Virus record (IMG/VR): IMGVR_UViG_3300027747_002579
Span: 43,672 to 107,671 of that record
Strand: one strand, 5' to 3'
Length of the DNA: 64,000 nt
Source of the DNA: a virus
The position numbers and the translations under genes were made by a program. The notes under the pieces are model-generated. The model was not told the DNA's origin, ran no database searches, and saw only the letters and a program-made list of their open reading frames with translations. How positions within the stretch are numbered: position 1 is the first letter of the stretch; each line of letters begins with the position of its first letter. This document shows positions 1 through 64,000 of the stretch, piece by piece.

Positions 1-3000
1 TTACAAAAGATAGTCAACAACATGAAATATTAAGGTTGATTAAAACTGGAGATGCATTAGTTAAACCTATGTTAACTAAAGGTAAATGGATTAATCATCT
101 TATAAAAACACAACCACAAGATCTTTATAATTTTGTTGATGCAGAACTAGCTGCTTTAGAAACATCTCCTATTGTTAAAGAAACCGCAGAAACTTTAGCA
201 GCAAGAAGATTAGAAGAATTATCAAACTATTATGACACCTTTGGTGAAGAAGGTGATTTATTATTTCAAGGTATAGATACTCCTAGTGGTATTGAAAATA
301 CTCAAGAATTTAAAGATGCTGTAAAAGTAATATATGATAAATATGATAAATTATTAGCTGATCTAAAAGAAACATCTCCTGCTGAAGAAACAGAAGTTAC
401 ACCAATTAGTCCTTCTCAACAATTAACAGAAAATGAACAACAGGATATATCTAATGAGTTAGACAATCTTGATGTTTCAACAGACAAAAGAGAAGAAGCA
501 AGAAAAAAACTAAAAGAAGAACTAAAAAGATTTGAACCAGAGAATTGGGAACAATTAACTAAATGGCTTAAGAAATTCTTTCCAAATGTTCCTGTATATA
601 GAGTGAAAAATATAATCACGTCTATAGATGGAAAAGAAGAAGTTTGGGGAATGTTTAAAGACGGAGCAATATATGTTTATGAAAATGCAGAAATAGGAAC
701 TGTCTATCACGAGGTGTTCGAAGCAGTGTGGAAAATGTTCTCTTCTCCAGAAGAACAAAAAGCAATAATAGATGAATTCAGACAGAGAAAAGGAACATTC
801 ATAGACAGACCTACAGGAGAAACAATTAAATACTCTGAAGCAACTCCACAACAAATAAAAGAACAACTTGCTGAAGAATTCAGAGATTATATTCTGTATA
901 AGAAAATCCCAGCAAAGCCCACATACGGAAAACCATTCATTCTGAAACTATTTTCAGATTTAGTGAATTTTATAAAAGAGTTTTTTACAGGAAATAAAGC
1001 ACAAATTAATACAGCCAATCTATTTGAAAAAATAAGCACAGGACATTACAATAAACCATCTTTGTATACATCAGCTCTTGCATTAGCAAACAAAGGAGTG
1101 ATTGATATAGACAGCGTGTTTGCTTCAAACTTTAGTGAGTTTAGATTGAAAGGAATTAGACCAAATGTTGTTGGTGACACTCTTCAACAAATGACTTATT
1201 CCATTCTCTATGATTTTGTTCAAGGGAACAAAAGCTTCTTCAATATTTCAAAACTAGACAAAACAGTTTATGAAAAAATACAAAAAGATGTATACAACAC
1301 ATTTCTTGTAAAATTAAAAACCATAAGAGAAGAACTAAAAGAACAAGAAAAAGACAAAGAAAAAAACAAGGTGAAAATTGATGTTTTAAACAATCAATTT
1401 AATGAATTAGGCTCTATGTATTTAAAAACTAAAGAGCAATGGGACGGTATGGTGGAAGAGCACATAGAGTATTTAAAGCCATACAACATTGAGTTTGAAG
1501 ACGAGGACAAGAATGAAGATAAAGAAGGAAGAGGAGATTATCAAGATGCAAGTACAATGGATGCTTTCAAGAAAGCTGATGGTGCTATAAAACTTCTTTT
1601 GTCTACGTTAGTGAGGGGAACCCTCAAAGATGGAAAAAGAGAAACTGGAGAATCTTCTATAGGAGGAGTTACACTACTTCCTCTCACTGAAGTTTTCATA
1701 AAGGTGAAAGAAAATGTATACACATCAAGAACTCCTGAAGAAATGATTGAGAGGATTCGTAAAATGGCTTTGAAAGACTCTAACTATCGCACTCTATACA
1801 AACGTCTTACTAAGACAGAATTTATCACCAACACTTTTAATCCACAAGATTTAGAGAAAGGACATCAGTTGCAGCTCATACAAGCATTGTGGAAAGTGAT
1901 GAAGCAACAAAAACCTTCTGTTAAAAACCTATACATATTTGAAAATGGTGAAATTGAAGTGGGTGATTCCAACTTCTCTTCTCAAATCAGAGAACAGAGA
2001 AATGAAATAGAAGCAGTTCTTCAAGAAAAATTAAGAAATTCTGAAAATCAATATTATTATTATAATGAAAAGTCTGAATATTACGTACGTAAAGCAAATT
2101 ATGATTCACGTAATTTAGGAAGAACTAATGAAGAAACTCTTTCAAATGAATTAAATTCTTTTGGAATTTCTTTCACAAAAGAAGAAATTTTAAAGATAAA
2201 AGAAAACGACAGTAGGAAGTATAATATTTTAAAAGACGCTGTAGAAGGTCTTAAAACTTCTATAAGCCTAGCTCCTGAACTTAAAGCAATTAGTTCAAAA
2301 TATTTAGATATTAACAAAAGACTTACACAAATTGCAGCAGTGAGAGTTTCTTTAGACAACCCTGAATATTCTAGTACATTCTTTAATGTAAAAGGAGAAC
2401 GTGTTCAAACTTTTATTGGAGAAAATGCAATGAGTTCTTTATTCAATACACTTTCACAAATTGAAAACCTTAGTGAACTACAAGGAACAAACTTTGAATA
2501 TCTTCTTACAGATGCATTTTCACAAAACTCTCGTCTATTAAATGAAATGTTTCATCCAATTAATAATGAAGATCCAAATTCAGGAAAAAAGAAAGTGGAA
2601 AACTATGATGACTTATTGTTTACAATTGGTTGGCAAGATGGAATGATTAATGAACAAACAGGAAAGAATAAACAATCTTCACAACTAAATTATAAAGAAA
2701 GACTTATACAAGAACTAAACCTTAATTTAAAAGGATGGTTTCTTAATCTTGTTCCTGGAGATGCTAGTTTGGAATGGATGGTGTTTATGGGAAATTTCAC
2801 ATCTCCTGAATCTATTAGTAAAGGAGATTGGACATCTGTGTATAGTAGATTTAGATCATTTCTATATTCTGAAATAGAGACTTCTAGAGAAGACAGAAGT
2901 ATTGTAAAACTTAGCAAAGAACAAGTTGAAAAAGGTGCTACACAAAGAGACTCAAAAGATTTAAGATTTTTCAAAGGAATTCTTTCAGAAAGTCTTCATA

Positions 3001-6000
3001 ACGAACTTGTAAATTCCACTAAAAGTATTGCTGAGATCCATTTTGCATACAAAGACAAAATAGACGAAGAAGTAAAAAAATACATTTATGACAAAGCGGC
3101 AAATGAAAAAGCAACACTAACTGACTATGGTATAATAGGACAAAGAAAAGAAAAGGACGGTAAGGCTGGAACCTATTATGCCAATGGATTAAATTTTGAA
3201 GATGATCAAAATGTTCCAATAGAAAGTATTGATAGTCTTATTTTATCAAATGTTATTAATTACACTGTTGCAAACATTGATCTTCATAAACTAATTTATT
3301 CTGATCCCTATCAATACAAGGATGAATTAAAACGTACAAAACTTTTCAACTCTCCTCACCAACCACTTATTGGAAACTCTGATGGAATGAATAAAGCCTT
3401 CTCTAAGTTTTATAATGAAGGATATGAGAAAGGTGATGTTCACTGGACAGAGTTTGAATCAGACATACTTAGATCAATCACTTATGATGATATACGAGGA
3501 GTGAGTGATAAAGGTGTTTGGGACGAAGGTGATGGAGGAGGAAAAATTATTTTCAAAGCATATAGACAATTTAGAATTAGAGAAAGTAATTGGAGTGATG
3601 ATAACGAGTTGCAATACAGATATGACGTAGCTTGGGAAAAGAGATATAAGAACGAACAACTTCCTAAAGAAGAACAAAAACCTCTTTCTGAAAAAGAACA
3701 AGAACTTTTAAAGAATGGTAATCCAGGAGTTGCAGATACATATACAGCTACAAAGCCTAAAATGGCAGGCAACAAAGCAAATGGTAAATCTTACAATGAT
3801 GTGTTATTAGACAAATGTGCGTTGTTCCCTATATCATTTAGAGTGATGATGGAAATAAATCCAACAGCAAATGCATTGAAGCTTTACAACAAAATGCAAA
3901 GAGAAAAGATAGACTATGTAATATATAAGAGTGGTAGAAAAGTGGGAGCTGAAGAAACAAATCCTGTATACACTGATAAGGGAGATTTTGATGAAACTCC
4001 ATTTAAGGGAGTGGTAAATGTTCCATTTAGTATAATAAGTAGACAATCAGAAACTCCTTCAAAAGAAAGTTCAAAAACAAAAATGGGTAGTCAAATCACT
4101 AAGATTGGCACTACAAACTTTACAGAAGCTGGCGTACCAATTGATTTTGCAGACTTTAATAAATCCACTAAGTTTTCTCCAGAACGTTTTTTAGAATGGA
4201 TGAATCTCACTCCTGAAGAAAAAGAAACAAGATCTCCTATACACAAAGAACTTCAAAACAACAAAAAACTCATTGATGAAATGAGAAATAACAATTACAA
4301 GTCTTTGTTGAAGAAGTTTGGTATAAAAGAATTTGGAAAGAAGGGTGAGGAGAAAATATACACAATTGATGATGTTAAAAAAACTGTTAAGTTGTTAAGA
4401 AAAAATCTTTCTTCTATTAACAACAACATGATTGACGCATTAGAAGATTTTGAAAATGGTACAACAATACTAGAAGCTACAAACTCCTATCAACAATTAA
4501 GAAATGTTCTCTTTGCAATTGCTGATAAACAAGTGATTAGTCCTAAAATAACAGGAGCACAATTAGTACAGATGTCTTCAGATATGTTAGAATCAGTGAG
4601 AGCTGAAAAAACAACAATCAATGGAAAAACAGGATATACATCAGATGTATTAAAGTTTTATGAAGACAAAGATGGTCAAAGAGTTTGTGAAATAATGGTG
4701 AGAAGATGGTTTGACAGTGATATGTCAGACAAAGAGTTGATGGATTATTTTAATAATAATCCAGAAGGACAAAAACAAATTGCTGCTCTTGCAGGAATTG
4801 CCTATCGTATTCCAACACAAAACAAAAACTCTATTGATGTCTTCAGAGTTGCTAAGTTTCTTCCACAAGAGTTTCGTGATGTTGTAATTGTTCCATCTGA
4901 ATTAGTTCACAAAGTGGGATCTGACTTTGACATTGATAAGTTGTTTATTTATTTAAAAAACATTGTTACAGGAAGAGATGGTAAACCTAAGCTTATAGAA
5001 TTTTTAGATGATAATAATTCTACAATAGAAGAAAGATATCTTAATTGGATAAGAAGTAATGCAAATCTTGATACTAGAAATTACATAAAATTTTTAACTA
5101 AAAAATCTGTACAAAATCTTAAATCTAATTTTGAATTAGTTCTTTCTAAGATTAAAGCTGATTATAAATTTATTGGAAAAGAAGAAAAAGAAGATCTTTT
5201 TCAAACATCATTAGAAACTTCAAAATCTAATATAGAATATGAAATATTTGACCAAGAAGCATATCTTCAAGAATTATTTGATATGGGGAAAAAGGTTTTC
5301 TGGAGAATGTCAGATGAAACTAGAGGACCTTTTTGGGAAGTAAGAGATTTTATTAGAAGTAGAAACATTAAAGGTCCTGATGAGATTAAAAGATATCTTT
5401 CTCTCACAATTGCTTTATTAGAAGATGAAACTACAATAGAAGATGATATTATAAAACTTGAAGGATTAGAAAAAATTTATTCTGAAGAACTCAGAGTGAT
5501 AGGAGAAACAAATGAAATTATTAATAGAATAAAAAAAGAAGCTCTTGATAATTTTAGAAAGAATAAAAAAGTATTAAGTGAAGCTCTTAGAGTAGATAGA
5601 TCAGCTGAATTTGAAGAATCTTTTGATATTTATAAAAACATTAAGTCTCAAATAAGTCTTGAAGCTGCTGAAGAAATTGCGAACATTGATGGTTTGTATA
5701 CATTTGAAGATTTTAAAAAACTATCTAAATATGAACAAAACAATATAGAAGCTTTAGAAAACGCATACATATCTTCTCTAGAAGTACTAACTTCTCATCC
5801 TTTAAACTATGAAAAATTAACATCTCCCAACTCAGCAAAAGAACTACAAGATTTGTCAATAGAAATTGTTAACAAACTTGGACTTGGTGCATTTGATTAT
5901 ACAAAAACATCAAACTTGTTAGATAGAAGATTTATGTCAAGAATCAGACATGCCTTTGTAACAGGAAAAAAAGCAATAGGTGTTGCAGCAACAACACAAA

Positions 6001-8180
6001 CAGGTCACTCATTATTTCAAAAAGCATTTATATATTTAAATGAACTTAATATAAAGAACTTAGACAAAGAAGATCAAGCGTTTGTTGGTGATGGTAAACT
6101 TAATTTCTTTAAAGAGAATGGTGATCCCAACTTTAATACAGTGAAAAAAGATGGACAAATACTAACCACTTTGTCTATGATAAAAGACCAAGCTGGAAAA
6201 TTCATTACAGATACTATAGGAATGTTTATTGATGGATATGTGGATATTGCTAATGGTCCATGGATTATGGAACTTGGTGCCACACCAAATGTTGCTCCCA
6301 CATTCTTGTTTCTTGTGAGAGCAGGGGTGCCTATCAAGACCATTGCATATTTTATAAACCAACCCATCATTCGTGACTATTTGAAATTGATGGAAACTGA
6401 AGGATTTTCTTGGTTGTTTGTTGATAAACTAATTGAAGAAATAAAATCTTCAGAAAAATATATAGTTTCTAAAGATGCAAACGTCACTCCTATTTCTCAA
6501 ATACCTAGCGACACAACGTTACTTGAAACAATAGGTAAGAAAACATTATCTGCTCAAGAAAAAACAGAACAGAAATATATACTTGATGAGTTTTTAAAAT
6601 ATGCAAAGATGGCAGATCAATTGTTTAATGTTACACAAGCAACAAACTTTGATACAGCAACAATTAACGATCCTATTCTTGTATTCAAGAAAATAGAACA
6701 AGTGAAGAAAGCTCAAAATTCTATAATAAGTTCTGTAGATGATGTTTTAGAAAGTTCATTCTTAGGAAACTTATTAGATACAATGAAGAAATTGAGAGAT
6801 GCTTTTGGTGAGATATTAATTTCTGATAAACAAGGATTGATGAGGAATGTAACAGAAAACATTCTTCTTCCATACATTAAAATGGATGATAGAGACTTTA
6901 CACAACTTGCTCAAAAACTTGTAAGTAATTTATTTGATTGGGCAGTGCAAGTGGGAGATGAGAAACTAAATTCAGAAATAAATAGAATTCTTCTTTCTAA
7001 AAAAGGAACAGCTTACCAAATGCAAGAATTTGCAAATAGTGTAAAAGCTAACCCTTTACACCCTTTGCACAATAATCAAGTGATAGAATTATTATTATCA
7101 AATGTTGCAGATAAAGACAATAAGCCTAACAATCTTAAAATTAAGGTGAAGGATAATAAAGTGTATAACCAAAACCAGATGATTTATTCTTTTGCAGAAA
7201 TTAAAGAATACCTAAACAGTAATGCAGGAAGAAAAGGACTTCCTTCTTATGATGATTTTGTAAAACTATCAGTGTTACAATCAGGGACATTGAATTCTCC
7301 AATATCATTTACATCACTAATTCCTTATGATGATTTCAAGAAATTATATGCAACAACAATTTCTAAATTACCATTCAGCAGCGATGTAAATATGTTTAAA
7401 AATCTTGATGTTTTCCAAAGAAACAATTGGAATAATTCAGAAATTGTTCCTAAAAAGAAAGCAAAATGGGTATTTAACGAGTCTTTTCAAAGTTTTAATT
7501 ACATAAATGATAATTTGAGATATAACGATTATTACAAGGACGTAGCAAACGCAATTAAAAACAATATTATTCCTGATGTTATAGCTCTTTCAACATTAAC
7601 ACAAGATGCTCATTTAGACATAGTTTCATATTCTTGGGAAAAACCATTAGTAGACCTACTCACTGAAGAAGAGTTAAAAGCCAATCCTGATGAATTTCAA
7701 AGAATAGCATTAGGAAGAAAGAAACAAAAAGAAATGAAGAGAAAAGCAGATTTTTCATACCTATCTAAAGGACTGTTCAAAAAGGTTTATCTTGCTCCCA
7801 ACGAACCTTACATGCTATTGGATGAAAAAAAGGGAGACAAGGGTAACAAGTTTGTTTACAAGATGATAAATGCTTGGGGAGATTCTTTCAGAGCAAATGA
7901 ATTCTATGATGTTCCAAGGATGTCTATTATTGATAACGGTTTTGAAAAAACAAGAGAAGTGAGTGATGCTGATATTATTAGTTATTTCACAGGCAACGTT
8001 TCTACAGAAGATACAATGTTTGATGGATTAACAGACTTCTCTGATGAAAGAAAACAAGAAATATTAACTAACTTTGGCAAGAAGCACAACATGACAAAAG
8101 AGCAATCTAAGTATTATATTAATTATGCTCTTCAGATAGACACACAAAAGAAAATCAACAAATTAAAAGAATGTTACTAA
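1..8180 (+). CDS. Giant virion-associated RNA polymerase (crAss-like, double-psi beta-barrel), with zincin-like N-terminal region; 5'-truncated by window
   Basis: Frame is open from position 3, so the gene starts upstream. Motifs RIPTQ (~4806) and GSDFDIDK (~4917-4940) are typical of crAss-like vRNAPs. HEVFE (~708) is a variant of the zincin HExxH motif. Confidence 0.9.
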   Translation, partial: TKDSQQHEILRLIKTGDALVKPMLTKGKWINHLIKTQPQDLYNFVDAELAALETSPIVKETAETLAARRLEELSNYYDTFGEEGDLLFQGIDTPSGIENTQEFKDAVKVIYDKYDKLLADLKETSPAEETEVTPISPSQQLTENEQQDISNELDNLDVSTDKREEARKKLKEELKRFEPENWEQLTKWLKKFFPNVPVYRVKNIITSIDGKEEVWGMFKDGAIYVYENAEIGTVYHEVFEAVWKMFSSPEEQKAIIDEFRQRKGTFIDRPTGETIKYSEATPQQIKEQLAEEFRDYILYKKIPAKPTYGKPFILKLFSDLVNFIKEFFTGNKAQINTANLFEKISTGHYNKPSLYTSALALANKGVIDIDSVFASNFSEFRLKGIRPNVVGDTLQQMTYSILYDFVQGNKSFFNISKLDKTVYEKIQKDVYNTFLVKLKTIREELKEQEKDKEKNKVKIDVLNNQFNELGSMYLKTKEQWDGMVEEHIEYLKPYNIEFEDEDKNEDKEGRGDYQDASTMDAFKKADGAIKLLLSTLVRGTLKDGKRETGESSIGGVTLLPLTEVFIKVKENVYTSRTPEEMIERIRKMALKDSNYRTLYKRLTKTEFITNTFNPQDLEKGHQLQLIQALWKVMKQQKPSVKNLYIFENGEIEVGDSNFSSQIREQRNEIEAVLQEKLRNSENQYYYYNEKSEYYVRKANYDSRNLGRTNEETLSNELNSFGISFTKEEILKIKENDSRKYNILKDAVEGLKTSISLAPELKAISSKYLDINKRLTQIAAVRVSLDNPEYSSTFFNVKGERVQTFIGENAMSSLFNTLSQIENLSELQGTNFEYLLTDAFSQNSRLLNEMFHPINNEDPNSGKKKVENYDDLLFTIGWQDGMINEQTGKNKQSSQLNYKERLIQELNLNLKGWFLNLVPGDASLEWMVFMGNFTSPESISKGDWTSVYSRFRSFLYSEIETSREDRSIVKLSKEQVEKGATQRDSKDLRFFKGILSESLHNELVNSTKSIAEIHFAYKDKIDEEVKKYIYDKAANEKATLTDYGIIGQRKEKDGKAGTYYANGLNFEDDQNVPIESIDSLILSNVINYTVANIDLHKLIYSDPYQYKDELKRTKLFNSPHQPLIGNSDGMNKAFSKFYNEGYEKGDVHWTEFESDILRSITYDDIRGVSDKGVWDEGDGGGKIIFKAYRQFRIRESNWSDDNELQYRYDVAWEKRYKNEQLPKEEQKPLSEKEQELLKNGNPGVADTYTATKPKMAGNKANGKSYNDVLLDKCALFPISFRVMMEINPTANALKLYNKMQREKIDYVIYKSGRKVGAEETNPVYTDKGDFDETPFKGVVNVPFSIISRQSETPSKESSKTKMGSQITKIGTTNFTEAGVPIDFADFNKSTKFSPERFLEWMNLTPEEKETRSPIHKELQNNKKLIDEMRNNNYKSLLKKFGIKEFGKKGEEKIYTIDDVKKTVKLLRKNLSSINNNMIDALEDFENGTTILEATNSYQQLRNVLFAIADKQVISPKITGAQLVQMSSDMLESVRAEKTTINGKTGYTSDVLKFYEDKDGQRVCEIMVRRWFDSDMSDKELMDYFNNNPEGQKQIAALAGIAYRIPTQNKNSIDVFRVAKFLPQEFRDVVIVPSELVHKVGSDFDIDKLFIYLKNIVTGRDGKPKLIEFLDDNNSTIEERYLNWIRSNANLDTRNYIKFLTKKSVQNLKSNFELVLSKIKADYKFIGKEEKEDLFQTSLETSKSNIEYEIFDQEAYLQELFDMGKKVFWRMSDETRGPFWEVRDFIRSRNIKGPDEIKRYLSLTIALLEDETTIEDDIIKLEGLEKIYSEELRVIGETNEIINRIKKEALDNFRKNKKVLSEALRVDRSAEFEESFDIYKNIKSQISLEAAEEIANIDGLYTFEDFKKLSKYEQNNIEALENAYISSLEVLTSHPLNYEKLTSPNSAKELQDLSIEIVNKLGLGAFDYTKTSNLLDRRFMSRIRHAFVTGKKAIGVAATTQTGHSLFQKAFIYLNELNIKNLDKEDQAFVGDGKLNFFKENGDPNFNTVKKDGQILTTLSMIKDQAGKFITDTIGMFIDGYVDIANGPWIMELGATPNVAPTFLFLVRAGVPIKTIAYFINQPIIRDYLKLMETEGFSWLFVDKLIEEIKSSEKYIVSKDANVTPISQIPSDTTLLETIGKKTLSAQEKTEQKYILDEFLKYAKMADQLFNVTQATNFDTATINDPILVFKKIEQVKKAQNSIISSVDDVLESSFLGNLLDTMKKLRDAFGEILISDKQGLMRNVTENILLPYIKMDDRDFTQLAQKLVSNLFDWAVQVGDEKLNSEINRILLSKKGTAYQMQEFANSVKANPLHPLHNNQVIELLLSNVADKDNKPNNLKIKVKDNKVYNQNQMIYSFAEIKEYLNSNAGRKGLPSYDDFVKLSVLQSGTLNSPISFTSLIPYDDFKKLYATTISKLPFSSDVNMFKNLDVFQRNNWNNSEIVPKKKAKWVFNESFQSFNYINDNLRYNDYYKDVANAIKNNIIPDVIALSTLTQDAHLDIVSYSWEKPLVDLLTEEELKANPDEFQRIALGRKKQKEMKRKADFSYLSKGLFKKVYLAPNEPYMLLDEKKGDKGNKFVYKMINAWGDSFRANEFYDVPRMSIIDNGFEKTREVSDADIISYFTGNVSTEDTMFDGLTDFSDERKQEILTNFGKKHNMTKEQSKYYINYALQIDTQKKINKLKECY

Positions 8181-8181
8181 T

Positions 8182-11100
8182 ATGGCATGTATAAATCCCA
8201 ACACCCCAGAATTTAAAGCAGCGTTAGAAAGAAATGGTGGCAATCCATTATTAGCTGAGATGGAATTAAGTGAGAAAGAAATTAAACCAGGAGTGGAAGA
8301 ATTATTCAATTCCTCTCCTGAGTTGGCTAATATAGGAACACAAGAACAATATTCTCAATACTTAGATAGTATATTTCCTGATAGTAAAGTAAAAGAAGTT
8401 TTATATCATATGACTTCTTATGATGGAAAAAAAGGAATAGAACAAAAAGGAAGATTTTTAAAACCTGGAGAAAAAGGTTATCAGAAAAGAGATTATGCAA
8501 CTACAGGAGGTATTTATTTTACAGATAATAATAGTTATGATGAAGATACAGAAATGTATGGTTCTCCTGTTACTGGTGCATATGGTTCAGCTTATGTATC
8601 AGCTATTCTAAATATTAAAAACCCACTCATTGATTTAACTAAAAGTTTTGGTGATATATCTAAAACAGAATTAAAAGATAATGATGGTTTTGTAGGTACA
8701 AATGAATCAAAAGAAATTGGCGTTCTTGAACCAGAACAAATACACATATTAGGAAATAAACAAGACATAGAAGGATTTAAAGAGTTTGTTAATAAAAAAG
8801 AAACAGCTCCTCTTCTTCAATTAGAGGAAGGACCTAAAAGCTCAAAAGCTTCCACTCAAACATTAAACAAAATAAAAGAGCTTGCTAAGAAAATAGGAGT
8901 GAGCATTCAGAGTCTTTCTGAATATGCAAAAAACAATCCTGATGTTAAAACATCTTCTATAAATGGATTGGCAGACTTAGTGAAATCAATTGTAGCAATT
9001 GCTGATGGAAAAGAAGACGTTGCTCTTACAGAAGAAATGGTGCACATTGCTACAGCAATGATAGAGCAAACCAATCCAACATTAATTACAGAAGCTATTT
9101 CTAAGATTGATAGATTCAAAATATACAAAAAAACATTAGACGCATATAAAGATAACAAGCACTATCAACTTCCTAACGGAAAACCTGACATACGCAAAAT
9201 AAAGAAAGAAGCTGTAGACAAACTAATTGTGGAAGTGATAATAAACAAATCAGAAGGCTCTACAGAATTTCCAGAATTAATGCAAGAAGAAAATGTTTCA
9301 TTTGTAAGAAAACTATGGAATAGAATTATAGATAAAATATTCTCTAAAGTGAAGGGTTCAAACATAAACATATTTGAACAAATAGGAGAAACAGTGTTAG
9401 AAGGAAACATTGAAGGACTTGCAAAAGATAAAGGTTTGACAGGCATATATTTGCAAACAGTGTCAGATAAACAAAAAGCTGTACAAGAAAGACTATTAAT
9501 AGACCAAGACAGAATAACAAAAGTTGTAGAAACTGCTTCTGTAGATCCAATGTTTTTAGACTCTGAAGACGCTAGTAATTTCTACAATATGAAAAATACA
9601 AGCGGTGTAGATGAGAGAGTGGTGAAGAGAGTGACAGACAGAGTGAAGGCTTGGTATAAGAAGAAGTTTGGAACAAAGGTGTTTAGTGAAGCAGAGAAGA
9701 AGTATAACAATATGTTAAGAGACTATGGTGTCAAAGGACACAATGATTTAGAAGAAATTCATTCTAGATTTTTTCATAAAGATGGTACACAAAAAACAAC
9801 AGCTTCTCCAAGACCTTCTAAATTCAATGTAGAAAGCGAAGATATTTATTTAAAGCTTGAAGAATATTACATAGATTTAATAAAGCTTTTAAAAAAACAA
9901 AACAATGGTGTTGTTCCTCTTGTCTTCTCTGAGGTGAAGGTTTATGACCCTAAAGAAAAAGAAGCAGGAACAATAGATTTTCTAGCAATAGACTCTAATG
10001 GAAAAGGACACATCCTTGATTGGAAGTTTATGAATATTAAAGGAGATGATGTTGCTTGGTATAAAAATGGTGCATTCGATATACAATTAGGAAGATATAA
10101 ACAAATGCTTCGTGATGTTTATGGAATAAAAGAATTTGGAATGATTAGAGCAATTCCTATCTCTATGGAATTCACTCTCTCCAACCCAAGAGATGTTAAA
10201 TCAGATTTGAAACTAAAAGGAATTGGTATTGGTAGTGCTGATTCTAGAAAAATAGAAGACATTAAATTAATGCCTATTTCTGAAAAAACAGAATCTACAG
10301 GATATTCTAAATTAGACAAGCTCATAAGCAATATGAATGCTTTGATGTCTAGCTATTCAAAAAAAGAAGTGACTTCTGAAGATGATAAACAGTTTAAAAT
10401 TGAAACGTTAGAGATATTAAGAAAGGCTATAAAGGTGGCACAAGCAACCAATAACTTAGTTCCAATAATTGATGTAATTGAAAAGATTAGAATAGAAGGA
10501 GAAAAGTTGTTAAATGATTACAACAGTAAATATAAAAATCTATCTCCTACAGACACTTCTGTCTCAAGAAGTGAAATAAATGATTTTTCAGAAAGGATGA
10601 GGTTATTTTACAATGCTTCTAATATTTTTACAGAAACAGGAAGACAATTGTCACAACTGATTTATGAAGAAGGGATGTTGGAAAAAGCTGTTTCTCCAGA
10701 AGAGAAAAAAAATGCAACAGAAAGAAAACAATTAGCAGATACACTAAAGAAACAATCTCAGGACATTGCAAACATGAGAGATGATATTAGAGATGAGAGT
10801 ATTGTGTTTGCAGATAAACAAATAGGAATACGAAATCTTATAACAGGACTTCCTAGTGCAGAAGCTGTATTAAAAGGACTAGGAGCTTTCTTCAGAGGAG
10901 CTTCAGACCTTCCTAATGCAGCAATTAGAGTTTTAGTAAAATTAACTTCTTCTGCCAAAGAAATTGCAGCAAAAGAGTCTTTCGATGAAGTGGAAGAGTT
11001 GATGAAAATAAGAAAGAAGATTGTTGATAGAGGTGGAGATGTTAGATCTTTTGTAAAGAAAATCTATAGAAAGAATGAAAAGAACGAAGTGGTTAATAAG

Positions 11101-13602
11101 TTAATTTCTAAACATTCTCCTGAGTTCTATAGTGTTATAGATGAATTGGCTGCAAAAGGAGGAGATAGAGAAAAACTATTAAATAACATAGACATAGATG
11201 TATATAGAAAGAAAGCTAAAGAGATTATTGACAAACAGGTGAAAAAAATAATGGAAGAGCGTTGGAGCTATGACGATGCTAAAGACAGTAAAGAAAAACA
11301 AAAAAGAGTGGAGGCTGTAGAAAAACTTTATGATATAGACAATCCAAATTTCTATGGATGGAACAATTGGATAGTTAAAGGTTCTCCAGCAAATAAATGG
11401 ATAACAAAAGAATATTTAGAAATACAAGCTGATGAAGATTTAAAAGCGTTGTATGAATTTATTATAAAAATAAACAATAAAGCAAAAGATGCTGGATACA
11501 TAAATACAGCAGCCACTTCATTTCTACCATTTATAAGAAAGGGAATGGCTGAAGCTCTTGCTTGGGATAGTCCTTTATCAGCTATACAAAAATGGAACGA
11601 TTCTCTTACGTTAAGACCAGGAGACGTAGGGTATGGAGAATACGATGAGTTTTCAGGAAAGTTAGAGAATTCAATTCCTAAATATTACACATATGATTTT
11701 ACAAGAAATGACGAAGGCGTGAATAACTTTTCTGAAGTGAGTGAAGATATTTTTAAAAATATGATAGTGTATCTTCAGCAAGTGAATAAGTATAAACATC
11801 TATCAGAAGTAGAAGAACAGTTACGACTTGTACGAGAAATAGAAGAATTTAAAGGACACATTCAAACTGATAGGTTTGGGAACGTAGTGATAGAAAACGG
11901 TAAGCCTAAAGTGATAGATGTTGAGAATTCAGAAAATACAAAACTTTATGAAAACTTTCTTAAAGTTTTATTGTATGAACAAAAATATCCACTATCTGAT
12001 TCAGATATTCCATTAAACGTTGGTAAAGTGTTGAATGGTGTTAAAGATGCAATAAATTCTCTTGTAGGAAAAGAAGTGTTTAAGAAAGATGAAAACCCAA
12101 AAGCTACATCATTGATGAAAGTGATGGAAGCTGCAAATAGAGGATTTCAAGTAAAAACTTTAGCTTTAGAAATTGTTCCTGGGGCAAGTAACTTTTTTGG
12201 AGGTGTTGTACAAATTCTCACACAATCAGGAGCCTATTTTAATAAAAATGAACTTAGAAAGAATTTAGGAAAATCATTAAAACAGAAGTTTGAAAGCGAA
12301 GCAGATAAAGAAATGTTTGTTCAATTAATCAACACGTTCATGCCTTTGAAAGATAGTCCTATTTATGAGATGTATAAAAAAGCAGGAATGAGTAGTCTTA
12401 CAAGAGACAATCTTGGAGACAAGTTAATGATCACTATGAGATTTCCTGAGCAAGTGTTAGAAGAAAGTGTATTTCTATCTTTATTAGACAATGCAATGGT
12501 AGAGAATGGAGAAATTGTAAACATACAAGATTATGTAAAAGCTAAATATCCAAATAGATCAAATTCTTCTACAGAATGGAAAGCTGCAAATGAAGCTATT
12601 AAGAAAGAAGTGGAACTATTAAAAGAAACAAGGTCTATAACAGCAACAAAAAAACTTGTAAATGGTAAATTAGAAATACCAGGACTTGATTTAACCAATC
12701 TATTAGAAATACAAAGACTTACAACATTAACTAAACGCACTGTATCAAATGCTTTAGGAGGAGTTTCTGGAGAAAATGTTAATTTGGCAGGAATGAATTT
12801 GTGGACAAGTAGCATGATGTTATTTCATAATTGGATTCCTAAATTAACAGATACACGGTTTTCTGAATTTAAAAGAGTGAGTGATGATTTTAATGTAAGA
12901 ATAAATGACGATGGTGTTTCTGAAGGAGATAGATATGATGTAGGAAGAATTAGACTTCTTCTCACTGTATTAGGAACTTCTATTAGAGATAGGTCTGCAA
13001 ATGTAAGTAACATTATTGCAATGAATGACAAAGGAGTAGAAACAATAAATGAACTATTTGAAAAATATAGAAAAGAATATGAGGATAGAACAGGACAAGT
13101 GTTGAATATGACAAAAGATGATTTTGTAGATTTAGTGAGAAAAAATCTAAGAAATCAGTTAAAAGAATTATTAACACTAGCTATTCTATTAGGAATTATG
13201 TTCTCTTTTGGATTTATTGCTCCAGACGATGATGATGATAAAGCTTCTAAAAATGCATTCAGACTTGCACAAAAAGTTATTAATAAATTTACAGATGAGT
13301 TGAGTTTCTTCTATAACCCAATGAATTATGAAAAATTATTCAGCGGGTCAATGTTTCCTGCATTAGGGTTGATTTCAGACTTTGAAAGATTTATAACAAA
13401 CTTCATAATGGAAATTACAGGAATTGATGTATCTCATCTAGACAGTTCTTCAGAGAAGGTGAGAAAGAAAGCACAACCAATCAAATATCTTATGAAAATG
13501 TTTCCTGTATCAAAAGCTGCATTTACATGGCTTTCTGTATTAAATTCTGATTTTGCTGAAGAGTTTGATGTTACAATACAGAAAGAAAACACAATTAGAT
13601 AG
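8182..13602 (+). CDS. Large polyvalent virion cargo protein: ART-like cassette, degenerate zincin, PD-(D/E)XK nuclease-like domain, C-terminal TM segment
   Basis: YH...GIYFT...YG...LNIKNP (ART-PolyVal-like); EEMVH; AGTIDFL...ILDWK...QL..Y nuclease motif; hydrophobic LLTLAILLGIMFSFGFI; directly follows the vRNAP gene. Confidence 0.7.
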   Translation: MACINPNTPEFKAALERNGGNPLLAEMELSEKEIKPGVEELFNSSPELANIGTQEQYSQYLDSIFPDSKVKEVLYHMTSYDGKKGIEQKGRFLKPGEKGYQKRDYATTGGIYFTDNNSYDEDTEMYGSPVTGAYGSAYVSAILNIKNPLIDLTKSFGDISKTELKDNDGFVGTNESKEIGVLEPEQIHILGNKQDIEGFKEFVNKKETAPLLQLEEGPKSSKASTQTLNKIKELAKKIGVSIQSLSEYAKNNPDVKTSSINGLADLVKSIVAIADGKEDVALTEEMVHIATAMIEQTNPTLITEAISKIDRFKIYKKTLDAYKDNKHYQLPNGKPDIRKIKKEAVDKLIVEVIINKSEGSTEFPELMQEENVSFVRKLWNRIIDKIFSKVKGSNINIFEQIGETVLEGNIEGLAKDKGLTGIYLQTVSDKQKAVQERLLIDQDRITKVVETASVDPMFLDSEDASNFYNMKNTSGVDERVVKRVTDRVKAWYKKKFGTKVFSEAEKKYNNMLRDYGVKGHNDLEEIHSRFFHKDGTQKTTASPRPSKFNVESEDIYLKLEEYYIDLIKLLKKQNNGVVPLVFSEVKVYDPKEKEAGTIDFLAIDSNGKGHILDWKFMNIKGDDVAWYKNGAFDIQLGRYKQMLRDVYGIKEFGMIRAIPISMEFTLSNPRDVKSDLKLKGIGIGSADSRKIEDIKLMPISEKTESTGYSKLDKLISNMNALMSSYSKKEVTSEDDKQFKIETLEILRKAIKVAQATNNLVPIIDVIEKIRIEGEKLLNDYNSKYKNLSPTDTSVSRSEINDFSERMRLFYNASNIFTETGRQLSQLIYEEGMLEKAVSPEEKKNATERKQLADTLKKQSQDIANMRDDIRDESIVFADKQIGIRNLITGLPSAEAVLKGLGAFFRGASDLPNAAIRVLVKLTSSAKEIAAKESFDEVEELMKIRKKIVDRGGDVRSFVKKIYRKNEKNEVVNKLISKHSPEFYSVIDELAAKGGDREKLLNNIDIDVYRKKAKEIIDKQVKKIMEERWSYDDAKDSKEKQKRVEAVEKLYDIDNPNFYGWNNWIVKGSPANKWITKEYLEIQADEDLKALYEFIIKINNKAKDAGYINTAATSFLPFIRKGMAEALAWDSPLSAIQKWNDSLTLRPGDVGYGEYDEFSGKLENSIPKYYTYDFTRNDEGVNNFSEVSEDIFKNMIVYLQQVNKYKHLSEVEEQLRLVREIEEFKGHIQTDRFGNVVIENGKPKVIDVENSENTKLYENFLKVLLYEQKYPLSDSDIPLNVGKVLNGVKDAINSLVGKEVFKKDENPKATSLMKVMEAANRGFQVKTLALEIVPGASNFFGGVVQILTQSGAYFNKNELRKNLGKSLKQKFESEADKEMFVQLINTFMPLKDSPIYEMYKKAGMSSLTRDNLGDKLMITMRFPEQVLEESVFLSLLDNAMVENGEIVNIQDYVKAKYPNRSNSSTEWKAANEAIKKEVELLKETRSITATKKLVNGKLEIPGLDLTNLLEIQRLTTLTKRTVSNALGGVSGENVNLAGMNLWTSSMMLFHNWIPKLTDTRFSEFKRVSDDFNVRINDDGVSEGDRYDVGRIRLLLTVLGTSIRDRSANVSNIIAMNDKGVETINELFEKYRKEYEDRTGQVLNMTKDDFVDLVRKNLRNQLKELLTLAILLGIMFSFGFIAPDDDDDKASKNAFRLAQKVINKFTDELSFFYNPMNYEKLFSGSMFPALGLISDFERFITNFIMEITGIDVSHLDSSSEKVRKKAQPIKYLMKMFPVSKAAFTWLSVLNSDFAEEFDVTIQKENTIR

Positions 13603-13634
13603 CCATATTATCTTGTATAGATTTTAGACAGACA

Positions 13635-13663
13635 TTGTAATTCTCTATAAATAACTATTTTTG
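13635..13663 (+). promoter_or_regulatory. Bacteroidota-type promoter (TTG-N18-TATTTTTG)
   Basis: TAnnTTTG at 13656-13663 with TTG at 13635-13637, just upstream of ORF 13671. Confidence 0.6.
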
Positions 13664-13670
13664 TATTCTT

Positions 13671-14432
13671 ATGAACATTAATTGTGGTAATATTGGTTGT
13701 CCAGATATAATAGATTCTTCTTGTGTATTTTATACAGGACAGAATTTATTATACATAGGTGTTAACACTAATGATACAATACAAACTTCTCTCCAGAAGA
13801 TAGATGCAAAAATACAATCTGTATTAGCAAACAGCACATTACAAGGTTCAGGAACAGCGAATAGAATAGCTAAATGGGCAGCTTCCACCAACCTGACAAA
13901 TTCTAACATAACAGATGATGGCACCACTGTAACAATCACTAGTGCAGCTACAATTAGTGGAGTTTCTATTTTAAATAACATTCTCACTATTAATAAAGTG
14001 CTCCCTAGTGGTTCTACAATATTTAAAATAAATAGTGGAGCTTCTTTTTTAGGAAGTCAATTTGAATTTCAAAACTTTCTAGATGCAGGATTATTAAAAA
14101 TAGGATATTTTGGCAATGCTGGTAATAGAATAGAAATAGATGGAGGATCAAATAACACTGCTCCCACTATAAAATTCTATGAGAAAATTGGTTCTTCAGC
14201 TCCTACATTAAATACTTGGATTAATTCTAATACACTTGGTGGATTTACATATTTCAATGCAGGAAATTTTCTGATTGGTAAAACAACAAATGGAAATTAT
14301 AAATTTGATTTGAACGGAAACATACGGGTGAGTGGAATTGTAGAATATGCATCAAACGCAGCAGCTTTATCAGCAGGACTATTAGCTGGAGCTTTCTATA
14401 GAACAGGAGAATTTTTAAAAGTGGTTTATTAA
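13671..14432 (+). CDS. Tail/virion fibre-associated protein
   Basis: Gly/Ser/Thr/Asn-rich; GSGTxNxIxKW repeat shared with the next ORF; Cys-rich N-terminus. Confidence 0.6.
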   Translation: MNINCGNIGCPDIIDSSCVFYTGQNLLYIGVNTNDTIQTSLQKIDAKIQSVLANSTLQGSGTANRIAKWAASTNLTNSNITDDGTTVTITSAATISGVSILNNILTINKVLPSGSTIFKINSGASFLGSQFEFQNFLDAGLLKIGYFGNAGNRIEIDGGSNNTAPTIKFYEKIGSSAPTLNTWINSNTLGGFTYFNAGNFLIGKTTNGNYKFDLNGNIRVSGIVEYASNAAALSAGLLAGAFYRTGEFLKVVY

Positions 14433-14444
14433 AAACAAAACAAA

Positions 14445-15839
14445 ATGCCAAAACAAATAGGATGGAGCAATGAGAGTAATCTCCTCTATCAAATCTCTCA
14501 ACAAATAACAAGGCTAATAAATGTAACAGGTACAAATGGTGGAGGGTCTATTACAGGATCTGGTACAACAAATTACATTCCTAAGTGGACATCTTCTTCA
14601 TCATTGAACAATAGTGTTATTTATCAATCCTCTACAGGTAATATAGGAATAGGCACTACAACACCTTCTCAAAAATTAGATGTTAATGGTAATGTTACAG
14701 CTACATATGTTATTGCAGTTAATGAATTTTATGGCAGCAGTATTAGAGTGAATGGGTTTTATGCAAACACAATAGCTTATATGCCATTTTACTCAAACAT
14801 ATCTCCTTATGGAGAAATAATGAGGGTAAATAATAATGGTTCATTATGGATTAACAGGACAACAGATGATGGATCTGGAGCTAAGTTGCAAGTGAATGGT
14901 AATATAAGTACGCCTAATAATATTTCTTCATTTTTAAATGCAACAACTTTTACATTAAGTAATACTTACATGGGATATGCTGGTGGTAATATACAATTTG
15001 CCAAAAGCGATTATGGAACAAGAACGATGACCATTTTTGATTCAACAGGCAATGTTTTAATTGGAAGTGGAACATCAGAAATAAACACAGGATATAAGTT
15101 ACAAGTTGATGGTGGTTTTATAAGTAGATTAGGAGGACCAAGCTTTGCCGTTTTAAATTATATTGGTTCAGCAACTTTATATGGTGGTTATGGTGATTTT
15201 ATAACAAATACTGATAATTATTTTGTAAGAGCAGACGGTTTAAATGTAGTTCATAAAATACCTTCTACTAATGGATTTATGCTATTCAACACTTCAACTG
15301 GAACTGCTATGAAATTGTTAGATAGTGGTACTTTTTTAATCAACAGAACAACAGATGATGGAACAGGTTCAACATTACAAGTGAATGGTGGAATTTCTCA
15401 AGCTGGAGCAAATAATTATAATTATTTTGCATCAAAAGTGTTGATAGGTACAACTACTCCAAGTGCTGGATTAATGACTGTTGCAGGCGATATATACCCT
15501 AGTGCAAACAATACGTATGAATTAGGTAAAACTAATAATTTGTGGTTAGCAATAAATACATCAAATTATGTTAATTATGGTTCTACGAATTCGAATTATT
15601 TTGCATCTGAAGGACATAAATTTAATGTTGATTTTGTTTCACCAGTATTAACAATTACAAGTAATAAAAATGTATTAATAGGTACAACAGCAAATAACGG
15701 TCGAAAATTAGTAGTAGCTGGACAACAAGAATGGATAACGACAGTTGGTACTGGTGTACATACAACAAGCGGAAATCACCTTCCTATTTGGGTAAATGGT
15801 GTTCAATATTGGTTAGCATTATTAAATCCTGTAGTATAA
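14445..15839 (+). CDS. Tail fibre / receptor-binding protein
   Basis: GNIGIGTTTPSQKLDVNG-type repeats; INRTTDDG..LQVNG duplicated internally. Confidence 0.75.
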   Translation: MPKQIGWSNESNLLYQISQQITRLINVTGTNGGGSITGSGTTNYIPKWTSSSSLNNSVIYQSSTGNIGIGTTTPSQKLDVNGNVTATYVIAVNEFYGSSIRVNGFYANTIAYMPFYSNISPYGEIMRVNNNGSLWINRTTDDGSGAKLQVNGNISTPNNISSFLNATTFTLSNTYMGYAGGNIQFAKSDYGTRTMTIFDSTGNVLIGSGTSEINTGYKLQVDGGFISRLGGPSFAVLNYIGSATLYGGYGDFITNTDNYFVRADGLNVVHKIPSTNGFMLFNTSTGTAMKLLDSGTFLINRTTDDGTGSTLQVNGGISQAGANNYNYFASKVLIGTTTPSAGLMTVAGDIYPSANNTYELGKTNNLWLAINTSNYVNYGSTNSNYFASEGHKFNVDFVSPVLTITSNKNVLIGTTANNGRKLVVAGQQEWITTVGTGVHTTSGNHLPIWVNGVQYWLALLNPVV

Positions 15840-15858
15840 ATTTAAATATTAAAATAAA

Positions 15859-16185
15859 ATGGTAAACATTCAACCCGTAGTTTTTCCAATTGTTGGCACG
15901 GCAACAAAACTTTCAGTGACAGTTTTAGGATTTGCAACTAATGCAAAAACATGTGGCACTTATTATGCTTTATTGACAGACGATAATGTAAAAGTAATTG
16001 AAGGCAATTATTATCTCACTGAGGCAGAATTTACAGCGTGGGGAGTAGATAATTCATATATCGATGACATTGTAGCATCACATTTAAATGTGGTGATTGT
16101 TCCAGAATCTATGGATGATGACGTAGTGGATAATGGTGGAGGCGGTGTTCAATCTGCTACATTAGGTGCTCCAAACTTAAATTAA
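15859..16185 (+). CDS. Putative tail fibre assembly/chaperone protein
   Basis: Small ORF directly after the fibre gene. Confidence 0.45.
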   Translation: MVNIQPVVFPIVGTATKLSVTVLGFATNAKTCGTYYALLTDDNVKVIEGNYYLTEAEFTAWGVDNSYIDDIVASHLNVVIVPESMDDDVVDNGGGGVQSATLGAPNLN

Positions 16186-16191
16186 ATTCTT

Positions 16192-16199
16192 TATATTTG
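16192..16199 (+). promoter_or_regulatory. TATATTTG -7 promoter element
   Basis: TAnnTTTG match 15 nt upstream of ORF 16215. Confidence 0.5.
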
Positions 16200-16214
16200 T
16201 AAAAAATAAAACCA

Positions 16215-16628
16215 ATGAAAAAAAGTACATTAACTATTTCAGATTTCTTAGCTCTTGAAGAAGAATTAACAAATGGAGAGCATTGTCTCCTTGCTCAAAA
16301 ATTAGCAATGACCACTAAGTATTATTTAAATTCTCTGTTAAATAATGTAAAAACAGAAACCACTCCTTGTAACGATATTAAAAATGAGTTGGTAAAGAAA
16401 TACGGAGAAGAAAAAGATGGAAACTTTAGCATTAATGTTAAAATCAAGAATGAACAAGGGGAAGAAATTCTCAATCCAAACATGTTAAAGTTTCAAGAAG
16501 AGTTTCTTCCTGTTCTAAATATTGAAAAAGAACTAGAACACAAAGAATTTAAGATTGAAGAATTCAAAGATGTTTCTTCAGAAGGATTCTACCCAGTATT
16601 TTATAAACTATTATCTATAGAAGCATAA
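16215..16628 (+). CDS. Hypothetical phage protein (helical, tail-module associated)
   Basis: 137-aa ORF with A-rich leader. Confidence 0.6.
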   Translation: MKKSTLTISDFLALEEELTNGEHCLLAQKLAMTTKYYLNSLLNNVKTETTPCNDIKNELVKKYGEEKDGNFSINVKIKNEQGEEILNPNMLKFQEEFLPVLNIEKELEHKEFKIEEFKDVSSEGFYPVFYKLLSIEA

Positions 16629-16936
16629 TGGAAAACAATTTTAACACAGAACTATCAAAAATGGATCTACGTCTAAAAGAGATGGAAGAAAAGATTGATA
16701 ATATAACTAAGAAACTTACGCAAGTGGTAGATGCTATATTAGGCAATTCTCTCACCAAAACAGGTGGATTCATTAATGATATTGAATTGTTAAAACAGAA
16801 AATAGAAATTCTAGAGAAGAAAGAATTGAACCATGCTGAATTTAAGAAACAAGTGAATTGGACAATAGGCATCCTTGTTGCGTTAAGTTTAGTGGCTCAA
16901 TATTTAATAACACTCTATTTAAATTTAAAAAAATGA
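16628..16936 (+). CDS. Coiled-coil membrane protein, holin/antiholin candidate
   Basis: Coiled coil plus C-terminal TM segment; upstream of the amidase. Confidence 0.5.
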   Translation: MENNFNTELSKMDLRLKEMEEKIDNITKKLTQVVDAILGNSLTKTGGFINDIELLKQKIEILEKKELNHAEFKKQVNWTIGILVALSLVAQYLITLYLNLKK

Positions 16937-17136
16937 AATTTGGTTGGGAAGAATATTGGAAACCCACTCCTAAGAACATAAGAAAATTTGCAGATTCTGT
17001 AATTGTAGCTTGTGTCTTCTCTGGAGGATATGCTAGTATGAATAACAATCCTATATTAAGTACAACAATATTTATATTAGGATTTGTTTTCAAAATTATC
17101 TCTAACTTCTTTTCAGAAACTCCTACAAATGAATAA
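16933..17136 (+). CDS. Putative holin (2 TM)
   Basis: ATG at 16933 overlaps the previous stop; MKFGWEEYWKPTPK followed by two hydrophobic segments. Confidence 0.55.
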   Translation: MKFGWEEYWKPTPKNIRKFADSVIVACVFSGGYASMNNNPILSTTIFILGFVFKIISNFFSETPTNE

Positions 17137-17704
17137 GATATTATATCTAATAATTGCGTTCTTATTGATGATTGTTTTCTTGCAAAAATGTGCAAGTGAT
17201 AGAAAGACTATCACCCCACCTTCTGTAGATACAATTATTGTATACAATACAATTAAAGACACAATTGTAGTTACACCTATTCTTCAACATTCCAGAATAG
17301 ATACATTCTGGCAGAAAGAACATCCTGCTGATACAAATTGTACCAAGCTATTAGAACAATACATTGCTTTAGGAAACGAGCACTATGATACAAACATTTA
17401 TGTAACACCATTTCCTATAAAATATGGAAGTGTAACAGTGACAGACACTGTTTATGCTAACAAAATATTACATACAAGTGTTTCTTATGATTTAAATATT
17501 CCTGAAACAACTATTACAAAAACCATTTTTCCTGAGAAGAAGAATGAATATTTCATCACTTCTAGCGTTGAGACATTTCCTTCTGCTTCTATAGGACTAA
17601 TGATGAAGAATAAGAAAGACAACATGTATGGACTAAAAATAGGAACTGACTTCAAAGGACATACGTTCTATGGAATAAACACAATGTGGAAAATAAAATT
17701 ATAA
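17129..17704 (+). CDS. Putative spanin-like membrane/lipoprotein
   Basis: N-terminal hydrophobic segment ending in LQKC; beta-rich C-terminus; between holin and endolysin. Confidence 0.5.
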   Translation: MNKILYLIIAFLLMIVFLQKCASDRKTITPPSVDTIIVYNTIKDTIVVTPILQHSRIDTFWQKEHPADTNCTKLLEQYIALGNEHYDTNIYVTPFPIKYGSVTVTDTVYANKILHTSVSYDLNIPETTITKTIFPEKKNEYFITSSVETFPSASIGLMMKNKKDNMYGLKIGTDFKGHTFYGINTMWKIKL

Positions 17705-17708
17705 TATA

Positions 17709-18251
17709 ATGGCAAGAAAAATATTTGTATCTTCAGGACATGGCGGAATTGATAAAGGTGCTTCTTCAGGACAATTTATTGAAAGAGATCTTACAATAGA
17801 ATTTAGAAATCTATTAACATTAGAGCTTCAAAAACTAGGAGTGAAATGGTCTACAGATGCAGACACAAATGCTCTAAAAGAAACATTAGATTTCATAAAG
17901 GGGAAGTTTCTTCCTTCTGACATTCTATTAGACATTCATTTTAATGCAGGTGGTGGAGAAGGTGTAGAAGTGGTAATTCCTAACGTATCTTCTGCATTTG
18001 AACAAAGACTTGCTCAATCAATTGTTGATACAATAAGTAAATTGACAGGGTTTAAAAAGAGACAAGGAGGTGTGATTCCTGAATCTTCTACAGCACGAAA
18101 AACTCTAGGATGGATGAGACCTAATTCTGAAAACATATTAATAGAAATGTGTTTTATTGATAACAAATCAGACATGCTCACCTACCAATTAAACAAGGTT
18201 AAGATTGCTAAAGAAGTGGCAAAGGTAATTTCTGATTTTACAAAATTATAA
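17709..18251 (+). CDS. Endolysin, N-acetylmuramoyl-L-alanine amidase (Amidase_3)
   Basis: Zinc amidase motifs SSGHGGID, E, DIHFNA, ILIEMCFIDN. Confidence 0.92.
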   Translation: MARKIFVSSGHGGIDKGASSGQFIERDLTIEFRNLLTLELQKLGVKWSTDADTNALKETLDFIKGKFLPSDILLDIHFNAGGGEGVEVVIPNVSSAFEQRLAQSIVDTISKLTGFKKRQGGVIPESSTARKTLGWMRPNSENILIEMCFIDNKSDMLTYQLNKVKIAKEVAKVISDFTKL

Positions 18252-18275
18252 CTTCTCACTTTACAAAATATAAAA

Positions 18276-18410
18276 ATGATCAGTAAACAAATAGGCTGGA
18301 GTCAAGAAGCAAATCTTCTCTACGAAATTAGCAACAAGCTGGAAAGATTAATACAAGTGAGTGGAAGTCCTTCAACAACTACATCCACCACCACTACGAC
18401 AGCACCTTAA
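18276..18410 (+). CDS. 44-aa microprotein: tail-fibre-like N-terminal module plus Ser/Thr-rich tail
   Basis: Translated by hand: MISKQIGWSQEANLLYEISNKLERLIQVSGSPSTTTSTTTTTAP. The N-terminus matches ORF 14445 (KQIGWSNESNLLYQISQQITRLINVTG). Confidence 0.85.
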   Translation: MISKQIGWSQEANLLYEISNKLERLIQVSGSPSTTTSTTTTTAP

Positions 18411-18433
18411 CAAACATAAACCAACAACTACAT

Positions 18434-19024
18434 ATGAAAGAGTTAGTATTTATTTGCGAAACATGGAAGCGTTGTCCAGGGTATGAATCTTCTTATGAAG
18501 TTAGTACACTTGGGAATGTTAGAAGTATTGACAGAATATCTGGAAATAGACGTGGAGTGATTAAGAGTAAATTACTAAAATCTTATATTAATAAAAAAGG
18601 ATATTTAGAAGTAAGATTGTATAAAAATTCTAAGCACATTTTTAAAATAATACATAGATTGATTGCTAAAGCTTTTTTACCAAATGAAAACAAACCACAA
18701 GTCAATCATATAGATGGTAATAAGTTAAACAATAGAGTAGACAATCTTCAATGGGTTGATAATTCAGAAAATCAACTACATGCTTATAAATTAGGATTAC
18801 AACCTAGTAGAGCTGGTGAGAACAATGTTAAAGCAAAAATTAAAGATAAAGATGTAACTTTATTAAAAGAGTTATATAACTCTGGTAAAACTATTGCTGA
18901 AGTTTCTAATATAACAAAAATAAGTGTAAGTTCAATTAGAGCAATTATTTATGGAAATACTTGGAAATCTAATACAACAGCAATTATAAAAAGAGATGAT
19001 AGATTTAAACCAACAACAGTATGA
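18434..19024 (+). CDS. NUMOD4-HNH homing endonuclease
   Basis: WK..PGYE..YEVSTLGNVRS (NUMOD4); HRLIA...VNHIDGNKLNN...NL (HNH); C-terminal HTH-like segment. Confidence 0.92.
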   Translation: MKELVFICETWKRCPGYESSYEVSTLGNVRSIDRISGNRRGVIKSKLLKSYINKKGYLEVRLYKNSKHIFKIIHRLIAKAFLPNENKPQVNHIDGNKLNNRVDNLQWVDNSENQLHAYKLGLQPSRAGENNVKAKIKDKDVTLLKELYNSGKTIAEVSNITKISVSSIRAIIYGNTWKSNTTAIIKRDDRFKPTTV

Positions 19025-20031
19025 TTAAAGAATTAAAGTTTTTGTGCTCGCAGCCAGATGATTCGTATTATAAATGGCAAACACATCTATGGCTAGAGAG
19101 TCTTAAGAAAATAGGAAAGAGTGAACAAGCTATTGTATTAGTTTACACTCCCGCAGAAAGGCAATACAATACAGAATGGGACGAATTAAAAGAACTCTAT
19201 CCAGAAGCAACATTTGGTTTCTATAGAGATGAAGATGGTGTATCAGACTTTATTCCAATTTATATTCCAGTGTTGCGTCCTTACACATTAATGAGATGGT
19301 TCAAAGATCATCCAGAGATGAAAGACAAAGCCATTTTCTATTGTGATTGTGACATTGTGTTTACAGAGAATTTCAACATCGATGCTTACATAAATGATGA
19401 TGTGTGTTATCTGTCTGACACAAACTCTTACATAAACGCTTCATATTTTGATAGCAAGAAAAATGATGTTCTACAGGACAAACAAGAACTATACAACACA
19501 AGAGACGTATTAAACGAACTCACATCTCTTATAGGAATAAATAGACAAATAGCTGAAGCAAATAATTTACATTCAGGAGGAGCACAATATCTTCTGAAGA
19601 ACATAGATTATAAGTTTTGGCAGAAAGTGTTTAGTGATTGTATTCTTATTAGAAGATTTTTGTTAAACATTAACGGACAATTCTTTGAGAGTGAGAACAA
19701 AGGATTTCAAAGTTGGTGTGCTGACATGTGGGCTGTCTTGTGGAACCTTTGGTATAAAGGATACACAACACAAGTGGTGAAAGAAATGGACTTTGCATGG
19801 GCAACTGACCATATATCAAGAATGGATTCTATAGGACTGTTTCATAATGCAGGAATATCCAATACAGATATGGGACATTACAAAGCATTCTATAAAGGAA
19901 AATATATACATGGTGTCTCTCCATTCAGTGATTTAGATGAGGTGTATAACAACGAAGAGAGTAAGAAGTATTGTACACATTATTATGTCAGTCAGTTGGT
20001 AGAATTGAAAAACAAATACAATTTAAAATAA
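19021..20031 (+). CDS. Glycosyltransferase resembling plant HPAT/SERGT1 (GT95/GT96) protein O-glycosyltransferases
   Basis: Colinear motifs YYKWQ, YIPVLRPYTLMRWF, DCD (DxD), GGAQY, WCADMWA. Confidence 0.65.
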   Translation: MIKELKFLCSQPDDSYYKWQTHLWLESLKKIGKSEQAIVLVYTPAERQYNTEWDELKELYPEATFGFYRDEDGVSDFIPIYIPVLRPYTLMRWFKDHPEMKDKAIFYCDCDIVFTENFNIDAYINDDVCYLSDTNSYINASYFDSKKNDVLQDKQELYNTRDVLNELTSLIGINRQIAEANNLHSGGAQYLLKNIDYKFWQKVFSDCILIRRFLLNINGQFFESENKGFQSWCADMWAVLWNLWYKGYTTQVVKEMDFAWATDHISRMDSIGLFHNAGISNTDMGHYKAFYKGKYIHGVSPFSDLDEVYNNEESKKYCTHYYVSQLVELKNKYNLK

Positions 20032-20036
20032 ATAAA

Positions 20037-20438
20037 ATGCAATTAGACAACAAATTAAAAGCGTTCGTTAGATATGATGGATCAGAAAGAATCGTTCCTG
20101 GTTCTCTCATTCTTAGAAAAAACAAGCCTAAAGTGGGCAATTGGAAGCAAGTGTCTTCAAACTATTGTTGTGATGGCATAGGTATTAATTACACTCCTGG
20201 TAGCTTAACTATTGCAAATGTTGATTTGACATTAACGTGCTCTAGTGGAAAATCTATTGTTGTAAATACAAATACAGCATCCACTAACATGGTGACATTG
20301 TTAGCAGCATTAAACACTTCTGCAGGATATTTAGGTGTATTTACATCTCCTGATGGAGCAACTGTAAATTTTGTAGTGAACACATCTGTAGCAAGTACAT
20401 TGTGTTATGGAGCCACTTTATCGTTCTCTATAGCGTAA
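20037..20438 (+). CDS. Putative virion structural/decoration protein
   Basis: ATG at 20037; KAFVRYDG..RIVPGSL N-terminus, then a beta-rich Ser/Thr domain. Confidence 0.5.
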   Translation: MQLDNKLKAFVRYDGSERIVPGSLILRKNKPKVGNWKQVSSNYCCDGIGINYTPGSLTIANVDLTLTCSSGKSIVVNTNTASTNMVTLLAALNTSAGYLGVFTSPDGATVNFVVNTSVASTLCYGATLSFSIA

Positions 20439-20448
20439 AAAATAAAAA

Positions 20449-20868
20449 ATGAAATCAATATTTCCAAAAGAAATGCTAGGAGAGGGAATGAACAATTCCC
20501 TTTCTCTAGATAAGATAAAAGCAAAGCTTAATTACTTTGAGCTTCAAGTGCATGAATTGCATTGGCAGACAAAAGGATTTGCAGAACACGACGCATTAGG
20601 AAAACTCTATGATGGTGTTTTTGATTTCAAAGATGAAATTGTAGAAAAGATAATGGGCTATTCAGGAATAAGAACAAAAGCTATGCCTGTAGAACCCATC
20701 AAAGACTATTCTATAGGAATATCTGAACAAGTGGTAAATGATTTAATATCATTTGCAAAACAACTAGAACTCTTTGGCTCTGCAAATAACATGCCTGACA
20801 TAGAAAATGTAGCACAATCTCTTTCTGGACTTGCTGCTCAAACCAAATACAGATTAACTCTATCTTAA
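20449..20868 (+). CDS. Ferritin/Dps-like protein
   Basis: HW..KG...H..L..LY......DEIVE ferroxidase-type pattern. Confidence 0.75.
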   Translation: MKSIFPKEMLGEGMNNSLSLDKIKAKLNYFELQVHELHWQTKGFAEHDALGKLYDGVFDFKDEIVEKIMGYSGIRTKAMPVEPIKDYSIGISEQVVNDLISFAKQLELFGSANNMPDIENVAQSLSGLAAQTKYRLTLS

Positions 20869-21155
20869 TGCAAATAAGCACTAAATACTTCCCAAAGATA
20901 TTACAAGATAATGAAATGATTTATTTTGCCTATCTTGAGGCAGTGATAGATTCTGTAGACGAATTGTCTACATTAGAAATTATTAAGAACACAGATTCTT
21001 ACAACTTTAGACTAGCTCCTTCTCTTCCAAAATACAATAACATGCTAATAGAGGAATTATTAAAATTCCACAATCTATTAGGAATAGAGCTGATATTCTC
21101 TAAGAGTATAAAAACATCAAGTACAATTTTTTTCAAAATCAACCAACAATTATGA
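20868..21155 (+). CDS. Hypothetical protein
   Basis: Translationally coupled ORF. Confidence 0.6.
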   Translation: MQISTKYFPKILQDNEMIYFAYLEAVIDSVDELSTLEIIKNTDSYNFRLAPSLPKYNNMLIEELLKFHNLLGIELIFSKSIKTSSTIFFKINQQL

Positions 21156-21406
21156 AACTAGTGAAAGACGACAACACAACAAGTAGTGTTAAGCAAGTTT
21201 ATGATGCTAACAAGAATTACAAGTGGAAACCAGAGGATGTATTTGAAATCACAGGCAATCAGTTTGGTTCAATACTAAATGCCACCAGAGCGTTCCTAAA
21301 CACTCCAGAAGCAAAGAATGTATTAGCCATCCTCGAAGCCAACAAACAAATCGATGCCATTCTACAGAAGAACGTAGAAAATGGCATTATAGAGGAATCT
21401 CTATAG
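21152..21406 (+). CDS. Hypothetical protein
   Basis: ATGA overlap with the previous ORF. Confidence 0.6.
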   Translation: MKLVKDDNTTSSVKQVYDANKNYKWKPEDVFEITGNQFGSILNATRAFLNTPEAKNVLAILEANKQIDAILQKNVENGIIEESL

Positions 21407-21447
21407 AAAGTCCATATCCTATGAAAACAATTTTAAATTAAATTATA

Positions 21448-21609
21448 ATGAAAAAAGCAATAAAGCAATTTCAAGCAGGTGGTGTTGCAAGCAAATCTCC
21501 TAAAGCTCCATTAGTAGATCCAAAAGGAGCATTCACAAAAGTGCAAAAGAGAACATTAGCTAATAAGAAAATGTCTACAAAAATGTCTAAAATGTCTAAA
21601 AAGAAATAA
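21448..21609 (+). CDS. Small Lys-rich protein (53 aa)
   Basis: MKKAIKQFQAGGVASKSPK...MSKKK, read by hand. Confidence 0.7.
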   Translation: MKKAIKQFQAGGVASKSPKAPLVDPKGAFTKVQKRTLANKKMSTKMSKMSKKK

Positions 21610-21610
21610 C

Positions 21611-21775
21611 ATGGCAACAGACAAAAAGTGGATACAGAAGGCAGTCAAAACTATGCGTACAGATAAACCTTGTACAGGATCTAAGTTTGGATCTAAAACT
21701 TGTCCTCCAGGATCTAAGCGTTATAATTTAGCTAAAACATTCAAAGCCATGGGAAGAGCAAGAAAAGGAAAATAA
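21611..21775 (+). CDS. Small Lys-rich protein (54 aa)
   Basis: MATDKKWIQKAVK...CTGSKFGSKTCPPGSKRYNLAKTFK..., read by hand. Confidence 0.75.
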   Translation: MATDKKWIQKAVKTMRTDKPCTGSKFGSKTCPPGSKRYNLAKTFKAMGRARKGK

Positions 21776-21903
21776 TGAAAAAGAAAATAACAGACGTTTG
21801 GAGCGATGTTAAAAAATCTATGGTTTCTCCTAAAGAAGAAAACTTTATGAAAAAACAAAAGAGAAAACTCTCCAAAATAAAACCCATAAAGAAACAAAAA
21901 TGA
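21775..21903 (+). CDS. Small Lys-rich protein (42 aa)
   Basis: TAATG overlap; MKKKITDVWSDVKK... Confidence 0.6.
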   Translation: MKKKITDVWSDVKKSMVSPKEENFMKKQKRKLSKIKPIKKQK

Positions 21904-22049
21904 AAAAGATGATTAAGAGGGCAGATGGTTCTACATCTCAACATGGTCTTTGGGATTCTATTCGTGAAAACAAAGGCAGTGGAAAGAAGCCCACAAAAGC
22001 TATGTTAACACAAGAGAAGAAAATAAAAGCAAAAGCTAAAAAGAAATAA
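21900..22049 (+). CDS. Small Lys-rich protein (49 aa)
   Basis: ATGA overlap; MKKMIKRADGSTSQHGLWDSIR... Confidence 0.7.
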   Translation: MKKMIKRADGSTSQHGLWDSIRENKGSGKKPTKAMLTQEKKIKAKAKKK

Positions 22050-22051
22050 TA

Positions 22052-22363
22052 ATGGCTTACATTAAGAAGTCTGGTCCTTGGAATCCACAGAAAGCTGAAG
22101 CCTATGTAGGTAAAGGTGTTCTAAAGAACGGAGGAAATGTAAAAGTGAGTGCAGGTGGTGAGAAGCATGTTGTATATAAAAAAACAAGTGCTACAGGAAT
22201 AGGCAAGGGTAAGAAAGGTGATATTATGGTAAACCATCCTACAAAAGACAAAGGAAAATGGGACACTATAGACCTCACACAAAAATCAAAAGCTAAAACT
22301 ATTAAACAAGGAGTGGCTTCTGTTAAGAAGTGGCACAAAGAACATCCTTACAAAAAGAAATAA
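22052..22363 (+). CDS. Basic hypothetical protein
   Basis: Lys/Gly-rich, 103 aa. Confidence 0.7.
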   Translation: MAYIKKSGPWNPQKAEAYVGKGVLKNGGNVKVSAGGEKHVVYKKTSATGIGKGKKGDIMVNHPTKDKGKWDTIDLTQKSKAKTIKQGVASVKKWHKEHPYKKK

Positions 22364-22364
22364 C

Positions 22365-22631
22365 ATGGCAACTGTTAAAAAAACACACAAAACACCTGCA
22401 TGGACCCGCTCTGAAGGTAAATCAAAATCAGGAGGATTGAATGCTAAAGGAAGAGCTTCTTACAACAAAGCTACAGGAGGACATTTAAAACCCCCACAAC
22501 CAGAGGGTGGTCCAAGAAAGAAATCATTTTGTAGTAGAATGTCAGGAATGAAGAAGAAGCTTACAAGTTCTAAAACTGCTAATGATCCTAACAGCAGAAT
22601 TAACAAAAGTCTTCGTAAATGGAAGTGCTAA
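22365..22631 (+). CDS. Basic phage protein, DUF6321-like
   Basis: AW.R.EGK...GGLN.KGR.SY...RKKSFC.RM...WKC pattern. Confidence 0.65.
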   Translation: MATVKKTHKTPAWTRSEGKSKSGGLNAKGRASYNKATGGHLKPPQPEGGPRKKSFCSRMSGMKKKLTSSKTANDPNSRINKSLRKWKC

Positions 22632-22650
22632 AAAACAAATAATAATAATT

Positions 22651-23070
22651 ATGAAAACTGTTAAGAAATCAGCAGCTAAGAAAATGGTTAAGAAAGCTGC
22701 TCCTAAAATGATGGCAAAGCCTGCCCCTAAAATGCCTATGCAAGCTCCTCAACAAGAAGCTCCTATGATGAAAATAGGTGGTAAGATGCCTAAGGCTAAT
22801 TTTGGTCAAAATTTATTAAAAGGACCAATAGGAATGGGTATTGACATGATTAAGAACAATAACAAACCTGCTACACCTCCTGCTAATTCAATGATGAAGA
22901 AGGGTGGAACAATGAAGAAAGCTAAAGCAGGTGGATCATTTCCTGATCTTAACAAAGATGGTAAAATCACCAAAGCTGATGTATTAGTTGGACGTGGTGT
23001 TATCAAGTCTCCTAAGAAGACAATGAAGACTGGTGGCACAATGAAGAAATGTAAAATGGGTTGTTACTAA
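22651..23070 (+). CDS. Lys/Met/Pro-rich protein with repeated xKxGG and an EF-hand-like loop
   Basis: ATG at 22651; MKIGG, MKKGG, AKAGG, MKTGG; DLNKDGKITKAD. Confidence 0.7.
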   Translation: MKTVKKSAAKKMVKKAAPKMMAKPAPKMPMQAPQQEAPMMKIGGKMPKANFGQNLLKGPIGMGIDMIKNNNKPATPPANSMMKKGGTMKKAKAGGSFPDLNKDGKITKADVLVGRGVIKSPKKTMKTGGTMKKCKMGCY

Positions 23071-23222
23071 TGACATACGGAAAAACAAACAAGAAGAACA
23101 AAGCTCCAAAGGTGGCTATTCCTAAGAAGAATAAACCATTCTCAGAGACAAAAACCACAGACGATAAATCATCACGAACCTCTCCCATGCAATTGTTAAA
23201 AAAGAAAAGACTTTCTAAATAA
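23070..23222 (+). CDS. Small Lys-rich protein (50 aa)
   Basis: TAATG overlap; MTYGKTNKKNKAPK...LKKKRLSK. Confidence 0.6.
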   Translation: MTYGKTNKKNKAPKVAIPKKNKPFSETKTTDDKSSRTSPMQLLKKKRLSK

Positions 23223-23223
23223 A

Positions 23224-23251
23224 GAATCCCCTCAATTACGAGGGGATTTTT
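23224..23251. terminator. Intrinsic terminator between convergent gene blocks
   Basis: ATCCCCTC-AATTAC-GAGGGGAT hairpin with T-tract, at the strand switch. Confidence 0.8.
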
Positions 23252-23252
23252 G

Positions 23253-24122
23253 TTATAATAAGTGTAGATAATCAGAGTGATTTCCCCAATAGTCTTGATT
23301 TAAATATAAATCATGAGTGTTATATATACTGTAGTGTGATGTGAAATGTTTGCCATGATTTATGTGCACGGCTGGATTTATACATTTCCATTTTCTTCTC
23401 TTTATGTACTGAGGCTCAATCATTCCACTGTTTGTAATAAGAGCATTTGCAAGAATTTCTTCACAATGTGTAATTGCATCAGCAAACTTCATAGTCATTT
23501 GATGAAATGGCTCATGGTCTGCTGTCTTGTCTTGCCATCCCATTTTATTAATTCCCATGTAGTTCATGTTAGTGATCACTTCACCATTATTAAATTCTGG
23601 ATAGTCAAAATATCCTTCTGGATAGAGAACATCATGTTCTAAAAAAGAAACATATTCATAATTATGAATTTCTCTAGCAGCATATAAGAGCTGCATAATT
23701 TGCAACAATTGATTTAAATGAGAAGAAGTTTTTGTCCAAGCTATATATTCTACAAAAGGATTTTCTGGCTCGTGTTGCCACATACAAGTTAATATGTCAG
23801 CTTTTCCTTCTGCTGCTTTTTTAATTGATGCCAATGAAGCTCTTATTGCAGGATATATTTCAGGAGTGTTGTTGTTAGAATAAAATATTCCAAGTTTGTT
23901 TTTTGTAGAAAGTGGAAAAACAAGAAGATCTCCCTCTCTTATAGACAAGTTGTGAATTTTTTCATCATGTTCTATTTCTACATTAAGATATTTTACAGTT
24001 CCTGTAGAAGGATCTCCTATTATGTTATTATTAGAATGAGTGATTAATATATTATTCTTCATTCTTTTTTGCATTACATCTGTACAGTCTACATCACCAT
24101 ACGTAGCTTTTATTATTTTCAT
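23253..24122 (-). CDS. Glycosyltransferase (GT-A-like) with N-terminal lectin-like domain
   Basis: N-terminal IIKATYG...GDP..GTVKYL (SUEL/DUF3395-like); FLEHDVLY (ExD) motif; C-terminal H.NH. Confidence 0.55.
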   Translation of the reverse strand: MKIIKATYGDVDCTDVMQKRMKNNILITHSNNNIIGDPSTGTVKYLNVEIEHDEKIHNLSIREGDLLVFPLSTKNKLGIFYSNNNTPEIYPAIRASLASIKKAAEGKADILTCMWQHEPENPFVEYIAWTKTSSHLNQLLQIMQLLYAAREIHNYEYVSFLEHDVLYPEGYFDYPEFNNGEVITNMNYMGINKMGWQDKTADHEPFHQMTMKFADAITHCEEILANALITNSGMIEPQYIKRRKWKCINPAVHINHGKHFTSHYSIYNTHDLYLNQDYWGNHSDYLHLL

Positions 24123-24421
24123 TATTCAATATTTAAAGCTTTAAAAAATCTTTCTCCATCTGTAGAAGAAAGATAGATTTCTGATTGAAACATGTTACGT
24201 TGTCTTTTCAATCCTCTCACTCTTCCTGTTTTAACATCTACATCTTCTACGTCTTGTGATCTTTCGTGCAAATCATCTAATAACACTAACACTCTATCAT
24301 CTTCAAGAGAAATAGTTCTAATCACTTTGTTAACATTAAAACTGTCTGTGAAGGTTTTAAATTCAGGAGCTTCTGGTGTTCCTCCTACGACTTCTTGTCG
24401 TGTGTAAAAAAATTGGTTCAT
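24122..24421 (-). CDS. Hypothetical protein
   Basis: 99-aa coupled ORF. Confidence 0.6.
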   Translation of the reverse strand: MNQFFYTRQEVVGGTPEAPEFKTFTDSFNVNKVIRTISLEDDRVLVLLDDLHERSQDVEDVDVKTGRVRGLKRQRNMFQSEIYLSSTDGERFFKALNIE

Positions 24422-24432
24422 ATTTGTTTGAT

Positions 24433-25083
24433 TTATTTTCCATAAATGTGATCTAATATTTTTCCTACAAGATCAGAACGATGATTTTCTTTTAATTTAA
24501 TCCATTTAATTTCAGGAATATGTTTAGATAATTCTATAACAAAATCTAAACCAGTATAACCATCTTTAATGTCTCGTTGAGAAAGATCTCCATTAATAAT
24601 GATTTTTCCAACTTTACCCAATCTAGTTAAAAGTGCTTCCATTCTGTGTCTGGTTACATTCTGAGCTTCTTCTAAAATTAATACATCATCAATAGTTTTC
24701 CCTCTAATAAAATTAATTGGTCCTCCTTTTATTTTTCCTGCTACTATATAGTCTTGGATTTTTTGTTTATCCATACATTTTTCAAAATTTTCCAAAGCAG
24801 CTTCTAAATAAGGATTCATTTTATCATCAATGTTTCCAGGAAGAAAACCCATACTATCTCCCACCTCAACAAGAGTTCGTGTAATTAATATTCTATCACA
24901 CATTTTTTTATTAAGAAAATCTAAAGCTGCTTGAATTCCTACTAATGATTTACCACAGCCAGCTCTTCCTGTAATAACAACAATTTGATTGTCAATGATT
25001 AAATTTTTAGCTTCTCTCTGTTCTTCGTTTAATGTAACTTTGTACTTAATTTCATTCTTTCGTTCTCTGTTAGGTTCCCTCAT
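24433..25083 (-). CDS. phoH: PhoH-like ATPase
   Basis: GRAGCGKS, GFLPG, RGKT, EEAQN, LTRLG, GD..Q.D, HRS. Confidence 0.92.
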   Translation of the reverse strand: MREPNRERKNEIKYKVTLNEEQREAKNLIIDNQIVVITGRAGCGKSLVGIQAALDFLNKKMCDRILITRTLVEVGDSMGFLPGNIDDKMNPYLEAALENFEKCMDKQKIQDYIVAGKIKGGPINFIRGKTIDDVLILEEAQNVTRHRMEALLTRLGKVGKIIINGDLSQRDIKDGYTGLDFVIELSKHIPEIKWIKLKENHRSDLVGKILDHIYGK

Positions 25084-25462
25084 ATTTCTGTTTTACAATA
25101 TTTATTCTGTTTTTAACATAATCACTAGCGAATCCTCTAGTTTTTTCATCATGACATTTCAAACACACTAACATTATGTTTTCTTCTTCCAATCTTAACT
25201 CTGGATGAGACTTCTTCTCTAGAAGATGATCAAACATGTAAGAGAGTGGCTCTTTTCCAAGCCACTCTCCACAGTTTTCACATTCATGCTTTTTCCTCTT
25301 GTTCCATATTCCTAAAAAGAAATCTCTCATTTGTGTAGCATTCTCATTATCAGAAGATTTAGTAGGAGAAGTTGCTCTACGAGAAATAGGTTTTCTTGGT
25401 TTATGGTGGAAGCAATATTCTCCGTCACAGTTTTTTCCACATGTCTTACACTTCGATTTCAT
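25070..25462 (-). CDS. HNH endonuclease family protein
   Basis: CENC...DH......HPE.....EN...CLKCH. Confidence 0.75.
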   Translation of the reverse strand: MKSKCKTCGKNCDGEYCFHHKPRKPISRRATSPTKSSDNENATQMRDFFLGIWNKRKKHECENCGEWLGKEPLSYMFDHLLEKKSHPELRLEEENIMLVCLKCHDEKTRGFASDYVKNRINIVKQKYEGT

Positions 25463-25522
25463 TTCTGTATTGCTTCTGCTGTAAAAATAGTAATAAATAT
25501 TGATTTGGCATAAAATATTTGT

Positions 25523-25957
25523 TTAAGACAATCCTGTACTGCCAAATCCACCTGTTCCTCTCTCTGTCACATTATCAAAATCTTCAACGATTTCAAAATC
25601 TACATCATTCACTCTCTCAAAATAAATCTGTGCTATTCTGTCTCCTACACCATAAGGAAGAGGTTCAAGTAGATTGTTAGTGAGAGATGTAAGTTTTATC
25701 ATCACTTCTCCTCTGTAATCAGAATCAATTTGTCCTGGAGAATTCACCATAGTCCAATTATGTTTTGTTAAGTTGCTTCTAGGAACAATTATTCCTTTCC
25801 ATCCTTTAGGGATTTGCATAGCCCAACCAATACCATAGGTGACGGTTCTTCTATTTACGTCTACAGAGGTTGCATAAACATCGTAGCACGCTGCTTCTTC
25901 AGATGCTTTAATTGGAATAACAGCATTAGGATGCGTCTTCTTGAATTTCACTATCAT
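25523..25957 (-). CDS. dut: Trimeric dUTPase
   Basis: AACYD, PRS, GQIDSDYRGE, RIAQ, RGTGGFGSTG. Confidence 0.95.
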   Translation of the reverse strand: MIVKFKKTHPNAVIPIKASEEAACYDVYATSVDVNRRTVTYGIGWAMQIPKGWKGIIVPRSNLTKHNWTMVNSPGQIDSDYRGEVMIKLTSLTNNLLEPLPYGVGDRIAQIYFERVNDVDFEIVEDFDNVTERGTGGFGSTGLS

Positions 25958-26966
25958 TTGTTTCTATTTGTGGGTTTAAAATTATATTTCTCAATCTTTC
26001 TTGAAATTCAACATTGTCTATTAACAATTTCTTGAATTCATCAATGTCATATTTCACTTCTTCAAATGTAACAGTTTTTCCGTACTTCTTGATTATTCCA
26101 TCTTCAGAAGCAATGTCTATCAATTCTTGCACCTTATCAATACCTTCTCCATAAATAATGTTGAATTCACATTCTTGGAAAGGACTTCCTAATTTATTCT
26201 TCTCCACCTTCACCTTAGTGAGATTACCAAGCTTTATATCACCTTCCATTACAGAATTATCTTTAGTGGTACTTCTACTCACCTTTAGTCTAACGTGAGC
26301 ATAAAATCTTAATGCGTTGCCTCCTTGTGTGGTTTCTGGACTTCCAAACATAACACCAATTTTCTCTCTCAATTGTCCTATAAAAATAAATAAAACATTG
26401 TATTTAGAAGCAAGTGTGTTAGCCTTCATTACAGCTTGATTAAGCATTCTTGCATGAATTCCTAATGTGTTATCACCTAATTCTCCATTAACGATTTTTG
26501 AAGGCTGTAGTGAGTTGTAGGAGTCTATTACAACAAGTCCTATTTCTCCTGTTTCTACAAGCTTCTCCATTTTATTATATGCACCTTCTCCAGCATGTTC
26601 ATCTAATTGAATTACATATAATTCTTTTAGATTTACACCTAACGCTGTAGCATATTTTGCATCTAAAGAATCCTCACCATCCACTAACAAACATTTCACT
26701 CCTGCTTTCTGATAGTTTGCCATGATGGTTTGTGTCAACGTTGATTTTCCTGAAGATTCCCATCCATAAACTTCTAAAATCTTACCACTATTCTTAGGAA
26801 GTCCTCCTATACCCAAAGCTCTGTCAAGACCTAATGATCCTGTAGAAATAACATCATGATGTTCTTTAGCTTCATTACCATGAATAACACTTCCTCCACC
26901 ATACTCCTTGTTCAGCTCCTTAATCACTTCTTCTATAGATTTTTTTGCTTCTTTACTCTTTGCCAT
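25926..26966 (-). CDS. recA: RecA-family recombinase
   Basis: ISTGSLGLDRALGIGG, GWESSGKST, QLREKIGVMFGSPETTQGGNALRFYA; likely ATG at 26966. Confidence 0.95.
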   Translation of the reverse strand: MAKSKEAKKSIEEVIKELNKEYGGGSVIHGNEAKEHHDVISTGSLGLDRALGIGGLPKNSGKILEVYGWESSGKSTLTQTIMANYQKAGVKCLLVDGEDSLDAKYATALGVNLKELYVIQLDEHAGEGAYNKMEKLVETGEIGLVVIDSYNSLQPSKIVNGELGDNTLGIHARMLNQAVMKANTLASKYNVLFIFIGQLREKIGVMFGSPETTQGGNALRFYAHVRLKVSRSTTKDNSVMEGDIKLGNLTKVKVEKNKLGSPFQECEFNIIYGEGIDKVQELIDIASEDGIIKKYGKTVTFEEVKYDIDEFKKLLIDNVEFQERLRNIILNPQIETNDSEIQEDAS

Positions 26967-27141
26967 ATTCTTCTTTTGGTTTAATTGTTTTAATTCCTTT
27001 AACATGCTCTGGAAAATATGGACAATGCCTACATTTGTTTCCGCAGCACACCTCTCTTTCTAAATGATAGAGGGCGGTAAACACCACCCTCCCATCATCT
27101 AAATAGTAATGAACATCTTTTATAAATGGTTTTTTCTCCAT
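26953..27141 (-). CDS. Small Cys-rich protein (DUF5522-like)
   Basis: VFT..YHL.R..CCGNKCRHCPY. Confidence 0.7.
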   Translation of the reverse strand: MEKKPFIKDVHYYLDDGRVVFTALYHLEREVCCGNKCRHCPYFPEHVKGIKTIKPKEEYGKE

Positions 27142-27144
27142 ATG

Positions 27145-30003
27145 CTAAATGTTAATTTCACATTGACCACCACCACAAGCTTGTACATCATTAAAGTTTA
27201 CAGTGTCTTCAACTTCTATCACCTTTGTAAGATCAATAGTTTTGAGAGATTCTATTCTCCTATTGTATTCTTCTTCAGTAATTTCAGAAAAAGGTGCTTG
27301 TACATAACTTCCATTATCATAAGGTAGAACACTAATTCCATTATACACATCTCTATTCTCCCACATCCATTGTCCTACAGCTTCCCATTCATCTTTTGAT
27401 TCAGATTCAAAGTTCACAAAATCATTTGGATAATATTTTCTATTCTTATCTATAGAAACTGTAACAGAGACATTGTGCGTATTATCACCATGAATATGTC
27501 CTGGTAATATCCATTCTGTAGAAAACTTCTTTACACGTTCTAATGTATCAATAGCTGTCTCATTTCTAAATATAGAACCTTCTGGAGCTTTAACAGGAAT
27601 CCTAATGCATACAGTGTCTTTTGGTCTAAGAATATCGTCTTCACACATTTCAGGATGATGTATCATTAAATAAGCAGCAATGTCTTCATTCTTATTAAAT
27701 CTCATTGTTCTCAAATAATAAGGAGCATGCCATGCATGTATTCCTGAAGAAGTTCCTAACACTAATGATGTAGTTCCTGAAGGCTTAATGCATGTAATAC
27801 GAGCAGCTTCATTAATTCCTATAATAGCACTGATGTTACTATTTGTTTCTTTAGCAACAGTTGCTGCTATTTCAAGATTGTATTTAAGAATCTCACCACT
27901 ACCTATTCCAGTCATTCCTATACCCAATAAAGCATCTTTATCTGTGGTTTGTTTCCATATAGGTCGTAAATAATGAAAGTCTGTAAATCCTGCTTGCAAT
28001 GTTCCAAAGAAAGCAGCAGCTCCCACTCTATTGCATAAGTCTTCTTGACTTACAATATCAGAAACATTCACTTCACATAAATTGCAAAAAGAGTTTGGAC
28101 GTAAAGCAATCTCACAATTATGAGCAATCACTCCTTCCACCACTCCCCAATGTGTATCATCTTCTAAATTAAAATCAAAAACTTGTTGTGTTGCAGACTC
28201 ATAAACAGATTTCAAAACTTTAGGAGCTTTTTCTTTAATTAACTCTTCTAAAGCATTTTGTTTATACGTGTGAATAAAGTTAATTTTTTCAGCAAAGGTT
28301 AAAACAGATTGAAACTGTGTTATATTTAAATCATAAGATTCTTTGCAAACATAATTACCATTACTAAACGCCACCTCTTTTGATTTATTTGTAGTGTAAT
28401 AGCAAGCTATATTTTGATTTTCTAAAATCTTTTTCACTGCAAGAATTAATTCAAGACATGAAGACTTTAAAGAAACTCTATGTTTAGATATAACAGAACC
28501 ATTTGCAGAATAAAGTCCTTTTAAAAATTGCAATTGATCTGCTGCTTTCCAATAAAAAATTGTTGATGGTAATTTTCTTTTAGGTAAATTTTCAGAAGAA
28601 AATCCTAGAACACTTAACATATTGTTATATCCAGACACATATTGATTTCCTGTTTCAGAAAATCCAAATATTTCAGCAACATCTAAATCTTTTTCACCAA
28701 AATAAACTTCCATACCTAGATGAGATTGAGAAGACAGTCTTCCTAAAGCTCCATCGCCCTGAATAAACCCATATTTTGTATATTCAGAAATCTCTTTGTT
28801 CATTCTATAGAAAGGCATCACTCTTTTTCCCACTAAACCTTCAGCAGGAACTTCTTCATTATCTACAGTTAAAAATATGTGATTTGGTGTACATGTAATT
28901 TTAGTTGTATCACTTAAACTCAATGTCATCACTTCTTTATCACCTGTGCTCCATACAGAAGCAGGAACATATTCTCCATTTTTGTTGATTGCCATAAAGT
29001 TTTTTCCTTCAAGACTTTCAAAAGATTCATATCCTTCAGCTGTTAGAAGTTTTGTATTTCCTGTAAAACAACAAGGATTGGACATCATATCTCTATTGTT
29101 TGTCCAATAAACTCCTGGTTCTCCAGATCCACTTGCTTCAATTCTTTCCCAAAGAGAATTAAAATCACTCTCTGTAATCTTATCTCTCTCAAGAACAGCA
29201 CTGTTGTTACATCTTCCTCTCTGCTCGTTAGTTTCCCACCATTCTCCATATTTACATGTAATCATTTCTTCATCATTATAGTCAAAGAAAGAAATACAAG
29301 CACTTCTTCTAATACCTCCTGACAAAACACTGTTTGCAATATGGCATATAATATCATGACATTCTAATGGAGAAAGTCTTTCTCCTTCTTTCTTCCTGTC
29401 AAGAATTGCTTGAATATGTACAAGACATATCTTCAATGGTTCTGGACCAGGAGCTTTACCGCCAGCTGTAACAAGCATTGCTCCTTTTTCTCTAATTGCT
29501 CTGAAATCAAAATTAGGAAGAAACTTTCCTTCTAAATATGATTTCATCAACACTTTAACAGCATCAGCCCACCCTAAAATTGAATCTTCGACAAGATAGG
29601 TTTTCTTCTTTCCAGGTTTTTTAATTGTTGGTAGAGAGTTAACATGATGTTTCTGAACAGAAAAGCCAAATCCACAACCTGACAATAACAAGAACATTGC
29701 TTCAGAGAAAGCATATACACTATCAATAGGAGCATAGCTACAATTGAATCCTCTAGCATTGTTCACTTCCATAGCAGGTCCTGCAAATTGCAGAGCTCTC
29801 ATAGAAGGTAACACTTTCTTTTCTCTAATGAATATTGTAGAAGCTTTGATTGCTTCTGTTAGCGTTGGATATTTCTTCACTAACATTGTTTCATACCTGT
29901 CCACTATCTCGTCCCATGTTTCTCTTCTGTTTTTCTCAGGGATAAATTTTGCATACTTACTAAACACCGTGAGCTTGGACAGCGTGTCAATTCCTAAATC
30001 CAT
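27145..30003 (-). CDS. nrdJ: Class II (B12-dependent) ribonucleotide reductase containing an intein
   Basis: PSMR, GGIRRSA, NPC|CE, KPSGT, C-terminal CGGGQC. Confidence 0.93.
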   Translation of the reverse strand: MDLGIDTLSKLTVFSKYAKFIPEKNRRETWDEIVDRYETMLVKKYPTLTEAIKASTIFIREKKVLPSMRALQFAGPAMEVNNARGFNCSYAPIDSVYAFSEAMFLLLSGCGFGFSVQKHHVNSLPTIKKPGKKKTYLVEDSILGWADAVKVLMKSYLEGKFLPNFDFRAIREKGAMLVTAGGKAPGPEPLKICLVHIQAILDRKKEGERLSPLECHDIICHIANSVLSGGIRRSACISFFDYNDEEMITCKYGEWWETNEQRGRCNNSAVLERDKITESDFNSLWERIEASGSGEPGVYWTNNRDMMSNPCCFTGNTKLLTAEGYESFESLEGKNFMAINKNGEYVPASVWSTGDKEVMTLSLSDTTKITCTPNHIFLTVDNEEVPAEGLVGKRVMPFYRMNKEISEYTKYGFIQGDGALGRLSSQSHLGMEVYFGEKDLDVAEIFGFSETGNQYVSGYNNMLSVLGFSSENLPKRKLPSTIFYWKAADQLQFLKGLYSANGSVISKHRVSLKSSCLELILAVKKILENQNIACYYTTNKSKEVAFSNGNYVCKESYDLNITQFQSVLTFAEKINFIHTYKQNALEELIKEKAPKVLKSVYESATQQVFDFNLEDDTHWGVVEGVIAHNCEIALRPNSFCNLCEVNVSDIVSQEDLCNRVGAAAFFGTLQAGFTDFHYLRPIWKQTTDKDALLGIGMTGIGSGEILKYNLEIAATVAKETNSNISAIIGINEAARITCIKPSGTTSLVLGTSSGIHAWHAPYYLRTMRFNKNEDIAAYLMIHHPEMCEDDILRPKDTVCIRIPVKAPEGSIFRNETAIDTLERVKKFSTEWILPGHIHGDNTHNVSVTVSIDKNRKYYPNDFVNFESESKDEWEAVGQWMWENRDVYNGISVLPYDNGSYVQAPFSEITEEEYNRRIESLKTIDLTKVIEVEDTVNFNDVQACGGGQCEINI
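28117..29070 (-). mobile_element. 318-aa intein with LAGLIDADG endonuclease in RNR
   Basis: Begins CFTGNT after NPC and ends IAHN before C; YGFIQGDG and FLKGLYSANGS LAGLIDADG blocks. Confidence 0.92.
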
Positions 30004-30026
30004 ATTGTTTGTTTTTGATTAAAAAT

Positions 30027-30056
30027 AAAAAGGGGGTAGTAAAAATACCCCCTTTT
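30027..30056 (-). terminator. Intrinsic terminator
   Basis: AAAAGGGGGTA...TACCCCCTTTT hairpin. Confidence 0.7.
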
Positions 30057-30072
30057 ATTTATATTTCCAAAT

Positions 30073-30759
30073 TTATTTGATGGATTTAATAACAAATCCT
30101 GTGTCATCTTTCTTAGCTAGTCCTTTTGCTCTAAGTCCTACAACAACACCTTGTTCATCCATCCATCTAACATCATCGATGTCACCATCAATCACTCTTA
30201 CACCATTCCATTCTACAGGAAGACTTTGTCCCTTCTTAACATCAAACACAACAGCAATATTTGCTTTCTTCTGAATGGCTTTCTTAACATCTTCATTATT
30301 TTCTTCGTTTCTACTGAACGTTAAATGATAATTAGAAGGAAGAGGATTGTCAAATCTATTTAAGACTTTCGTATAGTCGTAGAATTTAACATTAGGAAAC
30401 TCTTCCATGATTTTAAAACGTGTCCATTCAATATCAGAAGTTCCATTAAGACGTACACAAGGAATATAATTTAACTTGTTAGCTTTTTTAACTAATTCTG
30501 TTATATCACATTTCAATAAATATATAAAAGCATCTCTTTGTTCAAAGAAGAGTTTTGTACGTTTTATTCTTGCTTGTTGCACTGTAGAAAACCTTCCCTG
30601 TCCTGCTGTATATAGACATGACGTGGTGCATCCTTCACTTCTTTTAGGACAAACTTCCCATCCAGATATTTTCCCTGGAGCAAGATAGAGGATGCCTGTA
30701 AGCATCCCCTTCTTTTCTCCTTTTATTGTTTTAGCGTTATTTAGAGTGAGTAAGTACAT
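30073..30759 (-). CDS. Gp88-like protein (Cys-motif, radical-SAM-related)
   Basis: CP....GC...CL..AG.G, VRLNGTSD, FYDYTK, NYHLTFS. Confidence 0.75.
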   Translation of the reverse strand: MYLLTLNNAKTIKGEKKGMLTGILYLAPGKISGWEVCPKRSEGCTTSCLYTAGQGRFSTVQQARIKRTKLFFEQRDAFIYLLKCDITELVKKANKLNYIPCVRLNGTSDIEWTRFKIMEEFPNVKFYDYTKVLNRFDNPLPSNYHLTFSRNEENNEDVKKAIQKKANIAVVFDVKKGQSLPVEWNGVRVIDGDIDDVRWMDEQGVVVGLRAKGLAKKDDTGFVIKSIK

Positions 30760-31105
30760 CTTCTAATATTTTAAAAGCTTCAATAACAGCATCTCTTTCA
30801 GCACTGATTCTATCTTTGTAGTTTTTCATATTAATACCATCTCCCACTTTCCACCAAAAAGATCCTTCAAAATAATCAATGTCTATGTATATTCCATTCA
30901 AATCAAATATATCAAACAACGATCTTGGATTATTATCCACCATCGTTGCTAATTGTTCATCATCAATTTGTATTTCTGATAAACGTTCTTTGTATTCTTC
31001 AGGGACATCAGACTTTCTTAAATTTTCAATAAACTTCGACACATACCAATCATATATTGCATTTCTACAGAATGGATGACTATTCAACAACTCAATACCT
31101 CTCAT
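30737..31105 (-). CDS. Hypothetical protein
   Basis: ORF in operon. Confidence 0.6.
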   Translation of the reverse strand: MRGIELLNSHPFCRNAIYDWYVSKFIENLRKSDVPEEYKERLSEIQIDDEQLATMVDNNPRSLFDIFDLNGIYIDIDYFEGSFWWKVGDGINMKNYKDRISAERDAVIEAFKILEDVLTHSK

Positions 31106-31659
31106 ATATTATCTTTTAATTTTTCAATATTTAACACTTCCTTATCCTCATCAAACAATTCCCAAACTTCCATATCGTCTGTGAATTCTACACCAAACTC
31201 TTTTTCCCAATGTTCTTTCATGTCTCGTGTTTTATTGAAGATTCTGTACTGAAGAGAGATTTCGTCTCTATGTAATCCTCCCACCATAAGCTTCAACACT
31301 TTAGGAAACAGTTGTTGAAATTCTTTAGATGTGAGGGAATATTTACCTTCTTTCACCATAATAAAATCTTTTTTAAATTGATCATTCAACTTATAAACAG
31401 ATACAACATATCCATCCTCATAATCATAATCATCAATAAGATTTGTGCCTTTTCTATCATACTCAGATTCTATAAACTTGTTAAACTTGTCTAAGTTTTT
31501 TGGCTTAAACAATAAACACACACTGTCCTCATATTCCAATTCTCTGAGTTCATCTTTCAAATAAGCATTCAAAAAATTATTGTCTTGCAACTTCTCTCTT
31601 CCTATTTTCAATGTAGGAACAAAAAATATTGTTGTATTTGTCTTTGTCATTTTCTCCAT
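31102..31659 (-). CDS. Hypothetical protein
   Basis: 185-aa coupled ORF. Confidence 0.65.
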   Translation of the reverse strand: MEKMTKTNTTIFFVPTLKIGREKLQDNNFLNAYLKDELRELEYEDSVCLLFKPKNLDKFNKFIESEYDRKGTNLIDDYDYEDGYVVSVYKLNDQFKKDFIMVKEGKYSLTSKEFQQLFPKVLKLMVGGLHRDEISLQYRIFNKTRDMKEHWEKEFGVEFTDDMEVWELFDEDKEVLNIEKLKDNI

Positions 31660-32693
31660 TATCCTCTAATATTTATTTTACCTCCAGCAATAAAGTTTTT
31701 TCTACTAATATTCCACATATCATTTACAATAGCCCAATCCAAATCCTTGATAATTTCTCTCACTCCTGGATAATATTTCCCTTTGTGTTCAAATCCTTCA
31801 AGAGCTTTCAGATAATCAGAGCTGTCTAGTGTATAGACAAGAGGATTCATATAGTTTATGCTATCACAAACAATAAACTTTGGATAGAGCACACTATAGT
31901 TTTTTAAATCTTCATTCATCTCAACAACATGTTGTGCTGCTTTATGGTAGAGATAGGCTTGAATATAAGCTCTTCTATAGAGATAGTAGTCTTCATAAAA
32001 TCCTTCAACGCTCCATACACATTTCAAGTCATACACCTGTATAGTTTCTTCTTTATGGTCTATTACCAATTTATCAAAAAGACTCTTAAATGAATGTCCT
32101 TCCACTCTATACCCTTCTACAGCAAATTGATTGTAAACACTATATCTTTTATCATTCTCTAGATTGACAATGTGTTGTGTTGCAAAATTGGTTTTCAACT
32201 CATTGACAATCTTCTCAGCATTCTCTAAGTCATTAAGCGTAATAACAGAAAGTCCTTTTGTTCTCACCATTATTATTTCTTTGTAATACAACTCAGCATC
32301 ACTCTTTGCAAACTTGGTGATGACAGCATCAAATTTAATTTTGAATCCACTGTCTGTATAAGCCATTCTTGCTATTTCTTCAAAGTCTAATTCTTTGTTC
32401 TCTATAGTGTGTTTGTACAAAGCTTCTACAAAAGCTAACATAAGTCCTGTAGGAGCACTCAAACATGCTGATAGGTGAAATCTATTCTCCACTTCCAATG
32501 GTTCTAATAGAATAGTTTCTACAAGTCTACCCATAAGAGAAGCCTGATTTTCTGATTCTTCTGTTTTCTCTCCAAGAACATATCTCTTATAATACTTCTT
32601 TCTGTCCATGGAGAACTCTTTCAAACTAGAAGAGCTATCCAACTTGACAGCTCTATACTCTTTCTCTGTTCTTTTCTTTCCTTTTATACTCAT
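31659..32693 (-). CDS. PD-(D/E)XK exonuclease (RecE/ExoVIII-like)
   Basis: S.SSLK, G.LVE, K..FD......I.VYDLK, Y.QA.LY. Confidence 0.75.
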   Translation of the reverse strand: MSIKGKKRTEKEYRAVKLDSSSSLKEFSMDRKKYYKRYVLGEKTEESENQASLMGRLVETILLEPLEVENRFHLSACLSAPTGLMLAFVEALYKHTIENKELDFEEIARMAYTDSGFKIKFDAVITKFAKSDAELYYKEIIMVRTKGLSVITLNDLENAEKIVNELKTNFATQHIVNLENDKRYSVYNQFAVEGYRVEGHSFKSLFDKLVIDHKEETIQVYDLKCVWSVEGFYEDYYLYRRAYIQAYLYHKAAQHVVEMNEDLKNYSVLYPKFIVCDSINYMNPLVYTLDSSDYLKALEGFEHKGKYYPGVREIIKDLDWAIVNDMWNISRKNFIAGGKINIRG

Positions 32694-32965
32694 GGTGTGT
32701 AGTTTTTAAAGTTTGGTTTAATTTCTCCTCCGTCCATTTTATTTGGATAGACGTATACATCATCGTCATAAAAATTACGCACTCTTCCATCTTCGTACAG
32801 TATTACCTTCCAGACAGTGTTTACATCTGGTCCATAGTCTATCCAAGCTATACATTTCCCATAACCTAGAGGAGTTTCTATGTCTATAGGATTTCTAAGT
32901 TCATGTATTATTGCCAAAATATAAGAATTGTAGAGATGATGATTAAAATAGATGTGTACGCCCAA
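32690..32965 (-). CDS. Hypothetical protein (start uncertain)
   Basis: TPLG.G...WIDYG pattern. Confidence 0.5.
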   Translation of the reverse strand: MGVHIYFNHHLYNSYILAIIHELRNPIDIETPLGYGKCIAWIDYGPDVNTVWKVILYEDGRVRNFYDDDVYVYPNKMDGGEIKPNFKNYTP

Positions 32966-33273
32966 TATCCTATTGTCTTAGGAATAATGTTTGTCAACCT
33001 ATCAATAATTGATGTTGTTGTCTCACTAATATATGTAAGAGAAATTCCTCTGAAATAATTCAGCGATGTGTTAAATACAGGAATTCTTATTAACAAGAGT
33101 CCCATACACATCAAAATATCTCTACTAATTACATAAACAACAGCAACAATAGTGCCATACACAAGACCATTTATTCCGTGGTAGATGTGTTCACCTTTCT
33201 TAATCTTTTCACTGTCAATTAACGCTAAAATTCCATTCAATAGAATGAATGCTAAATAAATACTAATTTTCAT
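32908..33273 (-). CDS. Membrane protein
   Basis: Several hydrophobic segments. Confidence 0.6.
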   Translation of the reverse strand: MKISIYLAFILLNGILALIDSEKIKKGEHIYHGINGLVYGTIVAVVYVISRDILMCMGLLLIRIPVFNTSLNYFRGISLTYISETTTSIIDRLTNIIPKTIGYWAYTSILIIISTILIFWQ

Positions 33274-33505
33274 TTTCCATGTGTTTAAATGCTTTAATAA
33301 TAACTGGATAGAGAGCCCTCACTTCTTTAGGTACACTCTTATAAAACCATCTCACTTCTAAATCAAAGTCGTGTGGAGGTTCTCCTTGTGGATCAATTAA
33401 CCAAAACTTATGTTCTTTTCCTTCCCACTCTACACTTCCTTCATACCAAAATTCTATGAATGAAGCATTTTTACTAATTTCCATTCTCACTTCTCTATTA
33501 TCCAT
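33263..33505 (-). CDS. Hypothetical protein
   Basis: Operon position. Confidence 0.55.
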   Translation of the reverse strand: MDNREVRMEISKNASFIEFWYEGSVEWEGKEHKFWLIDPQGEPPHDFDLEVRWFYKSVPKEVRALYPVIIKAFKHMENEN

Positions 33506-33737
33506 CAGGATTCCATTTGTAGCTTAATAGCTTATAATCTTTCCCTCCTACATATTTGTTCTGCATCAATCCTGATGTAGCAATCACTTTCTTCTTCAGA
33601 TCTTCTGGAGAAAGAGTCATTGTTTCTCCTGCATATTCCACTAAATAATTCTCGTTCTTTTTGATTGCTTCTTCCACTTGAAAATCTTTCAAGTCAGCAA
33701 TGTTCCCTTTGTACAGTTTTGTTAGTTTAATTTTCAT
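33498..33737 (-). CDS. Hypothetical protein
   Basis: Operon position. Confidence 0.55.
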   Translation of the reverse strand: MKIKLTKLYKGNIADLKDFQVEEAIKKNENYLVEYAGETMTLSPEDLKKKVIATSGLMQNKYVGGKDYKLLSYKWNPDG

Positions 33738-34126
33738 TTTTTTTCTTTTTGAGTTTTTGTGTTATGACATTTTGAACACAAACATTGTAGCTTTTCAACT
33801 TCTACAAACAGTCTTTCTACAAATCCTGGCAGGTCTTGTGCAGAATTAAGACTTCCTGCTGGGCAAATATGATCTACAGCAACTTCATCTCCTTTAAACC
33901 AATTCTTACATTCATTACATTGATATTCATATTTCTGTCGTTTATTAAGACCTGTATAGGCACGTCTAGCATTTAATTTACATTCTGTAATGGGTTTCCA
34001 ATACATTGTTTTTCTTCTTAACGTGCTTCTAATAAAACTCCAGAAAGCTGATGCAGTCATTGTTCCTGAATTATATGGCTTGTCCACCACTTTTCTTTCT
34101 TTCTTCTCTCTTTTTGCTTTTGCCAT
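33734..34126 (-). CDS. HNH endonuclease (NinG/endonuclease-like)
   Basis: CNEC...VDHI...LQCLCSKCH..KT. Confidence 0.75.
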   Translation of the reverse strand: MAKAKREKKERKVVDKPYNSGTMTASAFWSFIRSTLRRKTMYWKPITECKLNARRAYTGLNKRQKYEYQCNECKNWFKGDEVAVDHICPAGSLNSAQDLPGFVERLFVEVEKLQCLCSKCHNTKTQKEKK

Positions 34127-34142
34127 TGTATAAATTTAAAAA

Positions 34143-34176
34143 TTCTCTCCCAAATATAAAAATAAATGGGAGAGAA
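34143..34176 (-). promoter_or_regulatory. Hairpin with an embedded TATATTTG promoter element
   Basis: TTCTCTCCCA...TGGGAGAGAA stem; CAAATATA at 34151-34158. Confidence 0.5.
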
Positions 34177-34183
34177 TAAATAA

Positions 34184-35665
34184 TTAAATATTATTCACTC
34201 TATTAGAAATGGTGTCTTTCATTTCTTCTAGAGATTTTACAATATTGTTTAGTTCAACAATGTTAATGCTTGGAAGATTGTATTCATACTTCTTCATTTC
34301 TACAGCAAATCCTTCATTCACTTTATTCATAAGATTGGAAAGCTCATCAACAGCATATTGCTCATCTAATTGTAAGAAGTCAAAATCTCCATCATTCATA
34401 ATCTCATCTGCTTCTTCAACAGTGGTGGTCATAAATGGAAGATATTCGTAACATCTACCCTTCTCTGTTCCAATACCCACCACCTTCATAGGATTGATGA
34501 GAGTGAATACAGTGGTGTCACCACAAAGAACATAAGGAGCTGTATAACCAGCAAAGTGTAATCCTGCTGTAGCACAATCTTGTGTACTCCAATTACAATC
34601 TTCTTTAGGCATACTCACTGCTTGACCAATACGAATGTCAAATGTTCTACTCCAATTGTCTGTATATCTATTCTCGTGTCTATTGGGAAGATCAAGATAG
34701 AGGTCTGTAAGAATTCCTATTTCTTCGCCTTGATGAATAGGTATTTGAGTGTTGTAAGTGTATTCTTCCACTTGTCCATCTCCATCACATCCTTCACATT
34801 CTACATCCCAATCGCTACCAAGTCCTGTACCATCACATTCTCTACATTCTGTAGAATACATTATTTCATTTGCATAAAGACTATCCTTGTGGACAATTTT
34901 GTATTCTCCATTTTGATAGAAAATTACATAATCGTTAGGACTCTTCTTCCATACAGCCTTCACTTTGTTGTATGCGTTTGTAATAAAATCTACAAACTCA
35001 TTACCCCCATGAACATTTACAACATTCCTAAGAGCTACAAAAAGTCCTTGTTTGGTAATTTTCATACCATTCTTGTTCAAGAAGTCATAAAGCTTGTCTG
35101 CCACTTCTGCTCTTGGATTGAGGCAACACCACATAAAAAATCTCTTCAAGCCTTGATATTCATCATTCTCATCAAGACGAAGTTCACCAAAACCTGCACA
35201 ATACTTTGCAATGTTTATAACATCAACAAACCTTTCAACAAGTAATTGAGGAAGACTTCTGTTAATTCCTTTGAGATAGACACTGCCATCTTTTAATTCA
35301 AATTCTCCTGTATTCACTAGAATAGAAAAACTATCATGGAAAGAACTTATTCTCTCTGCTTCCATTTGTCTTTGCATTTGCTCTGCATAAACATTATCAT
35401 CAGTGAACACTTGACGAATCTCTTCTATAGAAGAAGCATTCTTTACATTGTAATAATCCTCAGATGTAGCGTTGATTTTAGAAATCACATCACCATTGTT
35501 TAGAACAACAGTGAGAACATCATTAATCAATTTAACATTCAAATAAGGAACTTCTCCACTTCTTTCTTGTTCCAACTCTTTCACTGCCTGATTTACCCTA
35601 ATTTCTACAATTCTGTCTACAGAACTCTTAATTGCTTCCTTGAACCATTTCAAACTAATACCCAT
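34184..35665 (-). CDS. rIIB-like protein with a CxxCxGxG zinc-finger insertion
   Basis: LNP...LY.FL....IT..G.FVA.R.V, GLH, INP..VV, RC pattern; follows the rIIA-like gene. Confidence 0.7.
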   Translation of the reverse strand: MGISLKWFKEAIKSSVDRIVEIRVNQAVKELEQERSGEVPYLNVKLINDVLTVVLNNGDVISKINATSEDYYNVKNASSIEEIRQVFTDDNVYAEQMQRQMEAERISSFHDSFSILVNTGEFELKDGSVYLKGINRSLPQLLVERFVDVINIAKYCAGFGELRLDENDEYQGLKRFFMWCCLNPRAEVADKLYDFLNKNGMKITKQGLFVALRNVVNVHGGNEFVDFITNAYNKVKAVWKKSPNDYVIFYQNGEYKIVHKDSLYANEIMYSTECRECDGTGLGSDWDVECEGCDGDGQVEEYTYNTQIPIHQGEEIGILTDLYLDLPNRHENRYTDNWSRTFDIRIGQAVSMPKEDCNWSTQDCATAGLHFAGYTAPYVLCGDTTVFTLINPMKVVGIGTEKGRCYEYLPFMTTTVEEADEIMNDGDFDFLQLDEQYAVDELSNLMNKVNEGFAVEMKKYEYNLPSINIVELNNIVKSLEEMKDTISNRVNNI

Positions 35666-35728
35666 AATTGTTGTTTTTTCTTGATTTTTAAAAAATGCAG
35701 TGGTAAGGATGCTGCACCCCTATTTAAT

Positions 35729-35971
35729 TTAATTTATTGATGGAGTTAATACCACTTGAATCCTAATGTTTCCAATTTCCCATTCTTTATACAAACATCT
35801 TTCAACACGATTTGCATTAACAATTGCGTCTGGATATCTCTCTAGAGTTTTTTCTGATTGATATCCTTGAAGCCATATTTCATTTTTATAAATGGTTATG
35901 CAATAAAAATCATCTGCGTCAATGTCTAATTTCAATAATACATCTACCGTGTCTTTCATTTCTTCTCTCAT
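35729..35971 (-). CDS. Hypothetical protein
   Basis: Between the rIIA- and rIIB-like genes. Confidence 0.55.
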   Translation of the reverse strand: MREEMKDTVDVLLKLDIDADDFYCITIYKNEIWLQGYQSEKTLERYPDAIVNANRVERCLYKEWEIGNIRIQVVLTPSIN

Positions 35972-38199
35972 ACTATTTCGTTTAATGTTTCTGTAATTGG
36001 TTTATTCATTTTAATTCCAAAATCCTCAAAATTTACAGATTGAGAATAATAACTAAATAAGTCTGTAACTAATATACTATAATATTTGATGTTATATGAG
36101 TTGCTTATTGAATCAAACAAAGGATTAATGAAATGAAGGGTTTTAAATAATGCTTCTATTTGAAGAAATAGAGGATGTATTTCATCATCATACAATCCAT
36201 GAGTGTCTGCTATAGTTTTCATAGATTGTTTAAAAGAGTCATTAGCATAAGTGATGTAATGTTTGTTTCTATAAGTTTCTAATTCACACACCTTATCCCT
36301 TAAATCCTCACTAACAAGTTTTAAATATTCGTTCTTTATAAACACTGATTTGTATTTTCGATATAACTCATTAATTATATGAGCAGTGACAACTCTCTTA
36401 AACTCTATTGTATTTCCTTCCATAAATTCATCATATGTTATCCAGTTCTTTAAATTATGTTCCCTCATTTTAGCTTCTTGTGTAGGAGCAAATATAACCA
36501 CCTTCACTTCTTTAGACAAACTGTATATTGCATCTAAATACCCTTTGTTATCCTCTGTAGAATAAATCATCAGTGTGTCATATTCTTTAGACAAATCAAA
36601 AGAGTCACTAACAAACTTACAATACTGACCAGCAACATCTCTTTCAAGAGCAACACCCACCTTACCAATTATGTTTCCTTTGATTCTTTCTCTTCTCACT
36701 GGAGCTATACCACCATTTCTCTTCTTCTTTTGATTATCAATCCATGTTTGAGGAATTTCAATTTTATCAGCATCTATAAGAAGTTCATGATACATTTTCT
36801 CAATGATTTGAAACTCTTTAATTCTCTGTCTCCATTCACTTTTTGGATGTCTATGCAAAGATAACACACTATTGTAACATTCTCCTTCTCTACCAAACAA
36901 GGTGAAAGATTTTGTTTTCTTGAAGAAGTGAGAGGTTTCATTCCATCCTGTAGGAAGAGTGCTTCTCAAATAATCCTTCTTTTGATTTGTGAGAGTGGTG
37001 GTGAAAACATAACATCTATCATCGTCAGCAAAATTTTTGTAATAATTTGATTCTCTAAACTTACCTCTACACAATTCATATTTCTTTGTATAAGGATGAT
37101 CAAAATCGTTTCTTTTATTCTTGTATAAATAAGAAACATCCAACAATTCAATCCCCTTCACTTTAGGAGAAATAAAACTCATTGTAGAATATTTAGCAAT
37201 AGAATTAACATTAAGAACCACCTTTCCTTCTGTTACTATTTTTCTGTCAGAGAAAGAATTAATCAATTCTCTATACATAGTGATTTCTCTAGATGCTTCA
37301 TTGAATTTATTAATATAATAATCTGCAACAAACTGTATTTTCTTAAGTATTTTCTCTTTAGTTTCTTTTGTAATACGAATAGCTTCTCTGTTTGGTGTAG
37401 GATAGATGCCATCTGTCAAACTAAATCTCAATGCTACAGGAAACTCTATTGTTTCTATTCCAAGCTTTTGAAAATCTATAGAATAATAAACATTGTCTAA
37501 GCACATGTGCAAATTTCTATCTGTAGATAGTTCAGAAATCTGAAAGTGTTCACTTCTGGTGATGGTGAACTTATTATCTACACCATCACAATTGAAATAA
37601 ACATTCTCAAAGTATGCAAGTTGCTCTTTAATCTTACTCTCAAATGTATATCTATCAGACCATTTAACAGGAATAATCACTTTTACACCATTTGGTTCTG
37701 TTGTGTTTTTCTTGTACAACAAATCGATGGTGTTGAGATCTTCTCCTTCATACATCATGTATTTCCTCTCTACACCATTCTTTCTACAGATGAAATAAAA
37801 ACTACTACAATATGCAAGAGGGCTCTTGAATCCCAAACCAAACATACCAAGCTCTGTATTACTGTTTCTCTTGGTGCTCTTACCATACTTACTAATAATG
37901 TTTGCAACATCATCATCATCTAAACCAACACCAAAGTCTTCTACAGAAAACTCATAATTACTACTATCATTAATTTTAAAACTAACAATGATTGGATCTT
38001 TCACACCAGCTCTTCTATGACTATCTAGAGCATTACTAGCACACTCTCTGATAGTGGAGCCTATACCATCTGAATACAGATTTTTACTTAACATCTGCAT
38101 CAACATTTGAGCAGAATCTAAGTCTAGTGACATTCCAATACTTTCTTCACTGTTTCCTGTTGATAGGATTTCTACGTCTGATTGTTTTTCGTTTATCAT
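35968..38199 (-). CDS. rIIA-like protein (GHKL/HSP90-type ATPase N-terminus)
   Basis: LYS...IRE..SNA.D, DFGVG, STK, G.FGLGFK, NGV.V.IPV. Confidence 0.85.
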   Translation of the reverse strand: MINEKQSDVEILSTGNSEESIGMSLDLDSAQMLMQMLSKNLYSDGIGSTIRECASNALDSHRRAGVKDPIIVSFKINDSSNYEFSVEDFGVGLDDDDVANIISKYGKSTKRNSNTELGMFGLGFKSPLAYCSSFYFICRKNGVERKYMMYEGEDLNTIDLLYKKNTTEPNGVKVIIPVKWSDRYTFESKIKEQLAYFENVYFNCDGVDNKFTITRSEHFQISELSTDRNLHMCLDNVYYSIDFQKLGIETIEFPVALRFSLTDGIYPTPNREAIRITKETKEKILKKIQFVADYYINKFNEASREITMYRELINSFSDRKIVTEGKVVLNVNSIAKYSTMSFISPKVKGIELLDVSYLYKNKRNDFDHPYTKKYELCRGKFRESNYYKNFADDDRCYVFTTTLTNQKKDYLRSTLPTGWNETSHFFKKTKSFTLFGREGECYNSVLSLHRHPKSEWRQRIKEFQIIEKMYHELLIDADKIEIPQTWIDNQKKKRNGGIAPVRRERIKGNIIGKVGVALERDVAGQYCKFVSDSFDLSKEYDTLMIYSTEDNKGYLDAIYSLSKEVKVVIFAPTQEAKMREHNLKNWITYDEFMEGNTIEFKRVVTAHIINELYRKYKSVFIKNEYLKLVSEDLRDKVCELETYRNKHYITYANDSFKQSMKTIADTHGLYDDEIHPLFLQIEALFKTLHFINPLFDSISNSYNIKYYSILVTDLFSYYSQSVNFEDFGIKMNKPITETLNEIV

Positions 38200-38210
38200 T
38201 TTCTTGTTTT

Positions 38211-38474
38211 TTATTTATTTGATTTTATAATTAGTATATCTCTGTGATTAAGATCTAGATACATGTCTTTTTTAACAATTGTATAGTCATCTAAATCGTT
38301 TGTTAAAATGTCACATTTAACAGAACTATAAGATCCCCAAGCTCTCTTTGTTGTTTCTTTAGGAATTCCTTTCACTATCACTCTTCTTAAATAACTATTG
38401 CTTCCTAAAAGGATTTCATCTCCTTGTTGTAATTCATCAATTTTTATTATACGCATAGTTGTCATCTTTTTCAA
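38211..38474 (-). CDS. Hypothetical protein (paralogue of 38437-38772)
   Basis: Shared pattern ..L..GD.I...SN..L...SVKC...Y..LN.R.I. Confidence 0.6.
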   Translation of the reverse strand: MKKMTTMRIIKIDELQQGDEILLGSNSYLRRVIVKGIPKETTKRAWGSYSSVKCDILTNDLDDYTIVKKDMYLDLNHRDILIIKSNK

Positions 38475-38772
38475 TTAATAATATGTTTCTATAATTTAAA
38501 TTTACATAAATGTTAACATCATGATCTTCAAATGTAGGAACATATTCCTTTAAGTTTCTTGTTGCTGTATATGTACCACTACCATATGTCAACACTGTTG
38601 TTTTCACCTTTATTGAGCATTTTACACTCTTCCAATTAACATCATTAGGTATCCATCTTCTTGGTTTTCCTATTACTGGTTTTTTCAACACTGTCATAAA
38701 TTTCAGCTTTGTATTACTGCTGACAATTATATTGTCTCCTACATTTAAGTCTTCCACTTTTACTACTTTCAT
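38437..38772 (-). CDS. Hypothetical protein (paralogue of 38211-38474)
   Basis: Same pattern as the adjacent ORF. Confidence 0.6.
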   Translation of the reverse strand: MKVVKVEDLNVGDNIIVSSNTKLKFMTVLKKPVIGKPRRWIPNDVNWKSVKCSIKVKTTVLTYGSGTYTATRNLKEYVPTFEDHDVNIYVNLNYRNILLIEKDDNYAYNKN

Positions 38773-38782
38773 TGTTTATTTT

Positions 38783-39499
38783 TTAAAAAGGTAATAATTC
38801 AAGCCATTCAATTTTTATTCCATTATTATCCATAAGGATTTTGTTCACTTTACCAAACACACCTTCTGTGTCCCAATCTATGTTTTTATAAGAAGCAGAT
38901 GCTGGATGGGAAACACAAAAGTTCCAACTCAAAGGAGAAGTGTATTTTTTATACTTCTCAGCATCCTTACCAATAAATACAATGGGTGCTCCTGTATAAG
39001 CAAACACTTCTTCCATTAGATATTTGATAAATGGTTGCCATAAATCATTATGACTACCTGCTTTATTTGCTTCTACAGTGAGAGCTGCATTTAGCATCAA
39101 CACACCTTGTTTGCACAAATAAGAAACATCTGGTCCTTTTACAGCATTTAAACACAACCCATCGTATAGTTCTCTCTCTACACCACTATAGAATTGTTCT
39201 AGAGAAGGCTGTATGTTTCCTGTTACAGAACATCCAAATAGCAGTCCATCTGCTACAGGCTCTCCACTTCTTACAGTGTGGTAGGGGCACATCCCCAATA
39301 ACACTACGTTCAAATTATCAAGAGGAGTTTCTTTAAAACATCTGAATACATTAGAAGAAAGAGGAGCAATTGTCTTGCCCCTCTTTGATTCGAATTTCAA
39401 ATGTTTATAAATAGCTTCACATTCCTCACTCTCAATAAAGGGCTTCATCTTCACCCACCAACTCTCGTGAAAGTATTCTTTAAACTTTTCCCAATCCAT
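38783..39499 (-). CDS. ung: Uracil-DNA glycosylase family 1-like
   Basis: VVLLGMCPYH, ADGLLF, QGVLMLNAALTV, GSH...W, SHPAS. Confidence 0.85.
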   Translation of the reverse strand: MDWEKFKEYFHESWWVKMKPFIESEECEAIYKHLKFESKRGKTIAPLSSNVFRCFKETPLDNLNVVLLGMCPYHTVRSGEPVADGLLFGCSVTGNIQPSLEQFYSGVERELYDGLCLNAVKGPDVSYLCKQGVLMLNAALTVEANKAGSHNDLWQPFIKYLMEEVFAYTGAPIVFIGKDAEKYKKYTSPLSWNFCVSHPASASYKNIDWDTEGVFGKVNKILMDNNGIKIEWLELLPF

Positions 39500-39501
39500 T
39501 A

Positions 39502-40272
39502 TTAAAATATTTCTAATTGTGTAAATGCTGATGTATCAATAGTCATAGGTCTTTTTGGAGAAACCACTGTTCCGCTATTGTCTACAAAAAACTTATGTGT
39601 GTTAATGTGAGCACTCATCCAATTTGCAGGATGTGAGTTCTTTAGAGCAAATGTTACGTGATTGTACAATTCCCAAAGACTTCCTGATGCATTATAATCA
39701 AACGTAGGACGCTCCATTTCTCTAGAGATGATGTTCAATTGTGTAGACGTAATAAAACACTCTTCCAAAAACAATCTACCAATCAATTCAGCAGAAGTTC
39801 TCTTTGTCACTTCTATCTGTTTAAACCCATCTCTCTGTTGTTGTAAGTTTCTAAATGCATCTCCTGCCTGTAGAATATAGTCAGAAATAGTGGAAGGAGC
39901 AATGGTTTGAATATCTCCTGTATGCTTTCTCTTGAATGCTCCAAAATCTCCTGCTACAGCTCCATTTTTACAAATAAATATTTGTGTTCCAATTGCAAAT
40001 TTCAAAGAAAGACTCTTGTCATAGCTATTCTGCCATCCTATTTGTAATTGCATTTCACTGTCTGCAACATTCTTAATAGTGTATTTAGCATTTGCTATAA
40101 GTCCACTTTCTATTGAACTATAACTTTCTTCATCAATTGCAAACCCTGCTTTACTAATTCCATTTAATGTTAAATCGATTAGTTCTGAATGACTCACTGG
40201 TTTGTACGTGTTGCTCTCTACAGGAAGAGAAACGTTTCTTAAAAAATTCTGTGTTGCTGAATAATTGCTCAT
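39502..40272 (-). CDS. DUF932-like protein
   Basis: NSYDKS...F.CKNG...RKHT...LW.LYN..T pattern. Confidence 0.7.
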   Translation of the reverse strand: MSNYSATQNFLRNVSLPVESNTYKPVSHSELIDLTLNGISKAGFAIDEESYSSIESGLIANAKYTIKNVADSEMQLQIGWQNSYDKSLSLKFAIGTQIFICKNGAVAGDFGAFKRKHTGDIQTIAPSTISDYILQAGDAFRNLQQQRDGFKQIEVTKRTSAELIGRLFLEECFITSTQLNIISREMERPTFDYNASGSLWELYNHVTFALKNSHPANWMSAHINTHKFFVDNSGTVVSPKRPMTIDTSAFTQLEIF

Positions 40273-40283
40273 GTTGTTTATTT

Positions 40284-40445
40284 TTATTGATTTTCTGATA
40301 ATTTGATTAATTCACCAAACCATCTTGTTAATATACCTTCTAAGTTTTCTATAGAAATACATTCTATTTCTTCTCCCTCTGATGTTTCTAAATATTCAAT
40401 GTTTTCTTGAATTTCTGTAATTAGCTTTTTTAATTCTGATTTCAT
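40284..40445 (-). CDS. Small hypothetical protein (53 aa)
   Basis: MKSELKKLITEIQENIEY..., ATGA overlap, read by hand. Confidence 0.5.
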   Translation of the reverse strand: MKSELKKLITEIQENIEYLETSEGEEIECISIENLEGILTRWFGELIKLSENQ

Positions 40446-40651
40446 ATTAATTGTTTAAAATAGTTATACACTTCTGGAATGTGTTTTTTGTAATAAGGCT
40501 GATTGTCTTTACACCATTGTTTTAATTCATCTGATGTTTTAAAGGGCTTTTGCCAGCTTTGTCCTGACATAATTGATGTAAATGATGGCTCAAGTTCGTC
40601 TATAAAATCTTGAGCTGTCCATCCTTCCCAAATATGTTTGTTTAAGTTCAT
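40442..40651 (-). CDS. Hypothetical protein
   Basis: Coupled to the primase gene. Confidence 0.6.
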   Translation of the reverse strand: MNLNKHIWEGWTAQDFIDELEPSFTSIMSGQSWQKPFKTSDELKQWCKDNQPYYKKHIPEVYNYFKQLI

Positions 40652-41643
40652 AATAATTGTTTTTCTTTTAAATATTCTTCTATAGCATCCATGCCATACT
40701 TCTTAGCCCAATCTGCCCAATCTGTAATTCCTTCTGATAAAAATCTCTTAGGAACATTCAAATATTCAAAATCAAATTGTTTTGTTATTGATTGACTATT
40801 CTTCACTCCTGCTTCATCATTATCAAACGATAACACTTGTACATCTGAGTTGTCTTTTAAATACTTCACATTCTCTGGAGAAAAGCATCCAATCCCTTCA
40901 TTCTGTACAGCACAACAATATGGATATATTTTCTTCATCACCATGTAGTCTTTCTTGCTCTTGTTAATAAAAGCAATTCTACAATTCTCTACATCTTTCT
41001 TTCCATCCATTGTTGTAATAGGCACATTGTTGGGAACCCATTTGTATTTTTTATCAACAAAAGGTCTGTAGATTTTCCAACTGTTCCCATACAAATATCC
41101 AAACCTTAAGTCAGTGTCTTTTAATGAGAATAATTGTCTATTCAAATACACTTTTTGAAGCGAATAAATGTTATTAGCTTTCAAATCTTGCTCACTTTGA
41201 TGATAGGAATTCCAATAATCAAGTTCTTCTTGTGTAAATCTTCTTGTTACAGCTTGAATGAGCGTATACACCTTTGGCTCTTCAGGACGTTTGTTTTCTT
41301 TAATTATGTGAACATTTAAATTCTTCTCACCACTTAATATTCCCAGTCCAAAATCTTTATCAATCAATTTCAAAGCATTGTCATAAGAAATATTATACAA
41401 CATTCTTACAAAATCAAAACAGTTTCCTCTCTTGCTGCCATCTGAAAAATCAGCAAATAATAAATCATTGTGTTTGTTATTTATAAGAAATGATGGATTG
41501 TTTTCATTTCTAAAGGGCGAGTATGTCACTTGATTAATTTTCCAATTCTTATTTGGCATGTAATACATAAATATGTCATAATCACTAATCTTAGAAAGAA
41601 TTGTCTTAGCAGACAGCTGTTCTTTTTTCACACCTTTTATCAT
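40648..41643 (-). CDS. DNA primase (DnaG-like)
   Basis: SPFR.E.NPSF N-terminus; TOPRIM FDNDEAG. Confidence 0.8.
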   Translation of the reverse strand: MIKGVKKEQLSAKTILSKISDYDIFMYYMPNKNWKINQVTYSPFRNENNPSFLINNKHNDLLFADFSDGSKRGNCFDFVRMLYNISYDNALKLIDKDFGLGILSGEKNLNVHIIKENKRPEEPKVYTLIQAVTRRFTQEELDYWNSYHQSEQDLKANNIYSLQKVYLNRQLFSLKDTDLRFGYLYGNSWKIYRPFVDKKYKWVPNNVPITTMDGKKDVENCRIAFINKSKKDYMVMKKIYPYCCAVQNEGIGCFSPENVKYLKDNSDVQVLSFDNDEAGVKNSQSITKQFDFEYLNVPKRFLSEGITDWADWAKKYGMDAIEEYLKEKQLL

Positions 41644-41658
41644 AAAACAAATTTAAAT

Positions 41659-41686
41659 AAAAAGCCCCACATTTCTGTGAGGCTTA
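41659..41686 (-). terminator. Intrinsic terminator
   Basis: AAGCCTCACA-GAAA-TGTGGGGCTTTTT on the minus strand. Confidence 0.6.
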
Positions 41687-41709
41687 TTATTAAAGAAAAG
41701 AAAGGATTA

Positions 41710-42567
41710 TTAATAATCTCCGTCATCCTCTAGAATCACCTTGTTACTTTCTACAAGATTATCATCAGGATTGTAGTCTCTCATATCATCTAGTGTATAA
41801 TAGTCTTTACAACCATATTCACCTTTGATGTCTATTACAAATCTCTCATAAGGCTTCAAGTCTTTAGATTTCTTCAGAGCAAGTCTTTTAATGGTTTGAT
41901 CGTCCCATTTAATTAGTCTGATTTGTTTCATAGCATATTCAGGAAGAAATGCTTTGTTGTAAACACCCTGATAGGTTTTCACCTCTCCATCTTTCTCTAC
42001 AGATTTAACTATCGCAAGAGCAACAAATGGTGTACAAAACTCTCCACCAATTTGCTCTTTCAAATCTTTAACATTACCTCTAATCAATTTCTTCCATTCA
42101 ATCTGTAATGTGGTGTCTTTGTCTCTGTAATCAAGACCACCTAACCAATTTCTTACAAAGTTGTAAAAGTCTTCTTCTCCCACCTTTGCTGTACGACATT
42201 CTCTCTCAAGAAACCAAGAAGGAAGAGAATCTTTATCCACTCCCCAAGATGTTGTTCCTACAGTGTTGATGAATTGTGTCTTTGTACAATCTCTGTTCTC
42301 TTTCTTTCTATCTTCTAAATAAAATCCCACTTTGAACTTCATCTTTGTTTTCACTTCTTCAATCCAAAAGTCCACTCTCACTGTGTCATAACCATCTTTA
42401 GAAGTTCCAAGATATTCTGTCATCTTAGAATCTTCTTTGAGTTCAATGCCCAATACATCTTTGTACTCTTCAATTGTAGGATTGATAGCAATTACGTTTG
42501 CTAAAAATAGTCCCACTTTCTTCTCATAGTTTTCTGTTTGCTGTTTTTTTGATCCGCTGATACTCAT
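41710..42567 (-). CDS. Putative single-stranded DNA-binding protein
   Basis: Position between ATPase and primase; acidic tail EDDGDY. Confidence 0.5.
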   Translation of the reverse strand: MSISGSKKQQTENYEKKVGLFLANVIAINPTIEEYKDVLGIELKEDSKMTEYLGTSKDGYDTVRVDFWIEEVKTKMKFKVGFYLEDRKKENRDCTKTQFINTVGTTSWGVDKDSLPSWFLERECRTAKVGEEDFYNFVRNWLGGLDYRDKDTTLQIEWKKLIRGNVKDLKEQIGGEFCTPFVALAIVKSVEKDGEVKTYQGVYNKAFLPEYAMKQIRLIKWDDQTIKRLALKKSKDLKPYERFVIDIKGEYGCKDYYTLDDMRDYNPDDNLVESNKVILEDDGDY

Positions 42568-42579
42568 CTTTCTTGATTT

Positions 42580-43251
42580 TTAATTATAATAATTGTTAAT
42601 ACTATCCACCACCATTTGTAAATTATTAGGAATCTTCACTTCTGCAAACATTCCATCAGGAGACTTAGCAGGAAACTTCTTATGACGATTTGTTAACAAG
42701 CTGTAAGTCATCTTTCCTTCTTTAGTTTCTTCTACACAAGTGTATAAACACACTGTAAGAAGTCCTTCTAAAAGAATTTGATTGTCAATAAGCTTACCTG
42801 CTGTCTTTATCTTCCATCCTACAATATCTCCACCATCTTCAATGGTTTCTGGATGTGTGAAATAAAATACAATAATGTCTTCTCTAAGTGTTCTTGCTTC
42901 TCTAAAGAGCTCCACCATATCTTTAGCCATTAAACTAAATTTCTCATAGCCCTTCTCTGTTGCTTTAGCCACCATATTAAATCCCATAATGTAATTAGAG
43001 TCTTCAATGATGATGTTTTTAATGTGAGGAGCTTTGTCTGAAATAGTGCGTAACAATCTAGAGATTTCATTAGCATCGTCCACTTCCTTGTAATTCTTGT
43101 TCTCTTTGTTGTAAAGTTTTTCACTTCCTTTAAAGGGCAGCTCTTTCTTAGCTACATTAATGATGTACGTTTCTTCTGGATTTAAGTATTTGATGGATGT
43201 AGACTTCCCTGTCCCTGTTTCTCCAACAATACCAATTAATTTACTTGCCAT
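42580..43251 (-). CDS. AAA-family ATPase (Sak4-like)
   Basis: GETGTGKST, IIIED, AKSP.GMF. Confidence 0.8.
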   Translation of the reverse strand: MASKLIGIVGETGTGKSTSIKYLNPEETYIINVAKKELPFKGSEKLYNKENKNYKEVDDANEISRLLRTISDKAPHIKNIIIEDSNYIMGFNMVAKATEKGYEKFSLMAKDMVELFREARTLREDIIVFYFTHPETIEDGGDIVGWKIKTAGKLIDNQILLEGLLTVCLYTCVEETKEGKMTYSLLTNRHKKFPAKSPDGMFAEVKIPNNLQMVVDSINNYYN

Positions 43252-43277
43252 GTTTATTTGATTTTTAATTGATTTGA

Positions 43278-43472
43278 TTATAAAGATACGTCAATAATCT
43301 CAGAAGTTAAAATACTTTTTTTGTATATACAAGAAGGATTATTTTTTATTGATTCTTTCATGTCATTAATCTTATCTAAATTATAACTTCCTGTAATATA
43401 CTTTCCATCAATGTGTATTTCATACCAACTGTTTTGTCCAATTTTCTCTTCTCTGATGATTTCAATTTTCAT
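43278..43472 (-). CDS. Hypothetical protein
   Basis: Operon position. Confidence 0.5.
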   Translation of the reverse strand: MKIEIIREEKIGQNSWYEIHIDGKYITGSYNLDKINDMKESIKNNPSCIYKKSILTSEIIDVSL

Positions 43473-44544
43473 AATATTTGATTTTTGATGCGTCTAATAA
43501 TTCTAAGCTTTGTTTAATTTTCTTTAATTCTGGAGCCTCATTTAAACATAAAATGTGTAAATCAGCTTTCTTTCCTCTGTAGTCAAGCTTGATGGCTCTA
43601 TTAAGAATCTGCGATGTTTCTTCAGCATTGTATGTGAAGTTTAACAGAATAACAGAATCTAAATCACTGTATGTCACTCCCATCTTGCCCATAGCAGCTA
43701 ATGCTAAATGATTAAATGTTCTTTTCTGAAACTCCTTGTAATTATCATCATTCTTTGATTTAGAATGATAGGAAGGAATACCAATCTCATCAGCCACTTT
43801 AGCAAGTCCTGTAAACACTAACACTCTTTTATCAGAAAGACTATCTAAAAGCATTCTTAAGTGATTCATCTTTCCTATAGAAGACATAGAGAGCCTGTTT
43901 CTTGCTAATGCTAAATGCATGAAGTTTTCTTGTTTCCTCTTCAATGTCTCAATCACCCATGTGTAGGCTCTGTATTTCTCTTTCTCAGTTTTCTTCTTGC
44001 CATTCTTGTCTTCCATCTTGACAACATCGTCTAGGTTAACAATGTGAACAGAGATTTGATAGTCTGCAAGAATTCCGTCTTCTATACCATCAATTGTACT
44101 ATAGACACCTATCCTATCTAAACACCACTCCTCATCTGTTTCAACACTCACTGTTCCTGATAGAGCAAGTGTATTGTTGCTTCTGCTCATTATTTCTTCA
44201 CAATACGAACGCTCTGTGCTGCTGGCAGCGTGGAATTCATCAATAATAAAGAAATCTGTTCTATCCATAGTGTGTTTCTTCAGAGAGCTGAAGTTAACAT
44301 ATCTAATGTTGGGGTTGGAATATTCCCATTTCTCAAACTCAGAAATCCATACGTCTCTAAGTTTGTTGTCTGGATAGGCAACTAATACATTAATAGGACT
44401 GACAGGAAGTCTCTTCAACACTTCTATAGAGATTCTGCATTTACCTATTCTCATAGCCAATTCCAAATATCCTACAGAATTGTCTTTAAAGAATTCTAAT
44501 GTGTTGTTAATAAATCTTTCTTGTATTTCGTCTTGTTTTGTCAT
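43462..44544 (-). CDS. Superfamily 2 helicase-like protein
   Basis: MRIGK, IIDEFH, LSGT, Q...R. Confidence 0.8.
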   Translation of the reverse strand: MTKQDEIQERFINNTLEFFKDNSVGYLELAMRIGKCRISIEVLKRLPVSPINVLVAYPDNKLRDVWISEFEKWEYSNPNIRYVNFSSLKKHTMDRTDFFIIDEFHAASSTERSYCEEIMSRSNNTLALSGTVSVETDEEWCLDRIGVYSTIDGIEDGILADYQISVHIVNLDDVVKMEDKNGKKKTEKEKYRAYTWVIETLKRKQENFMHLALARNRLSMSSIGKMNHLRMLLDSLSDKRVLVFTGLAKVADEIGIPSYHSKSKNDDNYKEFQKRTFNHLALAAMGKMGVTYSDLDSVILLNFTYNAEETSQILNRAIKLDYRGKKADLHILCLNEAPELKKIKQSLELLDASKIKYYEN

Positions 44545-44786
44545 TAATACATTTTTATAATTGTTCCGTTATCATCTGTTATTCGAATAACGTTTAGTTC
44601 TTGTTCCAATCGTGATGTCAATGTTTCAAATACATATTGCAAGTTTCCCATCATCATTGTCATAAACATAAAGAATTGATCTTTTGGAAGTTCGTATTTT
44701 TTATCTCTATGCTCTTGATAATATACATACAATACATCTTGTGGATTGTTAGACATCATAATGTCTATGTATTCTTGTTTAGTCAT
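44544..44786 (-). CDS. Hypothetical protein
   Basis: Operon position. Confidence 0.55.
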   Translation of the reverse strand: MTKQEYIDIMMSNNPQDVLYVYYQEHRDKKYELPKDQFFMFMTMMMGNLQYVFETLTSRLEQELNVIRITDDNGTIIKMY

Positions 44787-45843
44787 TGTTTAAAAAGTAT
44801 GTCTTATTAATAATACTCTCATAGTCTGCATCAGTGATGTCTTTCTTCTTAGGAAGCTCCTTGAACATTCCTACATTTCCCAAGAAACCAAGTCCTACAC
44901 GTAAGTCATCCTCACCATAACTGTTCTTAATAAGTCTGAGGCTCCTGAAATATTTAGCACCAAATTGATCTTTGAGTTTTGAGAGTTCATATCCAGAAGG
45001 ATCTGCCACTTTATATCTCATAGGATCAAATAGTGCCAATACAACATCTGCGTCATTTTGTGTAGAGGAACTCTCTGCAAAGTCTTCGAGCTGAGGCTCT
45101 ACGTCACCATTTTTAAGTCTTGTGACATTAGAGATACTTCTGTTAAACTGACTCACAACCACTGGAGAATAGCCATAAAAGTCCCTTACAAAACGAAGCT
45201 CATCACTCATCTTATCAATAGCATCTTTCTTTGTAGGATGATCTTTTGTTGTCTTTAAGAGCCCTACGTGGTCTATGATGACAAGTGTCACTTCATTCTC
45301 ATTGTTAGGAATATAAATCTTGTTGTATTCATCCACTTCTTCCACTACACCATTTTTCATAGCATGAGCTCGTAATTGCTTTGATATTCCTATAGGGTTT
45401 TCTGGACCATCTATAATGGTGACAATGTCCATCAATTGATTAATGTAGTCTTCATACATCATAACAAGATCGTGCTCGTCCTTAGTCATCAGTTCTGTCC
45501 ATCCTAAGATTTTAGAAATGGGAATAATAACACCATGGTCTAGAAATATCTTTCTACTCACCCATTTAGAGAGTTTGTATGTTTTACTTCTCTCCATAGA
45601 ACGATAGATGATTTTCAGTTTTATATCAGACTTGTTCTTAGAAATATACCAATCTACAGGATTTAGAACATATGCATCATCAATAAACGATGTCTTGCCT
45701 GAACCTGTATTCCCACCAACAAGAGTGTAAATACGTTTTCTGATTCCTATATAATTGTTAAGACGAGGAAAACCCATAGGAATCCCTTTATTCTTACCAA
45801 GCATACCTTTCTCCACCTCGTTTCTTAACAATTCAAAGCTCAT
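44779..45843 (-). CDS. DnaB-like replicative helicase
   Basis: GNTGSGKTS, SME, IIDH, SQFNR, DADVVL. Confidence 0.88.
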   Translation of the reverse strand: MSFELLRNEVEKGMLGKNKGIPMGFPRLNNYIGIRKRIYTLVGGNTGSGKTSFIDDAYVLNPVDWYISKNKSDIKLKIIYRSMERSKTYKLSKWVSRKIFLDHGVIIPISKILGWTELMTKDEHDLVMMYEDYINQLMDIVTIIDGPENPIGISKQLRAHAMKNGVVEEVDEYNKIYIPNNENEVTLVIIDHVGLLKTTKDHPTKKDAIDKMSDELRFVRDFYGYSPVVVSQFNRSISNVTRLKNGDVEPQLEDFAESSSTQNDADVVLALFDPMRYKVADPSGYELSKLKDQFGAKYFRSLRLIKNSYGEDDLRVGLGFLGNVGMFKELPKKKDITDADYESIINKTYFLNND

Positions 45844-46454
45844 ATGTCTGTACTCCCTTCTATTTCATCTGTTATTGTAATTTTGTTTCCTTCTCTAATA
45901 AGCTCTACAAAAGATTCGTAAGTTTTTTGATTCAAATATGTTAATGAATTTTGCATAAACGTAAGAGCATTTGATTTTGTCAATACAGATTTTTCTTTCT
46001 TCTGTAACACTTCAAATTCTAATGCTTCAATCAATTCACTAATTGTATATTCTCCTTCAGATAGAATCTTTTCAAGCTTTTCTTTACATTCATCTTTCTT
46101 AGTTCTAAGACTTCTTCCTCCTGAGAAAGATTTGTTCTTGTGTGTGAATGTGTCTGTACCTGGATAGGCTTTCCACCATCTGTCAAAAGCATCTTCGCTA
46201 GTTTTTCTCCTCTCATAAACAACACCATCATTGTCATCCTCTCTATAGAAAGCTAGAAGGTTTTGTCCTTCTAGCATTAACATTTCCTTCTCACTAATTA
46301 GTTGTTTTCTTATAATCAATTGACGAAGAGCTTTAAGTTTTGGTGTGTCACAAAACTTCTTTAAATCCATTTCCTTTTCACACATCTCCAAAAGAAATAT
46401 CACATCTAATGAATATCCTTTCTCAATAATGTTCTTGAATTTTGTTAGATTCAT
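45840..46454 (-). CDS. Putative replication initiation/loader protein
   Basis: FDRWWKAYP...NSLTYLNQ pattern; upstream of DnaB. Confidence 0.45.
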   Translation of the reverse strand: MNLTKFKNIIEKGYSLDVIFLLEMCEKEMDLKKFCDTPKLKALRQLIIRKQLISEKEMLMLEGQNLLAFYREDDNDGVVYERRKTSEDAFDRWWKAYPGTDTFTHKNKSFSGGRSLRTKKDECKEKLEKILSEGEYTISELIEALEFEVLQKKEKSVLTKSNALTFMQNSLTYLNQKTYESFVELIREGNKITITDEIEGSTDI

Positions 46455-46605
46455 GTTCTTCTTGGTTTATGTTAACAATAATTTTTGCAGGACTTCTTCT
46501 TAATTCTTCGTAAAACTCTTGTTCTATTCTTAGAGCTTCTTCCCCAAGAAAAATCATTTCTTGGAGGTGGACTCTTTCGTAATCTTCTCTCTTGAAATCT
46601 TGCAT
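46423..46605 (-). CDS. Hypothetical protein
   Basis: Operon position. Confidence 0.45.
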   Translation of the reverse strand: MQDFKREDYERVHLQEMIFLGEEALRIEQEFYEELRRSPAKIIVNINQEEHESNKIQEHY

Positions 46606-46823
46606 TTTAATTCTCTTTTATTTTTCACTTCTATTTTAGTAACAGGAATTCCTATTTTTTGACAATACAATTGTGCAATTTCTACGTCTCCTTCAGAATA
46701 TGCAATAGCATGTGTTTTGTTTTGTAATTCGAGAAGCAAAGGCTTTGCATAAACAGTGATGACACTTACGTATTTTCTTCCTTCATGTTTAGGATCGAGA
46801 TGTTTTAATTGATAAACTTTCAT
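46554..46823 (-). CDS. Hypothetical protein
   Basis: Coupled to the polymerase stop. Confidence 0.5.
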   Translation of the reverse strand: MKVYQLKHLDPKHEGRKYVSVITVYAKPLLLELQNKTHAIAYSEGDVEIAQLYCQKIGIPVTKIEVKNKRELKCKISREKITKESTSKK

Positions 46824-47302
46824 TAGAATAAATTTAATTGTTGAGGGTTTATTTCTGCTCTTCTTTTCTTTCCTTCTGTTTGTATCTTATGTACAATTCT
46901 ATTTGCTTTTTCTATGTAATACTGATAATCAATGTTGTCTAGAGAATGGTCTTTAGTTAGATGATTACATACGTGCATCACCCATTCACCTGCTTCCACT
47001 TGTGAGAGTTCTGCAGCATTAGTTGTGCATTCAGGATTTTTCACTTTAAGAAGCTTTTCTCCTTTTTTTGATACATAATACCTAATCAATTTATTGTATA
47101 CAGTCTTTTCTCCAGATTTTTTATTCACTCCTTCGTAATGGAAATCTTTTGAAGCTTTCTGTCTAATACAAAAATCAAAAATATTATCATGAGAATGAAT
47201 GGTGTCAGCAATAGGGATGCCATCCACATAATAACGCTTAAGAGCAATAGGAACAATCCTAGCACTTTTGTTCTTGTGTAATTCAAAATCTGTAAGAAAA
47301 TC
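46823..47302 (-). CDS. Family B DNA polymerase, exon 2
   Basis: Resumes DFLTDFELHKN...RYY...IDYQYYI after the intron's terminal G. Confidence 0.85.
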   Translation of the reverse strand, partial: DFLTDFELHKNKSARIVPIALKRYYVDGIPIADTIHSHDNIFDFCIRQKASKDFHYEGVNKKSGEKTVYNKLIRYYVSKKGEKLLKVKNPECTTNAAELSQVEAGEWVMHVCNHLTKDHSLDNIDYQYYIEKANRIVHKIQTEGKKRRAEINPQQLNLF

Positions 47303-47430
47303 CAAGTTATTATCATAAAAGCTTTTTATCTTTTATTTCTTATGGTACTTTTATTCTCCCATAAGTTTGGCATATATTTTAATCCTATTTCAATATAGGA
47401 TCTGGACACTCGTGGCAAGATTATATTTAT

Positions 47431-48207
47431 TCACTTGCTATGCTCTACACTGCTTTTTGACCTTTCGCTATTCAAAAAGTTAGCACGGTATTTAGTAAAT
47501 CTTTCTTTTTTTCTAGACATGTAAAAATCTGCATCTTTATAAAGAAAATCATAAAAATTAGTGACATAATTATAGATGTTTTTGTCACGTTCTATGAAAG
47601 TAACACCTTTCTTTTTTTCTTGAGAATTAATGTGTAATCTAAACAATGATATTTTTCTCAATTGAGAAGGAGAGTATTGTAAATCTTCTTTTATGTAACA
47701 ATTTATTCCAGAAACAAGTTCATTTAACTTGTTTTTGAATAATTCTGCAAAAAGATTATTATTAAAAAGTAGTTCTATTTTAGGAAACTTATTTTTAATA
47801 CAACCATCACCATCCATAAATCCTCTGAAAAAGTCTCTAAAATATTCATTTGGTATATTGTCTAAATTTACTAAAAAATTAATATCAAAACTTTTTCTAT
47901 GTAAACTTGACATATATTTTTCTAAATCTTTAACCATTTTTTCAGATGTCCATTGTATTTTACAAGTTTTATATCCGTCAGCATTTGTAATAATTTGAAT
48001 ATTAGCTTCTGGACACACTTCGTTTTTAAAAAACTCAAGAATTTCTATATCGCTATCTTTTAAAGAAATTACTATGTGATTTAATTGCTTATTCACTTTT
48101 TGACTTATTATTGAACCGTCTGCAATTAAAAAACCTAATAAATATGCTTTTTTACCATTGTCTATTTTCTCAAAATAATCAAAATTCACCAATTTACCTG
48201 TTGCCAT
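47431..48207 (-). CDS. Intron-encoded LAGLIDADG homing endonuclease
   Basis: YLLGFLIADG and FFRGFMDGDG; ATG at 48207. Confidence 0.92.
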   Translation of the reverse strand: MATGKLVNFDYFEKIDNGKKAYLLGFLIADGSIISQKVNKQLNHIVISLKDSDIEILEFFKNEVCPEANIQIITNADGYKTCKIQWTSEKMVKDLEKYMSSLHRKSFDINFLVNLDNIPNEYFRDFFRGFMDGDGCIKNKFPKIELLFNNNLFAELFKNKLNELVSGINCYIKEDLQYSPSQLRKISLFRLHINSQEKKKGVTFIERDKNIYNYVTNFYDFLYKDADFYMSRKKERFTKYRANFLNSERSKSSVEHSK

Positions 48208-48221
48208 TTTATTTATTTTTG

Positions 48222-48252
48222 CAAAGATAATTGTAAAATTTGACAATTCCAA
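48222..48252 (-). promoter_or_regulatory. Intron-internal promoter (TTG-N20-TATCTTTG)
   Basis: Lies 14 nt upstream of the LAGLIDADG ATG. Confidence 0.6.
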
Positions 48253-48338
48253 GAAAAATAGGGATTTGTTATAAAAACTATTCACCGTTTTTGCCCAATT
48301 TTCAATCTATATTACTATAGAAAGAGGCAATTTTTTTC

Positions 48339-49829
48339 ACCTTTAAGTTTAACTTCGCCATCTGTTTTTATTGCAATATAATCATTCACTGTAGAAAATA
48401 TCATTTTCTTAAACTCCATTTCTTCTAATTCATAAGTTAATTTCATTGAAGTGGAAACTCTCCAATCTTCTTTAATCTTATTAAAAAGTTGTCTTTTTGT
48501 TTTAGGAACAATAAATGTAGCACCATCAGTGTTTGCCATGATGCATTTTATTTGATTCAATTCACATTCTTCTATAAGCATCAATATAGACAATTCTCCT
48601 GTAAGACAAGTGGCTAATGTCATTTGTTTGTCATACAACCAACTTGTCATTTCTGAACTTTTACCATACGGACAATTTCCTGCTTCTTTTAGTCCTGCAA
48701 CAATTCCTTTAAGTTTCTTATCTTTCTTAGCTAAAGGTTTTAGTTCAAGTCTTTTGAAATACACTTTACTATATCCTACAAGAAATTCTTTTCCTAAATG
48801 AGCTGGATAATACGAATTATTAATAATACTTGCTGGATAATATCCACTAACATCTACATCTACTAAATCATTGTCTTCATCAGATTGATAAATTTTACCA
48901 TTAATTACATTATGTAATCCTCCTTTAGCAAATGTGTAAGTTTGATTATAGAAATCAATACTTTCAATAAAATCTTCTGTTTGAGAAAGAGTGATGGTTT
49001 TTATTCTTGTTAAGAAGTTCTGTAACTGTTTGGTTTTAAATTTAACATATTTAGGGATACAATTTTTTAGGGCTATTGATTTTCTAAATGTGCCTTTTTT
49101 AGGAAGATCTTTGTATTCAATCTTCTTAGTTTCACAATAATATTTCTTAATAATCTCATCACCAATTTTAGAATTAGAATAGTTTAAACAAGGAATACCA
49201 AACTCTTCTTGTATATCCATTCTTAGTTCTATTTGATTAATTCCTCTATAGAGCGGATGAGTGGTGTCACCAATGGTTATCTTGTAGAATTCATATGTTG
49301 CCATAATATCATTCTTACAATAATCTCTGGTTAGTTGTCTCTCTTCAAAAGTCATGTTCTCTTTGAGATGATGAACAGGCATTTCTTCTATGTTCTCAAG
49401 ATCCATTTCAAACTCAAGCCTCTTCAATGACACTCTACGATTTTTATTGTCGTAGTGATGTATTTTGAACAAGTCGATTTGTTTCAATGTTAAATTGTGT
49501 TCACTGTATTCAGGTAACACCTCATAATTTGCATCATGAATAACATCTGCTGCTTTCTGAGCAATCATCGCTGCTAGTTCTAAAGAACCATAAGAATACC
49601 ATTCTTCAGCGTTACGAAGAATCCATTCTATCACCTGGCTGTCAAATCGTAGATTGTTATATCCCACCCAAAAACAGTCTGAATGAGTTTCTGTAAATGA
49701 AATAAACGAATGTAACTCATCTCTCTCAGCACTAATTTCAAACTCGAAATACATGTCTGTAGAGGGTTCGTAAATTCCTATGAGAAACATCTCCTTGAGA
49801 GTTTCTATGTCATACACCAATATCTTCAT
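48339..49829 (-). CDS. Family B DNA polymerase, exon 1 (3'-5' exonuclease plus polymerase)
   Basis: YDIET, GYN...FD, YC.ND, DVSGYYP, K...N..YGK, NTDG. Confidence 0.93.
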
Positions 49830-49831
49830 GA

Positions 49832-50083
49832 TTAGTTAATTAAATCATCTATAAAAATACCATGTTCTTCTAACGTAATATTAATAAACTCCCGCACTTT
49901 GTCTAAAAGTTCATACTGTTTATCTATAGAACTACTGTCATCATCAAGAGAATTCTCTATTAAATGCTTCATGTTGTGTTTAATTTCCCACAATGCTAGT
50001 GCAAGATCTGTAGACTTAGTTGCTCTTAAATGGGACATTTGGTCTTCCATTTCATCTAAATTAAATTCTAAAATTGCCTTCAT
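49832..50083 (-). CDS. Hypothetical protein
   Basis: MKAILEFNL start. Confidence 0.6.
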   Translation of the reverse strand: MKAILEFNLDEMEDQMSHLRATKSTDLALALWEIKHNMKHLIENSLDDDSSSIDKQYELLDKVREFINITLEEHGIFIDDLIN

Positions 50084-50091
50084 GTTGTTTT

Positions 50092-50115
50092 GTTTTTGTT
50101 TTTGTTTTTGTTTTT
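50092..50115. repeat. (GTTTTT)4 tandem repeat in the leader of ORF 49832-50083
   Basis: Direct reading. Confidence 0.8.
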
Positions 50116-50186
50116 ATAAACGGTAATATAATACTCAAAATACATATATTTCGTATCATTTATGACACATTACGCCCAAAAAGGTA

Positions 50187-51875
50187 TTATTTTACTGATT
50201 TTGTGTAAAAGTCAACACAATGTATATGAAACATTTGAGTGTAAATATTTTCATTCCAATTGTCCCCATTGCGACAAAGATATTCAAAATGTCCTTCATA
50301 ATCAGATCCATATTTAGAAACATATGGATGAAATCTGATGAGTTTTGCTTGTGGAATTTCTCTATCAGCACCGCAGTATTCATCTAATGCTTTTTGCATG
50401 TCTTTAAAATCTGCTACAGCTAATACAGGATGACCATTTTCTCTGTCATGTGCTACGTATATTGTATTCATTAGTCTATTATTAAATCTAATATAGATTG
50501 TTTACACAAATGTATTTCATTTTCTATAGAGCCACCTTCTTCTATTGCTTCTTCACACAAAGTTACAAAATAAAGTATTTCTTCTTTGTGTTCTGGACAA
50601 TCTCTTATAATTTCATTTGCCCATTTTTTTAATTCTTTCATTTTGTTTCTTTAAGTGATTTAATAAAATCTTCAAAACTATCAAATGGCTCTAATGACTT
50701 CCCATAAGCAAATGCTAATTTCATTTGTTCCTCTGTATAAAATGTTTCTTTAGCTTTTTCATATCCCTTCTTCCACCAAGATTTCTTATCATCTGCACCA
50801 ATAGTGGTAGTTTTAAATTCACCAAACTCATCAATTAGATGATTTATCAATTCTTTGTTGGCTAATTCATCCACAACGTCTTTCTTGATCAGTTTAGCAT
50901 AACTTATAATTTCAACATTACCATCAACCTCTTCCCACAGTCGTTGGCATACAAAATCTACATTTGGATAGGCTCTTATTCTTGATTCTATGTCATCAAA
51001 CACTAAAGCATCTTTTTCAATTTGTTTTACATCATCAGGATGTAATGGAAGATAATTCACTAAAGAATTGTTTCCATCAAGAACATCAATAGGATGTCCT
51101 ATATATTGCACCATCCATTTATTGTCTATTTTTCTTAATATTCCTTTCATAATTTATTTTTTAAATGTTTCAAATTCTCCTTTATAATTCACCGTTAAAT
51201 TGAACTTCTCACCACAATCGCATTTCACCTTTGTAATCCAAGATTTGTTTCTATTGATGCGATGGAAGTATTTTTCATCTTTATCAATGTGCAATTTTGT
51301 GCAATATGGGCAATTAAAATCAGTTTGTGCAATATCAATGAAAAAATGCTTAAATTCTATCATATCTATTTTAATTTAGTCTGTAAATAAAATAATATAA
51401 TCTTCTGTTAGTTCTTGCGTTTCTGTGAATTTTTTAATCCATCCATCGTATTGTAATTTATTCACATTCACTCTAAACACTTTGTTTTGCACCTCAGTTT
51501 CTATTTCATCTGGTAAATTCCATGCAATGTGGTCCAATTCATCTGTAAAAACATTATTAGAATCATTCCAATTATGTTCTGAATTTCTTGCAATGAAATA
51601 AACTATTGCATTATTATTAATTGCAAGTGTGGGGTTTAAATATATTTTAGTCATTTATTAAAAGTTTTATTAAAATAATTTTCAGCGTTTGAACATTCTG
51701 AAATGTCAAACTCTGCTATAATTGGAAATTTACCATCAATTAACCCATCTCTAAATCCTTGGTTGTAAGCATTTTTGATTTGTTGTTTAAACATTTCTGT
51801 AGCTTGTAAAAAGTTTACATTTCTATCTATTCCTACAGTTAGATAAATGTGTTCTATAAATTCTATTGCTGTCAT
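50187..51875 (-). other. Cluster of small hypothetical genes (50187-50471, 50638-51150, 51154-51363, 51376-51654, 51651-51875)
   Basis: Tightly packed co-oriented ORFs. Confidence 0.6.
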
Positions 51876-51886
51876 ATTATATTTAT

Positions 51887-52078
51887 TTATGAGTATATTC
51901 CGTATTCTATTCTATGTAATATTATTTCCACTTTCTTTAGTCCTTCTATAGAATCCAATAAATCATTAGGGATGAAATTTCCTAACGCAGGAACAGGTGT
52001 TGACAACCAACGTTGAAATTTTTCCTCTTCATTGTTAAACACCATTAGTCCATATTCCAGCAATTCTTGTTTATTCAT
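51887..52078 (-). CDS. Stand-alone Xre/MbcA/ParS antitoxin toxin-binding domain (DUF2384-like)
   Basis: VF...EK..RWL.TP.PALG...P.DLLD..EG...V...L.RIEYG pattern. Confidence 0.8.
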   Translation of the reverse strand: MNKQELLEYGLMVFNNEEEKFQRWLSTPVPALGNFIPNDLLDSIEGLKKVEIILHRIEYGIYS

Positions 52079-52398
52079 TGTCTTTAATTACGTTGTATAC
52101 AATTGCATAAATTACTACAAATCCCATAGATAGTACTATTATAATCCCAATAAGAGGATTATAATATATAGCATAACATAAACAAGTGAGTATACTAAAT
52201 ATTACAATAAGTGCTGCAATTGTCTTTAAATGTGTTTTCATAATTCTTTAGTTTCTTCTTTTATTAATCTATACACTATATAAGCCATTTGTGTGGCTAT
52301 GATTAATTTTAACATTTCATCTATTGTAATATTTTTCAATAAATTAAATATTACAAGAATATATATTAACAATATGAGCATAAATAATCCAAATGTTT

Positions 52399-55300
52399 TC
52401 ATTTTTTTGTTTTAAATTTTTCTATCAATTCTTCATTAGTGTAATACTTTCTAGCAATTCCTTTAACATAAGGTCTTTCTTGTGTTGTATACCAACCTTT
52501 GTCACATGCATACCAATGATTATCTTGTAACCATATTAAAAATTCCATCATAATAATTCTATTTCTTTGTCTACTTCTTTCCAATAAGTTAGTGCTTCAC
52601 CTTCTTTAGATTCATAAATATATTCTTTACCTCTAAATATAAAGTCACCATCTTCATCATATGGACTAGTTGCAGTTCTTTTTGGTTCAGATTTTATAAT
52701 TTCCCACACTGCTTTAGAAGCAAATTGTTTTGCATCTTCCCAATTACTAATTCTAGGTAATAAACCATAATACCATTCGACTAAATCTTTAGCTTTTTCT
52801 TTTGGTGATAATATCATATTATTTTGTTTTTAAATTTGTCAAGTTTCGCCCCCTGTATCTTGACAGAAGAATGCTCAAGGTACACCTTGATGACAGCTAA
52901 GCTTTGAGGGAGCCACTCTTTGCTAGTTCAATTAATTTTTTAAGACATTCAAGTTCTGCTTCTTCATAAGTTCTGAAAGTAGATCTATACTCAATTTCAA
53001 ATTTATATTGTAATATCCCTAAATTATCAATATTATAAGAGTAACCATCATAATTATGACCTCTTACAAAATGGCAAAAATTATACTTCTCTCTAAAGAA
53101 ACGGAATGCTTGACTGAATGTTGGAGCTGCAATAAACTGTGTATACAAATGTTTAGGTCCATTAAAGTTGTCAATATTTAATTCACTATTATACACAAAG
53201 TGCTTTGAGTCTTCTATGTACCTACAATCAGGTTCACTATTTGAATAATCAAAAGGGTTTCTTAATTTACCCTCATTATCATAACTAGTAAAACAAGGTT
53301 CATCAAAACCAAGTTCCTTCATATCAAGACTTTGTTGATATGGTACAAATTCTTTTTCTATCATAATAAATTATTTAATGTATTTTCAATAGCTGATTCA
53401 TAAGATTCTGTTGGTGTATTGTGATAACCTGTATTATCAACATAGCTACCATCTTTAAATTGAATAATTGAAGAAAATTTATCAAAAGCTTCTTGATTTA
53501 TTATTTCATAAGTTTTTATAACATTAATCCATATTTCATGCTTATCATACAACCACATTACAACATCTGCAATTGTTGGTGCTGAAAATTCTTCTAATTC
53601 ATCAATTCCATTTTTATTAATGAATTTTTGTCTTTCAGAAAATTCTAAATTAAAGTTTTCATAAGTATCTGAAAAGATTGTATTAAACTCATCTATTTCA
53701 CCTCCATCACAATACCCAAATTTTGTATTTACTTTTTCTTGATATTCTTTTTCTTTCAATAATTTAGCTAACTCAAAACTTACTGGCTTATTCATAATAA
53801 ATAGTTTTTAATCTTTGTTTTTTCCAAAGTTGAAGGAGTTCTTTTGTTGTTTTTTCAACAAGTAAATAATTACCGTCTTTCACAAATAAAAGTGAGCTTA
53901 ACCATTCATTAAACTCAACTACATCGTCATCTGAATAAGGATGTGATTGTTGAGATTTGTCATAACCTAATAAAAAATTTATTTTTGCTCTAACTTTATC
54001 CAAACCCCATTTACCTTCTATTTCTGCAACTTCTTTTGCCATTTCTTCAACTATATCCACCACTTGAGGTATTTCTTTAGAGGGGTCATTTGTTGCAATT
54101 ACTTTTAAAAATTCTCCTCTTTCAAAAGACTCTATTGCATATTTTGAAGTGCCTATGAATTTGAGAAATGGATGAAACTTACTGTCTGTTGTGTCCCATA
54201 CATTTAATTCATGGATGTCTTTTATGACACCTCCTATATAGAAATCAAATCCATTCACTGTTTCTTTAGAACAAATATGTTCTTCACCAGTTTTTCTGTT
54301 GATTAATTTATATTTCATTTTTTCTTTTTAAATTGCTTAAGTATTTCTTTAAATCTATTATCGTTTTCAGTTTGGTCATCAAGTAACTCTAATCCAATTA
54401 AACCACAAGACTTATCATACATTCCTCTCATATCTTCCTCACTATACATTCTTTGTTCTTGCCATTTAGCACCTGAAATAAAATCATAAATTATTGCCTG
54501 TATATTTATTTGATTACCTTCTCCTGCATCTTCTTTAACAGCATGTTTTTCAGCAGCTTCTTCAAGGGTTTCTTGTTTAAGAACTTGTTTAGGATGTTCT
54601 TGTGTAGTTTTAATAGCACAAGGTTCGCATTGAAATGCTCTTTTATCCCCTGTAAACTTTGTTTTACAAGTTGTGCATGTACAATCATAATAACCTGGAG
54701 CATAACCACCAATAGGATATTGTTTAGCTTTTTCTTTTTCAAGTAATTGTTCTGCTTTATCTTTAATTACTATCCAATCTATACATTGTTGCTGATTGTA
54801 TTGTAAGGATTTTGCCCAATCAATTAATTCTTGCATTGCTTTATTCATAACTTATTTGTTTTTGTTTTGACATAACTATTGTTTCAATTTCTTGCATTTG
54901 AGTTAAAAGTGCATTAACACCTAATTCATTTGCTAAGTAGTCAAATAACTCTTGATAAGGTTGTTCTCTTGGAAATATTATTTTATAATAACTACCATAT
55001 TCTATACACGATTCACCTAATTCCATATCAACTTCAAATTCTACTAATTTAATTTCTATTTCCTCACAAGTTGGGTTTTTAATGAACCATTCTAAGAACT
55101 CATCATCAATGGCTTGTACACCATCATTGATTAAGTCTTGGTCTGTTGTTAGGATGATTTTTTTAACATCTCTATCAACTACATTATTAGGATACATGCA
55201 TTTAATCATTGTATTAGTTCCACTAAGTACATAATCTCCTTTTTTAATTTCTTCTGAAGAAATGATGTAGATGTTTTGACTTATAAATGTTTTATAAAAT

Positions 55301-55890
55301 TCTTCTTTATCAAAAAGTAATTTACCTTGAAAGTAGCTTAACCTACTTGGTTTATCTGTGGGCAATAAATGTATATTTTTCATTTTATATTGTTTAATGG
55401 GTAAGCTTTTAATATTGATTTTACATTTACATCAGCTCCTACATTATCATCTGTAATTACATCTGTATAATCAAATATTTCATTAGTCTCTAAGTCAACA
55501 TATTCTACATAAGCTTTTTCACTTGCTGATTTCAATGCTGCTTTTACGTGTAATTTAGCAAATCCAATCATGATACGATATACTTCATTAGGAGTGTAAT
55601 CTCCTGCTAAGTATCCATCATTTTGATTTAGTACAAATTCTTTTGCTGTTGGTATGCTCATAATTTTAAATTTATTCATTGTTTGGTAATACTGCATCTT
55701 CTTCTTCTTCTGACATATCAACCGTGAATTTATTATTACTGGTTTCACCAATAACATCAAAAATCATATAATCTACCCCATCGTCTTTAATCCATCCAAT
55801 TATTTTTTTCACAGCTTCTAATGGATTATCTGAATCAATGTCATTAAACGTTAACGATACAGTGTAAGTTTCCTTAATTGGTCTATTCAT
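52399..55890 (-). other. Variable-region hypothetical genes, several paralogous (52399-52584, 52548-52817, 52897-53364, 53361-53795, 53788-54318, 54315-54848, 54841-55383, 55380-55661, 55672-55890)
   Basis: ATGA-coupled ORFs sharing APT and YSxxD motifs. Confidence 0.65.
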
Positions 55891-55934
55891 AATTTTAAAA
55901 TTTAAAAAGGGAGCTTTTACACTCCCTTTATTTT

Positions 55935-56138
55935 TTACATATTAAAGTCAAACATAAAATCTGTGCTGTTCCACCACCTTACAAAGGCTTTATACCCATG
56001 TACAAGTGGATTATGAGCAGCATATTGTGGATAACCATCTGTGTTTCCACAAACCTTACACACATTAATTGTCATTGGCACAGCAAACAACGATGCACTA
56101 ATTAATAACAAAACTACTAACATTTTCATTTTTTTCAT
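55935..56138 (-). CDS. Small secreted/membrane protein with CxxC
   Basis: Signal-peptide-like N-terminus; terminator-like hairpin at 55905-55929. Confidence 0.5.
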   Translation of the reverse strand: MKKMKMLVVLLLISASLFAVPMTINVCKVCGNTDGYPQYAAHNPLVHGYKAFVRWWNSTDFMFDFNM

Positions 56139-56283
56139 ATTTCTGTTTTAAAAGTTTAAAAAGAGAGGAGCTTTGGTACTCCTCATTGATAGGTAAGTGG
56201 GATTCTTATATCACCCTTGTTCGTGTAGTCTACAGCTACCAACAAGTTTCATCAGTTCTCAGTGTAGCCTTAGATGAAAGTCT

Positions 56284-56385
56284 GCAATGTAGGCAGGACT
56301 CGAACCTGCATTTAGAAGCTGTTTTCAATGTTATTACTTCCACCCGTTTATAGAGCTGCGTATACCAATTCCGCCACTACATTAC
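56284..56385 (-). ncRNA. tRNA-like RNA (degenerate class II, possibly Leu-UAA derived)
   Basis: Acceptor (GT)AATGTAG/CTACATT(GC); D-arm GCGGAATTGGTATACGC; T-arm GCAGG-TTCGAGT-CCTGC; weak 4-bp anticodon stem lacking U33; long variable arm. Confidence 0.65.
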
Positions 56386-56473
56386 TTGATAAGAGATGTT
56401 CTGAGTGGTTGCGATCCACAACAGACTGGGACACATTATCAAAAGTTACTGGATAAGCACCCAAATAACTATG

Positions 56474-56619
56474 TGATGGAGGTGGGATTTGAACCCACAA
56501 TGTGGTGCTTCTATAACACTTGTATCTATGTAGTTTTGCATACTACTCACAAGCACCCTCTCAGATAATAGCGTCTACCACGTTAGAGGACACCCCTAAC
56601 ACCTTCCGCCACTCCATCA
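56474..56619 (-). ncRNA. tRNA-like RNA lacking an anticodon arm, with D-loop hairpin insertion
   Basis: Acceptor TGATGGAG/CTCCATCA; GCGGAA[GTTAGGGG..CTCTAAC]TGGTAGACGC; GGTGCTT/AAGCACC arm; T-arm GTGGG-TTCAAAT-CCCAC. Confidence 0.65.
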
Positions 56620-56621
56620 AT

Positions 56622-56759
56622 TTATTTCCACCACCATTGCTTTATAGAACATTTAAAAATGAATAATTTTAATCTTATTCTTCTTTTTAGTTTTACATAC
56701 CATGGATCTTTTTTAGATTTCTCCATGATTTGCTTAATAAGACTTGGTGTTTTTCTCAT
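56622..56759 (-). CDS. Small basic hypothetical protein (45 aa)
   Basis: MRKTPSLIKQ...WWWK, read by hand. Confidence 0.4.
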   Translation of the reverse strand: MRKTPSLIKQIMEKSKKDPWYVKLKRRIRLKLFIFKCSIKQWWWK

Positions 56760-56881
56760 TTTATTGTTTTTTAAAAAAGTGAGAGGGGAGGATAGCTAGT
56801 CCTCCCAAAGTGTCTACTTACTACCTATGCATTCATCTAGAATTAACATAGCCCTCGTGTTCATGCACTCTCTCAATATTT

Positions 56882-57256
56882 TTATTCTGTTTTTCTAATG
56901 TATGGACGTTTTCTTGGCTCATTGTTTATAAGATCGCTGTAATTCCAAATGGTTGTAGGAATTGTGAACGAAATCAACAAGCTGGCATAAAACGCAAAAT
57001 CAAATTGATTGAAATTCCAATAGTATAATAGATTAATGAGAAATGAGATTATTGCAAAGAATGTTGCTACGCTTCTCTTTTGTTCTATTGTGAATATGTA
57101 TATTGACAGTTCTAGAGAAACAGCGAATACATATGCAATAATCTCATCCACCCATCCGTTTGTTTTAGAAATGCTCTTAAACACGAATGCAGCATGACTC
57201 ACTTGTGTTATCAATGCTGTTATGATGGCTATTCTCACTAATATAAACTTATTCAT
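56882..57256 (-). CDS. Multi-pass membrane protein
   Basis: About 4 hydrophobic segments; own promoter TTG-N20-TATATTTG (57271-57301). Confidence 0.65.
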   Translation of the reverse strand: MNKFILVRIAIITALITQVSHAAFVFKSISKTNGWVDEIIAYVFAVSLELSIYIFTIEQKRSVATFFAIISFLINLLYYWNFNQFDFAFYASLLISFTIPTTIWNYSDLINNEPRKRPYIRKTE

Positions 57257-57283
57257 ATATTTGGTTTATGCAAATATACAAAA

Positions 57284-57574
57284 TTAGTGTTTCTTTAACA
57301 AGGGATTAAAGACTATTCCATCAGAAGAAATGTGTGATATTTTCTTCTTCAGAGCTTCTTCCACTTTTTTTTCATCTCTGAACATGTGAGGAATATCTCC
57401 CCACGATATATGACTAATTTCCCAAGATGATGTTCCATCCCATCCAATGTCTCCATTAGATGTGTACATCTTTTCTCTTTGGTGCATCCAATTTACATCT
57501 ACGTAAATTGTTGCATATTTTTCAGGAAATAACTCATATTCTATTTTTATTTCTTCTACACCATTTGTGTACAT
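57284..57574 (-). CDS. Hypothetical protein
   Basis: ORF. Confidence 0.55.
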   Translation of the reverse strand: MYTNGVEEIKIEYELFPEKYATIYVDVNWMHQREKMYTSNGDIGWDGTSSWEISHISWGDIPHMFRDEKKVEEALKKKISHISSDGIVFNPLLKKH

Positions 57575-57594
57575 AAAATATTTTTGTATATTTG
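57564..57594 (+). promoter_or_regulatory. Bacteroidota promoter TTTG-N19-TATATTTG
   Basis: Full consensus upstream of ORF 57612. Confidence 0.7.
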
Positions 57595-57611
57595 TTTAAA
57601 ATATTTTCACT

Positions 57612-57785
57612 ATGAACAAAGATCAAATTTTAGGACTTGTTAGACACGTATTGACATTCGTTGGTGGATTTCTCATCACCAAAGGTGTAATTGATGAAGC
57701 AACTTCTGTAGAAGCAATTGGTGCAATTAGCACATTAATTGGTGCTATTTGGAGTGTTGCTTCAAAAGTGGTGAAAACAGCCTAA
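57612..57785 (+). CDS. 57-aa two-TM holin-like protein (Pam3-gp28-like)
   Basis: MNKDQILGLVRHVLTFVGGFLITKG...IGAISTLIGAIWSVASK, read by hand; own promoter and terminator. Confidence 0.75.
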   Translation: MNKDQILGLVRHVLTFVGGFLITKGVIDEATSVEAIGAISTLIGAIWSVASKVVKTA

Positions 57786-57800
57786 TTCAATCTCTTAATG

Positions 57801-57836
57801 AAAAGGGAGAATATTAATTTATTCTCCCTTTTTTTA
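57801..57836. terminator. Bidirectional terminator
   Basis: AAAAGGGAGAAT...ATTCTCCCTTTTTTT. Confidence 0.8.
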
Positions 57837-57837
57837 T

Positions 57838-60800
57838 TTATACATCAGCATCGTCATCTCCTTCGAATGGGAAGTCTTCATTTTCAGCATCTTCCCAAGA
57901 GAAAATGGTCTCATGCATCCCAAGTATTGACCCTAGTTCTAGGATGTTATCAGGATGAATGCCATCTTCCACTTCTAGTTCTAAAGAGCCATTGATTCCT
58001 CCTTCAATGATTTTAGAAGAGATATCAATAGCCTCTAGATATTTAACAATTTTCTCTTTTGTCTCATCCTTAGTGACAGGATGGAATCCGTACGTAAGTA
58101 TCATATATCTATTTTTTGGTTATAAAAGAAACGCTTTATAGTCTTCGTAAGGATTATACTCATCATCATCTCCAGGAAAATCATCATTAAACAATTGAGA
58201 CATTTCACCTTTAAGCTCAAGTTTAGGAGCAGGTTTGTTTGCAATTTGCGAATTGCGAACTTGGGCTTGTGAAGCCCTTATTATCATTTTTAGCGTATTA
58301 CGCAGATGATTGATATCCATTTCGTCAACATCAATCAAAGATCCATTACGCATTTTCCAATATACTGTACTCATGTTCTATGTGTGTTGGTATTTTGTTA
58401 AACAATAGAGATACATTAAACTCCTCGCACCATTCTTGGAATGTAAGAGGTTCATAATTGATCACTGGAGGACGTGTAAGTGTATTACCACTCTTCTGAC
58501 TCGTCATTATCATCGTCGTTAGTTTTAAAATGATTAGATATTTCATCACTGTATTCTTCTTCAGATTCTTCGTACTCCTGAAGAACAGAAATTATCACTT
58601 TGCCATCCATGTACAACAACTGATAACCTTCTTCGTCATCGTATGTTGTTTCTACATCAATGAGTCCTTCGTTCTCAAGAATCAGATTGAATTCCTTTTC
58701 TCCTATTTCTGTATAGGAGTCGCAATCTTCTCCACAATCCCACCAACCTATTTCTTCTGGTCGAGCAAGGATTGTGCCATCCATTGCACATATATATGGC
58801 TTTACTGGATGTCCATTCTCTCGAATGAACAATTCCTTATCAAGACGAAGACTCTGTTCTTGAGAAATTGTCCTGATTCTAACGTAATCAGAATATTTAT
58901 CAAGACTTGTAAACATCATCCCTGGCTCTATTTCCTGCCAAGAAGGAAGTTCATAGCTTTGAAATATTAACACTGCTTCCATTGTATTTGGTTTAAATAT
59001 TACTTGTTTTGTTATCGTAGCATTCTTGTGCATATTCCAACGCACGTGTGTCTGAATTTAATACAACAAGTCCTGCAAAACTCTTATGATGTTCATTAGT
59101 TTTCCATCTAAAGAATGTGCATGGTTTACCCATACATATACAGGAGTGTATGCCTTCTTCAAATTTATCAGACACTCTATTGTCAACTATTTGATCAGCT
59201 TCTAATTCAGAACGAAGCATGCTAAATATATCATATCCAATTAAGGTTTCCAACTTACCATGTAAATAACAATACGAAGGTCTAACCACTTCGTCATCAT
59301 TATAATAGCCTGCTAAATACCCACCATTATATGTACTCTCAGGCACAATGGTGTAAACTAATTTGTTTGTCATTCTAATTCAGTTATGTTGTCAATTGTA
59401 GTGGATATATATCCTATTACCATCAAACCATCGTCTTGAGGCAGAAAGGTTTCTATTCCTAATTTGTCTTCATTACGAAAACAAACTACCACTCTATCAC
59501 ATAACTCTTCGATGTCTACAATGTTATCGTCTACATCGATTACAAATTCCATTGTCATCTTTACTTCTTTCATAAAAATATTATACGTTTTTAAATATAA
59601 AATGAACTAACCAAAGGAAAATATATGTATATAGATATAAAGTCTAGATACATATATTGTGAGAGGTTAATAGCCTAAGAGCTCTAGTTCTTCTATAGAA
59701 GCTGTCACTATTATATTTCCAGACAAAATCCAGAAATCAAAATAGAAATTGGCTAACTTTTTGAAGTTGTAGAACTCCTTGGCTGACAATGTAATTGTCT
59801 TCATATTATTGGTTTGATGGTTACTTTTTAAATAAGTCATCATAAGACTTTTTACAGTCTTGATAACTTGTATACAAAGAATAAGAGGTCATCAGTCCTC
59901 CTGTGAACACTAAGCTAATGATAGCGAGGTTTACTTTTGATGGTGTGAGCAAATAAATGCCTAAAAATATCCACGCTATAGATGCCATCAACATCACTAT
60001 AGCAGATATTAAATAATAATTTTTCATATTGTATCATTTATCACAATTAACAATATAGGGCAAACTATCACCCAATAAATAATGGACATTCCCCAAAACT
60101 GTCCTGCGTTGAACACTTCTTTGGGAACAAATGCACATCCTGTGCATACAAACGCTATCCACACCAACAAGAACGGTGTGATGATTGCTAACAAAAACAA
60201 TGCTGCTTTTTTCATTTTAATTAATATGTGAAGGTTTAAAATACAAAATAAAAAAGAGAAAACATTTGCAATAAGTGGTGTTATTCAGCACCTTTCGCAA
60301 ACATTTTCTCTATAAGAGAGAATTAATTGAAAAATGTTAATGCCCATTTATAGAGCTCCAATGTTTCTCTATCAAACCAATCATCCTCGTCCTCAGACAA
60401 GAATGCGATTTGCCTCTCCACATCTTCCTTTGAATAAGGATTGTGGAGATATGATTCTCCAAATGCTTTCATTTCTTCTGGACTACCACCATCGTAGCCA
60501 AATCTTGCCTGAAATGGATCACAATGGTCACAAGAGCCATAAGCTCCTATCACCACGCTGCGTTGACCATTATAGTCAACAACAGCACCCCAAGTGCCTT
60601 GATAATCACCTGAGGCTTTGAAATCTATTACCGTAGCACCTGCTGCTTTCAACGCTGAACTATACCCGTAAGCTGCCATAAAATATATATTTGAGGATGA
60701 ATAAAAAATAATTTAAAAAAAGAAAATAGAAGTCCCCTACTAACACATTTCTGTGCGTTCAGGGAAACCTCAAAATCAGTTGAAAAATAATATATACGCA

Positions 60801-61201
60801 TGTCGTTTGCTTTTGTATACAAACTTTCTCCATTATTATTACAAACCTAGTCTCATTATGAATGTCTTTTCAATTCATCTTTAAGATTTTGTTATAGGAA
60901 ATGGAGACAGAGCAACCTTAATTTATGTTTGTTTAGGCTGTACACATCAGCACGCCACTCTCCATGCGTATAAATATTATTGCAAGGTGTAGGTGTCGTT
61001 AGAACTTGACACCAAAATACCCATTTTTTTAAGTTGTGTACGAGACAAGCTCGTAACAACAGTGAAGCCGTGTTGTGTGTAGAGCGGTGCTCCATCACAC
61101 TGTGAACAGCAAATAAATATATCCTTTATTGCAGGCTTCGCGTTTCCAAACGATGCTGCTGCATCAGCATTTTTTACAAAATATTTCTTATCTGTGTTCA
61201 T
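57838..61201 (-). other. Early-region hypothetical genes (57838-58104, 58120-58374, 58485-58982, 58993-59373, 59370-59573, 59821-60027, 60024-60215, 60323-60679, 60977-61201)
   Basis: Co-oriented ORFs, several acidic or hydrophobic. Confidence 0.6.
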
Positions 61202-61983
61202 ACTAATGGTAAGGTTAACCTATACACCTAAAGGTTTTAATTAAAATAAGTGCAAAGTGAGAGAATCGAACTCTATAGAACATTCCAATCTTTGCATATC
61301 GCTAATATCAAGAGGATAATCTCAATCAATCAACTAATCTGTGGTAACTGAACAGATTTAAACAGTAGTAAATTTTACAGTTTTTTACTCAACTGGCTGC
61401 AATAGGCATCATAAATCTAATAAACAATTATCTGTTTATTGACCAAGATTCATTTAGCCTGATAATACACACATCCAATTAAGGATATGTAAATTGCAGC
61501 AACTTCTTAATTATTCATCTCCACAAGACGGTCAAATCTTGCAGAGGAAGTTGTTTTTTTATAACATAATGGTTTGTGTTGTGAAGATCTTTCACAAAAA
61601 AAAAATGAAAAAATAATAAAAAATAGGATTTATAAAGGTTTTTTATACGTTAGTTTTAGCATGATATATCAATGCATCTAACGTTTTTTATCCTTCACCA
61701 ACAAGTGAGTTTCCTCTTTTCAAGCGGTATTCTTGTTGTTGTACAGCTCAGCACCACGCTATGAGCCGCCTATTTAGTTTAATACAGGTAAAAGCTAAAT
61801 TACGATGTAATGGACCTAAACCCTGTATTGTTGATGAGCTGAATGTCCCTATCATATCTCATCTTTACAAATCAAATACGTTTTTGTATTTCAGAACGTA
61901 TAAACTGGGGCGTAGTTTTAATTCCCGTCGACCTGTGCCCTAAGGAGAATAAGCAGTTTTATGTCATGCTTAGGACAGGCTGA

Positions 61984-62352
61984 TTAGAATGCAGGGCAAA
62001 TGCCTCTACATCCTATAAAACTATTGCCATCAGGAGTGTATACAGGATCAGCCACTGTATACAATTTGCTGCAATCTACACCTGCAGCCTTAGCAGCTGA
62101 AGCGTATAGAGCAGAAACAATGTAAACATCAAAACCGTCTGGTAATGAGTCTACTCCTGAGAAACTCTTGCCAAATACAGGGATATCAGCAATAGATGGC
62201 AAATCTATTGTAGATATTTTAGCACTAAGCACTCCTGTAGAAGGAATACTTAGCACTACGTCACCTCCAACATACTTGCGTATTGCTGGAGTGAAAACAG
62301 AACCTGAAACCACATTTATGGCATGTGGTGTGCCATTAAAAATCTTAGACAT
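61984..62352 (-). CDS. Hypothetical protein (N.TPH...IVS pattern)
   Basis: 122-aa ORF with A-rich leader. Confidence 0.65.
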   Translation of the reverse strand: MSKIFNGTPHAINVVSGSVFTPAIRKYVGGDVVLSIPSTGVLSAKISTIDLPSIADIPVFGKSFSGVDSLPDGFDVYIVSALYASAAKAAGVDCSKLYTVADPVYTPDGNSFIGCRGICPAF

Positions 62353-62627
62353 AACTATATTGATTTAATTGGTTACTAAAAGTTTGCTCTGTTCCTCCTT
62401 TAAGCTACAGAGACTGATTTCAATGAATATTTGCTAGGAAATCTTACACTTGCGAGAGGGTATATCTCTCTGGGCGTACGCTTTTGTGAACGCAAATATC
62501 CATCTAAGAAGGTTTCCACCTACAATAGCCTAAATGTATTAGACATCAAAATGTTCATTCTTCAGAAGAACATATAACAACAACCCATTCCCATAGAGAA
62601 ACGAATCTCTATGAGAACAGGAATAAT

Positions 62628-62885
62628 TTACCACTGGTCTCCAAAGTGGGACATAAAGTCCCTCCATCTAAAATTCTCATTCTTTTCAAGAATGGAATTC
62701 ATGAGAGCCATATCTTCAGGAGTAGCTTCTCTTACAGTTTTGTCAACCACCTCGAACTCGTAGTGGTTAACAAATTCACGAGCTATCTCTAGCCCGTTCA
62801 TAAAGAATACACTAAAACTTCCTGTAGCACCATCTTCTGCTATGAAATTGCTTACTCTTACAGACACTACGTTGTTAAAACTCAT
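62628..62885 (-). CDS. Hypothetical protein
   Basis: 85-aa ORF. Confidence 0.6.
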   Translation of the reverse strand: MSFNNVVSVRVSNFIAEDGATGSFSVFFMNGLEIAREFVNHYEFEVVDKTVREATPEDMALMNSILEKNENFRWRDFMSHFGDQW

Positions 62886-63397
62886 GATATATATAAATTA
62901 AAGAGGTTACAAAAGAATGTATAAGCGATGTTGTTCTTATACGTACACACAATTAACCATCAACGTATCTACCGTTTGTGTGCTATTGCCATTAAAATAT
63001 TCATTATGTACGGCAATTGTACATAATGTATATAAGAGAATGTGATGTGTTAAGGGTTATTGGTCACCCTATACATCCCTTTCTCCTATATAAATACATG
63101 TTTTGTTTAACGATAAGTTGAAAAAAGCCGCCTTTTCTTTTCAAACGTTAAACAAAACGTATATATCCCCTCTGCATTCAATTGTAATACGTCTTGTACA
63201 AGACATTAAATTATTCCTCGTTCCATTTATGGTCTTTAGGATAATATATTACAATTGCTCATCCTTGGGAAATGAGATTGATGCATTAAATATATTCTTT
63301 CTATAGAACAATATAAAACCCTTTGGAGTATATATATAATTAATTATTCAACACACATTCGTGATGAATATAATATATACCCCAAAGGGGCAGTGGC

Positions 63398-63760
63398 TTA
63401 AGAACCTGCCACTAATGTGTTCAACGGTACTGTTACCGTCTCAGCCGCTGGCTTACGCACCTTCCGCTTGTACTCTTCGTTGGAGTACAATGCTTCGATT
63501 TGCTTTCTGGTCTTCCACACGCTGACTTCTGCAAGTCCTTCAGCGGTGGGTTTCAATGTCAGTGTGAACAGTGAGCCATCGTTGTAGGCATCCAAGAACG
63601 CCTGACTGTCACTGTTAAACTTTGTACCATTAGCAAGGTTGAACAAGTGATATGCTTGTCCTGCTTTGCTATTTGGCTTACCGTCCTTTCGTAGTTCCTG
63701 GTGAATGAGTGTAGCACGGTATTGTACCTGTTCGATTTCAAGTCCTTCTAATGTAATCAT
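63398..63760 (-). CDS. Hypothetical protein, first gene of the leftward block
   Basis: Likely ATG at 63760; higher GC than the rest of the window. Confidence 0.6.
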   Translation of the reverse strand: MITLEGLEIEQVQYRATLIHQELRKDGKPNSKAGQAYHLFNLANGTKFNSDSQAFLDAYNDGSLFTLTLKPTAEGLAEVSVWKTRKQIEALYSNEEYKRKVRKPAAETVTVPLNTLVAGS

Positions 63761-64000
63761 AAAACAAATCACAGGGAGGTATGTTGCACCCCGTCAATCA
63801 AAGGAGGGGTTGATATTGGAAGTACTCTCCTCTCCCATCTACATAAAGGAGGGGGGGGGGCTAGAAAAAAAAATTTTTTTTTTTGTATTTATATTTCCCC
63901 TTACCTTTGAAGGGTGGAGGGCGGGAATAGATCTATAGAAACCATAGAATTTTTAGGATTTTATAGCTTATGTGGTTTAGAGGAGTTTTTAGTTTACACG

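Follow-up and report, generated by a model that had tools for sequence, protein, structure and literature searches.

The locus

The window, which is the whole 64,000-nt stretch of viral DNA analysed here, comes from a freshwater crAss-like phage whose genome holds five poly-Thr ORFs, defined as ORFs with at least five consecutive Thr residues. The features relevant to the analysis are the following:

14445-15839, + strand: fibre-like protein of 464 aa without poly-Thr; its residues 3-30 (14451-14534) form N-module A
18276-18410, + strand: microprotein gene, 44 aa, ATG start, an unannotated ORF
18285-18365, + strand: N-module A of the microprotein (residues 4-30), common to fibre-like proteins
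18366-18407, + strand: Ser/Thr tail of the microprotein (residues 31-44), ending A-P
18418-18457, + strand: left copy of a duplication of about 40 nt, aligned with the HNH-less junctions of the related loci L080, L113, L020 and L081
18434-19024, + strand: free-standing homing endonuclease (NUMOD4 + HNH_3 + HTH), from Pfam and PHROG matches
19007-19047, + strand: right copy of the duplication, with the leader that the enzyme gene now uses and its start (MIKELKFLC)
19021-20031, + strand: predicted soluble GT-A glycosyltransferase, 336 aa, phrog_4417, with a DxD motif at D109/D111
20037-20438, + strand: 133-aa protein with N-module B and a C-terminal domain, without poly-Thr
23253-24122, - strand: second putative glycosyltransferase, 289 aa (AlphaFold2 pLDDT 88.7), conserved in the clade

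An earlier note on this DNA had described a 44-aa ORF with nearly the N-terminus of a tail fibre and a Ser/Thr-rich ending in place of the fibre, and the sequence bears this out on every point. Specifically, the ORF at 18276-18410 is found on the + strand with an ATG start and reads as described; residues 4-31 of its product align without gaps to residues 3-30 of the 464-aa protein, with 18/28 identities and 24/28 positives (BLASTP E = 1e-11, a value that applies to that single comparison); and the C-terminus translated from the ORF is SPSTTTSTTTTTAP. At the DNA level the two are only about 74% alike, and the match is thus not a recent copy. The tail codons are mixed (TCA ACA ACT ACA TCC ACC ACC ACT ACG ACA), as are the Thr codons across the microprotein family (ACT 388, ACA 335, ACC 197, ACG 20), which rules out a slippery simple repeat at the DNA level as the source of the Thr run. 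Related contigs carry 90 distinct homologous genes of 42-69 aa in which the start, the length class and the A-P terminus are conserved, and the first 30 codons evolve with a dN/dS of about 0.19; together with the mixed Thr codons, this purifying selection, established by computation, shows that the microprotein is under constraint at the protein level. A structure prediction for three copies, which scored 0.14 where the mark was 0.42, is uninformative on oligomerisation either way.

N-module A is not restricted to microproteins, and in relatives it is found on proteins bearing Collagen, Lcl_C and Laminin_G_3 (LamG) domains. A second and unrelated N-module, B (consensus LKAFVRYDG..RIVPGSLILRK.KPKVGNWK), starts the 133-aa protein that follows the enzyme gene and, in many relatives, heads poly-Thr microproteins of 59-70 aa directly downstream of the enzyme. 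The two modules carry the same T7-8-x-A-P tail, one on each side of the enzyme, and each is also found at the head of larger proteins with fibre-type domains, some of them devoid of any poly-Thr.

The endonuclease gene between microprotein and enzyme

Judged by its NUMOD4 and HNH_3 domains (Pfam, 6.5e-13 and 1.4e-10), the product of ORF 18434-19024 is a homing endonuclease whose conserved insertion site is occupied in some contigs only: about 15 further contigs have orthologues with 53-71% identity there, and most have none. Its target sequence is duplicated on both flanks of the gene. The left copy corresponds to the original leader of the enzyme gene with its first eight codons and now provides the start of the HNH gene (MKELVFIC), while the leader within the right copy doubles as coding sequence for the HNH C-terminus KPTTV, and the enzyme start overlaps the HNH stop as ATGA (19021). 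The insertion lies 3' of the microprotein stop codon, inside the leader of the enzyme gene. In HNH-less relatives the microprotein stop is located 19-33 nt (about 25 nt) before the enzyme start, so that the earlier note was right to place the microprotein immediately ahead of ORF 19021 if the HNH gene is disregarded.

The shortness of the 44-aa ORF, its lack of annotation and the adjoining mobile endonuclease gene might suggest that it is no gene, or the dead piece of a fibre gene that the HNH insertion interrupted. This reading is barely credible given 90 distinct intact versions, most of them in contigs without the HNH gene, the conserved start, length class and terminus, the low dN/dS and an insertion point downstream of the stop codon, and we reject truncation by the HNH gene in view of the intact HNH-less homologues, the dN/dS and the insertion site.

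Fold and family of the predicted transferase

By fold, the product of ORF 19021-20031 is a GT-A glycosyltransferase, for which sugar transfer is predicted, and the earlier identification as a glycosyltransferase is supported by a model of very high confidence with a single Rossmann-like alpha/beta/alpha domain. The closest solved folds are retaining GT8-type enzymes (glycogenin, LgtC, UGGT, GlyE), and the hits in a viral structure library were confined to uncharacterised members of the family and GT8-like proteins of giant viruses. The likeness is at the fold level only: the Glyco_transf_8 (CAZy GT8) model matches neither the enzyme nor any of 75 relatives, Pfam yields no family but noise at E <= 0.1, and sequence searches of the PDB return nothing with the single sequence and only noise with the 75-member profile. 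A GT2 (PF00535) profile search of the whole genome was likewise empty. The profile of phrog_4417, an uncharacterised phage protein family, gives a full-length match with E = 3.4e-52, in which residues 5-319 of the enzyme align to positions 1-286 of 293. Neither the sequence nor the model, which begins at residue 5 with a beta strand, shows an apparent N-terminal hydrophobic or membrane segment.

Both aspartates of the DxD motif, D109 and D111, are conserved without exception in the 75 relatives and in 46 further, partly fused, relatives, and further invariant or near-invariant columns of the 75-member alignment are Y81, R86, G186, G187, Q189, Q230 and D235. The motifs that the earlier note had likened to those of plant hydroxyproline O-arabinosyltransferases (HPAT, GT95) and peptidyl-serine galactosyltransferase (SERGT1, GT96), namely YYKWQ, YIPVLRP, CDCD, SGGAQ and WCADMWA, are all present and fall on such columns. 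In the ESM Atlas, 22 of 30 language-model neighbours of the enzyme belong to clusters in which 10-58% of the members carry the HPAT family PF23452, and the structure neighbours reach TM 0.67-0.70. PF23452 itself gives no match to the window enzyme at E <= 0.1 and matches only 2/75 relatives, at best with E = 0.012, below the cut-off of 23.9 bits; a six-frame search of the genome at E <= 10 was empty, a blank that shows little because control genomes were empty too. The proposed kinship to HPAT and SERGT1 is no more than weakly suggested, and the GT8-type enzymes among the closest solved structures are not a class specific for peptides.

The earlier note had asked whether the best match would be an enzyme acting on DNA or lipopolysaccharide (LPS). 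The answer is divided: WbbM, on the LPS side, ranks first by Foldseek E-value, while glycogenin ranks first by Z. As the GT8-like fold class holds both protein- and LPS-directed enzymes, the fold match cannot name the acceptor.

The minus-strand gene at 23253-24122 codes for a protein that starts with a beta domain of roughly 80 aa, followed by a GT-A domain with an invariant E-H-D, and Foldseek relates its model to BoGT6a, TarP and SpsA (E 4e-6 to 2e-5, TM 0.40-0.55). It is a candidate glycan-extending enzyme.

Linkage of the enzyme to poly-Thr proteins

The co-occurrence of enzyme and poly-Thr ORFs that the earlier note had suggested examining recurs across related phages and in distant phage groups. 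Among distinct loci with both flanks present, a poly-Thr ORF lies no more than 750 nt from the enzyme in 115/125, in most cases a microprotein of 42-70 aa whose end is some 25 nt upstream; poly-Thr is found in 232/767 ORFs near the enzyme versus 11/3391 at more than 1.5 kb. An upstream poly-Thr microprotein occurs in 88/132 loci with upstream sequence and is directly adjacent in 75 of the 88. When the microprotein is used as the query, the enzyme lies directly downstream wherever enough sequence follows, including at eight loci where the enzyme shows no more than 28-29% identity. At L062, the microprotein adjoining the enzyme has the N-module without the Thr tail. The roughly 150 crAss-like loci are related and do not represent 150 independent events, and the independence of the pattern amounts to about ten phage lineages.

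In the source genome, poly-Thr tracts also occur in the muzzle protein and in a further protein that PHROG labels "virion structural protein". The crAss-like phage phi14:2, in contrast to the five poly-Thr ORFs of the source genome, has no homopolymeric Thr run in 100 kb, and a tblastn search of the phage collection found no enzyme match in it.

Outside the crAss-like phages, nine isolated phages were examined (Enterococcus phage phiFL1A, 4995_1, Lactobacillus phage iLp84, Staphylococcus phage PT1-1, FA88, bIL285, SAC12B, Planchet and Chryseobacterium phage MA9V-3), and all nine carry an enzyme homologue near poly-Thr capsid, tail-tube or other proteins, usually directly beside them; in bIL285 a distance of 2 kb separates the enzyme from the tagged protein, and the poly-Thr tail of Planchet is short and mixed. 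The seven siphoviruses of Firmicutes among them have the enzyme gene within their head/tail gene module. Six phages with a major tail protein 50-60% identical to phiFL1A gp50 served as controls: a poly-Thr tail on the major tail or capsid protein was found in 0/6, and the enzyme was found neither in the examined flanks of the six nor in the complete records of the five searched record-wide.

Proposed function and its alternatives

The fold, the DxD motif, the synteny and the co-occurrence are established by computation, and the reading that we favour, with a probability of roughly 0.6, is that the phage encodes an O-glycosylation of poly-Thr tags on virion proteins, in which the microprotein would be a minimal glycan-bearing fibre stub. 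Specifically, the product of ORF 19021-20031 would be a cytoplasmic, metal-dependent GT-A enzyme, active in late infection, that moves a sugar from a nucleotide-sugar onto the Thr residues of short tags on phage structural proteins, the tag unit being T7-8 followed by x-A/P-P. Candidate acceptors in the source phage are the 44-aa microprotein and four other poly-Thr proteins, the muzzle protein among them. We infer that the N-module of about 28 residues docks the microprotein at the same particle sites as the fibre-like proteins and that its sole distal part would be the glycosylated Thr stub, giving rise to a mucin-like glycan brush that the second GT-A protein (23253-24122) may extend. Such a glycan might serve shielding, adhesion or stiffening. 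The relatedness of the crAss-like loci, the 10/125 loci with no poly-Thr ORF close by, the tailless microprotein of L062, the spacing in bIL285 and the short tail in Planchet weigh against this reading.

The competing reading that survives best, although we consider it unlikely, is that the enzyme acts on a host envelope polymer (LPS, teichoic acid) or on phage DNA, and that the poly-Thr stretches are unmodified flexible linkers in the same variable fibre cassette. The presence of the LPS/O-antigen enzymes LgtC and WbbM among the nearest solved folds is in line with it, as are the 10/125 loci lacking a nearby poly-Thr ORF and the loci L013 and L063, in which poly-Thr is clearly a linker between an N-module and Lcl_C or LamG heads. 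A linker role, however, does not suit the siphoviruses of Firmicutes, in which the pairing recurs as C-terminal tails with nothing to link, and poly-Thr tails are absent from close relatives without the enzyme. Also against this reading, the enzyme has no apparent membrane segment, and its gene lies in the late/structural module and not among early or DNA-metabolism genes.

Still less probable, in our estimate, is that the microproteins are glycosylated but remain free glycopeptides (glycan primers, or RiPP-like products with the N-module as leader) that are released at lysis and are not part of the virion. Several observations would accord with such products: glycogenin, the best structural match by Z, serves as its own primer for a glycan; the bacterial structural neighbours of the enzyme include fusions to the peptide-leader-binding domain PqqD; and two families of very small proteins with conserved N-modules share a common tail. 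Against this, both N-modules head larger fibre-type proteins (14445, 20037 and the collagen-repeat proteins of relatives), for which an assembly module fits better than a leader, and in phages of Firmicutes the tags occur on capsid and tail-tube proteins that lack these modules.

An extension of the favoured reading, the glycosylation of virion tags, is more tentative, and we put its chances somewhat below even: in phages of at least two bacterial phyla, a portable T7-8-x-A/P-P tag might be turned mucin-like by a dedicated enzyme family, and in crAss-like freshwater phages the tag might be reduced to free-standing "glycan fibres", each a virion anchor with a glycosylated stub. If so, such a phage appendage would have a carbohydrate, and not a protein domain, at its functional tip. 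Phage-encoded particle glycosylation would then rely on a single uncharacterised enzyme family with a very simple tag, and it would be widespread both among environmental crAss-like phages and among those that infect lactic acid bacteria, enterococci, staphylococci and clostridia. This would bear on phage adhesion to mucus or host glycans and on antibody recognition of therapeutic phages, and a tag of about 15 residues might allow site-specific protein glycosylation in bacteria.

Comparison with known systems

HPAT enzymes, known from plants and algae, have a type II membrane anchor, a hydroxyproline acceptor and a UDP-arabinofuranose donor. The phage enzyme resembles HPAT and SERGT1 in its conserved and colinear short motifs, in the PF23452-bearing clusters among its ESM Atlas neighbours and in the proposed peptide nature of its acceptors, but it differs in the missing anchor, in the PF23452 match that stays under the cut-off and in the acceptor, which would be Thr and not hydroxyproline or Ser. 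GT8-type enzymes (glycogenin, LgtC, the UGGT catalytic domain and pneumococcal GlyE) share 9-10% sequence identity with the phage enzyme, which differs from them by about 80 extra residues and by the lack of a Pfam GT8 match.

Mucin-type O-glycosylation and serine-rich-repeat adhesins place dense O-glycans on low-complexity Ser/Thr tracts and so produce an extended, protease-resistant brush. The proposed system is alike in principle, with no homology claimed, whereas the phage tags, at 7-20 residues, are very short and belong to proteins of the virus particle that are synthesised in the bacterial cytoplasm.

To our knowledge, mycobacteriophages are the only phages for which experiments have demonstrated glycosylation of the particle. 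A full-text literature search found no paper tying the phrog_4417 family or poly-Thr tails to phage glycosylation, nor one describing a homopolymeric Thr tag or anchor-plus-tag microproteins. According to PMC11652166, mycobacteriophage glycosyltransferases are reported to O-glycosylate capsid and/or tail proteins, resulting in a glycan shield (Freeman et al. 2023, Cell Host Microbe). The system proposed here would share with that one a phage-encoded glycosyltransferase and particle proteins as the presumed targets; it differs in the host phylum and in its uncharacterised enzyme family, phrog_4417, and the homopolymeric Thr tag and the anchor-plus-tag microproteins are features of the present system.

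A threonine tag as the likely acceptor

The most likely mechanism, to which we assign a probability of about 0.6, is that the enzyme would O-glycosylate virion proteins at their poly-Thr tags, the microprotein serving as a minimal tagged fibre. The source record (IMG/VR virus, 107,671 bp, 32.8% G+C, rated 93% complete, with the window as its right-hand 64 kb) is that of an environmental crAss-like phage, because a 1724-aa protein encoded outside the window matches the Crassvirus muzzle family PF25731 (3.7e-30); related genomes are metagenomic viral contigs of 90-118 kb. The window features concerned are:

14445-15839: fibre-like 464-aa protein
18276-18410 (+): microprotein, 44 aa
18418-18457 and 19007-19047: ~40-nt duplication flanking the HNH gene
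18434-19024: endonuclease, NUMOD4/HNH_3
19021-20031 (+): enzyme, 336 aa
20037-20438: N-module B plus a 90-residue C-terminal domain, no Thr run
23253-24122 (-): unannotated second putative glycosyltransferase, 289 aa

Two giant ORFs (3-8180, more than 2700 aa; 8182-13602, 1806 aa) precede the fibre-like gene, and their place alone recalls the genes annotated as virion RNA polymerase in Cellulophaga phage phi14:2. Downstream of a Dps-like gene (20449-20868), the stretch 21448-23222 (+) holds tightly packed, very lysine-rich small ORFs of 42-162 aa.

The glycosyltransferase

The enzyme, a GT-A glycosyltransferase by its predicted fold, matches no Pfam family and, searched as a single sequence and as a 75-member profile, no PDB sequence; it is a full-length member of the uncharacterised PHROG family phrog_4417 (E = 3.4e-52). 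The family is large: one collection gave 2170 proteins at E <= 1e-5, and a second gave 774 cluster representatives at E <= 0.001. Its AlphaFold2 model, built on a 75-sequence alignment, reaches a pLDDT of 97.7 and a pTM of 0.94; D109 and D111 (DxD), H275 and K292 are invariant in the family alignment, and the motifs quoted in the earlier note are all there, in columns that vary little or not at all. With no apparent membrane segment, the enzyme probably acts in the cytoplasm. As to the HPAT/SERGT1 kinship (GT95/GT96) that had been proposed, the HPAT family PF23452 did not match the enzyme, matched 2 of 75 relatives short of the cut-off (best E = 0.012) and, at E <= 0.01, had no hit among 46 relatives further removed, whereas 22 of the enzyme's 30 ESM Atlas feature neighbours fall in clusters that carry PF23452 on 10-58% of members. 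One bacterial ESM Atlas structure neighbour (TM 0.70) joins PF23452 with PqqD, a peptide-binding domain. These matches are best taken as hinting at distant kinship and do not make the enzyme a member of the HPAT family.

Longer relatives, in which the enzyme family is mostly N-terminal, add GT2, GT6, GT7C, GT25, GT29, Gly_transf_sug, methyltransferase or radical-SAM domains, which is how multi-step glycan builders are organised. Proteins P0138, P0169, P0200, P0239, P0259 and members of the alignment of relatives A4 are fused in this way, the GT29 domains being sialyltransferase-like and the radical-SAM ones of the radical-SAM/SPASM kind. The ORF at 23253-24122, kept across the clade, may be a second enzyme of the pathway, one that could extend the glycan; its model (pLDDT 88.7) comprises an N-terminal beta domain and a GT-A domain with an invariant E-H-D, and Foldseek relates it to BoGT6a, TarP and SpsA (E from 4e-6, TM 0.40-0.55).

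Linkage to poly-Thr genes

That the microprotein directly precedes the enzyme once the HNH gene is discounted, as the earlier note held, is borne out by the insertion itself, for the flanking duplication matches the start of the enzyme gene as HNH-less relatives have it, leader plus first eight codons. The endonuclease N-terminus MKELVFIC is therefore taken from the enzyme's MKDLKFIC, the old enzyme start now serving the HNH gene, while its last codons (KPTTV) come from the duplicated leader and the intact enzyme start, supplied by the copy, overlaps the endonuclease stop in ATGA. Endonuclease orthologues with 53-71% identity are present at this site in ~15 contigs. These data confirm the microprotein and the enzyme as neighbours by descent.

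The viral loci fetched were 80 that have the enzyme, 78 that have the microprotein and 76 that have a downstream Dps-like gene. Among their 149 distinct enzyme genes, 132 had enough upstream sequence: a poly-Thr ORF no longer than 70 aa ends 60 nt or less from the enzyme start in 75, is set apart by a ~600-nt insert in 10 and lies at another distance in 3, a longer poly-Thr protein lies upstream in 18, and 26 have no upstream poly-Thr ORF. With both sides counted, 115 of 125 loci carry an ORF with five or more Thr in a row within 750 nt of the enzyme; such ORFs make up 232 of 767 near the enzyme versus 11 of 3391 at more than 1.5 kb. When the search starts from the microprotein, the enzyme is directly downstream wherever the sequence continued, including eight loci in which it is only 28-29% identical to that of the window. 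The pairing has an exception: at L062:5870-5971 (also L091 and L101), the 33-aa microprotein immediately before the enzyme bears module A and wholly lacks a Thr tail.

By tblastn, the enzyme occurs in 77 isolated phage records, mostly of phages of Firmicutes. Nine were fetched, and in all nine poly-Thr proteins are encoded no more than a few kb from the enzyme gene, usually directly beside it; in the seven siphoviruses of Firmicutes that gene is inside the head/tail gene module.

Poly-Thr proteins near the enzyme in isolated phages
phiFL1A: major tail protein gp50 (~20 successive Thr/Ser at its C-terminus) and gp45
4995_1: major capsid protein
iLp84: capsid protein, orf8, major tail protein
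Staphylococcus PT1-1: tail tube protein (T16)
Clostridium FA88: ORF11 and ORF18
bIL285: orf50
SAC12B: upstream protein with (TTVxP)n repeats
Planchet: major tail protein (weak, mixed tail)
Chryseobacterium MA9V-3: two proteins, one of them immediately upstream

Six phages whose major tail protein is 50-60% identical to phiFL1A gp50 (three of Streptococcus, three of Lactobacillus plantarum) served as negative controls. The flanks fetched for them do not contain the enzyme, the five that were searched record-wide have no match, and none of the six ends a tail or capsid protein in a Thr run; their alignment with gp50 stops exactly where its Thr tail begins. The split of 9/9 versus 0/6 is unlikely to arise by chance, although the phages are not fully independent. 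The crAss-like phage phi14:2 yielded no enzyme match by tblastn of the phage collection, and its 100 kb hold no homopolymeric Thr tract, versus five in the genome of the window.

Tags, heads and alternative readings

The likeness of the 44-aa ORF to a fibre N-terminus, pointed out earlier, was recovered: an ungapped alignment pairs its residues 4-31 with 3-30 of the 464-aa protein, and of the 28 positions 18 are identical and 24 similar (E = 1e-11; DNA identity only ~74%). In relatives, this N-module A, which would dock on the phage particle, heads proteins with collagen triple-helix repeats, Lcl C-terminal domains or LamG/ConA-like domains, all typical of phage fibres and adhesins, and in the loci L013 and L063 a poly-Thr run forms the stalk joining it to such a head domain. 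The microprotein is thus a fibre cut down to a putative anchor and a stalk. That poly-Thr is a linker only and the enzyme has another acceptor is the least improbable alternative, though unlikely. The tag also recurs on a second microprotein family, which the earlier note lacked. In many relatives, one or two ORFs of 59-70 aa directly downstream of the enzyme (for example L180:6781-6984, L229:4147-4574, L221:6598-6983) end in the same T7-8-x-A-P tail behind N-module B, unrelated to module A (consensus L-K-A-F-V-R-F-D-G-S-G-R-I-V-x-G-S-L-I-L-R-K-x-K-P-K-V-G-K-W ... E-C-C, also written LKAFVRFDGSGRIV.GSLILRK.KPKVGKW..YECC). That two unrelated heads with one common tail flank one enzyme on both sides is the strongest local argument for the tail, rather than the head, being what matters to the enzyme.

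Less probable still are free glycopeptides that are not virion parts. 

Further candidate acceptors exist: besides the microprotein, poly-Thr tracts of the genome lie in a 399-aa protein, a 105-aa ORF, the muzzle protein (PF25731) and a 350-aa protein matching PHROG "virion structural protein" families; the four proteins with long Thr/Ser runs outside the window are at L156:1586-2782, 4959-5273, 9779-14950 and 14968-16017.

A dead gene remnant is very improbable for the microprotein, whose gene is retained at the protein level: dN/dS is ~0.19 over the first 30 codons, and the Ser and Thr codons of its C-terminus SPSTTTSTTTTTAP are both mixed. The 90 distinct module-A microprotein genes (42-69 aa; consensus M-A-I-P-S-R-Q-I-G-W-S-x3-N-L-L-W-Q-I-S-K-Q-L-E-x-L, then one or two units of T7-8 plus x-A/P-P) use ACT 388, ACA 335, ACC 197 and ACG 20 times for Thr.

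Comparison with known systems

A literature search found no paper that describes phrog_4417 enzymes, the poly-Thr tag or such microproteins. Glycosylation of phage particles by phage-encoded enzymes is known in mycobacteriophages (PMC11652166, which cites Freeman et al. 2023).
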